A stretch of DNA of 64,000 bases from an uncultured Desulfospira sp. (GTDB taxonomy: Bacteria; Desulfobacterota; Desulfobacteria; Desulfobacterales; Desulfobacteraceae), in NCBI GenBank assembly GCA_963663165.1, contig OY760175.1, positions 5,728,001-5,792,000 of the forward strand, given 5' to 3'. The translations under genes were made by a program, and so were the position numbers. How positions within the stretch are numbered: the stretch's first letter is position 1; each line of letters starts with the position of its first letter. Below the pieces are notes generated by a model that saw only the letters and a list, made by a program, of their open reading frames with translations, was not told the DNA's origin and made no database searches. Of the stretch, positions 1 through 64,000 are shown piece after piece.

Positions 1-53
1 GGTACCGCCCGTGAATCGCCGTTGGCAGATGGTTAATTGAGAAAGGAGTTGCA

Positions 54-458
54 ATGGAGCCTGAGATTAAGATCCGAGGATATCATACAGACCTGTATCA
101 GCATGTGAACAATGCCAGGTACCTTGAATTTTTAGAAGAGGCAAGATGGCAGCTTTTAGAAGACCATGTGGATCTTCAGACGTTCATGGAAAAAGGGTTT
201 TTGTTTTTTGTGGTCAACATCAATATTTCTTATAAAAGTCAGGCCCGGGTGAACGATGTGATCCGGATCCGGTCAGGATTGGGAAAAATTGGAAACAAAA
301 GCGCTGTGATCCGGCAGCAGGTGGTCAACCAGGCCACCGGACAGGTCTGTGTGGATGCGGATGTTACCTTTGTCCTGTCCGACTTTAAAGGCAAATCCCT
401 CAAGCTTGAAGGGGAATTGCTGGCGCTGTTGAAACAGATCCCGGTACTAGAGGAATGA
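54..458 (+). CDS. Acyl-CoA thioesterase, YbgC/FadM hot-dog family
   Basis: D-x-Y-Q-H-V-N-N-A-R-Y-L-E-F-L-E-E-A-R motif; 134 aa; RBS AAAGGAG upstream. Confidence 0.9.
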   Translation: MEPEIKIRGYHTDLYQHVNNARYLEFLEEARWQLLEDHVDLQTFMEKGFLFFVVNINISYKSQARVNDVIRIRSGLGKIGNKSAVIRQQVVNQATGQVCVDADVTFVLSDFKGKSLKLEGELLALLKQIPVLEE

Positions 459-906
459 GCCAAAAACAAAAAACAAAAGATCCTCTTTGCATGGCTGTCT
501 GGGTTGGGGCCATTTTTTTCATGGTTTTCGGCATGGCGGCACAGGGGGCTTGTGCGCAAACGAACGCCCCGGCTTCACAGATTAAATTTTCTCCCGGCGA
601 GCAGCAGTGGCTTAATACCCATAAAACCGTCAGGATAGGCGGCCCCCGAAAGTTCCCGCCATTTCATTATTATGACGGGCAGGGCAACCTTAAGGGGATG
701 AATGAACCGTTCCCATCTGCGCTAACTGTAAAAAAATAAGGGATGATCAAGGCTATTGGAACCATCTGGAATCCTTTATAGAGGCGCACTCACAAGCTTC
801 TTTCAGCCACGGAATTTGTCCGGAATGCCAGGAAAAATTATACGGCAGCCAGAACTGGTACCGGGAAAAAACTGAGGATAAAAAAGGCTCACCCCCGGAG
901 ACGTAA
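455..906 (+). pseudogene. Internally deleted/frameshifted sensor gene: signal peptide and start of a periplasmic solute-binding domain, joined out of frame to a C-terminal PICxxCKKIRDD...SHGICPxC Cys-rich domain
   Basis: 455-739 reads EQQWLNTHKTVRIGGPRKFPPFHYYD; a second frame at 709-906 reads VPICANCKKIRDDQGYWNHLESFIEAHSQASFSHGICPEC and has a stop directly upstream (703-705). Confidence 0.75.
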
Positions 907-927
907 CGGCACCGGACAGAAAAAACA

Positions 928-1830
928 TTATGGATTTCCTGATAGTCCTGACACCAGGGCCGTGATGAGAATAATGAGACAGGCCAGAAGGGCCGCCGGT
1001 TCTTTAAACCGGTGTTCAAAGGTCCGGTGAAAGGGGAAAAAAATAACCCCAATGCCAAGCCCCATGAGAAATCCGAGGACATGGGCCCAGACATCGGTGG
1101 TTTCCCCGTGGCTGAACATGGCCACCAGGGTGGCGGCGCCAAAAAAAGGAATCAGCCGTTTCCAAATCCGGCTTTTCAGGCTTTCAAACCCGGCGGCCCC
1201 GGTTTTTTTCAGGGTCATCTGGTAAGCGGCAAGCCCCCCTGCGGCCCCCATGACCGCGGTGGATGCACCAATGGAAAGCCTTGCATTGGCCTGAAGCCAC
1301 GCATTGAGCAGGTTGCCGGATGTGCCGGCGGCCAGGAGCAGCAACGGCCCCGTACCGTAGCCTGAAACCCGGATCAAGGGGTCAGCAAAGATGAGCAGTC
1401 CCCCTAAGTTTCCGATCAGGTGCCGGGTATCGGCATGGATAAACAGGGCGGTGACGGCCCTGAAGGTTTCCCCCTGCATGATGTAAAGGTTTGACGCACC
1501 GAAGTCCATGATCAGTGCCCGGTGAAATCCTTTGGCGCAGCTGATGGCGTGGACTAGGATGAGCAGCCCCATGATGGCAAATGCCCCGGGAGCGCTGAAT
1601 GCAGATGGCCCGAATACCGGGGAAGGCGTTGGGGCGGCTGGTTCCTGGTTCTCCAGAATGTACCGGTTAACGTGAAACGAGGCGGCGGCACAATGGTCTG
1701 CCGGCACCAGGATATCAAAATCAGCCCGGCCGGTGTGGGGCTGGATAACCGCCGGAATGGCCTGGGAGGCCAGGATCAATAGGACCAGGTCGGCCTGCTT
1801 TTTATTAAGGCTTGAAAATAATCGGATCAT
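928..1830 (-). CDS. Rhomboid family intramembrane serine protease
   Basis: HxxxxHLxxN (HADTRHLIGN), GAS catalytic motif (SIGASTAVMG), AHVLG; several TM helices. Confidence 0.9.
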   Translation of the reverse strand: MIRLFSSLNKKQADLVLLILASQAIPAVIQPHTGRADFDILVPADHCAAASFHVNRYILENQEPAAPTPSPVFGPSAFSAPGAFAIMGLLILVHAISCAKGFHRALIMDFGASNLYIMQGETFRAVTALFIHADTRHLIGNLGGLLIFADPLIRVSGYGTGPLLLLAAGTSGNLLNAWLQANARLSIGASTAVMGAAGGLAAYQMTLKKTGAAGFESLKSRIWKRLIPFFGAATLVAMFSHGETTDVWAHVLGFLMGLGIGVIFFPFHRTFEHRFKEPAALLACLIILITALVSGLSGNP

Positions 1831-1856
1831 TGGCAGGTCTCAGGTTTATCCGGCTG

Positions 1857-2008
1857 GTAACTGTTCAGCAGTGCCCCATCTTCGCTCATTCAGGCCTTCT
1901 CACATAGCAACAGTATGCTACGAAGGCCTGACTAAACAAATATGAAGCACTGATGAACAGTTACGGACCCTTGTTTTGCTTAGTTTTCAGCATTAGCTGA
2001 ATAGTTAC
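1857..2008. mobile_element. MITE-like palindromic element with GTAACTGTTCA...TGAACAGTTAC ends (1857-1964) plus an extra end TGAATAGTTAC
   Basis: 11-bp perfect terminal inverted repeats extended by CAGTGC/GCACTG; internal TCAGGCCTTC/GAAGGCCTGA hairpin; non-coding. Confidence 0.55.
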
Positions 2009-2011
2009 TCC

Positions 2012-2086
2012 GGCTGAAGGTTATTAGACTGAAGGTTGAAGGGAGCCTGGCTTCTGCCAATCTTCAGCCTAAACCCCTTCAGCCTA
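2012..2086. repeat. Heptamer-based palindromic element (GCTGAAG/ACTGAAG ... CTTCAGC-CTAAACC)
   Basis: The same motif recurs at about 5902, 22031, 27307, 32444 and 57840. Confidence 0.7.
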
Positions 2087-2129
2087 TCCACCTTTTTAAA
2101 CCTATCCAATAACGAAGGGAAAATAAAGC

Positions 2130-2927
2130 ATGAAAATCATCCGGTTTTTGTCCAGTGAGGATAAAGTTTGCTTAGGACACCAGTATGACGGGGATACGGC
2201 AGTGTTGCTTGACGGAGATATCTTCAGCCCCATGGCCGATACCGGCACACGGGCAGCGGTAAAAAAATTGTTGCCCCCCATTGATCCGCCGGCCGTGATG
2301 TGCATTGGCCTGAATTACAAACTTCATGCAAAGGAAACCGGGCTGCCCCTTCCCCAATATCCCGTGTTGTTCATGAAGAACCCGGCGGCGGTTTCAGGCC
2401 ATAAAGATCCCATTGTCATCCCGGCCGTTTGCGCTGATCCAGATGAAGTGGATTATGAGGCTGAACTGGCCGTTGTGATTAAAGAGGACACAAAAGACAT
2501 CCTTGTGGAAAACGCCCTTGATGCTGTTTTGGGGTATTGCTGCGCCAATGATGTGTCGGCCAGGCGATGGCAGAAACATGCCGGGGGCGGGCAGTGGATC
2601 AGGGGAAAAAGTTATGACGGATTCTGCCCTTTCGGCCCGGCCCTGGTTACCCCGGATGAGATAAAAAATCCCCAGGATCTTTCAATCCAGTGCCGGGTCA
2701 ACGGCCAGACCATGCAAAAAAGCCGTACCAGCGACATGATTTTTTCCGTGGCCCAGATCATCTCTTACCTGTCCGAAGCCACCACCCTGAAGGCCGGAAC
2801 CCTGATTCTTACCGGGACCCCTGAAGGGGTGGGATTTACCCGCAAACCACCGGTCTATCTTCGTCCCGGGGATCTGGTGGCGGTTGAAATTGAGGGCCTG
2901 GGCAGGCTGGAAAACCCCGTTGTTTAG
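2130..2927 (+). CDS. Fumarylacetoacetate hydrolase family protein
   Basis: CIGLNY, DYEAEL, NDVSAR, RGKSYD and ILTGTPEGVG motifs. Confidence 0.93.
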   Translation: MKIIRFLSSEDKVCLGHQYDGDTAVLLDGDIFSPMADTGTRAAVKKLLPPIDPPAVMCIGLNYKLHAKETGLPLPQYPVLFMKNPAAVSGHKDPIVIPAVCADPDEVDYEAELAVVIKEDTKDILVENALDAVLGYCCANDVSARRWQKHAGGGQWIRGKSYDGFCPFGPALVTPDEIKNPQDLSIQCRVNGQTMQKSRTSDMIFSVAQIISYLSEATTLKAGTLILTGTPEGVGFTRKPPVYLRPGDLVAVEIEGLGRLENPVV

Positions 2928-4350
2928 GCACCTGGGCCTGGCAGAGTTGCCCGGTCAGGGCAATGGCCTTTTCAATGTCCTGATTCCACATGCCGGCGTT
3001 GAGCCGCATGCAGTGAGAGAATTTGCCTTTAAGGGTAAATAGGGGACCGGGGGCGATGAGGATATTTCTTTTCATGGCCTGCCGGTACACCAGGGTGGTG
3101 TCCACATCATGGGGCAGTTCCACCCACAGCAAAAATCCGCCGTCCGGGTCTGTCACTTGGGTCCCCTGGGGAAAATGGGAAAGTACCGCCTGCCGCATTT
3201 GCCGGACCGCCTGGCTGACCTTTTTTCTCAGGTGTCTGAGATGCCGGTCATAGCCGCCCTCCTTTAAGAACCGGGCCACGGCGATCTGCTGGACAGATGC
3301 GGCGCAGATGTTCATAAGGGTTTTTATTTCCAGGATCTTATCGTAGGCCTTTCCCGGTGAAATCCAGCCGATTCTGAGTCCCGGCGCAATGGTTTTGGAA
3401 AAAGAGGAACAGTAGAGAACCCGGCCGGATTTGTCATGGCCCTTGCAGGTATCAGGCCGGTCCTTAAAGGCAATGTCCCCGTAGACATCATCCTCAATGA
3501 GCGGGATGTCGTACCGGGCCAGGAGGCGGACCAGCTTTTTCTTTTTCCACGAGGGCATGGAGAATCCCATGGGGTTGTTGAAGTTGGAAATTGTATACAT
3601 GGCCTTGACCTCCTGGCTTTCCAGGACAAATTCAAGGGTTTTCAGGCTGATGCCCTCGGCATCATGGCTCGGGATTTCAATGACCCGCAGATCCAGCTGC
3701 TTGAGCATATGAAAAAGGCTGAAGTAAATGGGGCTTTCAAAGACCACCGTATCCCCGGGCTTGCACAGGGCCATGAGGGAGAGGAAGACCGCTTCATGGC
3801 AGCCGTTGGTCACAATGATCTCTTCAGGGGAAAGATTCAACCCGGCCGTCAGGCCCTGGCGGGCGATCTGCTGACGCAGGGGCAGGTACCCCGGGGGCAT
3901 GAGATAATTTAAAGCTTCCACATCAGGCTGCCGGACCGCTTCCCCCATGAACCGGGCCATTTTTTCAGTGGGCCAGAATCCCGAATCCAGTCCGGCAATC
4001 CCCAGGTTCACCTTGGATTGGCTTTCCCCGTATTCCTTGAAGGCGGCATAGACCTGGCAGAAGTTGACTTCCTGGGGATTGAGCATCCGGGACTGCGCCG
4101 CATCGGTTTTCTCCGTGCTGTCCCACCCCAGAACAGACTGCTTTTTTACGTAAAACCCGGACTGGGGTACCGCCGCAATATAATTTTTATCCTCCAGCCG
4201 CCAGTAGGCTTCTTTAATGGTGTTGACGCTAAGGCCAAGTTCCCGGCTCAACTGACGGATGGACGGAATCTTATCTCCTTCCTGAAGGGCGCCGTTTTGG
4301 ATCAGGGTAACAATTCTGTCCGCTACCTGCTCATATCGCGTCTGTTTCAT
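2836..4350 (-). CDS. MocR/GntR-family regulator with PLP-dependent aminotransferase domain
   Basis: N-terminal wHTH (KIPSIRQLSRELGLSVNT), IEDDVY, SFSKTIAPGLRIGW; likely start MKQTRYE at 4350; 3' end overlaps the FAH gene. Confidence 0.9.
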   Translation of the reverse strand: MKQTRYEQVADRIVTLIQNGALQEGDKIPSIRQLSRELGLSVNTIKEAYWRLEDKNYIAAVPQSGFYVKKQSVLGWDSTEKTDAAQSRMLNPQEVNFCQVYAAFKEYGESQSKVNLGIAGLDSGFWPTEKMARFMGEAVRQPDVEALNYLMPPGYLPLRQQIARQGLTAGLNLSPEEIIVTNGCHEAVFLSLMALCKPGDTVVFESPIYFSLFHMLKQLDLRVIEIPSHDAEGISLKTLEFVLESQEVKAMYTISNFNNPMGFSMPSWKKKKLVRLLARYDIPLIEDDVYGDIAFKDRPDTCKGHDKSGRVLYCSSFSKTIAPGLRIGWISPGKAYDKILEIKTLMNICAASVQQIAVARFLKEGGYDRHLRHLRKKVSQAVRQMRQAVLSHFPQGTQVTDPDGGFLLWVELPHDVDTTLVYRQAMKRNILIAPGPLFTLKGKFSHCMRLNAGMWNQDIEKAIALTGQLCQAQVPKQRGFPACPGPQFQPPPDPRDEDRPVVCG

Positions 4351-4473
4351 GATCACTCTCCCATACCCGCATTTGTTTTTAGGTCTGGCCGCCAGGGGGC
4401 TTTCCCGGCGCATGTTATTTCTTGTAACCTTTACCCTGTCCCGGAAAAAGATACAATTCCTGTTAAAAAAACA

Positions 4474-4504
4474 GGTACAGTTGGAGTCGGTATCCAACTG
4501 TGCC
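4474..4504. promoter_or_regulatory. Probable MocR operator, inverted repeat GGTACAGTTGGA-N7-TCCAACTGTGCC
   Basis: 12-bp inverted repeat with one mismatch between the divergent MocR and DUF2917 genes. Confidence 0.55.
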
Positions 4505-4622
4505 CATATCTTTTCGTTTCTGTGTCCCTTACACCTTTTCTGGCTCCAGGATATGCTTGACTCCGTCAATGCCGGGCATCTCATCCGGCATAAGGCATTT
4601 AACCCCGGAGCAGGAGACGGCC

Positions 4623-4883
4623 ATGAATTTATCAAAGAATCAGGTGATTGGTTTTAAGAACACCACCCTTAACGTCCGGTGTCTGTCAGGCATTCTCTGG
4701 CTCACCTGGCCCAACCGCCATGAACGCGTATTGAAACCCGGCCAGTCGGCCATTGTGACCAGCAGGGGAATCATCTGCATCCAGGCCTTTTCTTCTTCAG
4801 CATTCAGATTGGACAAAGTAAAAAAGAGATGGTGGGGGCTCCCGGATGATATTTTTAAAAAAAGGGCCACCCCGGCGCAATAG
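4623..4883 (+). CDS. DUF2917-like small protein
   Basis: VRCLSGILWLTW...VLKPGQ pattern; RBS CAGGAG; divergent from a MocR regulator, a typical context. Confidence 0.7.
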   Translation: MNLSKNQVIGFKNTTLNVRCLSGILWLTWPNRHERVLKPGQSAIVTSRGIICIQAFSSSAFRLDKVKKRWWGLPDDIFKKRATPAQ

Positions 4884-4934
4884 GGCCGGGGTGGCAGTTG
4901 GAGGGATGGTATGGCGGGAAAATTGGCCGGTAGG

Positions 4935-5471
4935 TTATTGGGCTTGCTGCTGTTCAGGGGCAGGCCTTTCAGGGGTGTCCGCTGACAGGGCACCCAGGCA
5001 TCTGCCGTGGTTTCCAAAACCAGACCCCTTGCCGGGGCCCTGTCCCATGCCATGCCCGCGGCCCATACCGGGTCCACGGCCCATGCCGAATCCTTGAAAA
5101 TCCGGGGAAATCTTTTTGGCGGCAAGTTGGAAATCTATCCTTTTGACGGCCATTTCGGTCTGCAGGGGGCCAAGTTTCTCAACGATGGAGACCAGTTCTT
5201 CCTTGTCCGGGGTTGAGGTTTCCATGATCATTTTCATTTTCATTCTCAGGCCGGCGATTTCGGTTCTTTCTTTAACGGTATCATCAATAAATTTCTGGTG
5301 AAGGGCTTTGAGTTGGTCAAGCTGCTCCGGGCTCAGGTTCTGGCAGGCCCGTCCCCGGTGTGCTTTGCTGCCTTTATTCATCCCGCCCTTGGTGTTTGTC
5401 CAGCAAAAGGCAGTTGAAGCCATTAATGCAATGGTCAGAACAGTGATGATCAGTGTGAGTGATTTTTTCAT
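4935..5471 (-). CDS. zraP: Periplasmic ZraP/Spy/CpxP-family protein
   Basis: Signal peptide, LSPEQ motif, helical core and G/M/H-rich tail; RBS AAAGGAG; divergent from a ZraSR-like pair. Confidence 0.75.
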   Translation of the reverse strand: MKKSLTLIITVLTIALMASTAFCWTNTKGGMNKGSKAHRGRACQNLSPEQLDQLKALHQKFIDDTVKERTEIAGLRMKMKMIMETSTPDKEELVSIVEKLGPLQTEMAVKRIDFQLAAKKISPDFQGFGMGRGPGMGRGHGMGQGPGKGSGFGNHGRCLGALSADTPERPAPEQQQAQ

Positions 5472-5557
5472 GGGTAAATCTCCTTTATTAAATGGTTTGG
5501 TTCCGCATTTGTCTTTGTTGTTGGTTTTGGATGCTTCATCCGCTTGGAAATGTTTAT

Positions 5558-5573
5558 AGCAAGGGCTGTGCCA
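5558..5573 (-). promoter_or_regulatory. Sigma54 -24/-12 promoter for the zraP-like gene
   Basis: Minus strand reads TGGCAC-AGCCC-TTGCT. Confidence 0.85.
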
Positions 5574-5955
5574 GGCAAGAAACTTGAGACTGGAAACAAG
5601 AGTGCGAGAATCGCGGTCGGATGGGCTTTTCAAGATTATATCCAATGGTTTGTTTTTTATTTTAACCGGTTTTTTCCGGGTTCAACATCTTGTTTCTTGT
5701 CTCTTGACCCCAGTTTCTTGTATACTTTTTACCCGGCACAGGGTAACCATATGGTTCCTAATTACTCAGTCCGGTCAGGGATCGGAAACAAGGTGCCGGG
5801 CCTGGGTGGGTTTCCAATGACTTTCTGGCCGGGTATGGTTTTTGCAAAAAAATAAAAGCGATGGAAACTGAAACCGTCAGGGGGGAGAGGTAATGGTTAT
5901 TCTTCAGCCTAACCCCCTTCAGCCTAAAAGCCTTCCTTAAAAGGGGTTTGAATAA

Positions 5956-7767
5956 ATGAAATTCGGAAAACAGCATCACCATATCATTTCACCTTATATG
6001 ATGGCCGGGGTCCTGGTGGTTCTTCTGCCCGTTTTTGTCTATATGACCTTTGACCGGATGGAACGGCAGAGGGCCTATATCCGGGGAAGGCTCCTGGCTG
6101 AAGGCAGTTCCCTGATCCGGACCTTTGAGGCCGGGACCCGGGCCGGAATGCTGTCCATGCCCTGGGGAATCCGCCGGGTCCAGTCCATGATTCTGGAAAC
6201 CTCATTTCAGCCGGATATCTCCTATATTATGATCACCTCAAAGACCGGACAAATCCTGGCCCATTCAGATGAGTCCATGGTCGGGGAACAGTTTGAGGGC
6301 ATGCCGGACCTGGAAAACCTTGACACGGATGCACTTTCATTTTCAGGTCGGACCCGGAACCTTGATGAAGGCCGGGTGTTTGAGGTGTTTAAACGGTTCA
6401 CTCCCATGAAAAGCCGGTTTATAGGCCGTCCCGGCCACAGGGGAGAAAAGCGGATGCACCGTCCCCTGCCCGCGCCTGATTTTGATATGGATGATAAAGG
6501 CCCTGTCCGGGAGTCATTTGAATTTAAAGCGCCCGGCGGTTCTCCGGTTTTCACCGATTCCGGGGAATACTACATCTTTGCCGGGTTTTCCATGGACCGG
6601 GCGAACCTGCTCGAACGGCAGTTGATCAAACACTCTGTGGGATCGGGAATTCTATTCTTTTTATTATGCGGTGCCGGGGTGATCAGCCTCATGGCCTATC
6701 AGCGGTACCGGTCTGCCCGGGCTGACCTCACCCAGGTTCAGGCCTTTTCAGACAATGTGGTGGAGAACATGCCCTCCGGCCTGGTCACCATTGATACCGG
6801 CCATACCATTACCCTGGTCAATCAGGCGGCGGTGAACATTCTGGGAAACGGCTTTAGCCGGCCGTTCCCTGAGATGAAGGCGATGGCGGACCATATGGCG
6901 GTGTCCGGTGAAGCCATCCTAAAAGAGGTAACCCTGACAAGGCAAAAGGGGGGGGATTTAAGGCTTGATATCACCGGCTCTCCCATCCGGAACAAAGACG
7001 GGCAGGTCATCGGTTTTTTGTTTTTGTTTAAGGATATGACCCAGATTCGTTCTTTGCAAAAGGAGGTGGAAACCACCCGCAGGCTGGCCGCCATCGGCAA
7101 ACTGGCCGGGGGTGTGGCCCACGAGATCCGGAACCCCTTAAGCTCCATCAAGGGGTTTGCCACTTATTTCATGAAACGGTACGAAAATGAGCCGGCAGAC
7201 GTTGAAACCGCCCGGATCATGGTCCAGGAAGTCGAACGGATCAACCGGTCCATTACCCAGCTGTTAGAGTTTGCCAAACCCATGGCCGTGGAAAAAAAGA
7301 CAGTGGAGATTGAGCCCTTAATTACCCATTCCCTGCGCCTGGCCGACCATGATTTCAAAGAGAAAAATATTCACACCAAAGTGGAAATTGATCCCGGCCT
7401 GTCCAGGTTTATGACCGATCCGGACCGGCTTAACCAGGTGCTGCTTAACTTGTATATCAATGCCGTCAATGCCATGGAGCCGGAAGGAAAACTCTTTGTC
7501 CGGGCAGGGTTTGGCCCGGACAAACGCCATTTTGAAATTGAAGTGGGCGATACCGGCTGCGGCATGGACCAGGAGACCCTGGAGAATATCTTTGATCCCT
7601 ATTTTACCACCCGCCAGAGCGGCACCGGTTTAGGGCTGTCCATTGTCCATAGGATTGTGGAAAATCTGGGCGGTGACATCCGGGTAGACAGTGTGCCGGG
7701 AAAGGGGACAAGGTTTACGCTTTCGTTTTTATTGGCTGCTGCCAAAGAAAAGGACCTTAACAAATGA
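5956..7767 (+). CDS. Membrane sensor histidine kinase, ZraS-like (2 TM, PAS, HisKA, HATPase)
   Basis: LIRTFEAGTR N-terminal motif, GVAHEIRNPL H-box, N/G1/F/G2 boxes. Confidence 0.88.
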   Translation: MKFGKQHHHIISPYMMAGVLVVLLPVFVYMTFDRMERQRAYIRGRLLAEGSSLIRTFEAGTRAGMLSMPWGIRRVQSMILETSFQPDISYIMITSKTGQILAHSDESMVGEQFEGMPDLENLDTDALSFSGRTRNLDEGRVFEVFKRFTPMKSRFIGRPGHRGEKRMHRPLPAPDFDMDDKGPVRESFEFKAPGGSPVFTDSGEYYIFAGFSMDRANLLERQLIKHSVGSGILFFLLCGAGVISLMAYQRYRSARADLTQVQAFSDNVVENMPSGLVTIDTGHTITLVNQAAVNILGNGFSRPFPEMKAMADHMAVSGEAILKEVTLTRQKGGDLRLDITGSPIRNKDGQVIGFLFLFKDMTQIRSLQKEVETTRRLAAIGKLAGGVAHEIRNPLSSIKGFATYFMKRYENEPADVETARIMVQEVERINRSITQLLEFAKPMAVEKKTVEIEPLITHSLRLADHDFKEKNIHTKVEIDPGLSRFMTDPDRLNQVLLNLYINAVNAMEPEGKLFVRAGFGPDKRHFEIEVGDTGCGMDQETLENIFDPYFTTRQSGTGLGLSIVHRIVENLGGDIRVDSVPGKGTRFTLSFLLAAAKEKDLNK

Positions 7768-9116
7768 AGAAAAAAATACTGGTGGTTGATGATGACGCGG
7801 CCCACGCAAGAATGCTCAACACGCTGATCGCGGACTGGGGGTATGAGGTGTTCAGGACCGGTGACGGGGGTGCCGGGGTGGACATGGTCAAAAACGAGCC
7901 CTTTGATCTGGTGCTCATGGACATCCGGATGATCAACATGTCGGGCATGGAGGCCTTAAGCCTGATCCTTGAATATAACCCGTCGCTGCCCGTTATCATG
8001 ATGACGGCCTATTCGTCCGTGGATACCGCTGTCAGGGCGTTGAAAATCGGTGCCTATGATTACCTGACCAAGCCCCTTGATTTTGATAAACTCAAACTGA
8101 CCCTGGACCGGGCCATGGAACGGATTTCGTTAAAATCGGAAAACCAGGCCCTCAAAGACCGGATCAAAAGTGAGCGCTTTGACCATAATATTTTAGGGAA
8201 GAGCCGGGCCATGGCCGCCCTGCTGGATACCATCAAGATGGTGGCCCCCACTGATGCCAATGTCCTGGTGACCGGGGAGTCTGGCACGGGAAAGGAGTTG
8301 GTGTCATCGGCCCTTCATGCCAACAGCCCGAGAAAGGATGCCCCCTTTGTGAGAATCAACTGTGCGGCCATCACGGAAACCCTGCTGGAATCCGAATTGT
8401 TCGGCCATGAGAAAGGGGCGTTTACCGGGGCGGAACGAAAGCGGAAAGGAAAGTTTTTGCAGGCAGACAAAGGCAGCATTCTCTTAGATGAAATCGGGGA
8501 AATGAGCCTGGCCATGCAGGCCAAGCTGCTCCGGGTGATCCAGGAAAAAGAGGTGACCCCCGTAGGCAGTGACCAGAGTACCACTGTGGATGTCCGGGTG
8601 ATTGCCGCCACCAACCGGGACCTTAAGGCCATGTCCCTTGACGGCGGTTTCCGCCAGGACCTCTACTACCGCCTTAACGTGGTGTCCATTGATATCCCGC
8701 CGTTAAGGGAACGGCCTGAAGACATCCCGGAGCTGGCCCTTCACTTTCTGGATCATTTTTCCAAAAAGAACCGCAAAGAGCTCAAAGGATTTTCCCCGGA
8801 CGCCATGGATGCCATGATCCGGTACCCGTGGCAGGGCAATGTCAGGGAACTGATGAACGCCGTGGAAAGGGGGGTGGTCATGGCCCGGACAGATTATATC
8901 TGCATCGAAAACCTGCCCTTTTCCCAGGGGGATCTGCCCGAGATGAGTGAAATTGAAACCGGGCTTGAAAATTTCAGCCTGTCTCAAATAGAAGAAAAGG
9001 CCATTTTATCCACCTTAGAGGCTGCCGGGGGGAATAAAAGCGAGGCATCCCGGCGGCTTGGCATTACCCGGAAAACATTGCTTAAAAAACTCAAACAATA
9101 TGGAAAAGAGAAATGA
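7764..9116 (+). CDS. Sigma54-dependent response regulator, ZraR/NtrC-like
   Basis: REC domain, GESGTGKE, GAFTGA, Fis-type HTH. Confidence 0.93.
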   Translation: MKKKILVVDDDAAHARMLNTLIADWGYEVFRTGDGGAGVDMVKNEPFDLVLMDIRMINMSGMEALSLILEYNPSLPVIMMTAYSSVDTAVRALKIGAYDYLTKPLDFDKLKLTLDRAMERISLKSENQALKDRIKSERFDHNILGKSRAMAALLDTIKMVAPTDANVLVTGESGTGKELVSSALHANSPRKDAPFVRINCAAITETLLESELFGHEKGAFTGAERKRKGKFLQADKGSILLDEIGEMSLAMQAKLLRVIQEKEVTPVGSDQSTTVDVRVIAATNRDLKAMSLDGGFRQDLYYRLNVVSIDIPPLRERPEDIPELALHFLDHFSKKNRKELKGFSPDAMDAMIRYPWQGNVRELMNAVERGVVMARTDYICIENLPFSQGDLPEMSEIETGLENFSLSQIEEKAILSTLEAAGGNKSEASRRLGITRKTLLKKLKQYGKEK

Positions 9117-9313
9117 ACCCCCAAAAAAAATCTATGGAAATTGACCCCATGGTGGCCCAGGCAGTGGGCAAAATAGAGGAATTTGTGGAAAACGCCACCG
9201 GCAAACGGCCCGAGCCTGAAGAGCTTTCCCAGGCCCTGACCAAATACTTTGTATTAAAAGAGATCCTGGACTTTATCAAATTGTCCCGGCAGGAGGGTGA
9301 AGGTGCGGGCTAA
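9113..9313 (+). CDS. Small hypothetical protein (66 aa)
   Basis: ATGA overlap with the regulator stop codon; helical, protein-like composition. Confidence 0.65.
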   Translation: MNPQKKSMEIDPMVAQAVGKIEEFVENATGKRPEPEELSQALTKYFVLKEILDFIKLSRQEGEGAG

Positions 9314-10452
9314 AACCGTTCCACAAGCTTGTCGATCAGGTAGGAACTTTCCCTTAACGCCTGTTCACTGAAGGGGCCGAACCACTCGGCAATCTCTTTG
9401 AACCGTTCAATAAACAGGGATTTATCGTTGGTCTCCAGCATTTCAAGGTGGTCTGCCATGGACCCAACAAAATTTTTGAGCAGTTCCCGGCGCTGGGGCG
9501 TGGCAAAAATGATTTCGGCATACAGTCCCGGGTCCTGGGCAAACAGCCGTCCCACCATGCCCAGCTCAAGCCGGTAAATGGGGCTTGAAAACATCAGGGT
9601 GCGGTCAATATCGGTTTTCTGCCGATATAAAAACTGCCCGAAACTGAAGGCGGCAAAGTGGCGAAGGGCCTGGACCATTTCCATGATCCGGTCGTGTTCT
9701 TCGGGAGTGGCTTTGACCAGCACCGCCCCCCAAAGCCCGATCTGATCCTTGACCCAGAGACAGGATTCGTAATCCCTGGCCGGGGTGACCACGACAATCT
9801 GCTTGTCCAGGGTGCCGGATATGGGGCCAAAGAGGGGATGGATACCCAGTACCGGCCCCTTGTGGCAGGAGAGCATTTTCTTTACCGGCTTTTCCTTGAC
9901 ACTGGTCAGGTCGGCCAGCACCGCATGGGAAGGCAAAAAGGGCGCAATCTTTTCAATTACGGCTTCGGTGGCCTCAATGGGAACGCTCACCAGGGCAAGG
10001 TCAATGTCCCGGCACAGGCCTGATGCCTGGTCCCAGTCGTTTTGTTCAAGGATCCGGACCTCATACTTTGATTTTTCAAACAGCCGGGCAAAAAGGGACC
10101 CCATCTCTCCCTTGCCGCCAATGACCAGGACCCGGGCCCCCGGCCGCATGGCGCCTGCCAGCATCTTTTCGGTCTGCCGGGTTCGGGACTGGCGCAGGAT
10201 CAGGCGGTAAAGGTCTTCCATAAAGTCCGGATTTACGCCCGCTGTTTCAGCCTTTTCCCTGAGCCGTGAGATCAGGTCCTCTTCCCTGGCCGGGTGGTAA
10301 ACCTGCACATTGCAGGCCTTTTTAAGGGCAAATACCTTTTCTACCTGTTCCTGCCTCTGGGTTAACAAAGAAAGGATCTGGGCATCGATCCGGTCAATTT
10401 CATCCCGGATGGGTTCAATTTGTGTTTGAAAGTTTTGAAGATCTTTTTCCAT
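9310..10452 (-). CDS. tyrA: Bifunctional chorismate mutase/prephenate dehydrogenase
   Basis: AroQ domain (IRDEIDRIDAQIL, REED), GGKGEMG Rossmann motif, HPLFGP, QALRH. Confidence 0.93.
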   Translation of the reverse strand: MEKDLQNFQTQIEPIRDEIDRIDAQILSLLTQRQEQVEKVFALKKACNVQVYHPAREEDLISRLREKAETAGVNPDFMEDLYRLILRQSRTRQTEKMLAGAMRPGARVLVIGGKGEMGSLFARLFEKSKYEVRILEQNDWDQASGLCRDIDLALVSVPIEATEAVIEKIAPFLPSHAVLADLTSVKEKPVKKMLSCHKGPVLGIHPLFGPISGTLDKQIVVVTPARDYESCLWVKDQIGLWGAVLVKATPEEHDRIMEMVQALRHFAAFSFGQFLYRQKTDIDRTLMFSSPIYRLELGMVGRLFAQDPGLYAEIIFATPQRRELLKNFVGSMADHLEMLETNDKSLFIERFKEIAEWFGPFSEQALRESSYLIDKLVERF

Positions 10453-10546
10453 GTTTAAGTCTATGCGTTACCGGTTGTTAATCTGCCTTGAGAACGAACT
10501 GAAAAATATCAGCTTTGTCCGTAATTCTCAATTATAAATTGATGGA

Positions 10547-11332
10547 TTAGACCATTCCTTTTTTCCGGAAAGTCCGGCCCAGAACGAGGTCCATGACCCA
10601 GAAAAGCAGCACCGGCAAAAATAAAAAAATCAGGGTCAGGACAGCGGCCAGGGAGCGGTTGGAGGAATTGAGCAGGGGAAACAGGTATCCGGTAAACGAG
10701 GGAACGCTTCCCCCGCCGATTAAAAATACCAGGAAATATTCGGAAAATGCCACCAGAAAAACCACGCTGGCACCGGCGGCCATGGCCGGCAGCAGCAGCG
10801 GCAGTTCCACCCGGATCAGGGTTTGCCATGGGGTTGCCCCAAGGTTTCTGGCGCAAAGGCCGGGCCCGGTTCCCACGGCCTGGAACCCGGCGGCCAGGGC
10901 CTGGAGCATATAGGGATAGGTGACCATGGACAGGATGGCCACCACGCCCCCGAAGGTATCGGACAGCCCCACTTTGATGAACACGAAATGAAGCCCCATG
11001 GCAAAGGCCATGGGCGGCACCAGGGCCGGGGTCAGCAGCAGCCCCTCCACCAGGGGTTTGGCCGGGAAATCATGCCGGGCAAGGACCATGGCCGGAAACA
11101 GGCTCATGGCAAAGGTGACCGGTACCGTGAAAAGGGAATAGGCAGCCGAAACCATGAGGCTTTCCAGGATCGGGGCCCGGTTCTGGACAAGAAATAAAAA
11201 TGCCTGGAAATTCAACTGCAGGGGCCAGACATGGGGGAACCGCCAGCCCGGGGCCAGGGCGCAAATCATAAGCACCATCACCGGAAAAACAAACAGGGCA
11301 AACAAAATCAGAAAAAAGACCCCATGCTTCAT
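10547..11332 (-). CDS. ABC transporter permease
   Basis: Six TM segments; EAA-like loop ARNLGA. Confidence 0.88.
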   Translation of the reverse strand: MKHGVFFLILFALFVFPVMVLMICALAPGWRFPHVWPLQLNFQAFLFLVQNRAPILESLMVSAAYSLFTVPVTFAMSLFPAMVLARHDFPAKPLVEGLLLTPALVPPMAFAMGLHFVFIKVGLSDTFGGVVAILSMVTYPYMLQALAAGFQAVGTGPGLCARNLGATPWQTLIRVELPLLLPAMAAGASVVFLVAFSEYFLVFLIGGGSVPSFTGYLFPLLNSSNRSLAAVLTLIFLFLPVLLFWVMDLVLGRTFRKKGMV

Positions 11333-12204
11333 AATTTCCTGCCCCCCCGTTCCATGCGGCTGACAATTCGCGAGTAAAGGGCAATGAACCCAACGGCAAA
11401 AATAAACATGACCACCAGGGCGGCCATGGCCTCGGGCCGCCGTTCAAGGTCATGCTTAAAGTAAAGATTGTACACATGGATGCTCACCATGCCGGGCCGA
11501 CTCTCGCTTAACAGATAGGGGATGTCAAAGGCCCCGAAACTGTATAGGAACAGGATGATGAACCCGGTATGCATGGCCGGGGCAAGCCGTGGCAGGATAA
11601 TCTTAAAAAAAATGGTTGTCCCGGATGCGCCGAGCATGACAGCGGTCCGGACCTGGCGGATGTCAAACCCGGATAGCTGGGCCAGACACAGGAGCATGAC
11701 AAAAGGGGTTCCCTTAAGGCCGTAGGCCAGAATCATGCCAAGGCCGTACCCTGAATAGAGCAGGTTGGGAAACTGGTCCATGTCCCGGATCAGCCCTAAG
11801 GACCAGGCGGCCGATGACATCAACCCGGACCGGCTCCAGAACAGCATGACCAGAAACGCCACGGCAATATGGGGCAGGATCAAAGGGATTTTGTAGACCA
11901 GGGCCAGGCCCTTGAGCCGTTCCGGCAGCCGCCAGACCCCGTATCCCAGAAGGGTCCCGGCGGCTACCGATATGACAGCGGAGCATCCCCCCACCTGGAC
12001 GGAAAACAAAAACGATTTGCTGAACCAGCCTTTTGAAAACAAGGTGGCATAGGCATCCCAAAGACCTCCGGTGTAAGGCAGGGGGGTCAGTATCCCCAAG
12101 GACTGGCAAAGGGTTAACACCACCCCGCCGCAAAACAGCACGGCATAGGGGATCAGCAAAGGGCATAACCCTAAAGCAATAGGATGCCGGTTACTCCAGG
12201 ACAT
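11329..12204 (-). CDS. ABC transporter permease
   Basis: TM segments; EAA-like TAVMLGA; likely start MSWSNRHP overlapping the end of the binding-protein gene. Confidence 0.85.
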   Translation of the reverse strand: MSWSNRHPIALGLCPLLIPYAVLFCGGVVLTLCQSLGILTPLPYTGGLWDAYATLFSKGWFSKSFLFSVQVGGCSAVISVAAGTLLGYGVWRLPERLKGLALVYKIPLILPHIAVAFLVMLFWSRSGLMSSAAWSLGLIRDMDQFPNLLYSGYGLGMILAYGLKGTPFVMLLCLAQLSGFDIRQVRTAVMLGASGTTIFFKIILPRLAPAMHTGFIILFLYSFGAFDIPYLLSESRPGMVSIHVYNLYFKHDLERRPEAMAALVVMFIFAVGFIALYSRIVSRMERGGRKL

Positions 12205-13411
12205 GGGCCTTCCAGCCCTGTTCCAGGGCTTCAAGATAGGGGGCCGGGATTTCGGGAACCGCCACGGGGGCCAACTGGGCAGGCCCCAAGGTGGCCGGAC
12301 CAAGATCCACATTCTCAAAGGCTTCTTGTTCCTTTTTGGTCAGCCGGGACATGGAAAGGGCCGGAAAATCTCCCCAGGCTTTGGGATCATATTTAGACAG
12401 CTGGGCCGTAACCCCGATGAGAAAATCGGCCAAAACCATGGCCCCGGCCTTGTTGGGCGCGTTAAAGGGAATGGCTGTAAAATGGGTGTTGTAAAGGGAA
12501 CCGTCGGTCATCACAAAGGTCCTGACCGTGGCCGGATAGGTGCCTTCCAGGATCTTGTTCTGGGCATGGGGGGGATGGTAGCTCATGCAAAAGGCCACCT
12601 CTCCCCTTGAAAACAGGGTATCAAGACCGGCACTGTCCTTGGGATAGGTTTGCCCCTTCTGCCATAAAAAAGGCTCAATTTCGTTGAGAAAGGCCCACAG
12701 TTTTGGGGCGTTTTGGTCAAACAGGGCCTGGTCAAATCCGTTCATATACTGCTCGTGGCCGCCGGTGACCGCGTAAAACACCTGGCGGATAAAGGCGGAA
12801 CCGGTAAAGTCCGGGGGCTGGGGATAGGTGAATTTTCCGGGGTGGGCCTTGATCCACTGTTTCAAGGCTTCAAAACTTTTGGGCGGTGCGGGCATGGCGG
12901 CTGTATCATACTCAAATACAAACTGGGCCCGGCCATAAGGGACCTCGTATCCGTCCACAGGAAAACCAAAATCAAAGGCCATGGTGTCAGGATCTACATT
13001 TCGGATAACATTGGGCAGTTTGGGGGCAATAGGGCCGAACAACAGATCCGCCTGCCGGGCATTTTTAAAGTTTTCCCCATTGATCCATAAAAGATCAATG
13101 TTCCCCTTGGTTTTTCCGGCCGCTTTTTCATTGAGCAGTTTATTGATAAACACCCCGGCGTCCATGGGAACCCGGATTAAGCGGATATCAAATCGGTTTT
13201 TCATCTGCCCGGCCACCCAGGTGTCCACCCAGGTGTTGACATGGGCCCATCCCCCGAACATATACCATCTGACCGTGGTGCCCCGGGCCTCTTGGGTGAT
13301 GGCGTCAAAGGATTGGTTGAGCAGGGGTTCCCCTGCGGCAAGGGCAGGGGAACCCCCGCCCCGGCAGATCAGAAATATGAACAACAGGGCAAATAAACAT
13401 TTTTTTGTCAT
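12191..13411 (-). CDS. ABC transporter substrate-binding protein, YnjB-like
   Basis: IDLLWINGENF, FTYPQPPDFTG and NTHFTAIPFNA motifs; signal peptide. Confidence 0.85.
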   Translation of the reverse strand: MTKKCLFALLFIFLICRGGGSPALAAGEPLLNQSFDAITQEARGTTVRWYMFGGWAHVNTWVDTWVAGQMKNRFDIRLIRVPMDAGVFINKLLNEKAAGKTKGNIDLLWINGENFKNARQADLLFGPIAPKLPNVIRNVDPDTMAFDFGFPVDGYEVPYGRAQFVFEYDTAAMPAPPKSFEALKQWIKAHPGKFTYPQPPDFTGSAFIRQVFYAVTGGHEQYMNGFDQALFDQNAPKLWAFLNEIEPFLWQKGQTYPKDSAGLDTLFSRGEVAFCMSYHPPHAQNKILEGTYPATVRTFVMTDGSLYNTHFTAIPFNAPNKAGAMVLADFLIGVTAQLSKYDPKAWGDFPALSMSRLTKKEQEAFENVDLGPATLGPAQLAPVAVPEIPAPYLEALEQGWKAHVLE

Positions 13412-13423
13412 GGCAGCTCCAAA

Positions 13424-14371
13424 TTATTTAAATTCAGGTTTCAGCCCAAGCCTGACCCGGCAGCCCGGCGCCAACCGGGCCTTCTGGCTGTATACGGTAA
13501 AGCTTGAATCGTTCAGGGCAATGGTATAGGCGGTGTAGTGGCCGGCAAACATTTTTTCTATAATTTTTCCCGGTCCCTGGTCCGCAGGCTCCACGGCAAG
13601 GGCCTCGGGCCGGGCCAGAATTTCCGGTTCCCGGCTGTTGATATCAAAAAGGGGGTACAATGTCCCGGGGATAATATTGACAGGCCCCAAGAATTTGGCC
13701 ACTTCCCGGGAAACCGGGTGATAATAGGTCTGTTCCGGGGTGTCAAACTGCCGGAGCCTGCCCCCTAACAAGACCCCGATCCGGTCGGACATGGCAAAGG
13801 CCTCGGACAGATCGTGGGTGACGCTGATGGTGGGAATGTTAAATTCCTGCTGGGTCTGCCGGATGAACCGGGCCGTCTCCATTTTCAGGTTCCGGTCCAG
13901 ATTGGCAAAGGGTTCGTCTAAAAGCAGGACCCCCGGGTTCACGATCATGGCCCGGGCAATGGCCACCCGCTGTTTCTGGCCGGCAGACAGCTGGGCCGGG
14001 TAAAGGCGGGCCTGGCCGGTAAGTCCGAAATAGTCCAGCATCCGGCCCACCTCTTTTTTAATGGCAGATGAAGACCGCTTTCGGGCCTTGAGGCCGAACC
14101 CGATGTTCTGGGAGACGGTCATGGCGGCAAACAGCACATAATCCTGGAACACCATGATAACGGGGCTTTCTTTAGAGGGAGGTGAAGAAAAGATCACCCG
14201 GCCTGTATCCGGCGGTTCCATTCCGGCAATGATGTTCAAAAGGGTGGTCTTGCCCCCCCCGGAAGGCCCCACAATGGAAACCAGTTCCTCAGTGCCCACA
14301 CCAAAGCTGATCTCTTTGAGGACGGCCCGCTTTTTAAAGGATTTGCCTATGCTGTCGAGTTCAAGATCCAT
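13424..14371 (-). CDS. ABC transporter ATP-binding protein
   Basis: GPSGGGKT, LSAGQKQR, LLLDEP; C-terminal TOBE-like region. Confidence 0.92.
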   Translation of the reverse strand: MDLELDSIGKSFKKRAVLKEISFGVGTEELVSIVGPSGGGKTTLLNIIAGMEPPDTGRVIFSSPPSKESPVIMVFQDYVLFAAMTVSQNIGFGLKARKRSSSAIKKEVGRMLDYFGLTGQARLYPAQLSAGQKQRVAIARAMIVNPGVLLLDEPFANLDRNLKMETARFIRQTQQEFNIPTISVTHDLSEAFAMSDRIGVLLGGRLRQFDTPEQTYYHPVSREVAKFLGPVNIIPGTLYPLFDINSREPEILARPEALAVEPADQGPGKIIEKMFAGHYTAYTIALNDSSFTVYSQKARLAPGCRVRLGLKPEFK

Positions 14372-15345
14372 GGGATATCATCCAGGTACTGCCTGATTTT
14401 TTTAAAGGTGTCCGGGTTCTGTAAGGGGCGGTCGGTTTGTGTATACTCATAAAAAGCCATAAAACACCAGGACAGAGCCCGCAGCAGAATGGTTTTTTCA
14501 AGAACCGTTGTGGCCTGCCGGATCTGTGACAGATCCAGGTCAAGGCCGGCCCGTGTCCGGTAAATGGAAAGAAACCGGGTCTTTTCTTCTTTTGTCAGGC
14601 AGGTGTCGGTCTTCCACAGGGTGGTGGTGGGCACCAGAAAGTGGCCAAGGTCCTGGTACCTGAAGGAGACCACGGCCTTTTCCCAGTCCACCAGGAACGC
14701 GCCCTGGTCACTGATCAGAAAATTGCCGGAGTTGACTTCCGTGTTGACGATGCACAACCGGTCTTGGTCAAAGAGGTCTCTGGTGGCGTCGGCCAGTTCC
14801 AGGACATCATCGTAATAGGCCAGGATCTGATTTCGTTCTTTTTTAAGGGGATGGTCTTTATACCGTTGGATCAGGCCCAAAGATTCTTTGGCAATATCCC
14901 GGACCGGATCAGACTGGATAATCAGATTGTCCGGCAGATTGTCCGGCACCGGGACCGAATGGACCCGGGCAAAAATCGCCGCTGCCCGGTCAAGGTCCTG
15001 TTCATATACCAGGGGCTTTCCCGGTAAGAATTCCATGAGCAACGCCCCGCCCCCCAAGGGATCAGGATCAGGATGGCAGGCCAGGGGCTTTGGGGTGACG
15101 CCGGATGTTTCCAGTGCCTTGAGAACCCGGTACTCATAAGCAATCTGATCCGGCCCCAATCCCAGCTGGCTGCCGTGGTTGATCCTCAGGACGGTTTTTC
15201 CGGTCCGGCCTGTCACCAGAAAGTTGGCATTATATTCACCGGCCGCCAGAAATGAGACCGTTTCCACATCCTTAACCCAGCCGGTCCGGTTCAGGAAGGT
15301 CTTGATTTTTGGGATCATCGGGTCCTGGTTTTCCAGCGGCTTCAA
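14347..15345 (-). CDS. Aminoglycoside phosphotransferase/choline kinase-fold protein
   Basis: GEYNANF, VLRIN, LLMEFLPG, NTEVNSGNFL, LVDWE. Confidence 0.8.
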   Translation of the reverse strand: MKPLENQDPMIPKIKTFLNRTGWVKDVETVSFLAAGEYNANFLVTGRTGKTVLRINHGSQLGLGPDQIAYEYRVLKALETSGVTPKPLACHPDPDPLGGGALLMEFLPGKPLVYEQDLDRAAAIFARVHSVPVPDNLPDNLIIQSDPVRDIAKESLGLIQRYKDHPLKKERNQILAYYDDVLELADATRDLFDQDRLCIVNTEVNSGNFLISDQGAFLVDWEKAVVSFRYQDLGHFLVPTTTLWKTDTCLTKEEKTRFLSIYRTRAGLDLDLSQIRQATTVLEKTILLRALSWCFMAFYEYTQTDRPLQNPDTFKKIRQYLDDIPWILNSTA

Positions 15346-15520
15346 ATGGGTTGATTTTCCTTTTGTTTAATCTTTTTTGCATATGTTCCAAACGGTCCGG
15401 CAAATCTGCAGTTCGGTTATTCTACACACTTCACCCCATGGAGTAAATGACGTTTTGGGGGTTGATTTTAATTTATAATTCCCTATACTTGAAGGCATAA
15501 CAATAGTTTGGGAGGGGGAT

Positions 15521-16357
15521 ATGGGATTTTCAATTAACTCAAAAGCCCAGGGCGCCGGGTTCGCTTACCAGGCCCAGAAAAATCAGCAGGAATTGTCTGA
15601 ATCGCTTTTGCGCATTGCCTCAGGGCAGAAAATCAATAAAGCAGCCGACGATGCCGCGGGTATGGTCATCGCCGATCGTCTGGCCAGTCAGGCCCAGGGA
15701 ATGGCCCAGGCGTCTCAGAACGCCAGCGAGGCGGTTTCCATCACCCAGGTGACGGACGGGGCATTGGACCAGGCCACGGAACTGGTTCAGGATATCCGGG
15801 TCAAAGCCATCCAGGCCGCAGGCCCTGCCCAGAGCGCCGAGAGCCGCCAGGCCATTCAGGCCGACATTGACAGTTCTCTGAAAAATTTGTCCCAGATTTC
15901 AGACACCACCAGCTATAACGGCCAGAAACTTTTGTCCGGGGCCTTTTCAGCTCAGTCCTTCCAGACCGGGGCATCTGCCGGCGAAACCCTTGAAATGTCT
16001 TTAGGTTCCATCAGCCCGGACCAGATTTCAGATGGACAGTCCGGACTGTTGTCCAATATTGACGTGACCAGCCTGGAGGGCGCCCAGGGCGCCATTGAAG
16101 CCGCTGATGAAGCCCTTTCCTACCTTGCCTCTCAACAGGCATCAGAAGGGGCGGACCAGAACCAGCTCGAATCCAACATCAGCAACCTGTCCGTCACACG
16201 GATCAATACCCTGGCCGCCGAGTCCGATATCCGGGATCTTGACCTGGCCGAAGAAATGATCAATATGAACCAGCTCAAGCTCAAAGCCCGGGCCGTCGGT
16301 TTTGCCCAGGCTCAGGCCGGGGAGTCTGATAAGCAAATTATTGATACCCTGGAGTGA
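15521..16357 (+). CDS. Divergent orphan flagellin-family protein (278 aa)
   Basis: SGQKINKAADDAAG, YNGQKLL, AESDIRDLDLAEE; no other flagellar genes nearby. Confidence 0.85.
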   Translation: MGFSINSKAQGAGFAYQAQKNQQELSESLLRIASGQKINKAADDAAGMVIADRLASQAQGMAQASQNASEAVSITQVTDGALDQATELVQDIRVKAIQAAGPAQSAESRQAIQADIDSSLKNLSQISDTTSYNGQKLLSGAFSAQSFQTGASAGETLEMSLGSISPDQISDGQSGLLSNIDVTSLEGAQGAIEAADEALSYLASQQASEGADQNQLESNISNLSVTRINTLAAESDIRDLDLAEEMINMNQLKLKARAVGFAQAQAGESDKQIIDTLE

Positions 16358-16488
16358 TTGGGGCCGGTGGGAAAGTGAGAATGTGGGCGGGTGAACTCGC
16401 CTGAATTTCCGACGGCCTTCACTCTTTGGGGGCCACCGCCTGGGACTCAAAAGAAAAATTTATTGTAGGTCAAGGCGGTCGATCGTGG

Positions 16489-16538
16489 ACATGTTTTGTC
16501 TTGCCAAATGATCTCATCCTTGACAAGACAAAACATGT
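16489..16538. repeat. Inverted repeat ACATGTTTTGTCTTG...CAAGACAAAACATGT
   Basis: 15-bp perfect arms, 19 bp with one mismatch; right arm includes TTGACA. Confidence 0.7.
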
Positions 16539-16763
16539 ATGTTGTATTGGTGGTCAGGATGTTAAAGGTTGTTTTATGTGAAGGTTCTATGGGTTAAATT
16601 TGAATCATGTAATGAACTTCAAAAAAAATTACTGTGATTGCCGCACATGATTGAACTTCTTTAATTGTAATGAAAATAGATTCCGGAAACCGCTATCTGG
16701 CATGACAGAAAGCATCTCGAAAATTGTCTAATCCTACTGGAGAAAGCCCAAAAGGAGGATTTT

Positions 16764-16949
16764 ATGAAATTACGAGATTTATTTGTCCCCAAATATGTTC
16801 ATTCTGATCCAAACGTTCGGATTAAATTTATTAATAAGACTGACGACACGGTCCTGCTCAAATCCATAATAGAAAATGACCAAGACGAGTCAGTCATCCA
16901 GGCTGCCAGAGAAAGACTCCAGGCTCTGACGGTCTCACATTCCGATTAA
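16764..16949 (+). CDS. Small hypothetical protein with a HEAT-like helical motif (61 aa)
   Basis: Strong RBS AAAGGAGG; PKYVHSDPNVR...DQDESVIQAA pattern. Confidence 0.7.
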   Translation: MKLRDLFVPKYVHSDPNVRIKFINKTDDTVLLKSIIENDQDESVIQAARERLQALTVSHSD

Positions 16950-17170
16950 GACAGCGAATTTTTGGATGTGTCATGCAACCCGGATTAGATATTAGCTCCC
17001 CTTGCGATTAAGGTGTACACTGCATCCGTGGAACCTTCATTTTTCAAATTTTGAATCATTGAGAAAAAATATCTTCGCCAGAAACCATGTCTGCATATAC
17101 AATTCCGACACCATTCAGGTGACACCATTCCAGTGATACGAGACAAAACTATCATTTTTATCTTGGTACT

Positions 17171-17375
17171 TGTCCCCTAAGGTATATCAAGACGGATTTT
17201 TTTAATTCTGTTGCCATATCAAAATAAACCAACATGTATGCATATGAGGCCTATTTTCTGGCTTGCGCTGATTCCTGAAAAAATAGCCACCTCTCCCTTA
17301 AATGTGCCTTCTATCAAGGCGGACATTACATCAAAAGAAATAGTGGATATCGTTCGCGAGGGTCGGGAAAGATAG
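17171..17375 (+). pseudogene. Decayed type II toxin-antitoxin pair: PIN (VapC-like) toxin fragment joined to the C-terminus of a Phd/YefM-like antitoxin
   Basis: PLRYIKTDF...ISK*TNMYAYEAYFLACA, then in another frame LIPEKIATSPLNVPSIKADITSKEIVDIVREGRER*. Confidence 0.65.
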
Positions 17376-17481
17376 AACAATCCGCTGCAAGCCGTCCCGG
17401 CGGGCGGTCTTGTTTTTAAAAGCGCCGGGCCTTTGAAAAAAAATGTCTTCTATGACCGGCTTAGCATGTCGTCTTTTTTTT

Positions 17482-17754
17482 TTATAAGAAAGATATCAAT
17501 AAGCTATTGAGTTCTTTCGACTTTTGTTGTGGGTTGTACCTCAGTGCTGATATGTCAGGTCAGCCCGTGGCTGTTATATGAAAGTCTCACTAACAGCGTG
17601 ATAAGACTTTCATTATTCGTTGTGGGCGATACTTGGTTGGATAACCAAGGCGGCCCGTGGCCGTTATATGAAAGAATCTGCAAGCTGCTGTAATTCTTTC
17701 ATGCTTTGTTGTGGGCCGAACCGGATTAACAATCCAATCGGCCCGTGGCCGTTA
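17482..17754. repeat. Tandem array of three ~90-bp units, each with two hairpins (GAAAG..CTTTC; GTTGTGGG..CCCGTGGC) and variable interiors
   Basis: GAAAG at 17488/17580/17670; GTTGTGGG at 17526/17619/17708; CCCGTGGCYGTTA at 17564/17654/17742. Confidence 0.85.
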
Positions 17755-18235
17755 GTTCGGATTTTATGGCCCTGATTCTTTCTTCAATGTCAAAGGCGTT
17801 GATGTCCTGACCCGGAAAAATGGCGATTCTTTTATACAGTTCGAGCAGCTCTTTTTCCAGTTTGACCGGCCTTGCCTTTTCAATGGAGAAATAGGCAAAC
17901 ATGGTGAGCATGACGGATTTGACCTGTTTTTCCTTGGGGCTGATCATGACAAACTCAACCAGGTTTCTTAAGGCATCAAAGGTGAGCATCCGGCTCCAGA
18001 TTTCTAAGTCTTCTCCCATGCGGGCAGGTTTGAGATACCGGATGTTGTGGGAGACCACGGCCCAGCCTTTTCCTGTTTTTTTCGCATGTTCAAAAACATC
18101 CAGGATGTGGTTGGTTCTCAGCTGTTCTTCCCTGGCATTGAGGAAATAGCTCAGGTAATGGGCATTGTTCAGATGGGAATAAGGATCACAGTCTTCAAAA
18201 TTGACCCTTTTTATACTTTTCATGGCCTGTTGCAT
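17726..18235 (-). CDS. Acyl-CoA thioesterase (hot-dog fold)
   Basis: DCDPYSHLNNAHYLSYFLNARE motif. Confidence 0.88.
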   Translation of the reverse strand: MQQAMKSIKRVNFEDCDPYSHLNNAHYLSYFLNAREEQLRTNHILDVFEHAKKTGKGWAVVSHNIRYLKPARMGEDLEIWSRMLTFDALRNLVEFVMISPKEKQVKSVMLTMFAYFSIEKARPVKLEKELLELYKRIAIFPGQDINAFDIEERIRAIKSELTATGRLDC

Positions 18236-18359
18236 GGGGCTTATTTATAGAACCGGCGATGAAAATACAAGAGAAAATAATGGGCTTGATCCCGAGGCTG
18301 GTTTGTGGGAAGGTAGACATACCTTCAAACCGCTCCGCCAAACAATATGGAGCCATGCC

Positions 18360-19745
18360 ATGGAAATAGAACATATATTGGACAGGTTGTCCCAGGGGAC
18401 AACGGAAATTATTCTTGAAAGCATTTCCGACGGGGTGTTTACCGTGGACCATGAATGGAAGATCCTGTCCTTTAACCGGGCGGCTGAAAAGATTACCGGA
18501 ATTTCCAGGGAGGACGCCATCGGCAGCTTCTGCTGGAATGTGTTCCGGTCCAATATGTGTGAGGACCGGTGCGCCTTGAAAAAAGCCATGGAAGAGGGGC
18601 GGTCCTGTTACTGCACGTCCACCTATATTATTAACGCGGACAAAGAAAAAATCCCCACCACAGTGGCCACAGCCCCGTTAAAGGACCGGAACGGCAATAT
18701 CATCGGCGGCGTGGAAACTTTCAGGGACCACAGCCTGGTCGAAGGATTGAGAAAAAAACTGTTCAACGGGTTTTGCCTCGGGGATATGATCAGCCGCAGT
18801 GCGGCCATGGGCAAGATTTTCAAGATTCTGCCCCAGATCGCCCAGAGCGATTCCACGGTCCTGATCACCGGCGAGACCGGAACGGGAAAAGGGCTTCTGG
18901 CAAAGGCCATTCATGATTTGAGCTTAAGGAAAGGCCATCCGTTTGTGGAAATCAACTGCGGGGCGTTCCCGGATACCCTTCTGGAATCTGAGCTTTTCGG
19001 CTACAAGGCCGGGGCCTTTACCCATGCGGTCAAAACCAAGCCCGGCCAGTTTTCCCTTGCCGATAAAGGGACCATTCTCTTAGATGAAATCGGAGACACC
19101 AGCCCGTCATTTCAGATCAAGCTGCTCAGGGTCTTAGAAGAAAAATCCTTTCTGCCTTTGGGGGCTGTTAAAAAAGAACATGTGAATGTCCGGATTATTG
19201 CCGCCACCAACAAGGATATCAACCGGATGGTGGATAAGAACAGCTTCCGGCAGGATCTGTTTTACCGGATCAACGTGGTCCAGCTCAGACTGCCGCCCCT
19301 GCGGGAAAGAATGGAGGACATCCCGGCGCTTGTGGATCATTTTATTAAAAATTTAAACCGGATCCGGGGCACCTCGGTGACCGGCATCAGCCGGTCTGCC
19401 TTAGAGTTTCTCATGGCCCATGATTACCCGGGGAACATCAGAGAACTTGAAAATATCGTGGAGCATGCCTTTGTCCTGTGTACCCGAGGAGAGATCCTTC
19501 CCGAACACCTTCCCCACCATATCAGCAGTGAAACCGAACCCTTTGAAACGGAACCCGGTTTTGAAAAGTTCCCCTTAAAGGCAGCTGAAATAAAGGTCAT
19601 TAAAACCTACCTGAAAAAACACAACTATGACCGGAAGGCCACGGCCAAAGCCTTGGGCATCCATAAAAGCACCCTGTTTCGGAAGATCAATAAGCTCGGG
19701 ATCACGCTGCCCGCCATTGACGGCCGGTTCAGGAAGAGGGGGTAG
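18360..19745 (+). CDS. PAS-domain sigma54-dependent activator, OrpR-like with Cys-containing PAS
   Basis: ESISDGVFTVD PAS with C-x8-C-x3-C (CWNVFRSNMCEDRC), GETGTGK, GAFTHA, HTH; adjacent NifX-like gene. Confidence 0.85.
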   Translation: MEIEHILDRLSQGTTEIILESISDGVFTVDHEWKILSFNRAAEKITGISREDAIGSFCWNVFRSNMCEDRCALKKAMEEGRSCYCTSTYIINADKEKIPTTVATAPLKDRNGNIIGGVETFRDHSLVEGLRKKLFNGFCLGDMISRSAAMGKIFKILPQIAQSDSTVLITGETGTGKGLLAKAIHDLSLRKGHPFVEINCGAFPDTLLESELFGYKAGAFTHAVKTKPGQFSLADKGTILLDEIGDTSPSFQIKLLRVLEEKSFLPLGAVKKEHVNVRIIAATNKDINRMVDKNSFRQDLFYRINVVQLRLPPLRERMEDIPALVDHFIKNLNRIRGTSVTGISRSALEFLMAHDYPGNIRELENIVEHAFVLCTRGEILPEHLPHHISSETEPFETEPGFEKFPLKAAEIKVIKTYLKKHNYDRKATAKALGIHKSTLFRKINKLGITLPAIDGRFRKRG

Positions 19746-19750
19746 TGGCC

Positions 19751-19766
19751 TGGCATGTTCTTTGCT
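19751..19766 (+). promoter_or_regulatory. Sigma54 promoter
   Basis: TGGCAT-GTTCT-TTGCT about 60 bp upstream of the NifX-like gene. Confidence 0.8.
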
Positions 19767-19826
19767 CTAAAATATAGATGAGATCCCGGAATCCACAAAG
19801 TTCGACAGGCAAAGGAGCAATTATCA

Positions 19827-20186
19827 ATGAAACTGGCCGTGACCGTCTGGGAGCAAAGAGTTTCTCCGGTTTTTGATTCGGCCCGGACTCTTTTGGTTGC
19901 CCAGGTTAAACACCAAAAAATTCAAAGTGTTTTCTACCATCCCTTTAACCCCCGGCAGGAGGCAGGGGGGCCGGCAGGGGAACTGTCTGAATTGGGTATA
20001 GAGGTGCTGATTTGCGGCGCTATCTCACAAAATGATGCCTTTTTGATTGAGGCCGCCAACATCCGGCTGATCCCGTTTATCGCCGGTGATGCAGACCGGA
20101 TTCTGGAGCTATACGCCGGCGGCAGGCCCATTATTCCCCGGTTTTTAATGCCGGGATGCAAAGAAAACCGGCCAAGTGTTTTATAG
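19827..20186 (+). CDS. NifB/NifX (dinitrogenase FeMo-cofactor-binding fold) family protein
   Basis: RVSPVFD, VLICGAIS, FLMPGC; RBS AAAGGAG. Confidence 0.8.
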   Translation: MKLAVTVWEQRVSPVFDSARTLLVAQVKHQKIQSVFYHPFNPRQEAGGPAGELSELGIEVLICGAISQNDAFLIEAANIRLIPFIAGDADRILELYAGGRPIIPRFLMPGCKENRPSVL

Positions 20187-20187
20187 G

Positions 20188-20226
20188 GTTGCAATATTGC
20201 ATTTTACATGTGGGCAATATTGCGTT
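20188..20226. promoter_or_regulatory. Tandem palindromic enhancer-like sites GCAATATTGC x2
   Basis: Perfect palindromes at 20191-20200 and 20214-20223, about 100 bp upstream of a sigma54 promoter. Confidence 0.6.
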
Positions 20227-20319
20227 ATTCTTTGAGTTGCCCGGGGCAGGGGTCATTTTTCATAAAATTTTTGGCCTGTATTTTAGGACCTTACAATAAG
20301 TGGTGCAATTGGATGGCTC

Positions 20320-20335
20320 CGGCATGAAGTTTGCT
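20320..20335 (+). promoter_or_regulatory. Sigma54 promoter for the kinase-hdr operon
   Basis: CGGCAT-GAAGT-TTGCT (GG-N10-GC). Confidence 0.7.
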
Positions 20336-20469
20336 CTTTACTTGTTGTTAAGGCTTAATTAAGGTAACAAAGTGTTTGCCATTTTGGCGACCGGCTTCTC
20401 CTGTTCCTGTTCTTAACATCGGCGAAAGCTGCAGCCGGACCATCGTAAGATGAGCATATAGGAGGTCTG

Positions 20470-22038
20470 ATGGCCCTTCCGGTAAGCTGGAAAATTTTGC
20501 TCATAGATGATGAAAAAGATATCCGGGAAATTATCGGCATTACCCTGGAAGATGCCGGATATACGGTTGTCTATGCCCCTGACGGCCATACCGGCCTTAT
20601 GCTGGCGGCCCGGGAAAACCCCCAGATCGTGATCACGGACATCAAGATGCCCGGCCTGAACGGCCTGGAAGTCCTTGAAAAAATAAAAAAGCTCAAGCCG
20701 GAAACCGAAGTTATCGTCACCACAGGGTACGGCGATGTTGAAAAGGCGGTGACCGCCCTTCAATACGATGCCTCGGATTTTATTTCCAAACCCATTGAGG
20801 ACAAGACCCTTCACATGGCCCTGAAACGGGCCAAACAGCGGTATCTGGACAGAAAACAACTCTCGGACTACACCCTTTTACTGGAAAATGAAAACCTGAA
20901 AACCAGTGCCGAGCTGGTTAAAAATGTGGAATTTCAAAGCAGCCTGATTGAAAATTCCATGGACGGCATCCTTGGATGCGACCACCAGGATCTGGTGATT
21001 ACCTATAACCGTTCCATGGAAAACCTGCTCGGATACCCAAAGACCGAAGTTTTAAAGAAAAGGAAGATCCAGGAGCTCTTTGCCCCGGATGCGGTTTCCC
21101 GCCTGAAACAGGATCTTGCCGGCAAAGGCTTTGGGGGGATCAATAAGCTGACCTTTTATGAAACCGCCATGCTGTCACAGCATAAGGAAGAGATCCCGGT
21201 CCAGCTGTCCGGGTTTATTTTAAGGCCGGACAACATGGAAGACGTCATGGTTCTCTTTGTGGCTGATCTTCGCCAGGTCAGGAACCTGGAACAGGAAAAA
21301 GCGGACCAGGCCCGGATGCTTCACCAGGAAAAGATGATTTCCTTGGGACGGCTTGCCGCCTCCATTGTTCATGAGATCAACAATCCCCTGTCCGGGATAT
21401 TAAATTATATCCGGTTGATGATTAAAAAGCTGGGAAGGGAAATTGAAAACGGCGAAGGATCTGAAGAATCGGAAAAATTCAAGTCCTACCTGACCATTGT
21501 AGAATCCGAAACCCAGCGGTGTTCGGACCTGGTTTCCGGGCTACTCAAATTTTCCCGGAAGACCACCCTGGAAAAAAAGAAGATTGACGTCAATGAGCTT
21601 GTGGACCACAGCCTGATGCTGTGCAACCACAAGCTCGAACTGAGCAACATTGTGCTTAAAAAAAAGTACGCCCCGGGCACTTCTCATGTGTTTGGCGATT
21701 TCAACCAGTTGGAACAATGCATCATCAACCTGATTTTCAATGCCATCGACGCCATGGAAAAGGGCGGTATCCTGGTGGTGAAAACCGGGTTCCTCAAACA
21801 GGAAAACCTGGTTTTTATTTCCGTTAAAGACAATGGCAAAGGCATCCCAAAACAGGAACTCAACTTTATATTTGAGCCTTTTTTCACCACCAAAAAGGAA
21901 GGGCACGGTGTGGGCTTAGGCCTGTCCACGGCCTACGGCATCGTGGAAAACCATAAAGGAACCATTGTGGTGGAGTCCATTGAGGACCTGGGCTCGGAGT
22001 TTATGATTAAGTTGCCGCCCGAAAGGGAAATAGGCTGA
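20470..22038 (+). CDS. Cytoplasmic hybrid histidine kinase (REC-PAS-HisKA-HATPase)
   Basis: ILLIDDE...TDIKMP...SKP; ENSMDGI PAS; IVHEINNPL; GVGLGL. Confidence 0.92.
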   Translation: MALPVSWKILLIDDEKDIREIIGITLEDAGYTVVYAPDGHTGLMLAARENPQIVITDIKMPGLNGLEVLEKIKKLKPETEVIVTTGYGDVEKAVTALQYDASDFISKPIEDKTLHMALKRAKQRYLDRKQLSDYTLLLENENLKTSAELVKNVEFQSSLIENSMDGILGCDHQDLVITYNRSMENLLGYPKTEVLKKRKIQELFAPDAVSRLKQDLAGKGFGGINKLTFYETAMLSQHKEEIPVQLSGFILRPDNMEDVMVLFVADLRQVRNLEQEKADQARMLHQEKMISLGRLAASIVHEINNPLSGILNYIRLMIKKLGREIENGEGSEESEKFKSYLTIVESETQRCSDLVSGLLKFSRKTTLEKKKIDVNELVDHSLMLCNHKLELSNIVLKKKYAPGTSHVFGDFNQLEQCIINLIFNAIDAMEKGGILVVKTGFLKQENLVFISVKDNGKGIPKQELNFIFEPFFTTKKEGHGVGLGLSTAYGIVENHKGTIVVESIEDLGSEFMIKLPPEREIG

Positions 22039-22098
22039 AGACTGAAGGTGTGGAGAGTATTGATATACTTCAGCCTTCAGCCTAAACCCCTTCAGCCT
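22031..22098. repeat. Heptamer palindromic element (GCTGAAG/CTTCAGC family)
   Basis: TAGGCTGAAGACTGAAG ... CTTCAGCCTTCAGCCTA. Confidence 0.75.
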
Positions 22099-22121
22099 CA
22101 CAACCAACATGGGAGGACTGT

Positions 22122-25100
22122 ATGACCCAAGCACGACCAGAACCAGACCGTTCACACCCACCCCAGCTCAAGATCGGCTTTTACATCTGCCACTGCGGGG
22201 TGAACATTGCCGGCAAGGTGGATGTGGAAAACGTCAGGGATTATGTGGCAACCCTTGAAGGGGTCCATGTGTCAAGGGATTACAAGTTCATGTGTTCCGA
22301 GCCGGGCCAGGCCATGATTGAAAAAGACATCAAAGAACAGGGCCTTAACCGGGTGGTGGTGGCCTCCTGTTCGCCAAGGCTCCATGGCAAGACTTTTATG
22401 GAGGCCTGCCGGCGGGCCGGGCTCAATCCCTATTACTTTCAGATGGCCTCTGTCCGGGAGCAGGTATCCTGGGTCACGGCTGATGAAATTGTGGCCACCA
22501 CCAAGGCCAGGCACCTGGCCCACGCGGCGGTGGACCGGGTCAAATACCATGCCAGCCTGACCACCAAAACCAGCGGGGTCAATCCCAACGTGGTGGTGAT
22601 CGGCGGCGGGATCGCCGGCATGCAGGCGGCCATTGATATCGGCAACTCAGGCCATAAGGTTTTTCTCATTGAAAAGGACACCACCATTGGCGGCCACATG
22701 CTCCAGTTTGACAAAACCTTTCCCACCCTGGACTGTGCCGCCTGTATCGGGACCCCCAAGATGGTGGAGGTGGGCCAGAACCCCAACATTGAACTGCTCA
22801 GCTTCAGTGAAGTGACGGATGTATCCGGGTTTATCGGCAATTTTACCGTCACGGTCAAACGCAACCCCCGGTATGTGAGAGAAGACCTGTGTACGGGATG
22901 CGGGGAGTGCGCCAAGGCCTGTCCCGTATCTATTCCCAATTCATGGGATCTGGGCATGGCCGACCGGAAAGCCACCGGCCGGGCCTTCCCCCAGGCCATT
23001 CCCATTACCTTTAATATTGAAAAAAAGGATCGGGCCCCCTGTCAGGAGACCTGTCCGGCCGGTATCAATGTCCAGGGGTATATCCAGCTGATCAAGCTTA
23101 AAAAATTTGACCTGGCTGCCAAAATGGTCATGGAACGGGCCCCCTTTCCCGGGGTTCTGGGCCGGGTCTGTCCCCACCCCTGTGAAAGCCAGTGCCGCAG
23201 AAGCCAGGTGGACCAGCCGGTGGCCATCCGGGAACTCAAGCGGTTTGCCGCAGACCTGGGGTTCCCAGGACCCGAAGATATTCCCAAAATTCTGGACCGG
23301 GACGAGAAAGTCGCTGTTATCGGTGCCGGCCCCTGCGGGCTGACCGCCGCTTATTTTCTGCGCTTAAAGGGGTACCGGGTCACGGTGTATGAAAAATTGC
23401 CCGTCCCCGGCGGCATGCTCAAGACCGGGATTCCTTCCTACCGCCTGCCCGACAAGGTACTGGACCAGGAGATCAACCATATCCTGGATCACGGGGTAAC
23501 CCTGGTCACGGGCAAGGCCTTTGGCACGGATATTACTTATGACGGCCTGGTCAGTGACGGGTTTTCTGCGCTGTTTTTAAGTGCCGGGGCCCATGTATCC
23601 CTGACCTTAGGGCTTGCTGGAGAAACCGACACCCCGGGGGTGATGGATGCGGTCTCTTTTTTAAGGGATGTGAACCTGGGGAATCATACGGATCTGGGCG
23701 CTAAAGTGGTGGTGATCGGCGGGGGCAACGTGGCCGTTGACGCGGCAAGGTGTGCCCGGCGGATCAAAGATGCCGCCGTGACCATCCTTTACCGGAGAAC
23801 CCGGGATGAAATGCCCGCCTATGCCGAGGAAATTGAGGGGGCCATAGAAGAGCGTGTTGAACTTGAGCCCCTGACCACACCCATCGGCATTAAATCTGAA
23901 AACGGCCGGGTTACCGGGCTGCAATGTGTTAAAAACAAGCTTGGCGAGCCTGATGCCTCGGGCCGGCGCCGGCCGGTGATCATTGAAGGCTCTGAATTTG
24001 TAATCCCCTGTGACACTATTATTCCGGCCATTGGCCAGCAGACCGACTTTTCCTGGGCCGACACCATCCCCGGATTTGAGGTTACCCGGAACAACCGGGC
24101 CAAGGTAGACCCTGAAACCCTCCAGACCACGGTGGATAATCTGTTTGCCGGAGGGGATATGGTAACCGGGCCTGCCACGGTCATTGAGGCCATTGCCCAG
24201 GGCCGCCGGGCGGCTTTGGGAATAGATGCCTTTATTAACAAGCGGCTTGGGCAAAAAAGCGAAGCATCCGGGGCAGATCAGGACAGGATAGACCACGCTG
24301 CACCGGACTGGGCAGACATCCCGGAAGATACGAAGGTCCAGGATCGGGCCCACGGAAAATGGGCGGCCCCGGATTCAAGGGTCCGGTCTTTTGCGGAGGT
24401 GGAATCGGGCCTGACCCGGGACCAGGCCGTAACAGAGGCCGAGCGCTGCCTGAACTGCGGGGTCTGCTGCGAGTGTATGGAATGCGTCCGGGTCTGCGAA
24501 GCCGGGGCCGTGGATCACTTCATGGAAGAGGAGGTCCTTACCCTCCAGGCCGGCTCCATTATCCTGGCCACGGGATACGATACCATGGATCCGGCCTTGA
24601 GCAAGCCGTTTGGGTATGGGAAATTCCCCAATGTTTTTTCAGCCCTTGAATTTGAGCGGCTGTCCAATGCCACCGGCCCCACAGGGGGTAAAATTCTCAT
24701 GCGCGATGAAACGGGCGGTTTTACCAAACCACCGGACAGCGTGGCCATTGTCCACTGCGTGGGCTCAAGGGATGTGAACCACCACCTGTATTGTTCCAGG
24801 GTCTGCTGCATGTATGCCTTAAAATATACCCATCTGATCAAGGAAAAGGTGGGCCACGATACAAAGGTTTATGATTTTTATATTGATATGCGCTGCTTCG
24901 GGGAAGGGTATGAGGAGTTTTATCAGCGGTGCCAGGAGGAGGGCACCATCTTTATCCGGGGCAAGGTGGCATCGGTTACAGATCATGCCGTATCCCCCGA
25001 AGAAAAGGGCAAGCTCATTGCCCTGGCCGAGGATACCCTGTTGGGGGAACCGGTCCGGGTGCCTGTGGACATGGTGATTTTGTGTACGGCCATCCAGGCC

Positions 25101-25556
25101 CGGGAAGATGCCCCGGACATTGGCAGGATTTTAGGGGTGAACCAGGGCGCAGACGGGTTTTTCTTAGAAGAACACCCCAAGCTCGGCCCCTTGAACACGG
25201 CATCTGAAGGCGTGTTCCTGGCCGGGTGCTGCCAGAAACCCATGGATATCCCGGACACGGTTTCCCAGGCGTCGGGGGCGGCGGCCAAGGCCCTGTCCTT
25301 AGCGACCCGGGGCGTGGTGGAAATCGCCCCCACCATTTCCCATATTGACCCGGATATCTGCATCGGGTGCAAAACCTGTATCGGGCTTTGCCCCTATTCC
25401 GCTATTGAATTTGATGAACGGCGCGGCGTGTCCGTGGTCAATGAGGCCGTGTGCAAGGGATGCGGCTCCTGCTCCGGGGTCTGTCCGTCCGGGGCTGCCG
25501 CCAGCCGCCATTTTACACCCAGACAGATTTTTGCAGAAATAGGAGGGATTCTTTAA
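22122..25556 (+). CDS. hdrA: HdrA/HdrL-type flavoprotein with an inserted GltD-like NAD(P)-binding module
   Basis: GFYICHCG, VASCSP, GGGIAG, DKTFPTLDC, CVGSRD, CSRVCCMY; insert PCQETCPAG...GRVCPHPCE...GAGPCG...GGGNVA; ferredoxin motifs. Confidence 0.9.
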   Translation: MTQARPEPDRSHPPQLKIGFYICHCGVNIAGKVDVENVRDYVATLEGVHVSRDYKFMCSEPGQAMIEKDIKEQGLNRVVVASCSPRLHGKTFMEACRRAGLNPYYFQMASVREQVSWVTADEIVATTKARHLAHAAVDRVKYHASLTTKTSGVNPNVVVIGGGIAGMQAAIDIGNSGHKVFLIEKDTTIGGHMLQFDKTFPTLDCAACIGTPKMVEVGQNPNIELLSFSEVTDVSGFIGNFTVTVKRNPRYVREDLCTGCGECAKACPVSIPNSWDLGMADRKATGRAFPQAIPITFNIEKKDRAPCQETCPAGINVQGYIQLIKLKKFDLAAKMVMERAPFPGVLGRVCPHPCESQCRRSQVDQPVAIRELKRFAADLGFPGPEDIPKILDRDEKVAVIGAGPCGLTAAYFLRLKGYRVTVYEKLPVPGGMLKTGIPSYRLPDKVLDQEINHILDHGVTLVTGKAFGTDITYDGLVSDGFSALFLSAGAHVSLTLGLAGETDTPGVMDAVSFLRDVNLGNHTDLGAKVVVIGGGNVAVDAARCARRIKDAAVTILYRRTRDEMPAYAEEIEGAIEERVELEPLTTPIGIKSENGRVTGLQCVKNKLGEPDASGRRRPVIIEGSEFVIPCDTIIPAIGQQTDFSWADTIPGFEVTRNNRAKVDPETLQTTVDNLFAGGDMVTGPATVIEAIAQGRRAALGIDAFINKRLGQKSEASGADQDRIDHAAPDWADIPEDTKVQDRAHGKWAAPDSRVRSFAEVESGLTRDQAVTEAERCLNCGVCCECMECVRVCEAGAVDHFMEEEVLTLQAGSIILATGYDTMDPALSKPFGYGKFPNVFSALEFERLSNATGPTGGKILMRDETGGFTKPPDSVAIVHCVGSRDVNHHLYCSRVCCMYALKYTHLIKEKVGHDTKVYDFYIDMRCFGEGYEEFYQRCQEEGTIFIRGKVASVTDHAVSPEEKGKLIALAEDTLLGEPVRVPVDMVILCTAIQAREDAPDIGRILGVNQGADGFFLEEHPKLGPLNTASEGVFLAGCCQKPMDIPDTVSQASGAAAKALSLATRGVVEIAPTISHIDPDICIGCKTCIGLCPYSAIEFDERRGVSVVNEAVCKGCGSCSGVCPSGAAASRHFTPRQIFAEIGGIL

Positions 25557-26017
25557 TGAATGTCCAAGCGAACACCCAGGCCGTTGAACCGTCTTCTGAA
25601 CCGCCGGTATCCGCCTCAAATTCAGAACCGGTGATCATTGCCTTTGTCTGCAACTGGTGTACCTACACGGCCGCAGACCTGGCCGGCACCTCCCGCCTGA
25701 CCTATCCGGAAAATATCCGTCTGATCCGGGTCATGTGTACGGGCATGGTGGACCCCCAGTATGTGATCAAGGCCTTTCTGGAAGGGGCGGATGCGGTCCT
25801 GGTCTCCGGATGCCATCCCGGGGACTGCCACTATATCAACGGCAATTACAAGGCAAGAAGACGGATTCACATGCTCAAAACCATTCTGCCCCGGTTCGGC
25901 ATCGACACCAGACGGCTGCGGTTAACCTGGATCGGGGCCAGTGACGGGATTGAGTTTGCACATGTGATGACTCAGTTTAAGGATCAGGTGGTGGAGATGA
26001 TGAAAGCGGGAGAGTGA
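25556..26017 (+). CDS. mvhD: MvhD/FlxD-type [2Fe-2S] subunit
   Basis: FVCNWCTY, RVMCTG, GCHPGDCHY; TAATG overlap with the upstream gene. Confidence 0.9.
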   Translation: MNVQANTQAVEPSSEPPVSASNSEPVIIAFVCNWCTYTAADLAGTSRLTYPENIRLIRVMCTGMVDPQYVIKAFLEGADAVLVSGCHPGDCHYINGNYKARRRIHMLKTILPRFGIDTRRLRLTWIGASDGIEFAHVMTQFKDQVVEMMKAGE

Positions 26018-26018
26018 A

Positions 26019-26100
26019 CAGGCGGGCAGGTGGGAAAGTGGGCAGGTGGGAAAGTGGGCAGGTGAGAAAGTGGGCTGGTGGGAAAGTGAGCGGGTGAGAA
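26019..26100. repeat. Octamer tandem repeat (GTGGGAAA/GTGAGAAA/GTGGGCAG family)
   Basis: About 10 degenerate 8-mers; family recurs near 16366, 27338, 35986, 49066, 55886 and 57617. Confidence 0.85.
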
Positions 26101-26150
26101 CATCGGGGGCTTTCAAGTTTTAGCCTGAAAATCTTAACCGGGAGGTTAGA

Positions 26151-27305
26151 ATGAAAGATCGTGTGGGCCTTATTGAACCGGAAGAGAACAGTATCGTTGG
26201 CGGGATTCGGGTTTTTTTTAAGGGGCTGCTGGAAAAAAAGATAGTGGATGCGCTGTTTTTGCCCATGGGCAGGGGAAAGGCCGGGGTGGTGATGCCGGCT
26301 TTGGTGACGGATCCGGGGCGACTGGACCGGGCGGAGCCGTTTTCTCCGTGCTTCCCTTTGAATTCGGGCCGGATGGCCTCCCGGATATCCTGGCGAAAGT
26401 CGGGCCGGAAAACGGCTGTTCTGTTAAGGCCTTGCGAACACCGGGCCTTTGTGGAGCTGGTCAAGCTCAAACAGGGCAGCCGGGACGAACTGATCCTGAT
26501 AGGGACCGACTGCCCCGGTGCCCTTTCATGGAAAGATGTTGACGGGTATCTGGCCGGGGGGGCATGGGATTCCGATGCCTTTGTGAAACAGGTGTTTGGC
26601 GGCAACCCGTCACCTTTTGAGGCGGATTTGAACGGATCTGGATTCAGCATGGCCTGTCAAACCTGTGAGCATTGCTTCCCTGAGAATACGGATATCAACC
26701 TGGTCCTTCACGGGGCAGATCTGGGTGCCGGTATCCTGGCCGAGGCGGTCACGGAAAAGGGCCAAACCGTTCTTGAGGCCATGACGCTGCCTAAGGCGGC
26801 ACTGCCGGACAACCGGGATGATTTAAAAGAGCAGATCCTGGCCGGTTCAGCCTCGGCCAATCAGGCCATGCTTGAAGGGATTGAGGCCAAAACCAATACC
26901 ATGGAAAAGCTTGAAACTTTCTTTGACCGGTGCATCAACTGTTATAACTGCCGGAACATGTGCCCGGTCTGTTATTGCCGGGAGTGTGTGTTCAACACCG
27001 ATGTCTTTGTCTATCAGCCGGTTCAGTACCTTCAATGGGCCGAGAACAAGGGCTGTGTAAAATTGCCCACGGACACGTTGTTTTACCACCTCACCCGCAT
27101 GGCCCATATGAGCCATGCCTGTGTGGGCTGCGGCCAGTGTTCCAATGCCTGTCCTTCGGATATCCCCGTGTTTGAGCTGTTCAAGAGCGTTGCGGCATTG
27201 ACCCAGGACGCCTTTGAGTACCGGCCCGGCATGGATGAGGACCAGGCCCCGCCCCTGGCCGTCTTCAGGGAGAAGGAGCTGGAGGAGGTTGTGGGGATTT
27301 CTTAA
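26151..27305 (+). CDS. FdhB/FrhB-like Fe-S protein with 4Fe-4S dicluster
   Basis: LRPCE, IGTDC, CINCYNCRNMCPVCYCREC, CVGCGQCSNACP. Confidence 0.8.
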   Translation: MKDRVGLIEPEENSIVGGIRVFFKGLLEKKIVDALFLPMGRGKAGVVMPALVTDPGRLDRAEPFSPCFPLNSGRMASRISWRKSGRKTAVLLRPCEHRAFVELVKLKQGSRDELILIGTDCPGALSWKDVDGYLAGGAWDSDAFVKQVFGGNPSPFEADLNGSGFSMACQTCEHCFPENTDINLVLHGADLGAGILAEAVTEKGQTVLEAMTLPKAALPDNRDDLKEQILAGSASANQAMLEGIEAKTNTMEKLETFFDRCINCYNCRNMCPVCYCRECVFNTDVFVYQPVQYLQWAENKGCVKLPTDTLFYHLTRMAHMSHACVGCGQCSNACPSDIPVFELFKSVAALTQDAFEYRPGMDEDQAPPLAVFREKELEEVVGIS

Positions 27306-27306
27306 A

Positions 27307-27495
27307 TAGGCTGAAGGTGGATAGGCTGAAGGCTGAAGGTGGGCAGGTGAGAAAGTGAGAAAGTGAGAAAGTGAGCAGGTGGGAAAGTGAGAATGCCAGA
27401 TTGTTGGTCGGGACTGAAGGTTGGAGATAAATCAGATGAAGGATGTGAGCCTCCGGGGCTGGCACACTTCAGTCTAAACCCCTTCAGCCTAAAAA
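27307..27495. repeat. Composite heptamer and octamer repeat block
   Basis: GCTGAAG repeats, GTGAGAAA repeats and a CTTCAGC inverse arm. Confidence 0.75.
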
Positions 27496-27514
27496 CCTAA
27501 ACCGGGAGGTTGGT

Positions 27515-30500
27515 ATGAAAGACAGTGTTGGTCGGGTGCTGGTGGCCGGGGCCGGGGTGAGCGGGATTCGCTCGGCCCTGGATCTGGCCCGGATGGGTGT
27601 TCAGGTCCTGCTCATTGACAGGGCTGATCACACGGGGGGGCTGCTCAGCCAGCTGGATACCCAGTTCCCGTCCCAGGGGTGCGGGTTCTGCCGGGGGCTG
27701 CCCATGGTGGACCGGGACCGGTCTTCCCAAAGCTGTCTGAGAAAGGGGTTTGCCCATGATAACATAGAAATCCTTTTGTCCACCCAGATCATGTCCATTG
27801 AAGGCGAGGCCGGGAATTTTACCGTGACCCTGAAGCAGGGGCCGGCCATGATTGACCCGGAGCGGTGTATTGGGTGCGGTCAGTGCGAACCGGTCTGTCC
27901 CGTGGAAACAAAGGATTTCTTCAATGCCGGGATGACCCGGAAAAAAGCCGTGTACCTGCCCGTTCCCCAGTCCTTTTCCAATGCCTGGACCATTGATTCC
28001 ACGGCCTGTACCCGGTGCGGGGAGTGTGTGAAGGTCTGCCCGGTGGACGCCATCCGCCTCACGGGGCAGGACCGGGAAAGATTTAAGGTGCTGGTGGTTG
28101 ATGATGAGGCCATTGTCCGGGAGTCCACCCGGGAGTGGCTCAAGGAAGAGGGGTTTTTCACGGCCGCGGCGGATTCCGGGCAAAAGGCCCTGGAACTGCT
28201 GGCGGAAGGGGCGGAAAAGGAACAGCCCTTCAGCATGATGCTCACGGATATCAAGATGCCGGGCATGGACGGGGTGGAGTTGCTCACCCGGGCCAAAGAG
28301 ATCAGCCCGGATCTTACCGTGATCATGATGACCGCTTATGCAGCCGTGGATTCAGCTGTGGACGCCATGAAACTCGGGGCTATGGATTACCTGACCAAGC
28401 CCTTTGACCCGGATGTGCTGGTGGCCATGACCCTTGAGGTGTTCCAGGAATATGAAATGGCCAAGGCCCGTTCGGAAACCGTGGACGCCGTTATTCTTTC
28501 CGCCGGAGCCCGGCTGTTTGAACCGGAACGGACAAAGAATGCCTACGGATATGGGAGCCTTCCCGGTGTGGTCACCAGCCTGGAACTTGAACGGATGCTC
28601 AGCCCGGCCGGTCCGGCCGGCATGGATTTCCTTCACCCGGCCCGGGAAAGGCCGTTGGAGAAAATCGCCTGGTTCCAGTGCGTGGGGTCCCGGGATGTCC
28701 AGGATCAGGCCCCGTTCTGTTCTTCGGCCTGCTGCATGATTTCCATTAAACAGGCTGTCCTGGTCCAGAAACAGGCCAGGAAATCCGGCCGAAAGGTGGA
28801 GACCGTGATTTTTTACATGGACATGCGGACCATGGGCAAACCCTTTGAGCAATACCGGCAGCAGGCCCGGGACGAGTATGGGGTGAGGTTTGTCCGGGCC
28901 AGGATCCATTCCCTTGGAGAGACGGCAGATTCTGAACACCGGCGTCTGATGGCCCGGTATACCGATGATGGGGGCGCTCTTCATGAGGAGGGGTTTGACC
29001 TGGTGGCCCTGGCCGTGGGCACCCGGCCCGGCCGGCAGATGGAGGAGATTTCCAGGGCCAACCAGATTCAGATGAACGCTTTTGGCTTTGTTGAGCCCCA
29101 GGCCTTTTCCCTGGTTCAAACTTCCCGGGAGGGCATTTTTGCCGCCGGCACGGTCACCGGGTTTAATGATATTTCCGACAGCGTTGTGTCGGCATCGGCA
29201 GCGGCCATGGCAGCGGCCAAGGCGTTATCGGCCAACGGCACCCCCCTTTGGAAGCCGCTGGACGACCATGGCCCGGCCCTTCTGGCATCCCTTTCAAGAC
29301 AGATTCCCCAGATCGGAATCATTCTAAGTTTCAATGAAAAAATGGATGAGCCCGGATTCAAGGCCCTTAAGGCAGACCTTGAACGAGATCCGGATGTGGT
29401 CCGGGTGGAGGCCCGGGAAGAATTTGACCTGGACCGGCTGGCTGAGTTTGTCGATAAATTTAAATGCAACCGGCTGATCATAGGGCTTTGCCGGCCCCGG
29501 GAAGGCAGCGGGCTGATGAAATCCCTTCAAAAGGCAACCCGTCTGCCGGACCGGTTTATCGAGGTACTGGACATCAGCCGCCTGGATAATGCCAGGCCCC
29601 ATACCCGTTTGTCCCGGGCACTTAAGGTCAGGGTTTCCCGGCTTAAGTTTTTCAATCCAATGCCCGTTGAAAGCCTGGCAGGCCAGGTGCCTGAACCGTC
29701 CGCCCTGGTCATCGGGGGCGGGATCGCCGGCATGACGGCCAGCCGCTGCATGGCCGATGCCGGGTTCAAGGTGGACCTGGTGGAAAAAGGCGATGCCCTG
29801 GGCGGCAACCTGCGCTGGATGGCGCAGACCCCTCTGGGCCATGATATCCAGGCCTTTCTTGAGGACCAGGTTAAAAAAGTCGAATCCCACGAAAACATTA
29901 TGGTTTATAAAAACAGCGCCGTGGAAGGGGCTGTGGCCGTTCCGGGCGGGTTCACCAGTTTCCTTTCCCGGAAAACCAGCGAACCGGATGCTCCGGACAA
30001 CTTTTCCGTGACCCATGCCGTCACCCTTCTGGCCACGGGCGGTTCCCAGGCACCGCTGCCGGAAAGCGATTTCACTGACGGCACTCCAAATGCCGTCACC
30101 TTTACCCAGGAAGAATTTCAAAAGGCATTAACGGATGGCCAAGTGGCGCCTGAAAAGCTTGACACCGTGGTCATGGTCCAGTGCTCCGGGACCAGGACCC
30201 CGGCCACCCGGAACTACTGCTCGCGCATCTGCTGTGTCCGGGCCTTGAAAACAGCCCTGGATTTAAAAGAAAAAAATCCGGATATGATGATTTTTATCCT
30301 GTACCGGGACATGATGAGCTTCGGTTTTATGGAAGATCTGTACACCCGGGCCAGAGAAAAGGGGGTGCTTTTTATCCAGTACGAACCGGACCAGCCCCCC
30401 CGGGTTGACATTTCACCTGAAGGGGTGACGGTCACGGCAAGGGACCATGTCCTCAACCGTCCCGTTCAGATCCAGAGCGATGCTGTGATCCATGCCACGG

Positions 30501-30973
30501 GCATTGAGCCGGATCTTCCCAGGGGCCTTGCCGAACTCTACGGCGCCGGCCTGGACGAATTTAACTTCTTCAAGGAGGCGGATTACAAATTCAGGCCTGT
30601 GGACAGTATGAACTACCGGGTCTTTTCCTGCGGCCTCTGTCTGAAACCCAGCACCATTGACGAAAGCATTACCCAGGCCCAGGCCGCAGCGGCCCGGGCT
30701 CTCCAGATCCTGGGCCCGGAACGGTTAAGATCCGGCCGGGTGGTGGCCCACACCCGGACGGCCACCTGCACGGTCTGTGAAATGTGCGTCAATGCCTGTC
30801 CCTACGCGGCCCGATCCGTGGACCCCATTGAAGACAAAATCGTCATTGATCCCCTGGCCTGCCAGGGATGCGGGGTCTGCGCCGCGGTCTGTCCCAGTGA
30901 TTCGGCCATCCTGGAAGGCTTTACCGCCCAGCACATGTTCGACACCATAGACCAGATGATAATGGACCATTAA
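27515..30973 (+). CDS. hdrA: Tandem (two-FAD-module) HdrA-like protein with an internal response-regulator receiver domain
   Basis: GAGVSG and GGGIAG FAD motifs, CVGSRD/CSSACC and CSGTR/CSRICC clusters, ferredoxins; REC VLVVDDE...TDIKMP...MTAY...LTKPF at about 28082-28440. Confidence 0.88.
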   Translation: MKDSVGRVLVAGAGVSGIRSALDLARMGVQVLLIDRADHTGGLLSQLDTQFPSQGCGFCRGLPMVDRDRSSQSCLRKGFAHDNIEILLSTQIMSIEGEAGNFTVTLKQGPAMIDPERCIGCGQCEPVCPVETKDFFNAGMTRKKAVYLPVPQSFSNAWTIDSTACTRCGECVKVCPVDAIRLTGQDRERFKVLVVDDEAIVRESTREWLKEEGFFTAAADSGQKALELLAEGAEKEQPFSMMLTDIKMPGMDGVELLTRAKEISPDLTVIMMTAYAAVDSAVDAMKLGAMDYLTKPFDPDVLVAMTLEVFQEYEMAKARSETVDAVILSAGARLFEPERTKNAYGYGSLPGVVTSLELERMLSPAGPAGMDFLHPARERPLEKIAWFQCVGSRDVQDQAPFCSSACCMISIKQAVLVQKQARKSGRKVETVIFYMDMRTMGKPFEQYRQQARDEYGVRFVRARIHSLGETADSEHRRLMARYTDDGGALHEEGFDLVALAVGTRPGRQMEEISRANQIQMNAFGFVEPQAFSLVQTSREGIFAAGTVTGFNDISDSVVSASAAAMAAAKALSANGTPLWKPLDDHGPALLASLSRQIPQIGIILSFNEKMDEPGFKALKADLERDPDVVRVEAREEFDLDRLAEFVDKFKCNRLIIGLCRPREGSGLMKSLQKATRLPDRFIEVLDISRLDNARPHTRLSRALKVRVSRLKFFNPMPVESLAGQVPEPSALVIGGGIAGMTASRCMADAGFKVDLVEKGDALGGNLRWMAQTPLGHDIQAFLEDQVKKVESHENIMVYKNSAVEGAVAVPGGFTSFLSRKTSEPDAPDNFSVTHAVTLLATGGSQAPLPESDFTDGTPNAVTFTQEEFQKALTDGQVAPEKLDTVVMVQCSGTRTPATRNYCSRICCVRALKTALDLKEKNPDMMIFILYRDMMSFGFMEDLYTRAREKGVLFIQYEPDQPPRVDISPEGVTVTARDHVLNRPVQIQSDAVIHATGIEPDLPRGLAELYGAGLDEFNFFKEADYKFRPVDSMNYRVFSCGLCLKPSTIDESITQAQAAAARALQILGPERLRSGRVVAHTRTATCTVCEMCVNACPYAARSVDPIEDKIVIDPLACQGCGVCAAVCPSDSAILEGFTAQHMFDTIDQMIMDH

Positions 30974-30983
30974 GGAGGTCTCC

Positions 30984-31064
30984 ATGAAAACAATTTTAAA
31001 CGCCGGCACTGCCATTTTCATCCTTTATCCTTCATCCTTCATCCTTTTTGACCGGGGGGTGTGA
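30984..31064 (+). CDS. Putative 26-aa coupling peptide MKTILNAGTAIFILYPSSFILFDRGV
   Basis: AAGGAGG RBS right after the hdrA stop; its stop overlaps the hdrC ATG (TGATG). Confidence 0.4.
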   Translation: MKTILNAGTAIFILYPSSFILFDRGV

Positions 31065-31606
31065 TGACCCAGACAACCAAAGCACCGCCAAAGGAGGTCA
31101 TAAAGGTAAAGGAAATGCTCAAGACCTGCATCCAGTGCGGCACCTGCACCGGGTCCTGCCCCAATGCGCCATTCATGGACTTGACCCCCCGGAAAATGTG
31201 GCGCATGGTCCTGATGGACCGCCTGGACCAGTTGTTTTCAAGCAAGACCTTTATTTTGTGTTCGTCCTGTTACTACTGTACCCTGCGCTGCCCCCGGGGC
31301 CTTGAGCTGACAACGGCCATGGGGTTGTTAAAGCAGGCGTCCTCCAGAATGGATATAAAGGGGGCAAACCGGACAAGGCAATTTTACAAGGCCTTCATGG
31401 ACAGTGTGGAAAAGCACGGCAGGGTCAGGGAAACCGAGTTTATGACCCATTATTTCATGGCCATGAAAAATCCGTTGCTGCCCCTGGAATTTACACCGTT
31501 AGGGCTCAAGCTCATGGCCAAGGGGAAAATGCATTTTCAATCCCCCTTTGCCACGGGAAACAAGCTGTCCAAACTGTTTCAAAAAATCCGGGAACTGGAG
31601 GGCTGA
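31061..31606 (+). CDS. hdrC: Heterodisulfide reductase subunit C-like
   Basis: CIQCGTCTGSCP and CSSCYYCTLRCP. Confidence 0.88.
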   Translation: MMTQTTKAPPKEVIKVKEMLKTCIQCGTCTGSCPNAPFMDLTPRKMWRMVLMDRLDQLFSSKTFILCSSCYYCTLRCPRGLELTTAMGLLKQASSRMDIKGANRTRQFYKAFMDSVEKHGRVRETEFMTHYFMAMKNPLLPLEFTPLGLKLMAKGKMHFQSPFATGNKLSKLFQKIRELEG

Positions 31607-31607
31607 T

Positions 31608-32480
31608 ATGGATTACCTTTACTATCCGGGCTGTTCCCTTGAGGGTACGTCGGTTGAATACGATACGGCCACCCGGGTTTTCATGGACTGGGCCGGGGCA
31701 AATCTGACGGAGATAGAGGACTGGACCTGCTGCGGGGCCAGTGCCGCAGAATCAAGGTCTTACCTGCTGTCCCATGTCCTGCCGGCCAGAAACCTGGCCC
31801 TTGCGGAGACCCAGGATGAAACAAACCAGATCCTGGTGCCCTGCAGTGCCTGTTATCTGAACTTGAAAAAAACCGAGCAGGCCGTTAAAAAGGATAAGGC
31901 GTTTTTAGATCAAATTAATCAGGTCCTGGCAGAGGATGGCCTAACCTATCATGGAAGGGTTAAGGTCCGGCACCTGCTGGACGTGCTGTCCCGGGACGTG
32001 GACCCCGGCCGGATTCGCGAACAGGCCGGGAACCGGATGGAAGGTCTTTTGGCCGCCCCTTATTACGGATGCCAGTGCCTGCGCCCATTTGCCGTGTTTG
32101 ACGATCCTGAAGCGCCTTCTTCCATGACCCCGTTGATCCGGGCCACCGGGGCCACGGTGTTTGAATGGGATATGGGGGCCCAGTGCTGCGGGGCTTCCCA
32201 TACCAGCACCAAGCCCGATGCCGGGCTGGCCCTGGTGGAAAAGATCCTGGCCGCAGCCAAAGGCGCGGATCTGATTTTAACGGTCTGCCCCATGTGCCAG
32301 ATGAACCTGGAAGGCTTTCAACAAAAGATCTCCCGGGGCCGGGGGCTTGAAATCCCGGTGCTGTACCTGCCCCAGTTTCTGGGGCTTGCCCTGGGAAAAA
32401 CGGCCGATGAAGTGGGACTGAATTTGAATTTGTCGAATGTGGATAGGCTGAAGGGGATTAGGCTGAAGACTGAAGGCTGA
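31608..32480 (+). CDS. hdrB: Heterodisulfide reductase subunit B-like
   Basis: YYPGCS, WTCCGA, PCSAC, YYGCQ, CCGA, CPMCQMNL (two CCG domains). Confidence 0.92.
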   Translation: MDYLYYPGCSLEGTSVEYDTATRVFMDWAGANLTEIEDWTCCGASAAESRSYLLSHVLPARNLALAETQDETNQILVPCSACYLNLKKTEQAVKKDKAFLDQINQVLAEDGLTYHGRVKVRHLLDVLSRDVDPGRIREQAGNRMEGLLAAPYYGCQCLRPFAVFDDPEAPSSMTPLIRATGATVFEWDMGAQCCGASHTSTKPDAGLALVEKILAAAKGADLILTVCPMCQMNLEGFQQKISRGRGLEIPVLYLPQFLGLALGKTADEVGLNLNLSNVDRLKGIRLKTEG

Positions 32481-32551
32481 AGGTAAAAAGGACGAAGGAT
32501 GTAGGTCCCCAAGGCTTGTACACTTCAGCCTAAATTCCTATACGGAGTGAC

Positions 32552-34864
32552 ATGACCAAACTTTTTTCATACCTGCGCCACAGCCTGGTGTCCAAGCTGA
32601 TTTTTTCAGTGGGGCTGACCGTTGTGCTGTCCATTTCCGCCTGGGCTTATTTTAATATCAACAATATCAGAACCCAGATCATGAAAAATGTGATCGCCTC
32701 CACGGACCGGCTCACCAACTCCATTAAGCTGGGCACCCACTATGCCATGATGCTCAACTCCAGGGACGACATCAACCAGATTATCAACAACATCGCCACC
32801 CAGCCTGAGATCGAGACCATCCGGATTTACAACAAAGACGGCCAGATCAAATTCACCAACAAAGCCGAAGAAATCGACCGGGTGGTGGATATCAAGGAGG
32901 TGGCCTGTGACATCTGCCACAAACAGGACCCGCCGCCGGCCGTGATCGGCCGGGCCCAGCGGACCCGGTTCTTTTCTTCTGAAGACGGGACAAGGCTTTT
33001 GGGGGTGGTCCAGCCCATCGGCAACGAGCCGGGCTGTGCCGAATCCTGCCATTTCCACCCCAAAGGCCAGAAGATCCTGGGCTCTTTGGACGTGGTGGTT
33101 TCTTTGAGCGAAATTGACGCCCAGATCCTGGACATTGAAAAGGGGATACTTGAACTGGCGGTATTTACCATTCTCATCACTTCGGTGATCATATTTTTAT
33201 CCATCATGCAGTTTGTGAAAAAACCCATTATCACCCTGATTGACGGCACCCGTAAAATTGCCCAGGGCCAGTATGACCAGCAGATAGACATTGGCCAGGA
33301 TGTGGAGCTCGGGCTTCTTGGCCATGCCATCAAGACCATGGGAAACCAGATCGGCTTAAACCAGGCCGAGTTGAAAAAGCAGAAAAACGAGTACCAGCAG
33401 CTGTTTGAAACCGCCCCGTGCATGATCACGGTCCAGGACCGGGAGTATCGCCTGATCCGGTGGAACCGGGTGTTCCAGGAACGGTTTGACCCGGAACCCG
33501 GGTCCCACTGCTACCGGATTTATAAAGGCTTAGAGGAAAAATGCCGGGACTGCCCCATTGACAAGACCTTTGAAGACGGGAAATCCCACTACGGGGAGGC
33601 CGAAGGCGTGGGAAAAGACGGGGAAAAAACCCACTGGATATTCATTACCTCTCCCATCCGGGATGCAGACGGTAATATCACGGCCGCCATTGAGATGAGC
33701 CTGGACATTACCCAGAGAAAACGCCTGGAAAAGGAGCTGCAGCGATCTGAAGAAAAATACCATGCCATTTTCAACAATATTTCCAATCCCGTGTTTGTGG
33801 TCAGCCAGCAAAGTTTTCATATTCTGGACTGCAATGCCAAGGCCGTGGAAGATTACCGGCAGCCCCGGGACAAGCTCTTAGGGAAAAATTTTGGTGAATT
33901 TTTTCTGGCCGGGGAACGCGAAGCACTGGTTCAAAAGATGGCCACATGCCGGGAGATCAACAAGGTAAGACACCAGGTCACGGACAACGTCTTTATTTTT
34001 GTGGACATGTGGGTCTCCCCGTCGGTTTATTCGGGCCGGCAGGTGCTTTTAGTGACCATCAACGACATTACAAAGCGCCTTGAAACCGAACAGCACCTCA
34101 TGCATGCCAGCAAAATGGCGACGTTAGGGGAAATGTCCACAGGCATTGCCCACGAGCTGAACCAGCCCCTGTCCGTGATCAAGTCGGCCTCATCCTTTTG
34201 CATGAAAAAGATGCGGCAAAATGAAATGATCCCAAAAGAGACCTTTGACAAGCTGATCACCAAGATGGATGCCAACGTGGACCGGGCCGAAAAAATTATC
34301 CATCATATGCGCGAGTTTGCCAGAAAATCCGAGATCCGTCTGGTCAGAACCAATATCAATTCGGTGCTTGGGCGGACTTTTGAGATGTTCAACCAGCAGC
34401 TCAAGATCCGGGGCATTGACGTGATCTGGGACAAGGACGACACCCTGCCGGATATCTTAGGGGACCCGGACCGGCTCGAACAGGTGTTTATCAACCTGAT
34501 CATCAATGCCCGGGACGCCATTGAAGAAAAATGGGAAAAACAGGACGGCTCCCAAAAGGAACCGGACAAGATTACCATTGTCACTGAAGAAAAAGATGGG
34601 TTTCTCCATGTCCATATCCAGGACACGGGAATCGGCATTCAAACGGATCTTTCCGACAAGGTGTTTGAACCTTTTTTTACCACCAAGGAGGTGGGCAAGG
34701 GAACCGGCCTGGGCCTGTCCATTTCCTACGGGATTATCAAAGACTGTTCCGGGACCATCCGGATCAAGCCGGCTGAAAAGGCAGGAGCCGTGGTCTGTAT
34801 TTCTTTTCCGGTGCCTGACGTGATTGAAGATGAACTGGTGATTGAAAGGGAGGGAAACTCATGA
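32552..34864 (+). CDS. Membrane sensor histidine kinase (periplasmic CxxCH-type motifs, HAMP, 2 PAS)
   Basis: Two TM; CDICH and CAESCH; PAS with CYRIYKGLEEKCRDCP; IAHELNQPL; GTGLGL. Confidence 0.9.
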   Translation: MTKLFSYLRHSLVSKLIFSVGLTVVLSISAWAYFNINNIRTQIMKNVIASTDRLTNSIKLGTHYAMMLNSRDDINQIINNIATQPEIETIRIYNKDGQIKFTNKAEEIDRVVDIKEVACDICHKQDPPPAVIGRAQRTRFFSSEDGTRLLGVVQPIGNEPGCAESCHFHPKGQKILGSLDVVVSLSEIDAQILDIEKGILELAVFTILITSVIIFLSIMQFVKKPIITLIDGTRKIAQGQYDQQIDIGQDVELGLLGHAIKTMGNQIGLNQAELKKQKNEYQQLFETAPCMITVQDREYRLIRWNRVFQERFDPEPGSHCYRIYKGLEEKCRDCPIDKTFEDGKSHYGEAEGVGKDGEKTHWIFITSPIRDADGNITAAIEMSLDITQRKRLEKELQRSEEKYHAIFNNISNPVFVVSQQSFHILDCNAKAVEDYRQPRDKLLGKNFGEFFLAGEREALVQKMATCREINKVRHQVTDNVFIFVDMWVSPSVYSGRQVLLVTINDITKRLETEQHLMHASKMATLGEMSTGIAHELNQPLSVIKSASSFCMKKMRQNEMIPKETFDKLITKMDANVDRAEKIIHHMREFARKSEIRLVRTNINSVLGRTFEMFNQQLKIRGIDVIWDKDDTLPDILGDPDRLEQVFINLIINARDAIEEKWEKQDGSQKEPDKITIVTEEKDGFLHVHIQDTGIGIQTDLSDKVFEPFFTTKEVGKGTGLGLSISYGIIKDCSGTIRIKPAEKAGAVVCISFPVPDVIEDELVIEREGNS

Positions 34865-35985
34865 TTGAACGGCCGGATATTTCCATTCTTATCGTGGATG
34901 ACGAGGAGGATATCCGGGATGTCCTTGAAATCGCCCTCCTGGACTTAGGGTATAAGGTGTTCACGGCAGATAACGGGCAATCCGCCTTTGACGTGTTTAA
35001 AGATGCCCCCACCAATGTGGTGATCACGGACATTAAAATGCCGGTTATGGACGGGATCCAGTTGCTGCGAAAAGTCAAGGACCATACCCCGGATACGGAA
35101 GTGATCATGATTACCGGTCACGGGGACATGGATTTGAGCATTGCCAGTCTTAAAAACCATGCCGCCGATTTTATCACCAAGCCGGTGAATGTGGATGTGC
35201 TGGAGATTTCCGTGGCCAAGGCCGTGGAAAAGATCACGGCCAAAAGACAGCTGGCCGAGTATACCCAGAGGCTTGAAGAACTGATCATGGAAAAGACGGA
35301 CCTGGCCTCCCACCTGTCTTCTCTGGGGCTGATGATGGGGACCGTTTCCCACAACATCAAAGGCCTTTTGACCAACCTGGACGGCGGCATTTACCTGACC
35401 CGGTCCGGCATGAAAAAACAGGATACCGCCAGCATGGAAGACGGGCTTGCCATGTTGTCCCAGGCCGTGGACCGGATCAAGAAAATGGTCATGGATGTCC
35501 TGCTTTACTCCAAGGAACGGAAACTGGAGATTGTCCCGGTGCCCACCCGGGAATTTGCCTTACAGGTCCAAAAGACCATGGCGCCCAAGCTCAAATCAAC
35601 CGACATTTTATTTAAGTGCCAGGATGCCCTGGCCCCTGAAACCATTCCCATGGACCGGGAATTCATGCTGGCCGCCCTGATCAATATCCTGGACAACGCC
35701 GTGGACGCCTGTTTAAGCGATAAGGCCAAAACCGATCACGAAATCCGGTGCGACATCGAAAAAAAGGACCGCCAGGCCATGATCCGGATCACGGACAACG
35801 GCTGCGGCATGGACCCCGCCATCAAGGAAAAGATTTTTGATTTGTTTTTTTCTTCTAAAGGCACCCAAGGCACGGGGTTTGGCCTGTACATCTCCAACTC
35901 GGTCATCAAGCAGCACGGCGGCACCATCAGCGTTATGTCAGTTAAGGGCAAGGAGACGGTGTTTACGATTGTGCTGCCGTGTTAG
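34861..35985 (+). CDS. Hybrid histidine kinase (REC-HisKA-HATPase)
   Basis: ILIVDDE...TDIKMP...TKP; VSHNIKG H-box; DNGCG, GTGFGL. Confidence 0.9.
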   Translation: MIERPDISILIVDDEEDIRDVLEIALLDLGYKVFTADNGQSAFDVFKDAPTNVVITDIKMPVMDGIQLLRKVKDHTPDTEVIMITGHGDMDLSIASLKNHAADFITKPVNVDVLEISVAKAVEKITAKRQLAEYTQRLEELIMEKTDLASHLSSLGLMMGTVSHNIKGLLTNLDGGIYLTRSGMKKQDTASMEDGLAMLSQAVDRIKKMVMDVLLYSKERKLEIVPVPTREFALQVQKTMAPKLKSTDILFKCQDALAPETIPMDREFMLAALINILDNAVDACLSDKAKTDHEIRCDIEKKDRQAMIRITDNGCGMDPAIKEKIFDLFFSSKGTQGTGFGLYISNSVIKQHGGTISVMSVKGKETVFTIVLPC

Positions 35986-36080
35986 GGCGGGTGGGAAAGT
36001 GAGCAGGTGGGAAAGTGGGCCGGTGGGAAAGTGGGCCGGTGAGAAAGTGAGCAGGTGGGAAAGGGAGACGGTGAGCCGGG
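35986..36080. repeat. Octamer tandem repeat block
   Basis: GTGGGAAA/GTGAGCAG/GTGGGCCG units. Confidence 0.8.
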
Positions 36081-36116
36081 GATTCGGATCTCCGTTTTTT
36101 TTTCATGAAATTTATT

Positions 36117-36410
36117 TTATCCGGATTCCAATTGTCTGTAATGGGCTTTGAGTTCGCGGACATCCATGGGAACCGTAAATATTTTAACGCCTATGAAACC
36201 GGCCTTTAGATCAAATGTATACAGATTTCCCTCCCGGAGGATAACAAGGCTTGCCGATGGTTTGGAGTTGTCTTTTTTTAACCTGGGAGATGAGATTTCT
36301 GGCATGAATAATCCGGTGGCCGTTGTAGGCAATGATGATGTCCTCGGGTTCCAGCCCGGCTTGCTCGGCCTGGGTCAACCGGTCCCGGTCAAAGGTCAAC
36401 ACACAGTGGG
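36117..36410 (-). pseudogene. Frameshifted PDZ-domain fragment
   Basis: AEQAGLEPEDIIIAYNG...LISQVKK in one frame continues as DNSKPSASLVILREG...IGVKI in another, switching at an A-run near 36273-36279. Confidence 0.6.
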
Positions 36411-36423
36411 GATCAAGGCATGA

Positions 36424-36465
36424 AAATCCTGCTCCAGAGGATAAATTCGAGAAGGAGCAGGATTT
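36424..36465 (-). terminator. Hairpin downstream of the PKD gene
   Basis: AAATCCTGCTCC/GGAGCAGGATTT 12-bp inverted repeat. Confidence 0.45.
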
Positions 36466-36493
36466 AAGCGCAGTAAAGGATCAATTCATTTTT

Positions 36494-39400
36494 TTACTCG
36501 CAGACCGATCCTAAATTTTCCGATATCCGTTCAAGGTCCAGATGATTGACCTGGCCGCTTTCGTCCAGATCGGCCCGGGGGTTCCAGTTGTCATCTCCTT
36601 CCTGGGCGCCCATGGCTGCGGCCATGGCGGCAAGGTCTGCGCCGTCTACATCGCAGTCGCCGTCCAGATCTCCTGTCAGCGAATTCGTTCCCGCGGTGAT
36701 AAAGTTTGGCCTGACATAGGTGTCGGTAGCCCCGTTGCTGTCGGTGATGGTGAGAGATACGGTGTAAACCCCTTCAGCAAAGGTTTTCACCGGGTTCTGT
36801 TCCGCGGATGAGGTGCCGTCGCCAAAATCCCAGGCATAGGTATAGGGCGCAACCCCGTTTGAGCTTCGATCAATAAAGTTGATGGTCAGCGGCGGATCTC
36901 CGGTAAGGACGTCCCCTGCCGTTTCCTCGAAGGCGGCAATGGGGGCCTGCCCCGGCCCGATTTTGAGAAGCACAAATTCTGAGCTCCAGTCATTGGCGGC
37001 TGTGCCCCGGTTTAGCAAAATGGTATAGGTTCCGTCTTCATGGGCGATGATGGCCCTTGGCTCTTCAAATTCATATGGATCGGTGCCGTCATTCTGTATC
37101 CAGCCCCACAGGTATTCCCCGTCGCTGCTGAATTTGAACAGCCCCCAGTCATAATAGCTTTGGGAATCAGCATCCCTGACCATGCCGGCCATGAGATATC
37201 CGCCGTCGTTTGTCCAGGTGCCGGTCATAAGCCTTTCTATGGCCGTGTGGTAACTATTGTTCAGGTCATCGGGTACGACAGTTTCCCAGACCGTTTCACC
37301 GCTGGCATTTACCTTGGCCAGAAAAATCTGGTCATACAGTCCCCCTGCCACAAGATACCCGCCGTCATCGGCCTGGCCCACCCACTGTCCGTAATAGCGG
37401 TGAAGAAAGGTAGAGGGGTTCGTATCCGGCCAGCTGGTGAAAAAGTTTACCGTTCCTAAGTTGTTGGTATGCACCAGGGGAACCGGATCTGCGCCTTTCA
37501 GCTGGCCGCCCGTCAAAAGGAGGCTGTTTCCACTGTCCACCCGCTCCATGGCCGTGAATGCCAGGGGATCTGAAAAAAGGGCATCCTCTGCCGGCTGATG
37601 GTGCCCCTCGCCATCAATCCTGGCCAGCCAGGCCTGAGTGTCTAATATACCGGTGCTGTTATACCGGACCCCGGCCACCCAGTAGCCGTCATCCATGACC
37701 ACGATGTCAAAACCGTGGTCTGCATACCCGTTGTCAATGGTTTCCTGCCATTGGCAGGTCCCCTGGGCATTGGTCTTGACCACCCAGAGGTTCTGGCTCT
37801 CGTAGTCTTGATAGTGGCGGTCAACATATCCCGTGATCACCATACTGCCATCGTCTTCCAGGGCAATGGCTTCGCCGGCACAAAGGATATATGTTTCAGG
37901 ATTGTACCCGTATCCTTCAAAATACTGCTGCCAGAGAAACATGCCCCGGTCATCTGTTTTGATAAGGACCGGATCAAAGCCGTAAGCGTTGTCCCAGAGC
38001 GCGGCATAACCTGTAACCGCGAACCCGCCGTCCGGTGTCTGCACCATGTCGAGACCGGCCATCTTAAGGTTGGAAACGGATTCATCAGGGCGGTACCGGC
38101 TGTTGTCGTACACCCGTTCCCACTGGATGGTCATGAACTGGACATTGACTGATTTTTTAACACAAACCTGGACCCCGTCTTCATCCCATACGGTGAGGGT
38201 GACTTCATAGGTTCCGGGCGTTGCAAAGGCGTGGGTGATTTCAGCCCCGGCATCCGGGAGAACCGTGCCGTCCCCAAAGTCCCAGTCATATTGAATGTTT
38301 GAATCATCACCGTCCGGATCTGACGCCGTGGCCGTGAACGAAGTGCCCACCTCGACAATAACCGGTTCCGGGCTGTAGGTAAAATCAACAACAGGGGGAT
38401 AGTACCGGGATTTCAGTGTTTTTACGACCCATGCATGGGGCTCTTTTGATCCGTCGGAATCCGAGTCAAAGGAGACAGTGGCCGCAACGACCAGGCGGGA
38501 ATCGCCCGTCTCTGTTTCCGGAAGGTAAATCAGGTCCATTCCCTTGTCATTTCCTTCTCCGCCAAGGGTTTTATCCCAGAGAAGGTTGCCGTTAAAATCG
38601 GTTCCCACAAGCCAGACATCCAGGCCCCCGCGTCCTTTCAGGTTGGTACTGCCCACCATGACGTATCCGTAATCGGTTTTGACCACTTTGACCAATTCAC
38701 ACTGGTCTTCGGTGCAGCCGTATCTTTGAAGCCACAATTCGTTTCCATCGTCATCTATTTTGGCAAGGGCCGGGAAAAAATCCGATTCAGTGTAGCGGGT
38801 AGTCACAACGATGGTGTCGCTTCCCTCTTCAAGGATGTCCCGGTAGTTCAAATATCCGCCGGTGTATTTCCATTCGATTTCCAGGGTTTCATCCAGCTTC
38901 CAGACCCCGCCGTCGCTGCTCAAAAGGTACCCGTCATCAAGCTCAAGGATGTCTGTCATGCCGGCACCGCCTGAATACCAGGTGGTTCTCCACTGGCTGT
39001 CATACAAATTGAGCTTTTCCCAGATCACGCCACCAAGACAGTTGGTTTTAAACAGGCTGCCGTGAAGGGAGCTTGATCCGTAAAGCGTGTTGGCGGCCAG
39101 CAGGAAATCATAGGTCTGGGTTGCCGGGTCGTACACCGGGGTGACAACCTTGCCGCGGGAGTAATACACATAAAGGGGGGTGCCGTCCGGGTCCACTTCC
39201 TGGGGAAACCGGTTGGCATAATTTACGTCCACAATATCGGTTCCCGAGCTGAAGGTTTTTAACAGCCAGGCCCCTTTGATATAGGTGTAATCCGAGCCGT
39301 CGCTGTAATCCACCCGTTCGTATCTTGAGCCTGCGAATACGTAGTGCTCCTCACCTTCTAAGGCCGGTATGACGGCCACATCGTTCAGCCCGGTACACAC

Positions 39401-39808
39401 CCCTTCCGAAGGCGGTCCAAGATCAACATGGGAAACAAAATCCGTGACATCCACGGTCCCACAGGTCACACAGATGCCCGGATCGCAATGATAGATGGCT
39501 TCATCAGCAAAAGAGCGGTAATACTGGCGATCCCCGCTGTCGTTCAGTTTAAAGAAAACGGCGTATCCGCCTTTTTCGTCTCCGGTATGGTACATATCCG
39601 GGTCTATAAAGGAAACAAAACCCGTGACAATATATCCATCGCTGGTCTTGGCAATGGCGGTGGCCTGATCCGGTTCCGGATTGATGCTGCCCCATTCACA
39701 GCCCGGGGGATTTTCAAAGTCGCTCTGGGTGTCGGCAACTGCCGGTCCCGGGGCCAGTAAGAAACATAATAAAAACAGCTTGCCGGCTTTAAAGATGCTT
39801 TTTTTCAT
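36494..39808 (-). CDS. Large secreted protein with beta-propeller-like repeats, two PKD domains and a C-terminal dockerin-like motif
   Basis: Signal peptide; repeated DVWLVKTDxxGxxxW-like units; WDFGDG x2; GDLDGDCDVDGADL...ADLDESGQVNHLDL. Confidence 0.85.
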   Translation of the reverse strand: MKKSIFKAGKLFLLCFLLAPGPAVADTQSDFENPPGCEWGSINPEPDQATAIAKTSDGYIVTGFVSFIDPDMYHTGDEKGGYAVFFKLNDSGDRQYYRSFADEAIYHCDPGICVTCGTVDVTDFVSHVDLGPPSEGVCTGLNDVAVIPALEGEEHYVFAGSRYERVDYSDGSDYTYIKGAWLLKTFSSGTDIVDVNYANRFPQEVDPDGTPLYVYYSRGKVVTPVYDPATQTYDFLLAANTLYGSSSLHGSLFKTNCLGGVIWEKLNLYDSQWRTTWYSGGAGMTDILELDDGYLLSSDGGVWKLDETLEIEWKYTGGYLNYRDILEEGSDTIVVTTRYTESDFFPALAKIDDDGNELWLQRYGCTEDQCELVKVVKTDYGYVMVGSTNLKGRGGLDVWLVGTDFNGNLLWDKTLGGEGNDKGMDLIYLPETETGDSRLVVAATVSFDSDSDGSKEPHAWVVKTLKSRYYPPVVDFTYSPEPVIVEVGTSFTATASDPDGDDSNIQYDWDFGDGTVLPDAGAEITHAFATPGTYEVTLTVWDEDGVQVCVKKSVNVQFMTIQWERVYDNSRYRPDESVSNLKMAGLDMVQTPDGGFAVTGYAALWDNAYGFDPVLIKTDDRGMFLWQQYFEGYGYNPETYILCAGEAIALEDDGSMVITGYVDRHYQDYESQNLWVVKTNAQGTCQWQETIDNGYADHGFDIVVMDDGYWVAGVRYNSTGILDTQAWLARIDGEGHHQPAEDALFSDPLAFTAMERVDSGNSLLLTGGQLKGADPVPLVHTNNLGTVNFFTSWPDTNPSTFLHRYYGQWVGQADDGGYLVAGGLYDQIFLAKVNASGETVWETVVPDDLNNSYHTAIERLMTGTWTNDGGYLMAGMVRDADSQSYYDWGLFKFSSDGEYLWGWIQNDGTDPYEFEEPRAIIAHEDGTYTILLNRGTAANDWSSEFVLLKIGPGQAPIAAFEETAGDVLTGDPPLTINFIDRSSNGVAPYTYAWDFGDGTSSAEQNPVKTFAEGVYTVSLTITDSNGATDTYVRPNFITAGTNSLTGDLDGDCDVDGADLAAMAAAMGAQEGDDNWNPRADLDESGQVNHLDLERISENLGSVCE

Positions 39809-40188
39809 AGGTGCCTTCCTTTAAAATCTTTTTAGTTTTACCCCTTTGCCGGTGCAGGGAAAGTACACCGGTGAAACAGTGGGCAGGTGCCTGTCGTGCG
39901 GGCCGACAGGGGTCTTTTAAAAGGATAGATGCAGTTTTCTGTGGAAGCGGTTTGAGGTGCCAGCAAGTAATGATGAACCGGAAAGGCCTGGCTCAGCCCA
40001 ATTTAAATCTGATGAAAATCAATTTGCGGTAGGGGTACTTTAGAATAGTGCCCGGGGGTTTGTCAAAGAGAAATTAAGGAAATTAGAGGGCGCCTGACGG
40101 AATCGATGGCAAACCTTATTAAAAGAATGGAGACCGGAAGAAAGGAGACGGGAGGCCGAAACCGTCAAGTTCCCTGGTTTGAGCGGCA

Positions 40189-40243
40189 AGGTTGGAGCGG
40201 GCCATGCCCGCGATTCGATCGCGGGCATGGCCCGCTCCAACCT
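40189..40243. repeat. Perfect REP-like palindrome (26-bp arms)
   Basis: AGGTTGGAGCGGGCCATGCCCGCGAT-TCG-ATCGCGGGCATGGCCCGCTCCAACCT. Confidence 0.85.
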
Positions 40244-40300
40244 ATTATCTGCAGAAAATATGATGATGGATACCGGATGTTGCGGTGGTGTTGGGCCGCC

Positions 40301-40385
40301 TGTAGGGCGATTCATGAATCGCCCTTACATGAATCGCCCCTACATGAATAACCATTAGGTGGGCAATTCATGAATTGCCCTTACA
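40301..40385. repeat. REP-like GTAG-GGCGATTCATGAATCGCCC cluster
   Basis: GTAG-headed palindromes GGGCGATTCATGAATCGCCC and GGGCAATTCATGAATTGCCC with a tandem partial copy. Confidence 0.75.
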
Positions 40386-40520
40386 TCGTCATCATCTGTA
40401 ATAATGACAATCCAAAATTCAATTTTATTCCCCCTATTCCCCCTTCCGGAATGGATTGTTTTTTTACATGCGATTGCCCTGATCCTGAATCCGGGACAGC
40501 TTAAAATGGCATGGAAAGTC

Positions 40521-41411
40521 CTAACCCCCTGTTATTACAATCCCCGCTGCAAACAAAAGACTGAACAGAAACGCAAGCTTTGCCGTATCCGCCAGGCATA
40601 AATTAAGCACCTCGCCTTTGTGCCGTGAAATCGTATCAAACAGGGGCACAATTTTATAAAACACAACCAACGGCATCAGTATCCAGGCGGTATACGATCC
40701 TGTGGCAAACATCAGGCAGGGAATCAAAAATGAAACCAGAACCAGAATAATGTATTCCATTTTTGTTTTGGCAGCACCGATCATCACGGCAAGGGTTTGC
40801 TTGCCCGCCCTTTCATCGGTCTCAATGTCCCGCAGGTTATTCACCACCAGGATGGCCGTGATGAGCAGCCCCACCGGAATGGATGCCGTACAACATCCCC
40901 GGCTCAGGGTATGGCCCATTAGATAATAGGTGCCGCACACCGCCACGGGACCGAAAAAAATAAAGACAAACACCTCTCCCAGCCCATTGGACGCAATGGG
41001 ATAGGGCCCGCCGCTGTAGCCTAGGGAACAGATCACCGAAACCACGGCAATGGCCAGGATCACAGGCCCGCCGTTGATCACCAGAAATCCCCCGAGCAAA
41101 AGACACAGGCCAAGGGTGAACAAGGTGGCATTGCGGACGGTTTCCGGTTTGATCAGCCCGCTCTGGGTGACCCGGACAGGGCCTTTGCGGTCCTCGGTGT
41201 CAATGTTGTTTTTGAAATCAAAATAATCATTTGCAAGGTTTACGGAGATCTGAATCAGCAAGGCGGCGGCCAGGGCGCAGATAAACATGAGAAACGAGAA
41301 ATGGTGATCTGCCATGGCACAGGCCGCCCCCACAACCACCGGACAGGCGGCAGCGGGTAAGGTTTTGGGCCGGATGGCCAGCCCCCAGTGGTTTAATTTC
41401 ATGATATCCAT
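40521..41411 (-). CDS. menA: 1,4-dihydroxy-2-naphthoate prenyltransferase
   Basis: RPKTLPAA, NLANDYFD, VNNLRDIETD...GKQTLAV. Confidence 0.92.
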   Translation of the reverse strand: MDIMKLNHWGLAIRPKTLPAAACPVVVGAACAMADHHFSFLMFICALAAALLIQISVNLANDYFDFKNNIDTEDRKGPVRVTQSGLIKPETVRNATLFTLGLCLLLGGFLVINGGPVILAIAVVSVICSLGYSGGPYPIASNGLGEVFVFIFFGPVAVCGTYYLMGHTLSRGCCTASIPVGLLITAILVVNNLRDIETDERAGKQTLAVMIGAAKTKMEYIILVLVSFLIPCLMFATGSYTAWILMPLVVFYKIVPLFDTISRHKGEVLNLCLADTAKLAFLFSLLFAAGIVITGG

Positions 41412-41415
41412 CGCT

Positions 41416-42168
41416 TTAATCCAAATAAAGGTGTTTGTTCACTTTAAGTTCTACGGCATAAACGGCAAAATAAATGGCCACGCCCAAAAGTCCCATGGCC
41501 AGGATTCCGGTGTACATTTCCGGGTACATCAGGATCTGGTAGGTTTCCACCACAATATAGTACCCAAGCCCGTATTGGGTTAAGGATTGTTCGGCAATAA
41601 AAAGGACGGCAATGGCCGTACCCGTGGAGACCCTTAATGCGGTCAGCACCGCCGGAACACAGGCCGGCAGATACACATACCTGAAAAGCGCCAGGCGCCC
41701 GGCCCCTAAAGAGCGGACCGACATGATCAGTTCGGGTTTCAGGCCGGCGGCCTCATCCCGGACCACCACAAGGATCTGGAAAAAAATAATCAGGGCAATC
41801 AAAAGGACTTTGGACAGGTCTGTGATGCCCATGAGAACATAGATGACCGGCAGAAAAATAATCTTGGGGATGGGATAGACAATGGCAATCAATGGCCCTG
41901 CCACACGATCCAGAGCCCGGATCTGTCCTAAGGCCAGGCCGGCCGGGGCAGCGGTTATGGTGGCCAGTGTTATCGCAGCCATGACCCTGGCCCCAGAGGC
42001 CAGAAAATGCAGCCCCAGTTCCCCGAAAATTGAGGCGGCAAAAAGGGGAAGAACCTTAACGGGAGACGGCAGGATGGGCCGGTGAACCAGAATGGCTGCC
42101 AGCCACCAGAGTGCCAGGAATAGGAACATTCCGGTTATGGTCCCGGTGAATGATCCTTTCTTTTTCAT
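41416..42168 (-). CDS. ABC transporter permease (SsuC/TauC-like)
   Basis: ILPSP, YPIPKI, RSLGA, IAE. Confidence 0.88.
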   Translation of the reverse strand: MKKKGSFTGTITGMFLFLALWWLAAILVHRPILPSPVKVLPLFAASIFGELGLHFLASGARVMAAITLATITAAPAGLALGQIRALDRVAGPLIAIVYPIPKIIFLPVIYVLMGITDLSKVLLIALIIFFQILVVVRDEAAGLKPELIMSVRSLGAGRLALFRYVYLPACVPAVLTALRVSTGTAIAVLFIAEQSLTQYGLGYYIVVETYQILMYPEMYTGILAMGLLGVAIYFAVYAVELKVNKHLYLD

Positions 42169-42959
42169 GAGGGCAGCCCGTCAATGGCGTTGTGAAGGGT
42201 ATCGCACATCTGTTCAAAGGCGCTGGTTTTAACGGCCGTCCTGTTTTTGGCCAGGGCTTTGGCCAGGGGATTGTCAAACAGGGTTCCCTGCCGGTTGATC
42301 CCGGTTTTAAGGACAAGAATTTTTGATCCCATGATCACCGCTTCCTCGATGTCATGGGTGACGGTGATGCTGGTTCGTAAAGTCTGCTGGTGGAGGTGGC
42401 TCATGACCTGCCGGAGTTCTTTGCGGATGGGGGCATCCAGAGCGGAAAACGGCTCATCCATGAGCAGCAGGTCCGGCTCAAGCACCAGGGTGCGGACTAT
42501 GGCGGCACGCTGGCGCTGTCCCCGGGACAACTGGCCCGGATATTTGCCACTGAACTCTTTGATTCCGAGACGTCCCAGCCAGTGATTGACCTGTTCGGTT
42601 TCCTTTTTCCGGTCAGATAAGCTTTCTTTAGGGGTGTGAATGCCATCAGGGCCGTAAAAGGACCGGATTTTAAACCCAAGCATGCTGTTGTCAAACACCG
42701 TGGCCCAGGGCAGAAGGCCATGGTCCTGGAGTACCAGGCCGGTCCGCGGCCTGGGCCGGGTCACCTGTGTTCCTTTGATCAGGATCTGTCCTTTTTCAGG
42801 CTGAAACAATCCTGCAATCAGGTATAACAAGGTGGTTTTCCCGCAGCCCGAAGGCCCGATAACGGTCCAGGATTCTCCGGGTTCAATGTCCAGGTTAAAC
42901 CCGCTGAAAACCCGGCTTCCTCCGGGGTAGGTATATGTCAGATCCTTGATGTTGATCAT
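42165..42959 (-). CDS. ABC transporter ATP-binding protein (SsuB/TauB-like)
   Basis: GPSGCGKT, LSRGQRQR, MDEPFSALD; likely start MINIKDL. Confidence 0.9.
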   Translation of the reverse strand: MINIKDLTYTYPGGSRVFSGFNLDIEPGESWTVIGPSGCGKTTLLYLIAGLFQPEKGQILIKGTQVTRPRPRTGLVLQDHGLLPWATVFDNSMLGFKIRSFYGPDGIHTPKESLSDRKKETEQVNHWLGRLGIKEFSGKYPGQLSRGQRQRAAIVRTLVLEPDLLLMDEPFSALDAPIRKELRQVMSHLHQQTLRTSITVTHDIEEAVIMGSKILVLKTGINRQGTLFDNPLAKALAKNRTAVKTSAFEQMCDTLHNAIDGLPS

Positions 42960-43050
42960 TGGCCGGATGGTTTTTCCCCTTTTGTTGTGGACCTGTTCCC
43001 GGGCTGGATAATCAAAGACAGTCCGGTTTCTGCCCTTCAGGGGATGACTG

Positions 43051-44016
43051 TTATTCCCGGAGAAAAGCATCGGTTACAGATGCGGCATAGTCAAGCTTTT
43101 TGTCTATCATTTTTTTGTCTATCATCCAGGCAATGACATCATCCCACTGGGCTTTGTCCGGCACTTCATTCACCGGATAGGCGGGGATTTTAAAGGATTG
43201 TCTGACATTGCCCGGCACCCGGATTTTTTTGAGCATCAAGGAACGATATAGTTCCGGATCAGCGTTGAGATCCCGGGCGGCCCGCATCCAGGCCCGGATA
43301 AACAAGGACAGGGCCTTTGGTTTATCCGCCAGGGACTGTTTGCTGAAGGTGAGTACGGATACACTTTTATCCGGCATATCTATATCACCCGCCAGTACAG
43401 TGGCGCCTTCTTTTACGGCACTTTCCGCCAGGGGGTCCGGCAAAGTGGCCGCTTTGATCCGGCCGGTTAACAGAAGCTGCAGCCGTTCGGGCAGAACCGG
43501 TACGGAGCTGGTGCTGATCTGGCCGGGATCAAATCCCGATTTTTCCAGAAGCCGGTCCGTGATATATTCAATAATGGTGTTTTTGGACACGGCAATATCC
43601 ACCCCTCTGAGCTGATCCACAGCGGTCAACCCTGCTTTGGGGGCGCCCAATATCCTGAACAGGGATTGGGAAATAGGGCGTCTTGCCGATGCCACCACAA
43701 CGGTTTTGATCCCTTTCCGGTTAAAACTGGCCGTTCCTGAAAGTTCGTTGAGCATACCATCCACCCGCCCGGCCTGCATGAGCTGATCCCGTTCAAGGCC
43801 GCTTCCCACAGGCAGCATTTCAACACGGATACCGGATTGCTCAAAGTATCCGTTATGTTCAGCCACAAAAGCGGGAAGCACATCCGGAACGGAAAGCAGG
43901 GCCATTCGAAGGGTATTGGACCGGCTGCCGGTGTCCGAAAATGAAGGCAGAGCAAAAACAAAGATTAACAGGACAGTTAAAACAATTTGAACCATGGTGA
44001 GGTTAGGTTTTCTCAT
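43051..44016 (-). CDS. ABC transporter substrate-binding protein (SsuA/NMT1-like)
   Basis: Signal peptide; PAFVAEHNGYF, ATLPDP. Confidence 0.82.
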   Translation of the reverse strand: MRKPNLTMVQIVLTVLLIFVFALPSFSDTGSRSNTLRMALLSVPDVLPAFVAEHNGYFEQSGIRVEMLPVGSGLERDQLMQAGRVDGMLNELSGTASFNRKGIKTVVVASARRPISQSLFRILGAPKAGLTAVDQLRGVDIAVSKNTIIEYITDRLLEKSGFDPGQISTSSVPVLPERLQLLLTGRIKAATLPDPLAESAVKEGATVLAGDIDMPDKSVSVLTFSKQSLADKPKALSLFIRAWMRAARDLNADPELYRSLMLKKIRVPGNVRQSFKIPAYPVNEVPDKAQWDDVIAWMIDKKMIDKKLDYAASVTDAFLRE

Positions 44017-44072
44017 TAGATCACCCTTAAATAGTTGTGGACAAGATTCCGCCGTAATGGAAAGTCCGGGGA

Positions 44073-44876
44073 TTACGCCCCGTGTTTCCGGGCGATTTTT
44101 TCAAACATCAGTGCAATGCCCTCATTGAGGGTATAGTTGGATTCGATATCAAGGTTGTCATCGGACACGGCATCAAAATAGATGTGAAGACTGGATTCAA
44201 GGCCGTCTTCAGGTTTCCAGTAGCAGACCATGAGGGGAAAATGGGGCAGGGGATACAGCACAATGGAGATATCCGAATCAATGGGGCCGTCAATCTGTTT
44301 TCCGTCAAAAATTTCCAGCATATCCGTGAACAGGCCGGTATAGGTGTCGGCCACGCGTTTGAGCGGTTTCTCACACCGCTGCTCAAAATGGGCATACCGT
44401 TCAGGCCCGCCGGAAAGTTCCCGGAAGGTGACCCAGTTGCCCTGGGGGACTTTTCCCGCCCCGTTCAAAATATAGGTTAAGGCCGGCACTACCATGTAGG
44501 CGTTGAGGTGGACTTCGCTGGCCAGGTTCCCTTTGGCATCAACGCTGAAATCCTTGCCAAAGACCTTGATGGTCAGCTTGTTGTCGGAAAACCGGGCCCC
44601 TAAGCGCTGGGCCGCCTCGGAAAGATTGATCAAAGGGATCTGCTGTTTTAAGGATTCAATGGCCTTGGCCTTATTCTCATCAATGGTATCGGGTTTTTCA
44701 ACGGCCCCCCCATACCGTTCAATCACCTCCCGGGGCAGATGGGGGCAGGCATGGATGGGCTTTCTCTCTTTAAAAACGGCCACGGCAAACGCCAGGCAGG
44801 TCTGTTCATTGCAGTCCCTGCAATTGGAGCCGTTCAACAGCTTGAAAATTTCCATTGGGTTATTGATCTGTGACAT
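44073..44876 (-). CDS. DUF3786-like protein with N-terminal Fe-S domain
   Basis: NCRDCNEQTCLAFA...CP Fe-S motif; WVTFRELSGG; PLPHFP. Confidence 0.8.
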   Translation of the reverse strand: MSQINNPMEIFKLLNGSNCRDCNEQTCLAFAVAVFKERKPIHACPHLPREVIERYGGAVEKPDTIDENKAKAIESLKQQIPLINLSEAAQRLGARFSDNKLTIKVFGKDFSVDAKGNLASEVHLNAYMVVPALTYILNGAGKVPQGNWVTFRELSGGPERYAHFEQRCEKPLKRVADTYTGLFTDMLEIFDGKQIDGPIDSDISIVLYPLPHFPLMVCYWKPEDGLESSLHIYFDAVSDDNLDIESNYTLNEGIALMFEKIARKHGA

Positions 44877-45004
44877 TGAAGCAAACCATTCCTTTTTCTA
44901 TCATTTTTACCGGGTAGCACTGTCCGCCGATTCAATATCAATTTTTAATGGCCAATGCAACCGCCCGGCAGGGAGATTTCAGGCAGCTTGCTTAAAGCTT
45001 AAAC

Positions 45005-45091
45005 TTACCGTTCAACCCGTTGCTCTTTTGACAAAAGGGCACAAACCCAGGACACTGCGGTGGGCTAAAAATCCTGAATCTGAACGGGTAT
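45005..45091. mobile_element. MITE-like palindromic element related to the 1857-1964 element
   Basis: Ends TTACCGTTCA...TGAACGGGTAT; internal hairpins TGCTCTTTTG/CAAAAGGGCA and CAGGA/TCCTG. Confidence 0.4.
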
Positions 45092-45194
45092 AGGTATAAA
45101 CGCCTTTTTTTTGAGGTCCCATCAGAATCAGGAGTTTAATATATTAAATTTAATCTTGCATTTCCCTGCCAGGGATGTTTAATCTCCAAAAAAT

Positions 45195-45279
45195 TGGACT
45201 TGGGACTTGGGATATGGGACTTGGGGATTGCGGCATCCACGGCCTCCCCAAGTCCCATATCCCATATCCCAAGTCTCAA
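45195..45279. repeat. Heptamer palindromic element (GGACTTG/GGATATG ... CAAGTCC/CATATCC), copy 1
   Basis: Near-identical copy at 50620-50697 and a half copy at 50971-50998. Confidence 0.85.
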
Positions 45280-45380
45280 CAATATACATTATTTTCCTTA
45301 CTGCTCGAAGATCCACCAAAATCAATTTTATAGAACATAAAATTGACCAAGGATCGGGGGAGCATCCGAATTTGTTATGT

Positions 45381-46517
45381 TTATTGTTGAAGACTATAAA
45401 TCTTCAGAAATTTTGAATTAACAGCCCCTTTGTTTATACAGACTACGTAATTGATACAAATCGAAAAGGTAATGGGCCAATATAATTTTAAAACATTGTT
45501 TAAAAAATAAAAAATTATTGAAACTAGAATTAAACTTAAAAAAGTCTGTACATATTTTGAATCGTCTTGATTGAAAGGGACTTCATCAATCATGGCCAGG
45601 CCGGTATAACAGATTGATCCCATAATTAAATTCCAGGCGGGAGAAATTATAAATAAATAATTCTGATTTTCAAAAACGTAAAAGCCGCTTTTGAATCCAA
45701 TAAAACTTAAAACTGTAAGCCCAAATATTTTCATGCAGAATACAGAAAAAGCATCTTTATTAGAATTGATTAGAAGATGGGTAAAGGAAGTAACCACTCC
45801 CAAAATTATAATCACTGAGGCGCCTAATATTAAACAACCATTTGTTATTGATTGAGAACTGGAATGATGGGCAGTTGGTGTAAAAAACGCTATAGCCTCT
45901 TTCCGGCACTCCGGATTGAAGAGGATCAAAAGAAAAAGTACGTATCCAAGTAAAAAAACAGATAATTCGCTGAAATCAGGATACAGGGATTTATAAAACT
46001 TCTCATAACTTGATATAGCTTTAGAGGCCTTATTGGCTATAACTGTTTTCCGGGGGGTGTTTTCAGGTCTGGCAAAATAATCTTTTTGATCCTCCATTTT
46101 GGTACTGCATTTTGGACATAGCCGGTCTGATGAGGCACAAATGGTTTGTTTTTTTAAACATGACGGACAAATTACGTTTAGCGGGGTACATTCTTCGGGT
46201 ACTATCTTGTTTGATGACCACTTTTGAACATTTTGGATAAGAATGTACATGAAGAAAAAATATAAGCCCAAACCAAAGAACAAAACGGAGCATCCTGCAT
46301 AAAAATAAACAGTGGTCATGGCATCCGGCCCGTGAATTTCAACAGAACCCGATTTTTGGGGAACGGTAATATAGCCTTTGTTCTCATAGGATCGGTAACT
46401 TGTAAAAGCCATGATCATTAAAACGAAACTGATGATAAATAACCAAAAAATGGTAGTTCTTGCAGATTTCTGTGAATTGAAATAAAAACGCGGCTTTTTA
46501 ATTGGTTTTGTATTCAT
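45381..46517 (-). CDS. AT-rich hypothetical membrane protein with CxxC...CxxC zinc-ribbon motif; probable integron gene cassette
   Basis: Many TM helices; CPSC...CPKC; bounded by GTTATGT (minus 46542-46536) and ACATAAC (minus 45380-45374). Confidence 0.75.
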   Translation of the reverse strand: MNTKPIKKPRFYFNSQKSARTTIFWLFIISFVLMIMAFTSYRSYENKGYITVPQKSGSVEIHGPDAMTTVYFYAGCSVLFFGLGLYFFFMYILIQNVQKWSSNKIVPEECTPLNVICPSCLKKQTICASSDRLCPKCSTKMEDQKDYFARPENTPRKTVIANKASKAISSYEKFYKSLYPDFSELSVFLLGYVLFLLILFNPECRKEAIAFFTPTAHHSSSQSITNGCLILGASVIIILGVVTSFTHLLINSNKDAFSVFCMKIFGLTVLSFIGFKSGFYVFENQNYLFIISPAWNLIMGSICYTGLAMIDEVPFNQDDSKYVQTFLSLILVSIIFYFLNNVLKLYWPITFSICINYVVCINKGAVNSKFLKIYSLQQ

Positions 46518-46742
46518 CTGAATTGTAGTTCAGGAACATAACGTTTGAGCCAACCAGCCGTCTAAAAATTGCCTTCTCTGATTTCGCCAAAGGTCTGGAT
46601 TCCGATGGGCAATTTTTTTATGACACAATCTGATCCCCTGACATTTCATGGCCTTTTGGCTTCATAAAGGTATCATAATGTCAGGGGAATGCAACTTTTT
46701 TTTGCAACACAGCATAAGGGTGGCTTTTTGTCCAAACACCCG

Positions 46743-48116
46743 TTAAATTTTGGGGACCGGGAACCCTTCAAGGCTCAATTTTCTGGACTCTTCCACATCC
46801 TGGGCAGACAGGGCAATGTTCTGTAATTCTCCTGCCATGAATTTCTCATAGCCGGCCAGATCCATGAGGCCGTGGCCCGACAAGTTGAAAATAATGGTTT
46901 TTTCTTTGCCCTCTTCTTTGGCCTGATTGGCCGACCGGATGGCGCAGGCCACGGCATGGCAGGTTTCAGGGGCCACCACCAGGCCTTCTGTCCTTGCAAA
47001 CAAGAGGCCTGCCTCGTAGCATTCCAGCTGCTTGACAGCCATGGGGGCCATTAAGCCTGCTTCAACGGCATGGGACACCAGGGGGGCCATGCCATGGTAT
47101 CTCAAGCCCCCGGCATGGATGGGGGCCGGGATAAACTTATGCCCCAAAGAATGCATGGGCAGCATGGGGGTCATTCTGGCCACATCACCATGGTCATAGG
47201 AAAAGGGGGTGGCGGTAAGGGTAGGGCAGGACGCGGGTTCCACGGGAATGATTTCAATATCGGCACCGTTGATTTTGTCCAGGACAAAGGGAAAGGAAAG
47301 CCCGGCAAAGTTGGAGCCGCCGCCGGCGCATCCGATCACCGTGTCCACCTTTTTAATGCCGGCTTTGTCCAGCTGTTTTTTGGCCTCAAGGCCGATAATG
47401 GTCTGGTGGAGCATGACGTGGTTGAGAACAGAACCTAAAGAATACCGGGTCTGGCCGGTTTCATCCGCTACGGCCGCTTCAATGGCCTCTGATATGGCAA
47501 TGCCAAGGGAGCCTGGCGTGTCGGGCATGGTTTCGAGAATCTCCCGGCCTACCCGGGTTTCAGGTGAGGGGCTTGGGATGCATTCCCCGCCCCAGGTCTG
47601 CATGAGAACCTTTCTGAAGGGCTTCTGATCAAAGCTGATCCGGACCATGAACACCTTACATTCCATGCCCAGAAGGGCGCAGGAGTAAGATAAGGCTGAT
47701 CCCCACTGGCCGGCCCCGGTTTCCGTGGTCAGCCGCTTAATGCCGAACTCCTTATTGTACCAGGCCTGGGCCACGGCGGTGTTGGGCTTGTGGCTGCCGG
47801 CAGGGGAAACACTTTCATTTTTATAGAAAATTTTGGCCGGGGTGTTCAGGGCCTTTTCCAGATGAAGGGCCCGGTGCGACGGGGAGGGCCGCCACCGGTA
47901 CAGCAGGTCCAGGACCCCTTCAGGAATATCGATCCACCGGTTTTGGGACATCTCCTGTTCGATCAGGTTCATGGGGAAAACTGCGGCCAGCATATCCGGG
48001 CTGATGGGCTTGCCGTCCTGGCCAAGTGGCGGATTAATGGTGCCGGGCAGATCAGCCGCAAGGTTATACCACTGGCGGGGGATTTCGTCTTCACTTAAAA
48101 AAATCTTGTTCTGCAT
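46743..48116 (-). CDS. trpB2: TrpB2-type tryptophan synthase beta-like PLP enzyme
   Basis: [38 protein letters not shown]; stand-alone gene. Confidence 0.93.
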
Positions 48117-48350
48117 CGTATTCAGCCCTCCTCCAGGCTTAAAATGATAAACATTACTTTGGCGTGCAAGTTTGTTCCTTTGTATAGAAACAAGCTACCA
48201 GTTTCTATATGGAGAAACAGATTTTGTCAAGACAGTTCTTGAAAAGTCATTTTAATTGTCATAAGCTTTAAAAGTTATGCTAACAAAAATCGAATAAAAA
48301 AGGGGTATGATATAAAGCAGGGATTTGCAAAAATTGCAACGGAGGCTTTA

Positions 48351-49061
48351 ATGAATCAACCACTAAAACAGGGCCTGTTTTTTATATTGGCTGCGGTGTT
48401 TATATGGGTTTCGTATGGTAATGCGGGACAGGATATTTATTGGGGCATGGGATATCAAAACCGGGATGGCCTTTCCCTCGAAATTTTAATTGATGAGCCC
48501 TTTGTCCGGCAGGGGGATTGTTCAATCCGGGATTCTGCCGATATTGAAAGCTTAAAGGGCATTACAAGGATTGCCGGCAGCCTGCTGGTCTGTGATTCAA
48601 ATCTGACCGATTTAAAAGGCCTTGAAAGCCTGGAACGTATAGACGGCGACCTGTGGATCGAAAACAACTCCTATCTGGCCAGCCTTGAAGGGCTGGACAG
48701 CCTGACCTTTGTAAAGCACCTGTATATTTTTGATAACGCTATTTTGCCTGACCTGTCCGGATTGGATGAACTCAAAACCGTTTCAGGCGTCGTCTCTATT
48801 GAGAACAACGCTTCCCTGACCAGCCTGTCCGGTTTGGACAGCCTTGTTTCAGCCGGCTATCTCGGGGTTGTAAGGAACAACGCTCTCAACAGCCTGTTTA
48901 TGGACAGCCTCTGCCATGTATCCGACCTTTTCCTGATAAGGGCCAATGCAAATCTATGCACCCCCCTTGCCCACGACCTGAAAGACCAGGTCCTGAACTG
49001 CCCCGACGGCGGGATTGACGGCGGCATTCTGATTGATGGTAATTTGGAGTGTGGGGATTAG
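48351..49061 (+). CDS. Secreted receptor-L-domain/LRR-like protein
   Basis: Signal peptide; repeats LxxLxGLxxLxxI/VxGxLxIxxN; RBS GGAGG. Confidence 0.75.
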   Translation: MNQPLKQGLFFILAAVFIWVSYGNAGQDIYWGMGYQNRDGLSLEILIDEPFVRQGDCSIRDSADIESLKGITRIAGSLLVCDSNLTDLKGLESLERIDGDLWIENNSYLASLEGLDSLTFVKHLYIFDNAILPDLSGLDELKTVSGVVSIENNASLTSLSGLDSLVSAGYLGVVRNNALNSLFMDSLCHVSDLFLIRANANLCTPLAHDLKDQVLNCPDGGIDGGILIDGNLECGD

Positions 49062-49065
49062 CGGG

Positions 49066-49293
49066 CGTGTGGGAAAGTGGGCAGGTGGGAAAGTGAGAAA
49101 GTGAGAAAGTGGGAAAGTGAGCGGGTGAGAACGTTGGTTGGTGAGAAAGCGGATAGTTCAGTCGATGAATGAAGTAAAAAAGAAGGCGCAGCCTTCTTTT
49201 TTTTATTGTCCGGCATTCTTGCAGGGTTGAAAATCGTGCGACAACCATGATGTCTCGCACTCTCACCTGCCCACTTTCTCACTTTCCCACCTG
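49066..49293. repeat. Octamer repeat blocks in inverted orientation between convergent genes
   Basis: GTGGGAAA-type run at about 49066-49150; reverse-complement run at about 49258-49293. Confidence 0.75.
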
Positions 49294-49303
49294 CTCTGTT
49301 TTA

Positions 49304-50440
49304 CTATCGCAGTCGCTCAACAGCCGCTACCACCACGCCAACGGCCCGGTCAATGTCATCGGAAGTGGTCATCCGTCCCGTGGAAAAGCGGACAGTTCCC
49401 TTGGCCCAGTCCACCGGAACCTTCATGGCCTCAAGCACATGGGACAGGGTGACGGTATCGGAATGGCAGGCGGCACCGGCTGAGGCCGCCACGTCCAGGC
49501 CGATCTCTTCTAGGATTCGGTTGGCTTCAAGTCCCTTGAATGACAGGCTTAAGGTGTTGGGCAGGCGGTCTTCAGGGTGTCCATTAAGCCGGATATCGTT
49601 CAGTTGGTCTGTCAGTTTCTGGTGCAGACGGTCCCTCATGGTTTTCAGGTGGGTCTGGATCTGATCCTGGTTTTGGGAGGCGATTTCGCAGGCCTTTCCC
49701 AACCCCACGATCCAGGGCACATTTTCCGTTCCGGCCCGCCATCCCATTTCCTGGCCAGCACCGTGGCAGAATTTTTCAGGCAGGATTCCGTTTTTAACAA
49801 ATAAAGCGCCAATGCCTTTGGGGGCATAGAGCTTGTGCCCGGCGATACTGAGCAGGTCAACGCCCAGGGCCTGAACATCGGTGGGAATTTTGCCCATGCT
49901 CTGGGCGGCATCGGTGTGCATGAGGATCCCGTGCTGCCGGGCCAGGGCAGAAATCTGGGGAATTGGCTGGATGGTGCCGACCTCGTTGTTGGCGTGCATG
50001 ACGGATATCAGGATGGTATCCGGCCGGATGGCTGCGCTGATGGCGTCCGGGCTCACCTTGCCGGTGTCATCCACATCCACGTAAGTGGTTTCAAATCCTT
50101 CGGTTTCAAGGTGCCTGCAGACTTCCAGCACGGCCGGGTGTTCCACGGTGGTGGTGATGATGTGCCGGCCCTTGTCCTTTAGTGCCCTTGCCGTACCTTT
50201 AATGGCATGGTTGTTGGATTCGGTTCCCCCGGAGGTGAAAAAGACCTCGTCGGCCCGGCAGTTCAGGAGTCCGGCCACTTGAAGACGGGCGGCCTCCACC
50301 GCCTTTTTGGGCTTGATACCGTACCAGTGGGAACTGGACGGGTTGCCGAATTCGGTTTCAATAAACGGCCCCATGGCCTCAATCACTTCAAGGGCATGGG
50401 GGGTGGTCCCGTTGTAGTCCAGATATACAGGGTGTGCCAT
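49304..50440 (-). CDS. Cysteine desulfurase (IscS/NifS group I)
   Basis: YLDYNGTTP, EHPAV, HTDAAQ, GHKLYAPKG, SAGAACHS. Confidence 0.92.
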   Translation of the reverse strand: MAHPVYLDYNGTTPHALEVIEAMGPFIETEFGNPSSSHWYGIKPKKAVEAARLQVAGLLNCRADEVFFTSGGTESNNHAIKGTARALKDKGRHIITTTVEHPAVLEVCRHLETEGFETTYVDVDDTGKVSPDAISAAIRPDTILISVMHANNEVGTIQPIPQISALARQHGILMHTDAAQSMGKIPTDVQALGVDLLSIAGHKLYAPKGIGALFVKNGILPEKFCHGAGQEMGWRAGTENVPWIVGLGKACEIASQNQDQIQTHLKTMRDRLHQKLTDQLNDIRLNGHPEDRLPNTLSLSFKGLEANRILEEIGLDVAASAGAACHSDTVTLSHVLEAMKVPVDWAKGTVRFSTGRMTTSDDIDRAVGVVVAAVERLR

Positions 50441-50619
50441 GGCGGATGGTCCTTTCCGGCTTAAAGGGGCGTATTCAATTGGGCCCCTTAAAAAAAATGC
50501 CGTGTTGAAGTGGTTTCTTTTCTTTTTCTATCTATCAGACTATCGCCCAAAGATCCATGCTGTTGCCCTGTATGTACGGGATAACTGCATTATAATAATA
50601 CGCTTAATTTTTAATATAA

Positions 50620-50697
50620 TGGACTTGGGACTTGGGATATGGGACTTGGGGATTGCAGTATCCACGGCCTACCCAAGTCCCATATCCCGAGTCTCAA
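50620..50697. repeat. Heptamer palindromic element, copy 2
   Basis: Matches 45195-45279 including the central GGGATTGC..ATCCACGGCCT. Confidence 0.85.
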
Positions 50698-50810
50698 GCC
50701 GGTAGTTAGCGTGGGCCCGTTTGGTTTATCCCTCAAAAACAACATGGTATACGGACAATGGTGGACAAGGATAGGCTTTTTCCCACCGAACTTTCCTTTC
50801 AAAAAAACTC

Positions 50811-50886
50811 TCGCCAAGACGCAAAGGCGCAAAGCCTAAATTCCCTTGGGCAATGGTATTCTTTGCGCCTTAGCGCCTTTGCGTGA
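50811..50886. repeat. Octamer palindromic element (CGCAAAGG ... CCTTTGCG); related copy at about 52176-52237
   Basis: CGCCAAGACGCAAAGGCGCAAAG ... CTTTGCGCCTTAGCGCCTTTGCGTG. Confidence 0.75.
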
Positions 50887-51259
50887 AAATATAAAAAAGA
50901 GGGCGAAGCCCTCGATTTTAGCATCACAGGGCAAAGAGAAACGCATTCCATATATTGAGAAACCCTTGCTACCCCAAGTCCCATATCCCAAGTCCCCATT
51001 TTATACATTATAAAAAATTACAAAACGGTATCCCAATAACATACCGGTTTATAATGCGTTTACCCTGAATGTAAGCAGGTGGTTTAAGGTTTGAAAGAAA
51101 CATTTTTGTTGCCAATTACCAATTAAAATTATAATTAGCATATTTTTAAGCAGGGGTGTGGCTAAAAATATTGGATATTTTATATCAAATTTGGTAGCAC
51201 ATCCCCATTGGCGGTATGAATCCGGTAAGCAGAAGTAACATAGTCGAGGGGGGGAACCA

Positions 51260-52168
51260 GTGGAAGAATTGTCCATGCCCAAAATTAATCTTGAAAAATG
51301 TACGGGCTGCGGGCTGTGTATCCCGGTCTGCCCCCACGATACCCTGGTACTCAAAGAGGGGAAAGCCGTTGTGTCAGGGGACCATTGCATGGCCTGCGGC
51401 CATTGCCGTGCCGCCTGTCCGGCCGGGGCGGTCCTGCTGCCGGAACTCAAAGACAGCATGCAGGCCTTTTCGTCCTTTGCTGTTCAAAAGAAATGGCTGG
51501 CCTCAGGGCCGTTTCCCGTGGCGGACCTGGCACAGCTGATGCTGTCAAGAAGGTCGTGCCGGAACTATCAGAACAAACCGGTTCCAATTGAAATGCTCCA
51601 GGACCTTGTAAAGATGGGGATTGCCGCCCCCTCAGGAACCAACAGCCAGAAATGGACCTTTACCATTTTATCCACAAGACATGATGTGCTGGCCTTGGGA
51701 GACCAGATCGCCGCGTTTTTCAGGCGGACAAACCGGATGGCCGAAAACCACTGGCTCAGAAAGGCGCTAAAGCTTGTGGGCAAAGGAGAGCTGGACAGGT
51801 ATTACACGGAGTATTATGACACCGTTGAATATGCCCTGGACGCCTATGAGAACCAGGGCAAAGACCTTCTGTTTCACGGGGCACCGGCCCTGATCGTCGT
51901 GGGCTGCGAGCCCGGGGCCAGCTGCCCCTCTGAGGATGCGCTGCTGGCGACCGGGAATATTCTGCTGGGCGCCCAGGCCATGGGGCTTGGCACCTGCCTG
52001 ATCGGCTACGCCGTCCGGGCCATGCAAAAAAAACCTGATCTTCAAAGATCGTTAAAAATCCCGCCGGACGAAACCGTTTATGCGGTGATTGCCATCGGGT
52101 TCCCCAATGAAACCTACTCGGGTTTTCCCGGAAGAAAAAAATGCCGGATCCGGCACTTTCAGCCTTAA
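51260..52168 (+). CDS. Nitroreductase family protein with N-terminal 2x[4Fe-4S] ferredoxin
   Basis: CTGCGLCIPVCP, CMACGHCRAACP, RRSCRNY, APSGTNSQ, GLGTC. Confidence 0.92.
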   Translation: MEELSMPKINLEKCTGCGLCIPVCPHDTLVLKEGKAVVSGDHCMACGHCRAACPAGAVLLPELKDSMQAFSSFAVQKKWLASGPFPVADLAQLMLSRRSCRNYQNKPVPIEMLQDLVKMGIAAPSGTNSQKWTFTILSTRHDVLALGDQIAAFFRRTNRMAENHWLRKALKLVGKGELDRYYTEYYDTVEYALDAYENQGKDLLFHGAPALIVVGCEPGASCPSEDALLATGNILLGAQAMGLGTCLIGYAVRAMQKKPDLQRSLKIPPDETVYAVIAIGFPNETYSGFPGRKKCRIRHFQP

Positions 52169-52544
52169 AGAGGCTCACGCAAAGGCGCTAAGGCGCAAAG
52201 CTTAATTCTATTGGGCCGTAATTGGCCTTTGCGTGAAGCTATGGCTGTCGGGTATCTTTCGTAAAAATGTGAAAAAAAGTTCTTAAAGTATAACAAGTTT
52301 TACTTAAGTTTATAACATTTTTTTCTCTTTCATCGTTCCTCTTTGATGTGGGACGGCTTTGTTCTATTTGGCAACCGATTGAAATAAAAAGGTTATGTGG
52401 CGATTTTTCCGATTTGCGAAAATCCGGTATGTTTTTTGCACTTTAATGACGCGGGTGAAACAGATCACAAATGGTTCTGCCGGGTTTTTTTCGAATTTTA
52501 TGAAAGTTGCGCTCCTAACCCTTGTCAGAGAAAAGGACGGGTAA

Positions 52545-53291
52545 ATGGTGGTATACCGATTGAGCATGGTGGAAAAGGTATTGTGGGTGTTGGTGGCTAT
52601 TCCGGTTCTGGTTCTGGTCTTCAGTCTGATTGGACACCGGTTGGATGCGGCACGGGAACCGGCTGGTAATTTTCAGGCTGAGGCAAACCTGAAAGGTTCC
52701 ATGAGCGGTCTTGAGATCACCGACTACCAGGGCAGCCAGAAGCATTTGTCACTTAAAATTGATACCTTTGATATTACCAAACAAAAGATGGGCTTTCTGC
52801 GCCTGGGGTTTATGAAGATCGCCTGCTTTGAGGGGGTGGCCATTACCCTGTACGAGACGGATTTTCCCCGGGAAAAGACAGGCGGCCCGGCCAGCCTCAG
52901 TAATCATTCAGCCCCTGACGGGGTGGACCGGCTTTTGGAACGGGTCAATCAGTTAAAGGATCATCTTCCCGGCCATATAAAAGGGATTGAATTAAAGCGG
53001 GTAACCCTCAACCGTGTTAAAAACGGGACCTTCCGGTCTTCTGTTACCGCTGACAGGGCACGGATCAATCCCCGGAACAGGCAGTTTATTTTTAAAGGGA
53101 ATGTAGAGATTAACGGCATGGCGGGAAAACGGCTTTCCTGTGAGGAATTGACCTGGCAGCCCAACACCGGAAAACTTTTGACATCAAAGCGCTATGTGCT
53201 GGAAGACGGCCAGCGGAAAATACAGGGAACAGGCATTGAAACGGATTTTGAACTGATGGATATGACGATTGATAGCAGGAGGAACGGATGA
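52545..53291 (+). CDS. Membrane-anchored hypothetical protein with LptC/OstA-like beta-jellyroll C-terminus
   Basis: N-terminal TM; FKGNVEI...LSCEELTW...IQGTGIETD pattern. Confidence 0.55.
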   Translation: MVVYRLSMVEKVLWVLVAIPVLVLVFSLIGHRLDAAREPAGNFQAEANLKGSMSGLEITDYQGSQKHLSLKIDTFDITKQKMGFLRLGFMKIACFEGVAITLYETDFPREKTGGPASLSNHSAPDGVDRLLERVNQLKDHLPGHIKGIELKRVTLNRVKNGTFRSSVTADRARINPRNRQFIFKGNVEINGMAGKRLSCEELTWQPNTGKLLTSKRYVLEDGQRKIQGTGIETDFELMDMTIDSRRNG

Positions 53292-55834
53292 GACATTTGA
53301 CGGCTAAGGGCATTGGGGTGGTAGTTGGCCTGGTTCTTTGTTTTGGGATGATGTTTTCAGGGGCTTTGTTGCCCCGGGCAGTGGCCTGGGACGGCTTAAC
53401 GTATGATTATGACTCCGCAGACATTGATGTGGACGGATTGGATTTATATCAATTTATCCAGATATTTAACCCAGGTGACACAGAGGCATTGGCCGGGTTT
53501 TCCGAAGGATTCGGCAGTGATCCCATTACGGTTGGCAGGGCGCTTCTGCCTTGCGATGCGGTTGATGCCAACCAGTGCTTTGGGAAAGCCGTTGCAGCTT
53601 CCACAGACCCGGATCCGGTTCTAAGAGCGTTTCATTCCGTAACCCGTATTATGGCATTGATCGATAACTCTGCACTCAATGGCTTGCTTACCGATCTCGG
53701 GGTATCAGAAGATGTCCGGACCCTGTGTGGATGGACGGCGGACTTTACCCGGGACGAAGCGGGTGATCCGGTTCTGCCCACAACCCTGCCGTCTACCGGG
53801 ACGGCCCTGAATACGGTGATCGACGCTCTTATGGCTGAGGTGCAGGGGGCACTGGACGAACTTTCCGGCATTGTTAATTCAGAAGAAGATCCGCTTAATA
53901 TCGTTCTGTGCGAAGAACTGGTCCTGCCCGAGGAGGCGGATTCCTGTGAAAAGATTGAGGTGGATTACGGGGACATTGCCCTTTACCGGGCTTTCCTCCA
54001 GGGGTTAAAGGCATTTTTGCTGATTCTGGATGCCTATGATCTGGACATCGCCCAAACCACCCAGTTGATTTCTGCTTTAGAGGCCGATAACTTCATCAGC
54101 ATTAACGATTATTTGTCCGTTAATACGGGCTTTCTGACACTGGATACGGAGAATGGGGCAACTCAGCTGACAGACGCTAAGGCGGCGCTCTACCTTGCCA
54201 TTGAGAGTTACAAGAAGGCGTCAGGCTTTATCCAGGCAGAAACCGATGACCAGGATAACGATCTGATTCAGTTTCCCGAAGAACAAGAGGAGATTGATAA
54301 TGAAGCGGAGTTTATGGCCGGACTTGAAAAAATTAAGTCAGCTCTTTCCGCTTCCACGGTTATTGACAGTGATGTGGGGATTTCCCTGGATCTGACCCAA
54401 TTTTTTGATTCAGCCCCTGATCTGCGGGGTTTCCTGCCCACCTTCACGAACACCAATGAGATCATTTGCGAAACAATTAACTCAACGCTTGGGGGTATTC
54501 TCACAGGGCTTAGCAACGACGATTGGGCCGAAATCCTGGAGATCCCAGTACTGGTATCCGGGACAGTTTCCCTGGCCGACGGCATTGGGGGCGGTGATGG
54601 GATCACCAGCATTATAGTCCAAGCTTATAACTGCTGGGGAGACGAACCGTCAGGTCTGGCCGACCTTCAATGGTGTTCTCAAGTGGGTTCCGTCTCCCTT
54701 TCTTCCGGTGGTGATTACGAAATGTCACTGAGTACGGAGTATGATGACGTGTGGATGATCGCATTCCTGGATACTGACGTTGATTCTGAACTGAGTCCCG
54801 GGGATGTTTATGGCGTTTATGGGGCGGTATCTACTGACGGTACTTGGGGGGAGTCTTTTGACGTAACTTCAGATAGCTGCGACGGCCCGGCCGGCATTAA
54901 TATATCTATTGGTAACATGACTACAGGGATAAAAGGCAGGGTCACCACTCTTGAAGATGGGATTGCCGTCCCCGTAACCGGTATCCAGATTAATATGTAT
55001 GACAGCGACAGCGAGTACGCTGGTTATATCACATCCGTGAAAACAGACAGTGACGGCTATTTCAGGATTGTCGAAATGTCAGATACCTCTGTTAAGCTGC
55101 ATGTTTCCAACAGCGGGGACCAGAATTTTATAATCGGGTGGTGGAACGAAACCGACGGGGAAATAACAGACAGCCGCAGTAAGGCAACATCTTTTAGTAC
55201 TGACGCCAGTGATGTCTTTGTTGATATCAGCCTTGAAAAAGGCGCGAGTATCTCAGGAACGGTTAAGACAACGGGCGGAAGCCCCATTCAAGACATCTGG
55301 GTATATGCCTGGGACTGGGATACCGGCGACTGGAAAGGAAATTCACTGACAGATTCCAACGGGGTGTATACCATTATCGGACTGGAAGCTGGAAACTACC
55401 GGTTGGAGACCATTCCGTCCCGGACTTATCTGTCCCAGTCCTATTCGGGCATGGTCGAGGTTACAGCCGGGGAGCCGAAAACCGGGATCGATTTTATTCT
55501 TGAAAGGGAAGGGACGATTACCGGAACAGTAACCTTGACAGGTGACAGTGGCGCATCTTTAACAGACGTGGAAATTACAGCGTTTAATGTTGCAAGCGGA
55601 GAGTTTGCTTCATGGACGTCCGTGGAATCGGACGGGACTTATACCCTTTCAGGCTTGTCTTCGGGGGGGTACAAAATAGGCGCCTCTTACTATCCAGCTG
55701 TGTATACCGTTGCACCTGAGTATTACAAAGAAAAAGATAACTATGATGATGCCACCCCGGTTGACGTTGAAGAAGGAGAAACTGTAGAAGGGATTAATTT
55801 TGATCTGAAGGTGACTTCAACTTCGGCCCAATAG
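53288..55834 (+). CDS. Secreted acidic protein with carboxypeptidase-regulatory-like beta-sandwich repeats and an N-terminal dockerin-like motif
   Basis: Signal peptide; DIDVDGLDL; repeats ISGTV...TDSNGxY.I.GL.AGNY; ATGA overlap with the upstream gene. Confidence 0.8.
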   Translation: MRHLTAKGIGVVVGLVLCFGMMFSGALLPRAVAWDGLTYDYDSADIDVDGLDLYQFIQIFNPGDTEALAGFSEGFGSDPITVGRALLPCDAVDANQCFGKAVAASTDPDPVLRAFHSVTRIMALIDNSALNGLLTDLGVSEDVRTLCGWTADFTRDEAGDPVLPTTLPSTGTALNTVIDALMAEVQGALDELSGIVNSEEDPLNIVLCEELVLPEEADSCEKIEVDYGDIALYRAFLQGLKAFLLILDAYDLDIAQTTQLISALEADNFISINDYLSVNTGFLTLDTENGATQLTDAKAALYLAIESYKKASGFIQAETDDQDNDLIQFPEEQEEIDNEAEFMAGLEKIKSALSASTVIDSDVGISLDLTQFFDSAPDLRGFLPTFTNTNEIICETINSTLGGILTGLSNDDWAEILEIPVLVSGTVSLADGIGGGDGITSIIVQAYNCWGDEPSGLADLQWCSQVGSVSLSSGGDYEMSLSTEYDDVWMIAFLDTDVDSELSPGDVYGVYGAVSTDGTWGESFDVTSDSCDGPAGINISIGNMTTGIKGRVTTLEDGIAVPVTGIQINMYDSDSEYAGYITSVKTDSDGYFRIVEMSDTSVKLHVSNSGDQNFIIGWWNETDGEITDSRSKATSFSTDASDVFVDISLEKGASISGTVKTTGGSPIQDIWVYAWDWDTGDWKGNSLTDSNGVYTIIGLEAGNYRLETIPSRTYLSQSYSGMVEVTAGEPKTGIDFILEREGTITGTVTLTGDSGASLTDVEITAFNVASGEFASWTSVESDGTYTLSGLSSGGYKIGASYYPAVYTVAPEYYKEKDNYDDATPVDVEEGETVEGINFDLKVTSTSAQ

Positions 55835-55948
55835 TGCCCTGAGCCTCGAAAAGAACCTAAATTCCTGCCCTGACCCGGTGACAGATGGGAAAGTGAGAAA
55901 GTGAGGTGAGGGCCGGAAGGCCGGTGAGAATTTGAGTTGGTGACAATC

Positions 55949-55996
55949 CGGGTATTTTTTATGCGCTTTGGGTTACAGGTGTGTAAAAAATACCCG
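55949..55996. promoter_or_regulatory. Paired enhancer-like sites CGGGTATTTTTTATGC / GTGTAAAAAATACCCG
   Basis: Inverted pair 32 bp apart, upstream of a sigma54-like promoter. Confidence 0.5.
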
Positions 55997-56072
55997 TTTT
56001 TTTGTGGCGGGTTTATGGCCTTGAAAAAATAATTTTCTTTATTTCAGATGCTTAGAAAAAACAGGGGCGGTC

Positions 56073-56088
56073 CGGAACATATTTTGCT
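56073..56088 (+). promoter_or_regulatory. Putative sigma54 promoter for the RND efflux operon
   Basis: CGGAAC-ATATT-TTGCT (GG-N10-GC). Confidence 0.55.
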
Positions 56089-56194
56089 CACATTTTATTT
56101 GACTGAATTTATGTGGGTAAAAAAGTAAGGCTGGGTGAGCGGGAGCGCATTTTCCGGTTGACAATTAACGGTTTCCGGTTAATCTGGTGCTTTC

Positions 56195-57670
56195 ATGAGA
56201 TGTTCCATTATTTTTTTAGGTATGAGGATGAACCCTTTTTTATTGCTGGCTCTTCTGGTCTGCCTGATGACAACCGGGTGTAAGACCCTGGCCCCTGAAC
56301 CCGCTGTTCAACTGCCCCTGGAACTGCCCGGTGCCTACGTCTTTCAGGCCGATGCTTCCGGGGTGGAATCGCCTGGGGAAACGGCCCGGGAGTGGTGGCT
56401 TAAAATGGACCGCCCGGAGCTCAATGCCCTGATTGAACAGGGGATTGAGGGCAACCATAACCTTAAGGTGCTGTCGGCCCGGGTGGACCAGGCCCGGGCA
56501 AGCCTGAAAAAGGAAAGCGCCGGCCTGAAGCCGGGCCTGGATTATTCCTTTGGCGGGGAAAAGGATTATACAAGGACCCAGTCCGGTAAAAGCCAGGGGG
56601 GGGCATATGCCAATTCCCATTCCTGGGACGCCTCTCTTTCCGGGTCCTATACCGTGGATGCCTGGGGTCAGATAAAGGCCCAGGTAAGCGCCCGGGACCT
56701 GACCCTTGAAGCGGCCGTAAGGGATCTCAATGATGCGGTTCTGGAACTTGCCTGTGATATCTCCAAAACCTGGGTGGACATCATCAGCGCCAGAAAACGC
56801 AAGGCCATCCTGGCAAGCCAGATCCAATTCAACCAGACCAGCCTCGAATTGCTTAAACTCATGTTTTTAAATGGGAAGGCCAGCGCCCTTGACGTATCCC
56901 AGCAGCGGGAGTCCTTAGCCCAGGTGCTGGCCCTGGAGCCTTTGCTGGAACAGGAAGAGGCGCTGCTGCTCAACGAGCTGGCCTTTATGACCGGCACCAC
57001 GCCAGGCCGCATTTTGCCGGTTCAGGCCAGTGAACTGCCGCCCCCTCTGATGCCCGAAAATCCCGGCGTTCCGGCCGATCTTCTGGAAAATCGGGCCGAT
57101 ATCCAAGCGGCCCGGTTAAGGCTGTTATCCTCCCAGTCGGATGTGGCAGCGGCCAAGGCCGATATTTTGCCTTCCTTTACCCTTACGGCCAGGGCCGTTT
57201 TTTCTTCGGGCCGGCTGGAGATGCTGTTCCATAACTGGGCCGCAAGCCTGGGGGCTGCGGTGGCCGGTTCTCTTTTGGACGGGGGTGAGAAAAAGGCCGA
57301 GGTGGAACGGGTCCGGGCGGAAGTCAAAGAAAACCTGCACCTTTATGCCCAGACCGTGGCCCAGGCCATCCGGGAAGTGGAGGATGCCCTGGTGACCATG
57401 GACCGGCAAAAGGCCTATATTACGCGGTTGGAAGAGGAGCTTTCAGCGGCCCGGCTGACCCTTGGGGATGCCCGGATCCAGTATCTCAACGGCCAGAGCG
57501 ATTATTTGAGTGTCCTGACCGCCCGGCTTGCCATTGAAGGGCTTGAGCGGCAGCTGGTGGGGGAGCGGGCCTCGCTGATTAAGGAAGAGATTGGGTTTTA
57601 CCGGGTGCTGGGGAGCCGGTGGGAAGGTGGGCAGGTGGGAAAGTGGGAAAGTGGGCAGGTGAGAAAGTGA
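56195..57670 (+). CDS. Outer-membrane efflux lipoprotein (TolC/NodT family)
   Basis: Lipobox TTGC, EWW, PADLLENRADI; C-terminus runs into octamer repeats. Confidence 0.9.
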   Translation: MRCSIIFLGMRMNPFLLLALLVCLMTTGCKTLAPEPAVQLPLELPGAYVFQADASGVESPGETAREWWLKMDRPELNALIEQGIEGNHNLKVLSARVDQARASLKKESAGLKPGLDYSFGGEKDYTRTQSGKSQGGAYANSHSWDASLSGSYTVDAWGQIKAQVSARDLTLEAAVRDLNDAVLELACDISKTWVDIISARKRKAILASQIQFNQTSLELLKLMFLNGKASALDVSQQRESLAQVLALEPLLEQEEALLLNELAFMTGTTPGRILPVQASELPPPLMPENPGVPADLLENRADIQAARLRLLSSQSDVAAAKADILPSFTLTARAVFSSGRLEMLFHNWAASLGAAVAGSLLDGGEKKAEVERVRAEVKENLHLYAQTVAQAIREVEDALVTMDRQKAYITRLEEELSAARLTLGDARIQYLNGQSDYLSVLTARLAIEGLERQLVGERASLIKEEIGFYRVLGSRWEGGQVGKWESGQVRK

Positions 57671-57765
57671 GAAAGTGGGAAAGTGGGAAAGTGGGCAGGT
57701 GAGAAAGTGAGAAAGTGAGAAAGTGGGAAAGTGAGAAAGTGAGCCGGTGGGAGAGTGAGCTGGTG
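57617..57765. repeat. Long octamer tandem repeat block
   Basis: More than 15 GTGGGAAA/GTGAGAAA/GTGGGCAG units. Confidence 0.9.
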
Positions 57766-57869
57766 TGGGGTTTGGTAAATTTCGAATTGGGATTGGGGAT
57801 AAAAGACTGAAAACTTTGGGGTAGACAGGATATAAAGATCCTTCAGCCTAACCCCCTAATCCAAGGAGC

Positions 57870-59030
57870 TTGGTATTGAGACTGTTAATTAAAATTTTGC
57901 TGCCGGTTTGCCTGATTGCTGCCGGGGTGGCCGGATTTAAGTACTATGAGTCCCAGAAAGTGAAGATGAAACGCAAACCCCCCAGGCAGCAGATGTCTGT
58001 GGTGGATACGGTGAGTGTGATGCCCGGTACCCACGAAACCCTGGTCCAGGCCATGGGCACGGTGGTTCCGGACCGGACCGTGGTCCTTAAGGCCCGGGTG
58101 GCAGGGGAAGTGGTCTGGACGGCGCCCGGGTTTGTTGAGGGCGGCCTGGTGAAAAAAGGGGAAACCCTGGTCCGGCTGGACGATACCGATTACCGGCTGG
58201 AAATGGAAAAGGCCCAGAATGCCCTGGATAAAGCCCTGGCCGATTTTGATATTGAAAAGGGGCAGCAGCAGATTGCCATAGAAGAATTAAAAATTATTAC
58301 CAAACTCTCCCCTGAGGGGATCGGCTCCACGGATCTGGCCTTGAGAAAACCCCAGCTGGCCCAGGCAAAGGCGGCGGTGGCCGGGGCCAAAACCGATCTT
58401 GAAAAGACTCGGCTGGATTTGAGCCGGACCCGGATTGTCTCTCCGTTCAATGCCCTGGTTCTGGAAAAAAATGTGGAAACCGGGTCTCTGGCCGCCGTTC
58501 AAGGGACCCTGGCCACCCTGGTGAATGTGGATATCTACCGGGTGGAAGCCCGGGTTCCCTTAGACCGGCTTTCTGTTTTAAATTTTGACGGGAAACAGGG
58601 CAGCGAGGCTTTGGTTTTTTCCGAAAATGAGACCCGCAGCCGGGCCGGCCGGGTGGTCAGGGCCACGGGCAGCATCACCGGCGAGGGCCGCATGGCCGGG
58701 GTGATTATTGAGGTGGCTGACCCCCTATGGCTTGATAAAGGGCATCCTGACCCGGGGCTGCTGCTGGACGATCATGTCACGGTCCGGATTACAGGAAAGG
58801 CCTTTGAAAATGTCTATCCCCTGGCCCGGTCCCTGATCCGGGAGGGCGGCACGGTCTGGATATACGATGCCGGGAAGCTTAAAATCAAAACCGTCGACAT
58901 TGTCTGGAAGGAAACCGACCGGGTGTTTGTCCGGTCAGGCCTGAACCCCGGAGACCAGGTGATTTCTTCAGAACTTCCGGCCCCGGTTGAGGGCATGCCC
59001 ATTCAACTGGCCCAGGGAGAAAAGTCGTGA
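57870..59030 (+). CDS. RND efflux membrane fusion protein
   Basis: VAGEV, VKKGETLVRLD, LALRKPQL, IVSPFNA. Confidence 0.9.
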   Translation: MVLRLLIKILLPVCLIAAGVAGFKYYESQKVKMKRKPPRQQMSVVDTVSVMPGTHETLVQAMGTVVPDRTVVLKARVAGEVVWTAPGFVEGGLVKKGETLVRLDDTDYRLEMEKAQNALDKALADFDIEKGQQQIAIEELKIITKLSPEGIGSTDLALRKPQLAQAKAAVAGAKTDLEKTRLDLSRTRIVSPFNALVLEKNVETGSLAAVQGTLATLVNVDIYRVEARVPLDRLSVLNFDGKQGSEALVFSENETRSRAGRVVRATGSITGEGRMAGVIIEVADPLWLDKGHPDPGLLLDDHVTVRITGKAFENVYPLARSLIREGGTVWIYDAGKLKIKTVDIVWKETDRVFVRSGLNPGDQVISSELPAPVEGMPIQLAQGEKS

Positions 59031-62000
59031 CCGCCCAAATTCAGGACACAGAATCCCGGGGACCCATTGCCTGGATGGCCGGCAATTCCGTGGCGGCCAA
59101 CCTGCTCATGGCCGCTTTGCTGGTGGGCGGCCTTTTCGTGGGCCTTTCCATTAAACAGGAGGTTTTTCCTGAATTTGACCTGGACAGGGTCAGTATCTCC
59201 ATTTCCTATCCCGGGGCCAGTCCCGAGGAGGTGGAAAACGGCATTATCCTGGCCGTGGAAGAGGCGGTCCAGGATTTGGAAGGCATAGACGAAATTACGG
59301 CCACAGCGTCGGAAGGGTCTGCCTTCATTGTGGTGGAAGCTCTGGAAGGAACGGAAATCAACCGGCTGTGGCAGGAGGTTAAAGCGGAGGTGGACCGGAT
59401 CGGAACCTTCCCCGATGAGGCCGAAGACCCTGTGGTCACCATTGCGGCCAGGAAGCGGGAAGTGGTCCGCCTGGCCCTGCACGGGGATGCGCCGGAAACC
59501 ACCATGCGGGAGCTGGCCGACCAGATCCGGGATGAACTGCTCCTGAACAAGGACATCACCCAGGTGGAGCTTGAAGGGGTCCGGGACCGGGAGATTCACG
59601 TGGAGTTTTCCAGTACCACCCTGAGGCGGTACGGCCTGACCCTGGATGATGTGGCCCAGGCCATTTCAAAGGCTTCCGTGGAGTTAGGGGGCGGTACCAT
59701 TAAATCCAAGAGCGGGGATATTCTGCTCCGGGTCAAGGACCGGAAGGATTTTGCCCTTCAGTACGCCAAGCTGCCCATCATTACCGGAGAGGACGGCACC
59801 AAAATTCTTCTGGAGGATATCGCAACGGTCAGCGAAGGATTTGAGGAGTCGGAACACTGGGCCTCTTTTGACGGCAAACGGGCCGTGACCATTGCCGTAT
59901 ACCGGGTGGGCGACCAGACCCCGACCCAGGTGGCCAAAGCCACCAAAGAAGCAGTCCAGAATATTGACGCATCTCTGCCTCAGGGGGTAGGGCTGGACAT
60001 TGTCCGTGACATGTCCAAGGTATTTGCCCAGCGGGCGGACCTGCTGCTCCGGAACGCCTACCTGGGGCTGGGGCTGGTGTTTTTCTTTCTGGCGTTATTC
60101 CTGGAAATCCGGCTGGCCTTCTGGGTGAGCCTTGGTATTCCTATTTCTTTTCTGGGCTCTTTTCTGCTGCTGGCCCCCACCGCCTTTTCCATTAACATGA
60201 TCAGCATGTTTGCCTTTATCGTGACCTTGGGAATCGTGGTGGACGATGCCGTGGTGGTGGGAGAAAATGTCCACTATTACCGGGGCCAGGGCCTGTCCTT
60301 TCTGGACGCCGCCATAAAGGGTGCCCGGGACATTGCCGTGCCTGTGGTGTTCAGCGTGATCACCAATATGGTGACCTTTGTTCCGTTGATGTTTATTCCA
60401 GGCATCATGGGAAAGATTTTCAAGACCATTCCCTTTGTGGTGATTGCCGTGTTTGCCGTCTCCCTTGTGGAAAGCCTGTTTATCCTGCCGGCCCATCTGA
60501 GCCATCAAAAACGGCATACGTTTTTTCCCTTGAATGTGCTTGAAAAATGGCAGGGCGCATTTTCCCGGGGATTTGAAACCCTGGTCAAAAACGTGTACGG
60601 TACGGTTCTGCTAAGGGTTTTAGAGTTCCGGTATGCCATGATCAGCCTTGGCATTGCCTTGCTGCTGGTGACGGCCGGGTATGTGGCTTCCGGAAAAATG
60701 GGCATGGTCATGTTTCCCAAAGCCGAGTCTGATTATGCCTACTGTGAGGCCGAACTCCCCTATGGCACGCCTGAAAGCCGGCTAAGGGAGATTGAAAAGA
60801 CCCTGGTGGACCAGGCCGTGAAAGTGGTGGCGCAAAACGGGGGGCAAACCCTGTCCACAGGGATTTTTTCCCAGGTGAAAGACAACCAGGTCACGGCCCG
60901 GATTTATTTGACCGATCCCGGGGTCAGGCCCAAAAGCACCGAAGAAGTCACCCGGGTCTGGCGGGAAAAAGTAGGCCGGGTCCCCGGGCTTGAAACCATT
61001 TCATTTGAGTCCAACCGGGGCGGCCCCGGCTCCGGAAAGAACCTGACGGTAAGCTTGAGCCACCGGAACCAGGCCACCCTGGAAAGGGCAGGGCAGGACC
61101 TGGCAGAGAGTCTTGACGAGTACGCCATTGTCCATGATATTGACGACGGATCTGCCAAGGGAAAACGGCAGTTTGACATTACCTTGACCGAGGCCGGTAA
61201 GCGCATGGGCTTAACCTCCCGGGAGGTGGCAAGCCAGGTTCGGTACGCCTTTCAGGGGGTGGAGGCGGTCAAGAACCAGCGGGGCAGAAACGAGGTAACG
61301 GTCCGGGTCAGGCTCAGCAAGGAAGAACGGGGATCAGAGGCCACCTTTGAAGACCTGGTCCTCCAGGCCCCTGAAGGGGAAATCCTGCTCAGGGACGCAG
61401 TTAAAACCATAAAGGGGCGGGCCTATACCAGTATTGAACGAACCAACGGGAAACGGGAAATCCAGGTGACGGCCAATGTCCGTCCCCAGTCCCAGGCCGA
61501 CAATGTGATCCGGGATATGAAAGAGCAGATCCTGCCCGATCTGGTCAGTCGGTATCCCGGCCTGTCCTATGATTTCAAAGGAAGGCAGGCCGAGATCAAG
61601 GAGAGCGTCACCGCCCTGATCAAGGGGCTCGGACTTGCCCTGCTCTGTGTGTTTGCCCTGCTGGCCGTGCCCTTTAAAAGTTATCTTCAGCCCTTTATCA
61701 TTATGTTCTGTGTTCCCTTTGGCATGATCGGGGCCATTTTCGGCCACATCCTCATGGGATATTCTTTGTCCGTAATGAGCCTGTTCGGCCTGGTGGCCAT
61801 GTCCGGGGTGGTGGTCAACGATTCATTGGTCCTCATCGATTTTGCGAACCGGCGGATCAGAGAGGGCATGCCGGTGGTTTTTGCGGTCCAGGCCGCGGGA
61901 ATCCAGCGGTTTCGTCCCATTCTTTTGACCACCTTGACCACCTGCGGCGGCCTTGCCCCCATCATTACGGAAACCTCAAGACAGGCCAAATTCCTGATTC

Positions 62001-62113
62001 CCATGGCCATCTCCCTGGGGTTCGGCATTCTGTTTGCCACGGTGATTACCCTGCTGATGGTGCCCTGTCTTTATTTGATTTTGGAGGATCTTAAGGCGCT
62101 TTTTGAAGGATGA
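59027..62113 (+). CDS. RND efflux permease (AcrB/CzcA superfamily)
   Basis: YPGASPEEVE, GIVVDDAVVVGEN, RFRPILLTTLTT. Confidence 0.94.
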   Translation: MTAQIQDTESRGPIAWMAGNSVAANLLMAALLVGGLFVGLSIKQEVFPEFDLDRVSISISYPGASPEEVENGIILAVEEAVQDLEGIDEITATASEGSAFIVVEALEGTEINRLWQEVKAEVDRIGTFPDEAEDPVVTIAARKREVVRLALHGDAPETTMRELADQIRDELLLNKDITQVELEGVRDREIHVEFSSTTLRRYGLTLDDVAQAISKASVELGGGTIKSKSGDILLRVKDRKDFALQYAKLPIITGEDGTKILLEDIATVSEGFEESEHWASFDGKRAVTIAVYRVGDQTPTQVAKATKEAVQNIDASLPQGVGLDIVRDMSKVFAQRADLLLRNAYLGLGLVFFFLALFLEIRLAFWVSLGIPISFLGSFLLLAPTAFSINMISMFAFIVTLGIVVDDAVVVGENVHYYRGQGLSFLDAAIKGARDIAVPVVFSVITNMVTFVPLMFIPGIMGKIFKTIPFVVIAVFAVSLVESLFILPAHLSHQKRHTFFPLNVLEKWQGAFSRGFETLVKNVYGTVLLRVLEFRYAMISLGIALLLVTAGYVASGKMGMVMFPKAESDYAYCEAELPYGTPESRLREIEKTLVDQAVKVVAQNGGQTLSTGIFSQVKDNQVTARIYLTDPGVRPKSTEEVTRVWREKVGRVPGLETISFESNRGGPGSGKNLTVSLSHRNQATLERAGQDLAESLDEYAIVHDIDDGSAKGKRQFDITLTEAGKRMGLTSREVASQVRYAFQGVEAVKNQRGRNEVTVRVRLSKEERGSEATFEDLVLQAPEGEILLRDAVKTIKGRAYTSIERTNGKREIQVTANVRPQSQADNVIRDMKEQILPDLVSRYPGLSYDFKGRQAEIKESVTALIKGLGLALLCVFALLAVPFKSYLQPFIIMFCVPFGMIGAIFGHILMGYSLSVMSLFGLVAMSGVVVNDSLVLIDFANRRIREGMPVVFAVQAAGIQRFRPILLTTLTTCGGLAPIITETSRQAKFLIPMAISLGFGILFATVITLLMVPCLYLILEDLKALFEG

Positions 62114-62117
62114 AAAG

Positions 62118-62181
62118 GCGATAGCGGGAGGGATGGGGTGGCCTCCGTCGCTATCGCTATCGGGATCGCTATCGCTATCGA
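62118..62181. repeat. Hexamer (CGCTAT/CGGGAT) repeat with a GCGATAGCG inverse arm
   Basis: GCGATAGCG ... CGCTATCGCTATCGGGATCGCTATCGCTATCG directly after the RND gene. Confidence 0.65.
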
Positions 62182-62395
62182 AAAAGATAAAAAGAACATT
62201 CTGGCATAAACGGGGTTTAGCCATGCCCGTGTCTGTCCGTATTTTCCCCTTTTCCACATATTTGCAGTAGGTATCGCTTTTTGTAAGGGTATTTTAGGCC
62301 TAACCAAATTTGAATTTGAATATTTTCCCAAAGTCGGTTATTTAATTAAGGTTCGACCCTTAGGATAACTCATTAAAATCATTAAGGAGGAGCCC

Positions 62396-63472
62396 GTGAA
62401 AACAATAAAATCGCTTATTTTAATAGGGATCATGGTAACCGGAATCGCAGTCCCATGGGCTGGGGCAGGGTTTACGGTAGGCCATGAGCATACGGATCTG
62501 TCACAGATTCCCGATGAATGGATTGATGCCGCTAAAGAAAATTTACAGATTGCCTATAACCACACCTCCCATGGCAGCCAGATTATTACGGGCTTAAACG
62601 CCCTTGAGAACTATCCGGCTTTTGGGGATAAATACAACTGGACTGACACGGAAAACTATGACACTGACAGCTTGAGCCTTGATAATAATGGTATTCCGGG
62701 TGAAGCCGATCTGAGCCAGGGCGATGTGGACTCAGATTCCGACGGGGTTGCAGACTGGGCAGAAGACACCTATGCCTATTTGACGGCAAAAGAGGGCGAT
62801 GGCAGTTATACCCACGATGAAATCAACGTCGTCATGTGGTCCTGGTGCAGCATTGCCGGCCATAATATCAACCGTTACTTAAACAGCATGGAATGGCTTA
62901 TCGCACAGTTCAGTGAGGGGGGAAGCGATGCCCGGGCCGCTGTTCATCCGGTTCAGTTTGTGTTTATGACCGGCCATGCCGAGGGGGGCGGGGAAGGGGA
63001 TTCTTCGGACAGCCGGAATGAAGTGATCAGGGCTCATTGTACGGCAAATGACCGGATACTCTTTGATTTTTCCGATATTGAAAATTATGATCCGGACGGC
63101 AACTATTTTCTGGATAAGAACGTAACCGATGCGTTGTACTATGATCTTATGGGTTCCCATGACGCCAATTGGGCATCGGACTACCTGGACCGCCATCTAT
63201 GGGAGGAACTGGCCTTGCTTACCCACGGGGTGGATGGGTACAGTGGGTGCAGTTCCTGTGCCCATTCAGACGGGCCTGACAATGATGCCCGGCTCAACTG
63301 TGTTCTCAAAGGCCGGGCCGCCTGGTACCTGTTCGCCCGCCTGGCCGGATGGTCGGGGTGTATTCAGGATATAGACGAAGACGTGGACGTGGACGGCGAA
63401 GACCTGGCCGCCTTTGCCCAGGATTTTTCTTTAAGCTGCCTGGAGGAAATGGCCCAGGCATTTGGAAATTAA
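62396..63472 (+). CDS. Secreted hypothetical protein with C-terminal dockerin-like motif
   Basis: RBS AAGGAGG with GTG start; signal peptide; YNHTSHGSQI, MWSWC, LFDFSDIE; DIDEDVDVDGEDL. Confidence 0.8.
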   Translation: MKTIKSLILIGIMVTGIAVPWAGAGFTVGHEHTDLSQIPDEWIDAAKENLQIAYNHTSHGSQIITGLNALENYPAFGDKYNWTDTENYDTDSLSLDNNGIPGEADLSQGDVDSDSDGVADWAEDTYAYLTAKEGDGSYTHDEINVVMWSWCSIAGHNINRYLNSMEWLIAQFSEGGSDARAAVHPVQFVFMTGHAEGGGEGDSSDSRNEVIRAHCTANDRILFDFSDIENYDPDGNYFLDKNVTDALYYDLMGSHDANWASDYLDRHLWEELALLTHGVDGYSGCSSCAHSDGPDNDARLNCVLKGRAAWYLFARLAGWSGCIQDIDEDVDVDGEDLAAFAQDFSLSCLEEMAQAFGN

Positions 63473-63589
63473 ATCGGGGGTTGCATTATCCGGTTTTGTT
63501 CAACAATGAACCAGACGGGTTGATTTTCTTTAAAACGGGAAAACAACCCGTTTGCTTTTGAAATGACGGTCTGATAAAAGACAACTCCC

Positions 63590-64000
63590 ATGGACCAGGA
63601 AAAACAACAGCGAAGATATGAAGACCAGGCCAGGATGCTGGCCAACCGGGTCAAGAAAAAGTACCACCACCTGCGCAAACGGTATGCCCGGCAGAATCTG
63701 GAGGTATTCAGGCTCTATGACTGGGATATCCCTGAGATTCGGGCCGTGGTGGACTGGTATGCCGGCCATCTGGTCATTGGGGAGTATGCCAGAAAGCAGT
63801 CCACCCCGGACTGGCTTCCCCTCATGGGTGAGGCTGTGGCCAATGCCCTGGACGTTCCCCCAAGCCGGCTTCACCTTAAGGTCCGGAAAGCCGGGGTTAA
63901 AGAGGGAAAACGGTATGAGCGGCTCAACCATACCAACCTGATGATTCCCATGAAGGAGCGGGATCTGCAATTTTACGTCAATCCCAGCGATTACGTGGAC
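63590..64000 (+). CDS. Class I SAM-dependent methyltransferase, RlmK-like (runs off the window)
   Basis: Open frame from ATG 63590: MLANRVKKKYHHLRK...FRLYDWDIPE..VDWY...FYVNPSDYVD; absent from the ORF track because it has no stop in the window. Confidence 0.78.
   Translation, partial: MDQEKQQRRYEDQARMLANRVKKKYHHLRKRYARQNLEVFRLYDWDIPEIRAVVDWYAGHLVIGEYARKQSTPDWLPLMGEAVANALDVPPSRLHLKVRKAGVKEGKRYERLNHTNLMIPMKERDLQFYVNPSDYVD

Follow-up and report, generated by a model that had tools for sequence, protein, structure and literature searches.

The question raised by this locus is whether two-component signalling can act directly on a redox enzyme that carries a receiver (REC) domain within its own fold. 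In the window, the whole 64,000-nucleotide stretch analyzed here, the gene hdrA(REC) (protein P0001; 27515..30973; all features given below lie on the + strand) encodes a fused double HdrA-like flavoprotein of 1152 aa into which a REC is inserted, as judged from the ORF, Pfam, NCBIfam, and the fold. The reading frame starts with ATG, has the sequence GGGAGG 5 nt upstream, and is open throughout. The genome is a single contig of 6.74 Mb, in which one hdrA(REC) gene and several HdrA paralogs are found.

Unit 1 begins with the N-terminal part of a thioredoxin-reductase-like FAD domain (27515..27844, aa 1–110; Pfam FAD_oxidored at aa 8–46 and the 5odc alignment), which contains GAGVSG and the CxxC pair C56/C59. 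C59 occupies the position of Cys197 in the solved HdrA in the 5odc alignment, and both cysteines are kept in all of the best 120 cluster representatives. The inserted ferredoxin domain (27845..28060, aa 111–182; Pfam Fer4_7 at aa 117–179, aligned with 5odc_A 236–310) has 8 Cys residues for two [4Fe–4S] clusters, all of them kept in the same 120 representatives. The REC insertion follows (28061..28465, aa 183–317), and the remainder of the FAD domain (28466..29230, aa 318–572; aligned with 5odc 319–507) carries the [4Fe–4S] motif C389/C402/C406/C407, whose Cys residues are kept in 120/120 best representatives, together with K412, invariant in A1. An inter-unit domain homologous to the N-terminal (mobile cluster) domain of HdrA (29300..29689, aa 596–725) precedes unit 2; residues 596–1150 of the model align with 5odc_A from its residue 2. 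Unit 2, a second thioredoxin-reductase-like FAD domain (29690..30739, aa 726–1075; Pfam Pyr_redox_2 at aa 731–849 and VIA), lacks a ferredoxin insert and contains C890/C902/C906/C907, kept in 119/120 best representatives. The C-terminal ferredoxin domain and the stop codon complete the gene (30740..30973; 8 Cys at aa 1085–1126, Pfam Fer4_10 at aa 1082–1127, aligned with 5odc_A 514–652).

A first-pass annotation, made from the letters alone, had placed a complete REC at about 28082–28440 (aa 190–308), between the inserted ferredoxin (CTRCGECVKVCP, aa 165–176) and the resumption of the FAD domain (ETVDAVILSAG, aa 321–331). Both the span and the completeness of the domain are borne out. Pfam Response_reg (PF00072) matches aa 192–305 with an E-value of 7e-30 and a score of 103.9 bits (cut-off 30.2), which is far outside chance. 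The catalytic residues described as intact are all read in the translation: D196/D197 (VVDDE), D245 (LTDIKMP; the codon of this predicted phospho-acceptor is at 28247..28249), T273 (IMMTAY), and K295–P296 (YLTKP). Y292, the aromatic switch residue, is found as well. In the AlphaFold2 model of the protein (pLDDT 80.8, pTM 0.82), the REC adopts a (βα)5 fold, with β1 at 191–195, α1 at 199–211, β3 at 241–245, β4 at 268–273, and β5 at 291–294 according to DSSP, and superimposes by VIA on solved receivers with Z of 20–22 and rmsd of 1.0–1.4 Å over 116–125 residues. Profiles and structure comparison place it closest to NtrC/AtoC/FixJ-like receivers.

The junctions of the REC should be noted. Since residues 6–182 and 318–515 of the query align with 5odc_A 144–310 and 319–507, respectively, on either side of the REC, the domain is a clean insertion that replaces an eight-residue connector (5odc_A 311–318). 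The final cluster ligand in the ferredoxin insert precedes the start of β1 by 15 residues, and α5 (299–317) continues directly into the FAD-domain strand 319–323 in the model. Comparison thus supports placing the REC where the inserted ferredoxin domain hinges.

The folds of both units are shared with HdrA of the methanogen HdrABC–MvhAGD and related complexes (PDB 5ODC, 7BKB, 8RVU/8RVY, and 9SFI). Model residues 5–575 superimpose on the HdrA core with Z of 28.7 and rmsd of 1.6 Å over 415 residues, and the second comparison gives Z of 22.5 and 3.7 Å over 542 residues. Both also have the same FAD site, a C-x12-C-x3-CC cluster motif accompanied by Lys, a ferredoxin insert and a C-terminal ferredoxin, and hdrB, hdrC, and mvhD as adjoining genes. 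Unlike the methanogen enzyme, two fused units here share out the accessory domains, the REC is inserted, and scores stay below the NCBIfam equivalog cut-offs. CoM-S-S-CoB is presumably not the substrate, since the organism is bacterial.

By description, a close layout is that of BamE from Geobacter metallireducens, a fused HdrA dimer in class II benzoyl-CoA reductase (bioRxiv 10.64898/2026.04.10.717634), which likewise has two thioredoxin-reductase-like FAD units in one chain with unit 1 first, a CxxC near residue 60 (Cys59–Cys62 in BamE), a ferredoxin insert serving as the low-potential exit, an HdrBC-like high-potential partner, and an MvhD-like adaptor. However, BamE is described, in the parts of the preprint used here, without a REC, and it feeds a tungsten benzoyl-CoA reductase, in place of which HdrCB and HdrL are found here. 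HdrA3/HdrA4 of ANME archaea, fused or in tandem and portrayed as their "own heterodimeric partner" in the sections used of PMC9012536, also have complementary units, one with the Cys197-type ligand and the other with both an N-terminal cluster domain and a C-terminal ferredoxin, but their unit order is reversed and those sections describe no REC.

The gene lies in a cluster with the order hdrL–mvhD–FeS–hdrA(REC)–hdrC–hdrB–kinase–REC/kinase, which is kept across several families. The HdrL-like protein (22122..25556; Pfam Fer4_20 and Pyr_redox_2) is an HdrA whose ferredoxin-insert region is split by an NfnB/GltD-like NAD(P)H module, the HdrA2 profile (1–300) matching aa 17–311 and the HdrA profile (293–651) matching aa 774–1144; NfnB-like insertions in the ferredoxin insert are also reported for other HdrA proteins in the part of PMC9012536 consulted. 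The MvhD/FlpD-like subunit (Pfam FlpD, E 5e-52) is listed as the ORF 25451..26017, but the domain starts only at aa 62, so that translation probably begins further downstream. A 384-aa iron–sulfur protein (26151..27305) has weak Fer4_10 and AsrA-like matches but is kept in the cluster, its orthologs in relatives being 42–60% identical. Downstream of hdrA(REC) are the HdrC-like subunit (31061..31606; Pfam and NCBIfam) and the HdrB-like subunit with CCG domains (ORF as listed, 31548..32480; Pfam CCG and NCBIfam, profile match from aa 22).

Three kinase genes flank the operon, as the first-pass annotation had it, and all three products are AtoS/NtrB-like. A REC–PAS–HisKA–HATPase hybrid kinase (20470..22038; Pfam, NCBIfam AtoS-like) lies directly upstream of hdrL, the position at which a separate REC gene is found in many hdr clusters. 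A membrane sensor kinase (32552..34864; periplasmic domain, HAMP, PAS, PAS, HisKA, HATPase by Pfam) follows hdrB, and a REC–histidine-kinase protein (34861..35985; Pfam, NCBIfam, and our own kinase profile) overlaps its stop by 4 nt. The REC in HdrA is the sole REC in the cluster not joined to a kinase. The periplasmic domain of the sensor kinase, a c-haem-type sensor domain (PF21563 with 30.2 bits, the cut-off being 27; 3b42_A, E 0.029), contains CDICH (aa 119–123) and CAESCH (aa 162–167), whose haem-motif residues are invariant in 18/18; the PAS after HAMP has four invariant Cys residues. The cluster also holds a PAS/sigma-54-interaction AAA+/HTH activator (18201..19745; Pfam), without a REC in this genome, and past its last gene there is a terminator-like hairpin with a T run (36077..36103, consensus match only).

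Similar clusters have been described, to judge from the parts consulted of each paper. Sfum_0819–0824 of Syntrophobacter fumaroxidans comprises hdrL, mvhD, an FeS protein, and hdrABC; its HdrABC/HdrL is abundant only with sulfate and has been proposed to confurcate and serve DsrC (PMC5947623). Locus VIII of Desulfobacterium autotrophicum HRM2 has hdrL, hdrA4, hdrCB, a response regulator, and a histidine kinase (PMC2702500). HdlA5BC of Desulfobacula toluolica (PMC5109826) is orthologous, and its P0032, 64% identical in the region searched, has the REC. A receiver domain in HdrA is not mentioned in these parts for any of the three clusters, and no paper on a REC–HdrA fusion was found in our literature search.

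The hdrA(REC) architecture is common to 120/120 best cluster representatives and is found in 10/400 other sampled genomes of the phylum and at 29/80 loci of named genome records. An assembly chimera or a fusion unique to this genome is thus ruled out, and the design appears, on sequence grounds, to be common to many relatives. D196, D197, D245, T273, Y292, and P296 are kept in all 120 best homologues and K295 in 119. Columns with at least 95% identity number 54/121 in the REC, 63/250 in the flavin core, and 60/350 in unit 2, a comparison which supports the REC as the domain under the strongest purifying selection in the protein. In trees built without the REC columns, the REC-bearing proteins are all on one side of a branch with support of 100, which indicates a single origin of the insertion; the intact-REC and degenerate-REC groups have supports of 98 and 100, respectively. 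The degenerate group is one clade that retains the REC with its acidic pocket gone (the six key positions read TPDAVK, TPDAAR, AGDIYT, ADDGFK, and HPACIW), suggesting that the REC also has a phosphorylation-independent role. Loss of the Asp among homologues, raised beforehand as a possible objection, therefore applies to this minority clade, itself without the kinases, and not elsewhere.

The downstream kinase follows the phospho-site. Its ortholog is present at 20/24 intact-REC loci that extend 5 kb or more downstream, the other four having none nearby, versus 0/5 degenerate-REC loci (Fisher p 0.0011), although the co-loss counts as one evolutionary event because the degenerate group is one clade. 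A same-strand kinase lies no more than 4.5 kb downstream at 20/30 REC-bearing loci versus 3/36 loci of REC-less relatives; one further REC-bearing locus, L058, has a kinase that overlaps the hdrA stop. Kinases also occur within 10 kb at 6/15 REC-less hdr clusters. Together with the sigma-54 activator, this observation indicates that adjacency alone also fits purely transcriptional control.

The proposed direct phospho-control of the enzyme is well supported by comparison, through the intact REC and the kinase pair that travels with the phospho-site. However, two parts of the original claim were overstated. The enzyme was called central, whereas the genome has several HdrA paralogs, and the D. 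toluolica ortholog went undetected in the proteomes, according to the part of PMC5109826 consulted. Control was placed on the enzyme rather than on transcription; both layers probably act, since the cluster has a sigma-54 activator and the clusters of relatives have REC–sigma54 activators.

How phosphorylation would act is suggested by partial accounts of related enzymes, in which low-potential electrons leave through the inserted ferredoxin domain and gating in HdrA is conformational (PMC13518236; PMC9012536); in BamE, a change between two conformational states shortens the distance between the relay cluster and the ferredoxin insert from 23 to 12 Å (bioRxiv 10.64898/2026.04.10.717634). We give an even chance to the mechanism in which phosphorylation of Asp245 by the co-encoded kinases would re-position the ferredoxin arm and gate the low-potential branch. 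Periplasmic haems and cytoplasmic PAS domains would sense the redox state, and the membrane kinase, directly or via the REC–kinase proteins, would hand phosphate to Asp245. The usual change of the α4–β5–α5 face (T273, Y292, K295) would then be transmitted mechanically to the flavin domain through the linker-less α5 on one side and the short β1 junction with the ferredoxin insert on the other. This movement would alter distance or access between the flavin with the relay cluster and the two ferredoxin-insert clusters. Within seconds, the complex would be turned on, turned off, or changed in direction, with parallel transcriptional control via the sigma-54 activator. That a bacterial tandem HdrA bifurcates is itself something that we infer. 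If the mechanism is true, two-component kinases switch an iron–sulfur flavoenzyme itself in a sulfate-reducer-type bacterium. Phosphorylatable RECs control enzymes in their own polypeptides in CheB, PleD/WspR, and RpfG, but there the REC is terminal and linker-joined and the outputs are signalling enzymes; in hdrA(REC) it is nested in the fold of an energy-metabolism enzyme.

The state of the relay cluster should be noted, since it bears on this branch. The cluster of the N-terminal, here inter-unit, domain relays electrons between the flavin and the ferredoxin insert in models of HdrA and BamE, as presented in the parts used of PMC9012536, PMC13518236, and bioRxiv 10.64898/2026.04.10.717634. 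In this lineage, C659 (kept in 119/120) alone is left of four conserved Cys residues, and the other three are present in 118–119 of the best 120. No frameshift was found in the Cys-less stretch, and a 92%-identical protein from another assembly has the identical loss. The branch proposed for gating may therefore be broken or rewired in this lineage. Between these two proteins, 7 of 125 REC residues differ, no key position being among them, whereas the Cys-less stretch varies freely.

The signal might instead run outward, with the REC acting as a sink for phosphate or a phospho-acceptor responsive to state. How accessible the REC is would be set by the redox state or conformation of the enzyme, and it would report that state to the relay and sigma-54 transcription. 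This reading is unlikely, though it would predict the intact phospho-site and the conserved kinases equally well. A set of two REC–kinase hybrids plus a sigma-54 activator, as in this cluster, is typically seen in branched relays with phosphate-competing receivers, and the activators of relatives do carry RECs. However, the activator in the window has a PAS and no REC, leaving no competing transcriptional receiver in the cluster, the tight splice with α5 continuous into the flavin domain exceeds the needs of a sink, and RECs fused to the N-terminus of HdrL, described below, suggest that the enzymes are outputs.

Receivers of the NtrC/FixJ/AtoC type dimerise via α4–β5–α5. Phosphorylation could thus control assembly, this face pairing two RECs or docking HdrL, MvhD, or the FeS protein so that a super-complex forms or dissolves. 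The receiver type, the conservation of α4–β5–α5 as the best-conserved part of the REC (mean pairwise identity 0.81 at 15 matched loci), and the solved Hdr complexes, dimers of protomers in the part of PMC9012536 consulted, are in favor; yet we regard such control as quite improbable, as the fused double HdrA supplies its own partner unit and requires no further dimer, although the observations fit assembly control and arm gating alike.

That the REC is now mainly a spacer holding the ferredoxin insert, even partly decayed in this lineage while the kinases act on other receivers, is very improbable: a whole clade does keep it without the acidic pocket, the neighbouring relay-cluster domain has lost three of its four Cys residues, and other partners exist among about 205 REC and 119 kinase domains genome-wide, but the phospho-site is retained in the best homologues within the best-conserved domain, no key position differs from the 92%-identical relative while the Cys-less stretch is free to vary, and the decayed-site clade is the one without the kinase pair.

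Direct control of the enzyme is further echoed by a second design. One to three N-terminal RECs are found in 26/120 listed relatives of P0133 (P0133 and P0269–P0293), among these matches mostly on HdrL-type proteins, on some plain HdrA, and on one NuoE-like protein. These fusions share the intact key REC residues, the HdrA-type flavoprotein, and the bacterial group with hdrA(REC), but their RECs are terminal, in tandem, and on the HdrL subunit, whereas that of hdrA(REC) is nested and single. They are an independent repeat of the REC-on-Hdr theme.

The open reading frame at 27515–30973 (+), whose ATG is preceded by GGGAGG at 5 nt, encodes a product of 1152 residues, referred to here as HdrA(REC). 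Residues 192–305 match Pfam PF00072 (Response_reg) with 103.9 bits against a gathering threshold of 30.2 (E 7e-30), and FixJ-, NtrC- and AtoC-type receiver matches are found in NCBIfam. The first-pass annotation had named the residues of an intact receiver (REC) site, D196, D197, D245 (in LTDIKMP), T273 and K295-P296, and all of them are found in the translation. The switch residue Y292 is also present. In the AlphaFold2 model, the domain is predicted by DSSP to take the (βα)5 fold with β1 to α5 in order. Residues 185–318 of the model are superimposed on solved receivers by VIA-align with Z of 20–22 and rmsd of 1.0–1.4 Å over 116–125 residues; the match to 3crn_B has Z 22.3 and rmsd 1.2 Å over 125 residues, and the others are Spo0F, NtrC1, PleD and RR468. 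As judged from sequence, HdrA(REC) holds a canonical receiver domain with a complete phospho-site, the phosphorylation itself being predicted.

The position of the REC in the chain should be noted. Against the solved HdrA 5odc_A, residues 6–182 correspond to residues 144–310 and residues 318–515 to residues 319–507. This alignment indicates that the REC stands in for an 8-residue connector directly after the ferredoxin insert, the dicluster ferredoxin nested in the first FAD domain. In several HdrA-like ORFs without a REC in the same genome (e.g., 3883569–3883847 and 3883266–3883553), the flanks of the insertion point adjoin. In the model, β1 (residue 191) begins 15 residues past C175, the last cluster ligand of the ferredoxin insert, and α5 (299–317) continues directly into a flavin-domain strand (319–323).

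Two HdrA-like units are found in the chain. Pfam places the starts of FAD-binding Rossmann folds at residues 8–46 and 730–768 and dicluster ferredoxins at residues 111–182 and 1082–1127. The AlphaFold2 model, built from 47 sequences, has a mean pLDDT of 80.8 and a pTM of 0.82. Residues 5–575 are superimposed by VIA-align on the HdrA core 8rvu_a (151–576) with Z 28.7 and rmsd 1.6 Å over 415 residues, in agreement with Foldseek. Residues 596–1150 align with whole HdrA chains from the second residue (5odc_A, 2–651, Z 22.9) and with 8rvy_A (11–654, Z 22.5, rmsd 3.7 Å, 542 residues). The superpositions of both halves indicate that HdrA(REC) is a fused double HdrA. Unit 1 carries the CxxC pair C56/C59, of which C59 occupies the Cys197 position, together with the ferredoxin insert and the REC, while unit 2 carries an N-terminal-type domain (residues 596–725) and the C-terminal ferredoxin, without an insert. 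The two ferredoxins, one in unit 1 only and the other after unit 2 only, have eight Cys each. Both units show a thioredoxin-reductase-like FAD fold, with conserved [4Fe-4S] motifs (C389/C402/C406/C407 and C890/C902/C906/C907); K412 is invariant. Fused HdrA dimers of the BamE and ANME HdrA3-4 type are marked by a single chain of two units whose accessory domains complement each other, and HdrA(REC) shows this arrangement, BamE being likened by description. The same split of accessory domains between the units is proposed for the ANME fused HdrA in the consulted part of PMC9012536, and is described for the cryo-EM structure of BamE in that of bioRxiv 10.64898/2026.04.10.717634. The HdrA/HdrA2 matches of HdrA(REC) in NCBIfam are strong, but its scores against the methanogen HdrA equivalog models lie below the cut-offs (NF040770, 533.9 versus 1100; NF041891, 439.2 versus 1300; NF041778, 426.2 versus 1400). 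By these profile scores the protein is HdrA-like and not an HdrA equivalog, and bifurcation or disulfide reduction activity is only predicted.

The REC is spliced at the C-terminal hinge of the ferredoxin insert, and in the model its signalling face (T273, Y292, K295 and α5) is continuous with the flavin domain. According to the consulted parts of PMC13518236 and PMC9012536, the low-potential electron of methanogen HdrA exits via the inserted ferredoxin domain, and access to the flavin is gated by an N-terminal domain that is mobile and carries a cluster. For BamE, bioRxiv 10.64898/2026.04.10.717634 describes in part how the ferredoxin-insert cluster and the relay cluster, 23 Å apart in one state, come to lie 12 Å apart when the state changes. 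Because the insert is the low-potential exit, this distance changes in BamE, and the REC sits at the hinge, we adopt the reading that the REC gates the ferredoxin arm. The kinases of the cluster would phosphorylate D245, phospho-D245 would re-orient the ferredoxin insert, and the re-oriented insert would gate the low-potential branch; transcription may be controlled in parallel. We consider the course from D245 phosphorylation to gating likely, and infer all of its steps.

The source genome is a single contig of 6.74 Mb with one HdrA-REC gene. A homologue search with residues 110–420 yielded 2226 proteins at E ≤ 1e-3 among 7996 scored. PF00072 is found in all of the best 120 of these (query included), which are 862–1219 residues long. 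Among the best 120, D196, D197, D245, T273, Y292 and P296 are present in 120/120 and K295 in 119/120; the eight insert Cys, C56/C59 and the cluster motif on the flavin side are likewise present in 120/120. In the same set, columns with ≥95% identity make up a greater part of the REC (54/121) than of any other domain, the others being the N-terminal FAD part (45/110), the ferredoxin insert (26/75), the flavin core (63/250), unit 2 (60/350) and the inter-unit domain (9/153). In a library of 50%-identity representatives, the whole ferredoxin-REC-FAD query is matched in one stretch by 15 of the best 150. Across the phylum, at least 10 of 400 other sampled genomes, in at least seven families, carry the fusion at E ≤ 1e-50, a lower bound since five candidates were scored per genome. 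Named records with the fusion include Desulfobacula, Desulfotignum, Desulfobacteraceae, Desulfosarcinaceae, Desulfococcaceae, Syntrophobacterales, Desulfocurvus, Desulfovibrionaceae and Desulfohalobiaceae. The fusion reported in the first-pass annotation is real and under selection, and the 120 best homologues and the sampled genomes rule out that it is unique to one genome. An assembly chimera or a frameshift is ruled out by the single-contig genome, the architecture shared with homologues, and a 92%-identical relative from another assembly.

The sources name these 120 proteins "response regulator" or "heterodisulfide reductase subunit A/A2", and the Desulfobacula toluolica protein "HdlA5". 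The fusion, real and conserved, goes by the name of only one of its halves in databases. Literature searches aimed at the fusion found no paper describing a REC in HdrA. From its domain composition, HdrA(REC) can be described as a putative response regulator whose output is enzymatic and whose receiver is nested in an HdrA-type flavoenzyme; control of the output is proposed.

Trees were built without the REC columns from 64 of 91 hdr loci, excluding fragments shorter than 900 residues, forms longer than 1300 residues and three duplicates. With both FastTree and IQ-TREE, the REC-bearing proteins lie on one side of a branch (support 100), indicating that the insertion happened once. Five proteins with a decayed REC (support 100) and 29 with an intact REC (support 98) also each lie on one side of a branch.

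The gene cluster is encoded on the forward strand throughout, with assignments from Pfam and NCBIfam. It comprises a PAS-sigma54 activator (18201–19745), a REC-PAS-kinase (20470–22038), HdrL (22122–25556), which is an HdrA whose ferredoxin-insert region holds an NfnB/GltD-like NAD(P)H module, MvhD (25451–26017), a 384-residue FeS protein (26151–27305), HdrA(REC), HdrC (31061–31606), HdrB (31548–32480), a membrane kinase (32552–34864) and a REC-kinase (34861–35985) whose gene overlaps that of the membrane kinase by 4 nt. After the last cluster gene comes a terminator-like site at 36077; the promoter and terminator scan of the cluster gives consensus matches only. Sigma-54 sites at 19751 and 20320 were given no weight, since the consensus scan returned 31 matches versus 37 expected by chance. 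The order hdrL-mvhD-FeS-hdrA(REC)-hdrC-hdrB is held in all relatives where the contig permits, and in a sub-group the kinase follows straight after hdrA and hdrCB is not there. The ferredoxin-insert region houses the NfnB/GltD-like module in HdrL and the REC in the tandem HdrA, and seems to be a preferred site for module insertion. In the 209-nt spacer that precedes the HdrA-REC gene there are two short tandem arrays, AGGCTGA x 4.4 and GTGAGAAA x 5.9, at 27308–27393. The cluster is flanked by a flagellin gene (15521–16357, +) and a gene for a 1104-residue PKD-domain protein (36494–39808, −). A classical pair, a kinase (5956–7764) with a 450-residue REC protein (7761–9113), is located 20 kb upstream, outside the hdr cluster.

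The same gene set has been reported for Syntrophobacter fumaroxidans HdrABC/HdrL (Sfum_0819–0824), whose complex is abundant only with sulfate and is proposed to confurcate and serve DsrC (PMC5947623), for locus VIII of Desulfobacterium autotrophicum (PMC2702500), and for HdlA5BC of D. toluolica, which was not detected in proteomes (PMC5109826). The consulted parts of these three accounts, on which we rely here, make no mention of a receiver.

The window has four REC domains, and that of HdrA is the only one in the hdr cluster outside a kinase. The genes hdrB, hdrC and mvhD are co-encoded with HdrA(REC), also in relatives. Two less likely rivals of the gating reading are that signalling runs outward, with the REC on HdrA acting as a phosphate sink, and that phosphorylation governs assembly of the complex.

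To compare the kinases with the state of the phospho-site, REC and kinase-core profiles were built from the genome of the window, and the 91 loci were scanned. The same profiles detect approximately 205 REC and 119 kinase domains in this whole genome (G000), which is very rich in signalling parts. Unique loci, 37 REC-bearing and 51 REC-less, were compared. A kinase on the same strand within 4.5 kb downstream is found at 20/30 REC-bearing versus 3/36 REC-less loci; L058, a locus whose kinase overlaps the hdrA stop, would raise 20 to 21. Where both flanks extend at least 9 kb, any kinase within 10 kb is found at 12/13 REC-bearing versus 6/15 REC-less loci.

The REC is decayed at five REC-bearing loci, where the six key positions read TPDAVK (L010), TPDAAR (L034), AGDIYT (L036), ADDGFK (L037) and HPACIW (L038). 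The other 32 unique REC-bearing loci, two of them cut by contig ends, read DDDTYK. The same decay is found in P0137 and P0141, two 50% library representatives. The decayed clade consists of Desulfovibrionaceae and Desulfohalobiaceae type records, with a pseudo-receiver that has no acidic pair or Thr and in many cases no Lys. At loci with at least 5 kb downstream, an ortholog of the membrane kinase (≥45% identity, ≥60% coverage) is present at 20/24 intact-REC versus 0/5 decayed-REC loci (Fisher p 0.0011), although by the sequences compared the decay of the site and the lack of the kinase pair fall together within a single clade and count as one event, not five. An ortholog of the REC-kinase is present at 17/24 versus 0/5 loci. 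Exceptions among the intact-REC loci are L001, with no kinase in 7.3 kb, L009 and L014, with kinases on the opposite strand, and L019, with a different kinase right after hdrB. At L087, one membrane-kinase ortholog adjoins a REC-less hdrA. A hybrid kinase and a REC-sigma54 activator persist upstream in the decayed clade, which is compatible with transcriptional control alone there.

A merely structural REC, the least likely of the rival readings, would suit the pseudo-receivers that persist in this clade; against it stands the conserved phospho-site of the best 120 homologues. As for gating through phospho-D245, the conservation of the kinase DHp helix and the REC α1 helix at 15 matched loci leans weakly to the membrane kinase as the donor: the mean pairwise identity is 0.85 for the DHp helix, 0.71 for α1 of the HdrA REC and 0.58 for α1 of the REC-kinase, with too few sequences for covariation.

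In the membrane kinase, a periplasmic stretch of ~160 residues (window 32669–33196) lies between two predicted membrane helices and contains CDICH and CAESCH. C119, C122, H123, C162, C166 and H167, forming the motifs CXXCH and CX3-4CH, are invariant in 18/18 aligned orthologs; the first haem-type motif is found in 18 of a wider set of 22, in which three rows are truncated. The stretch matches Pfam PF21563 (Mcp40H-20_sensor) with 30.2 bits (cut-off 27) and, weakly, 3b42_A at the second motif (E 0.029); both represent PAS-like sensors with c-haem that Geobacter chemoreceptors carry in the periplasm. Four Cys (C290, C320, C331 and C334) are invariant in the first cytoplasmic PAS domain. The invariant haem-type motifs and the PAS Cys suggest that the input is probably redox and that the protein is probably a haem/redox sensor kinase.

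A second design places the REC at the N terminus. P0133, a homologous protein, has three intact N-terminal REC domains followed by a complete HdrA. One to three N-terminal REC domains are found on 26 of the best 120 relatives of its REC-HdrA junction (query included). Most of these 26 (P0133 and P0269–P0293) are HdrL-type, with ~1410–1440 or 1597 residues, and some are HdrA-type; P0278 combines the REC with a NuoE-like protein. No REC is carried by the remaining 94, of which the full-length ones have ~1136 residues. In many hdr clusters, a stand-alone REC gene lies directly upstream of hdrL. The nested REC of the tandem HdrA and the N-terminal fusions together indicate that fusion of receivers to Hdr-type proteins took place at least twice.

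HdrA-type flavoproteins set how anaerobes split electrons between low-potential ferredoxin and high-potential acceptors, and work by large conformational changes. To our knowledge, no regulatory input on these enzymes has been described. We tentatively propose, while leaning slightly against the proposal in its full form, that a kinase relay with periplasmic haem sensing operates a phosphoryl switch in the Hdr electron-splitting core and thereby opens or closes the low-potential ferredoxin branch on a time scale of seconds. A flavin-based bifurcation-type enzyme would then be seen for the first time under post-translational two-component control, in a design that would have evolved at least twice, as the REC in the tandem HdrA and the REC on HdrL. 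The REC at the hinge of the low-potential arm and the co-inherited haem-type sensor kinase make the system testable, with one Asp, three candidate kinases and one defined complex. Should the proposal hold, the reach of two-component signalling would widen from gene expression, motility and second messengers to a core redox enzyme under its direct control, which would account for marine sulfate reducers tuning electron flow faster than transcription permits. BeF3- and D-to-E variants would then provide a natural handle for trapping HdrA-type conformational states.

The N-terminal-type domain between the two units (residues 596–725, window 29300–29689) differs in this lineage. In methanogen-type HdrA, this domain and Cys197 of the partner unit jointly bind a [4Fe-4S] cluster. 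The fold of the domain is present, aligning from residue 2 of 5odc_A, but three of its four conserved cluster-binding Cys are absent from HdrA(REC). The three are present in 118–119 of 120 homologues, and C659, which is retained here, in 119/120. No frameshift that could cause the loss was found. The 92%-identical protein shows the same loss, and the Cys are kept at L009, a relative from the same family. This lineage may lack the relay cluster of the HdrA and BamE models or may have rebuilt it. C651, C745 and C1042 occur as Cys in this lineage alone. Between HdrA(REC) and the 92%-identical relative, the REC differs at 7 of 125 positions, none of them at key residues.
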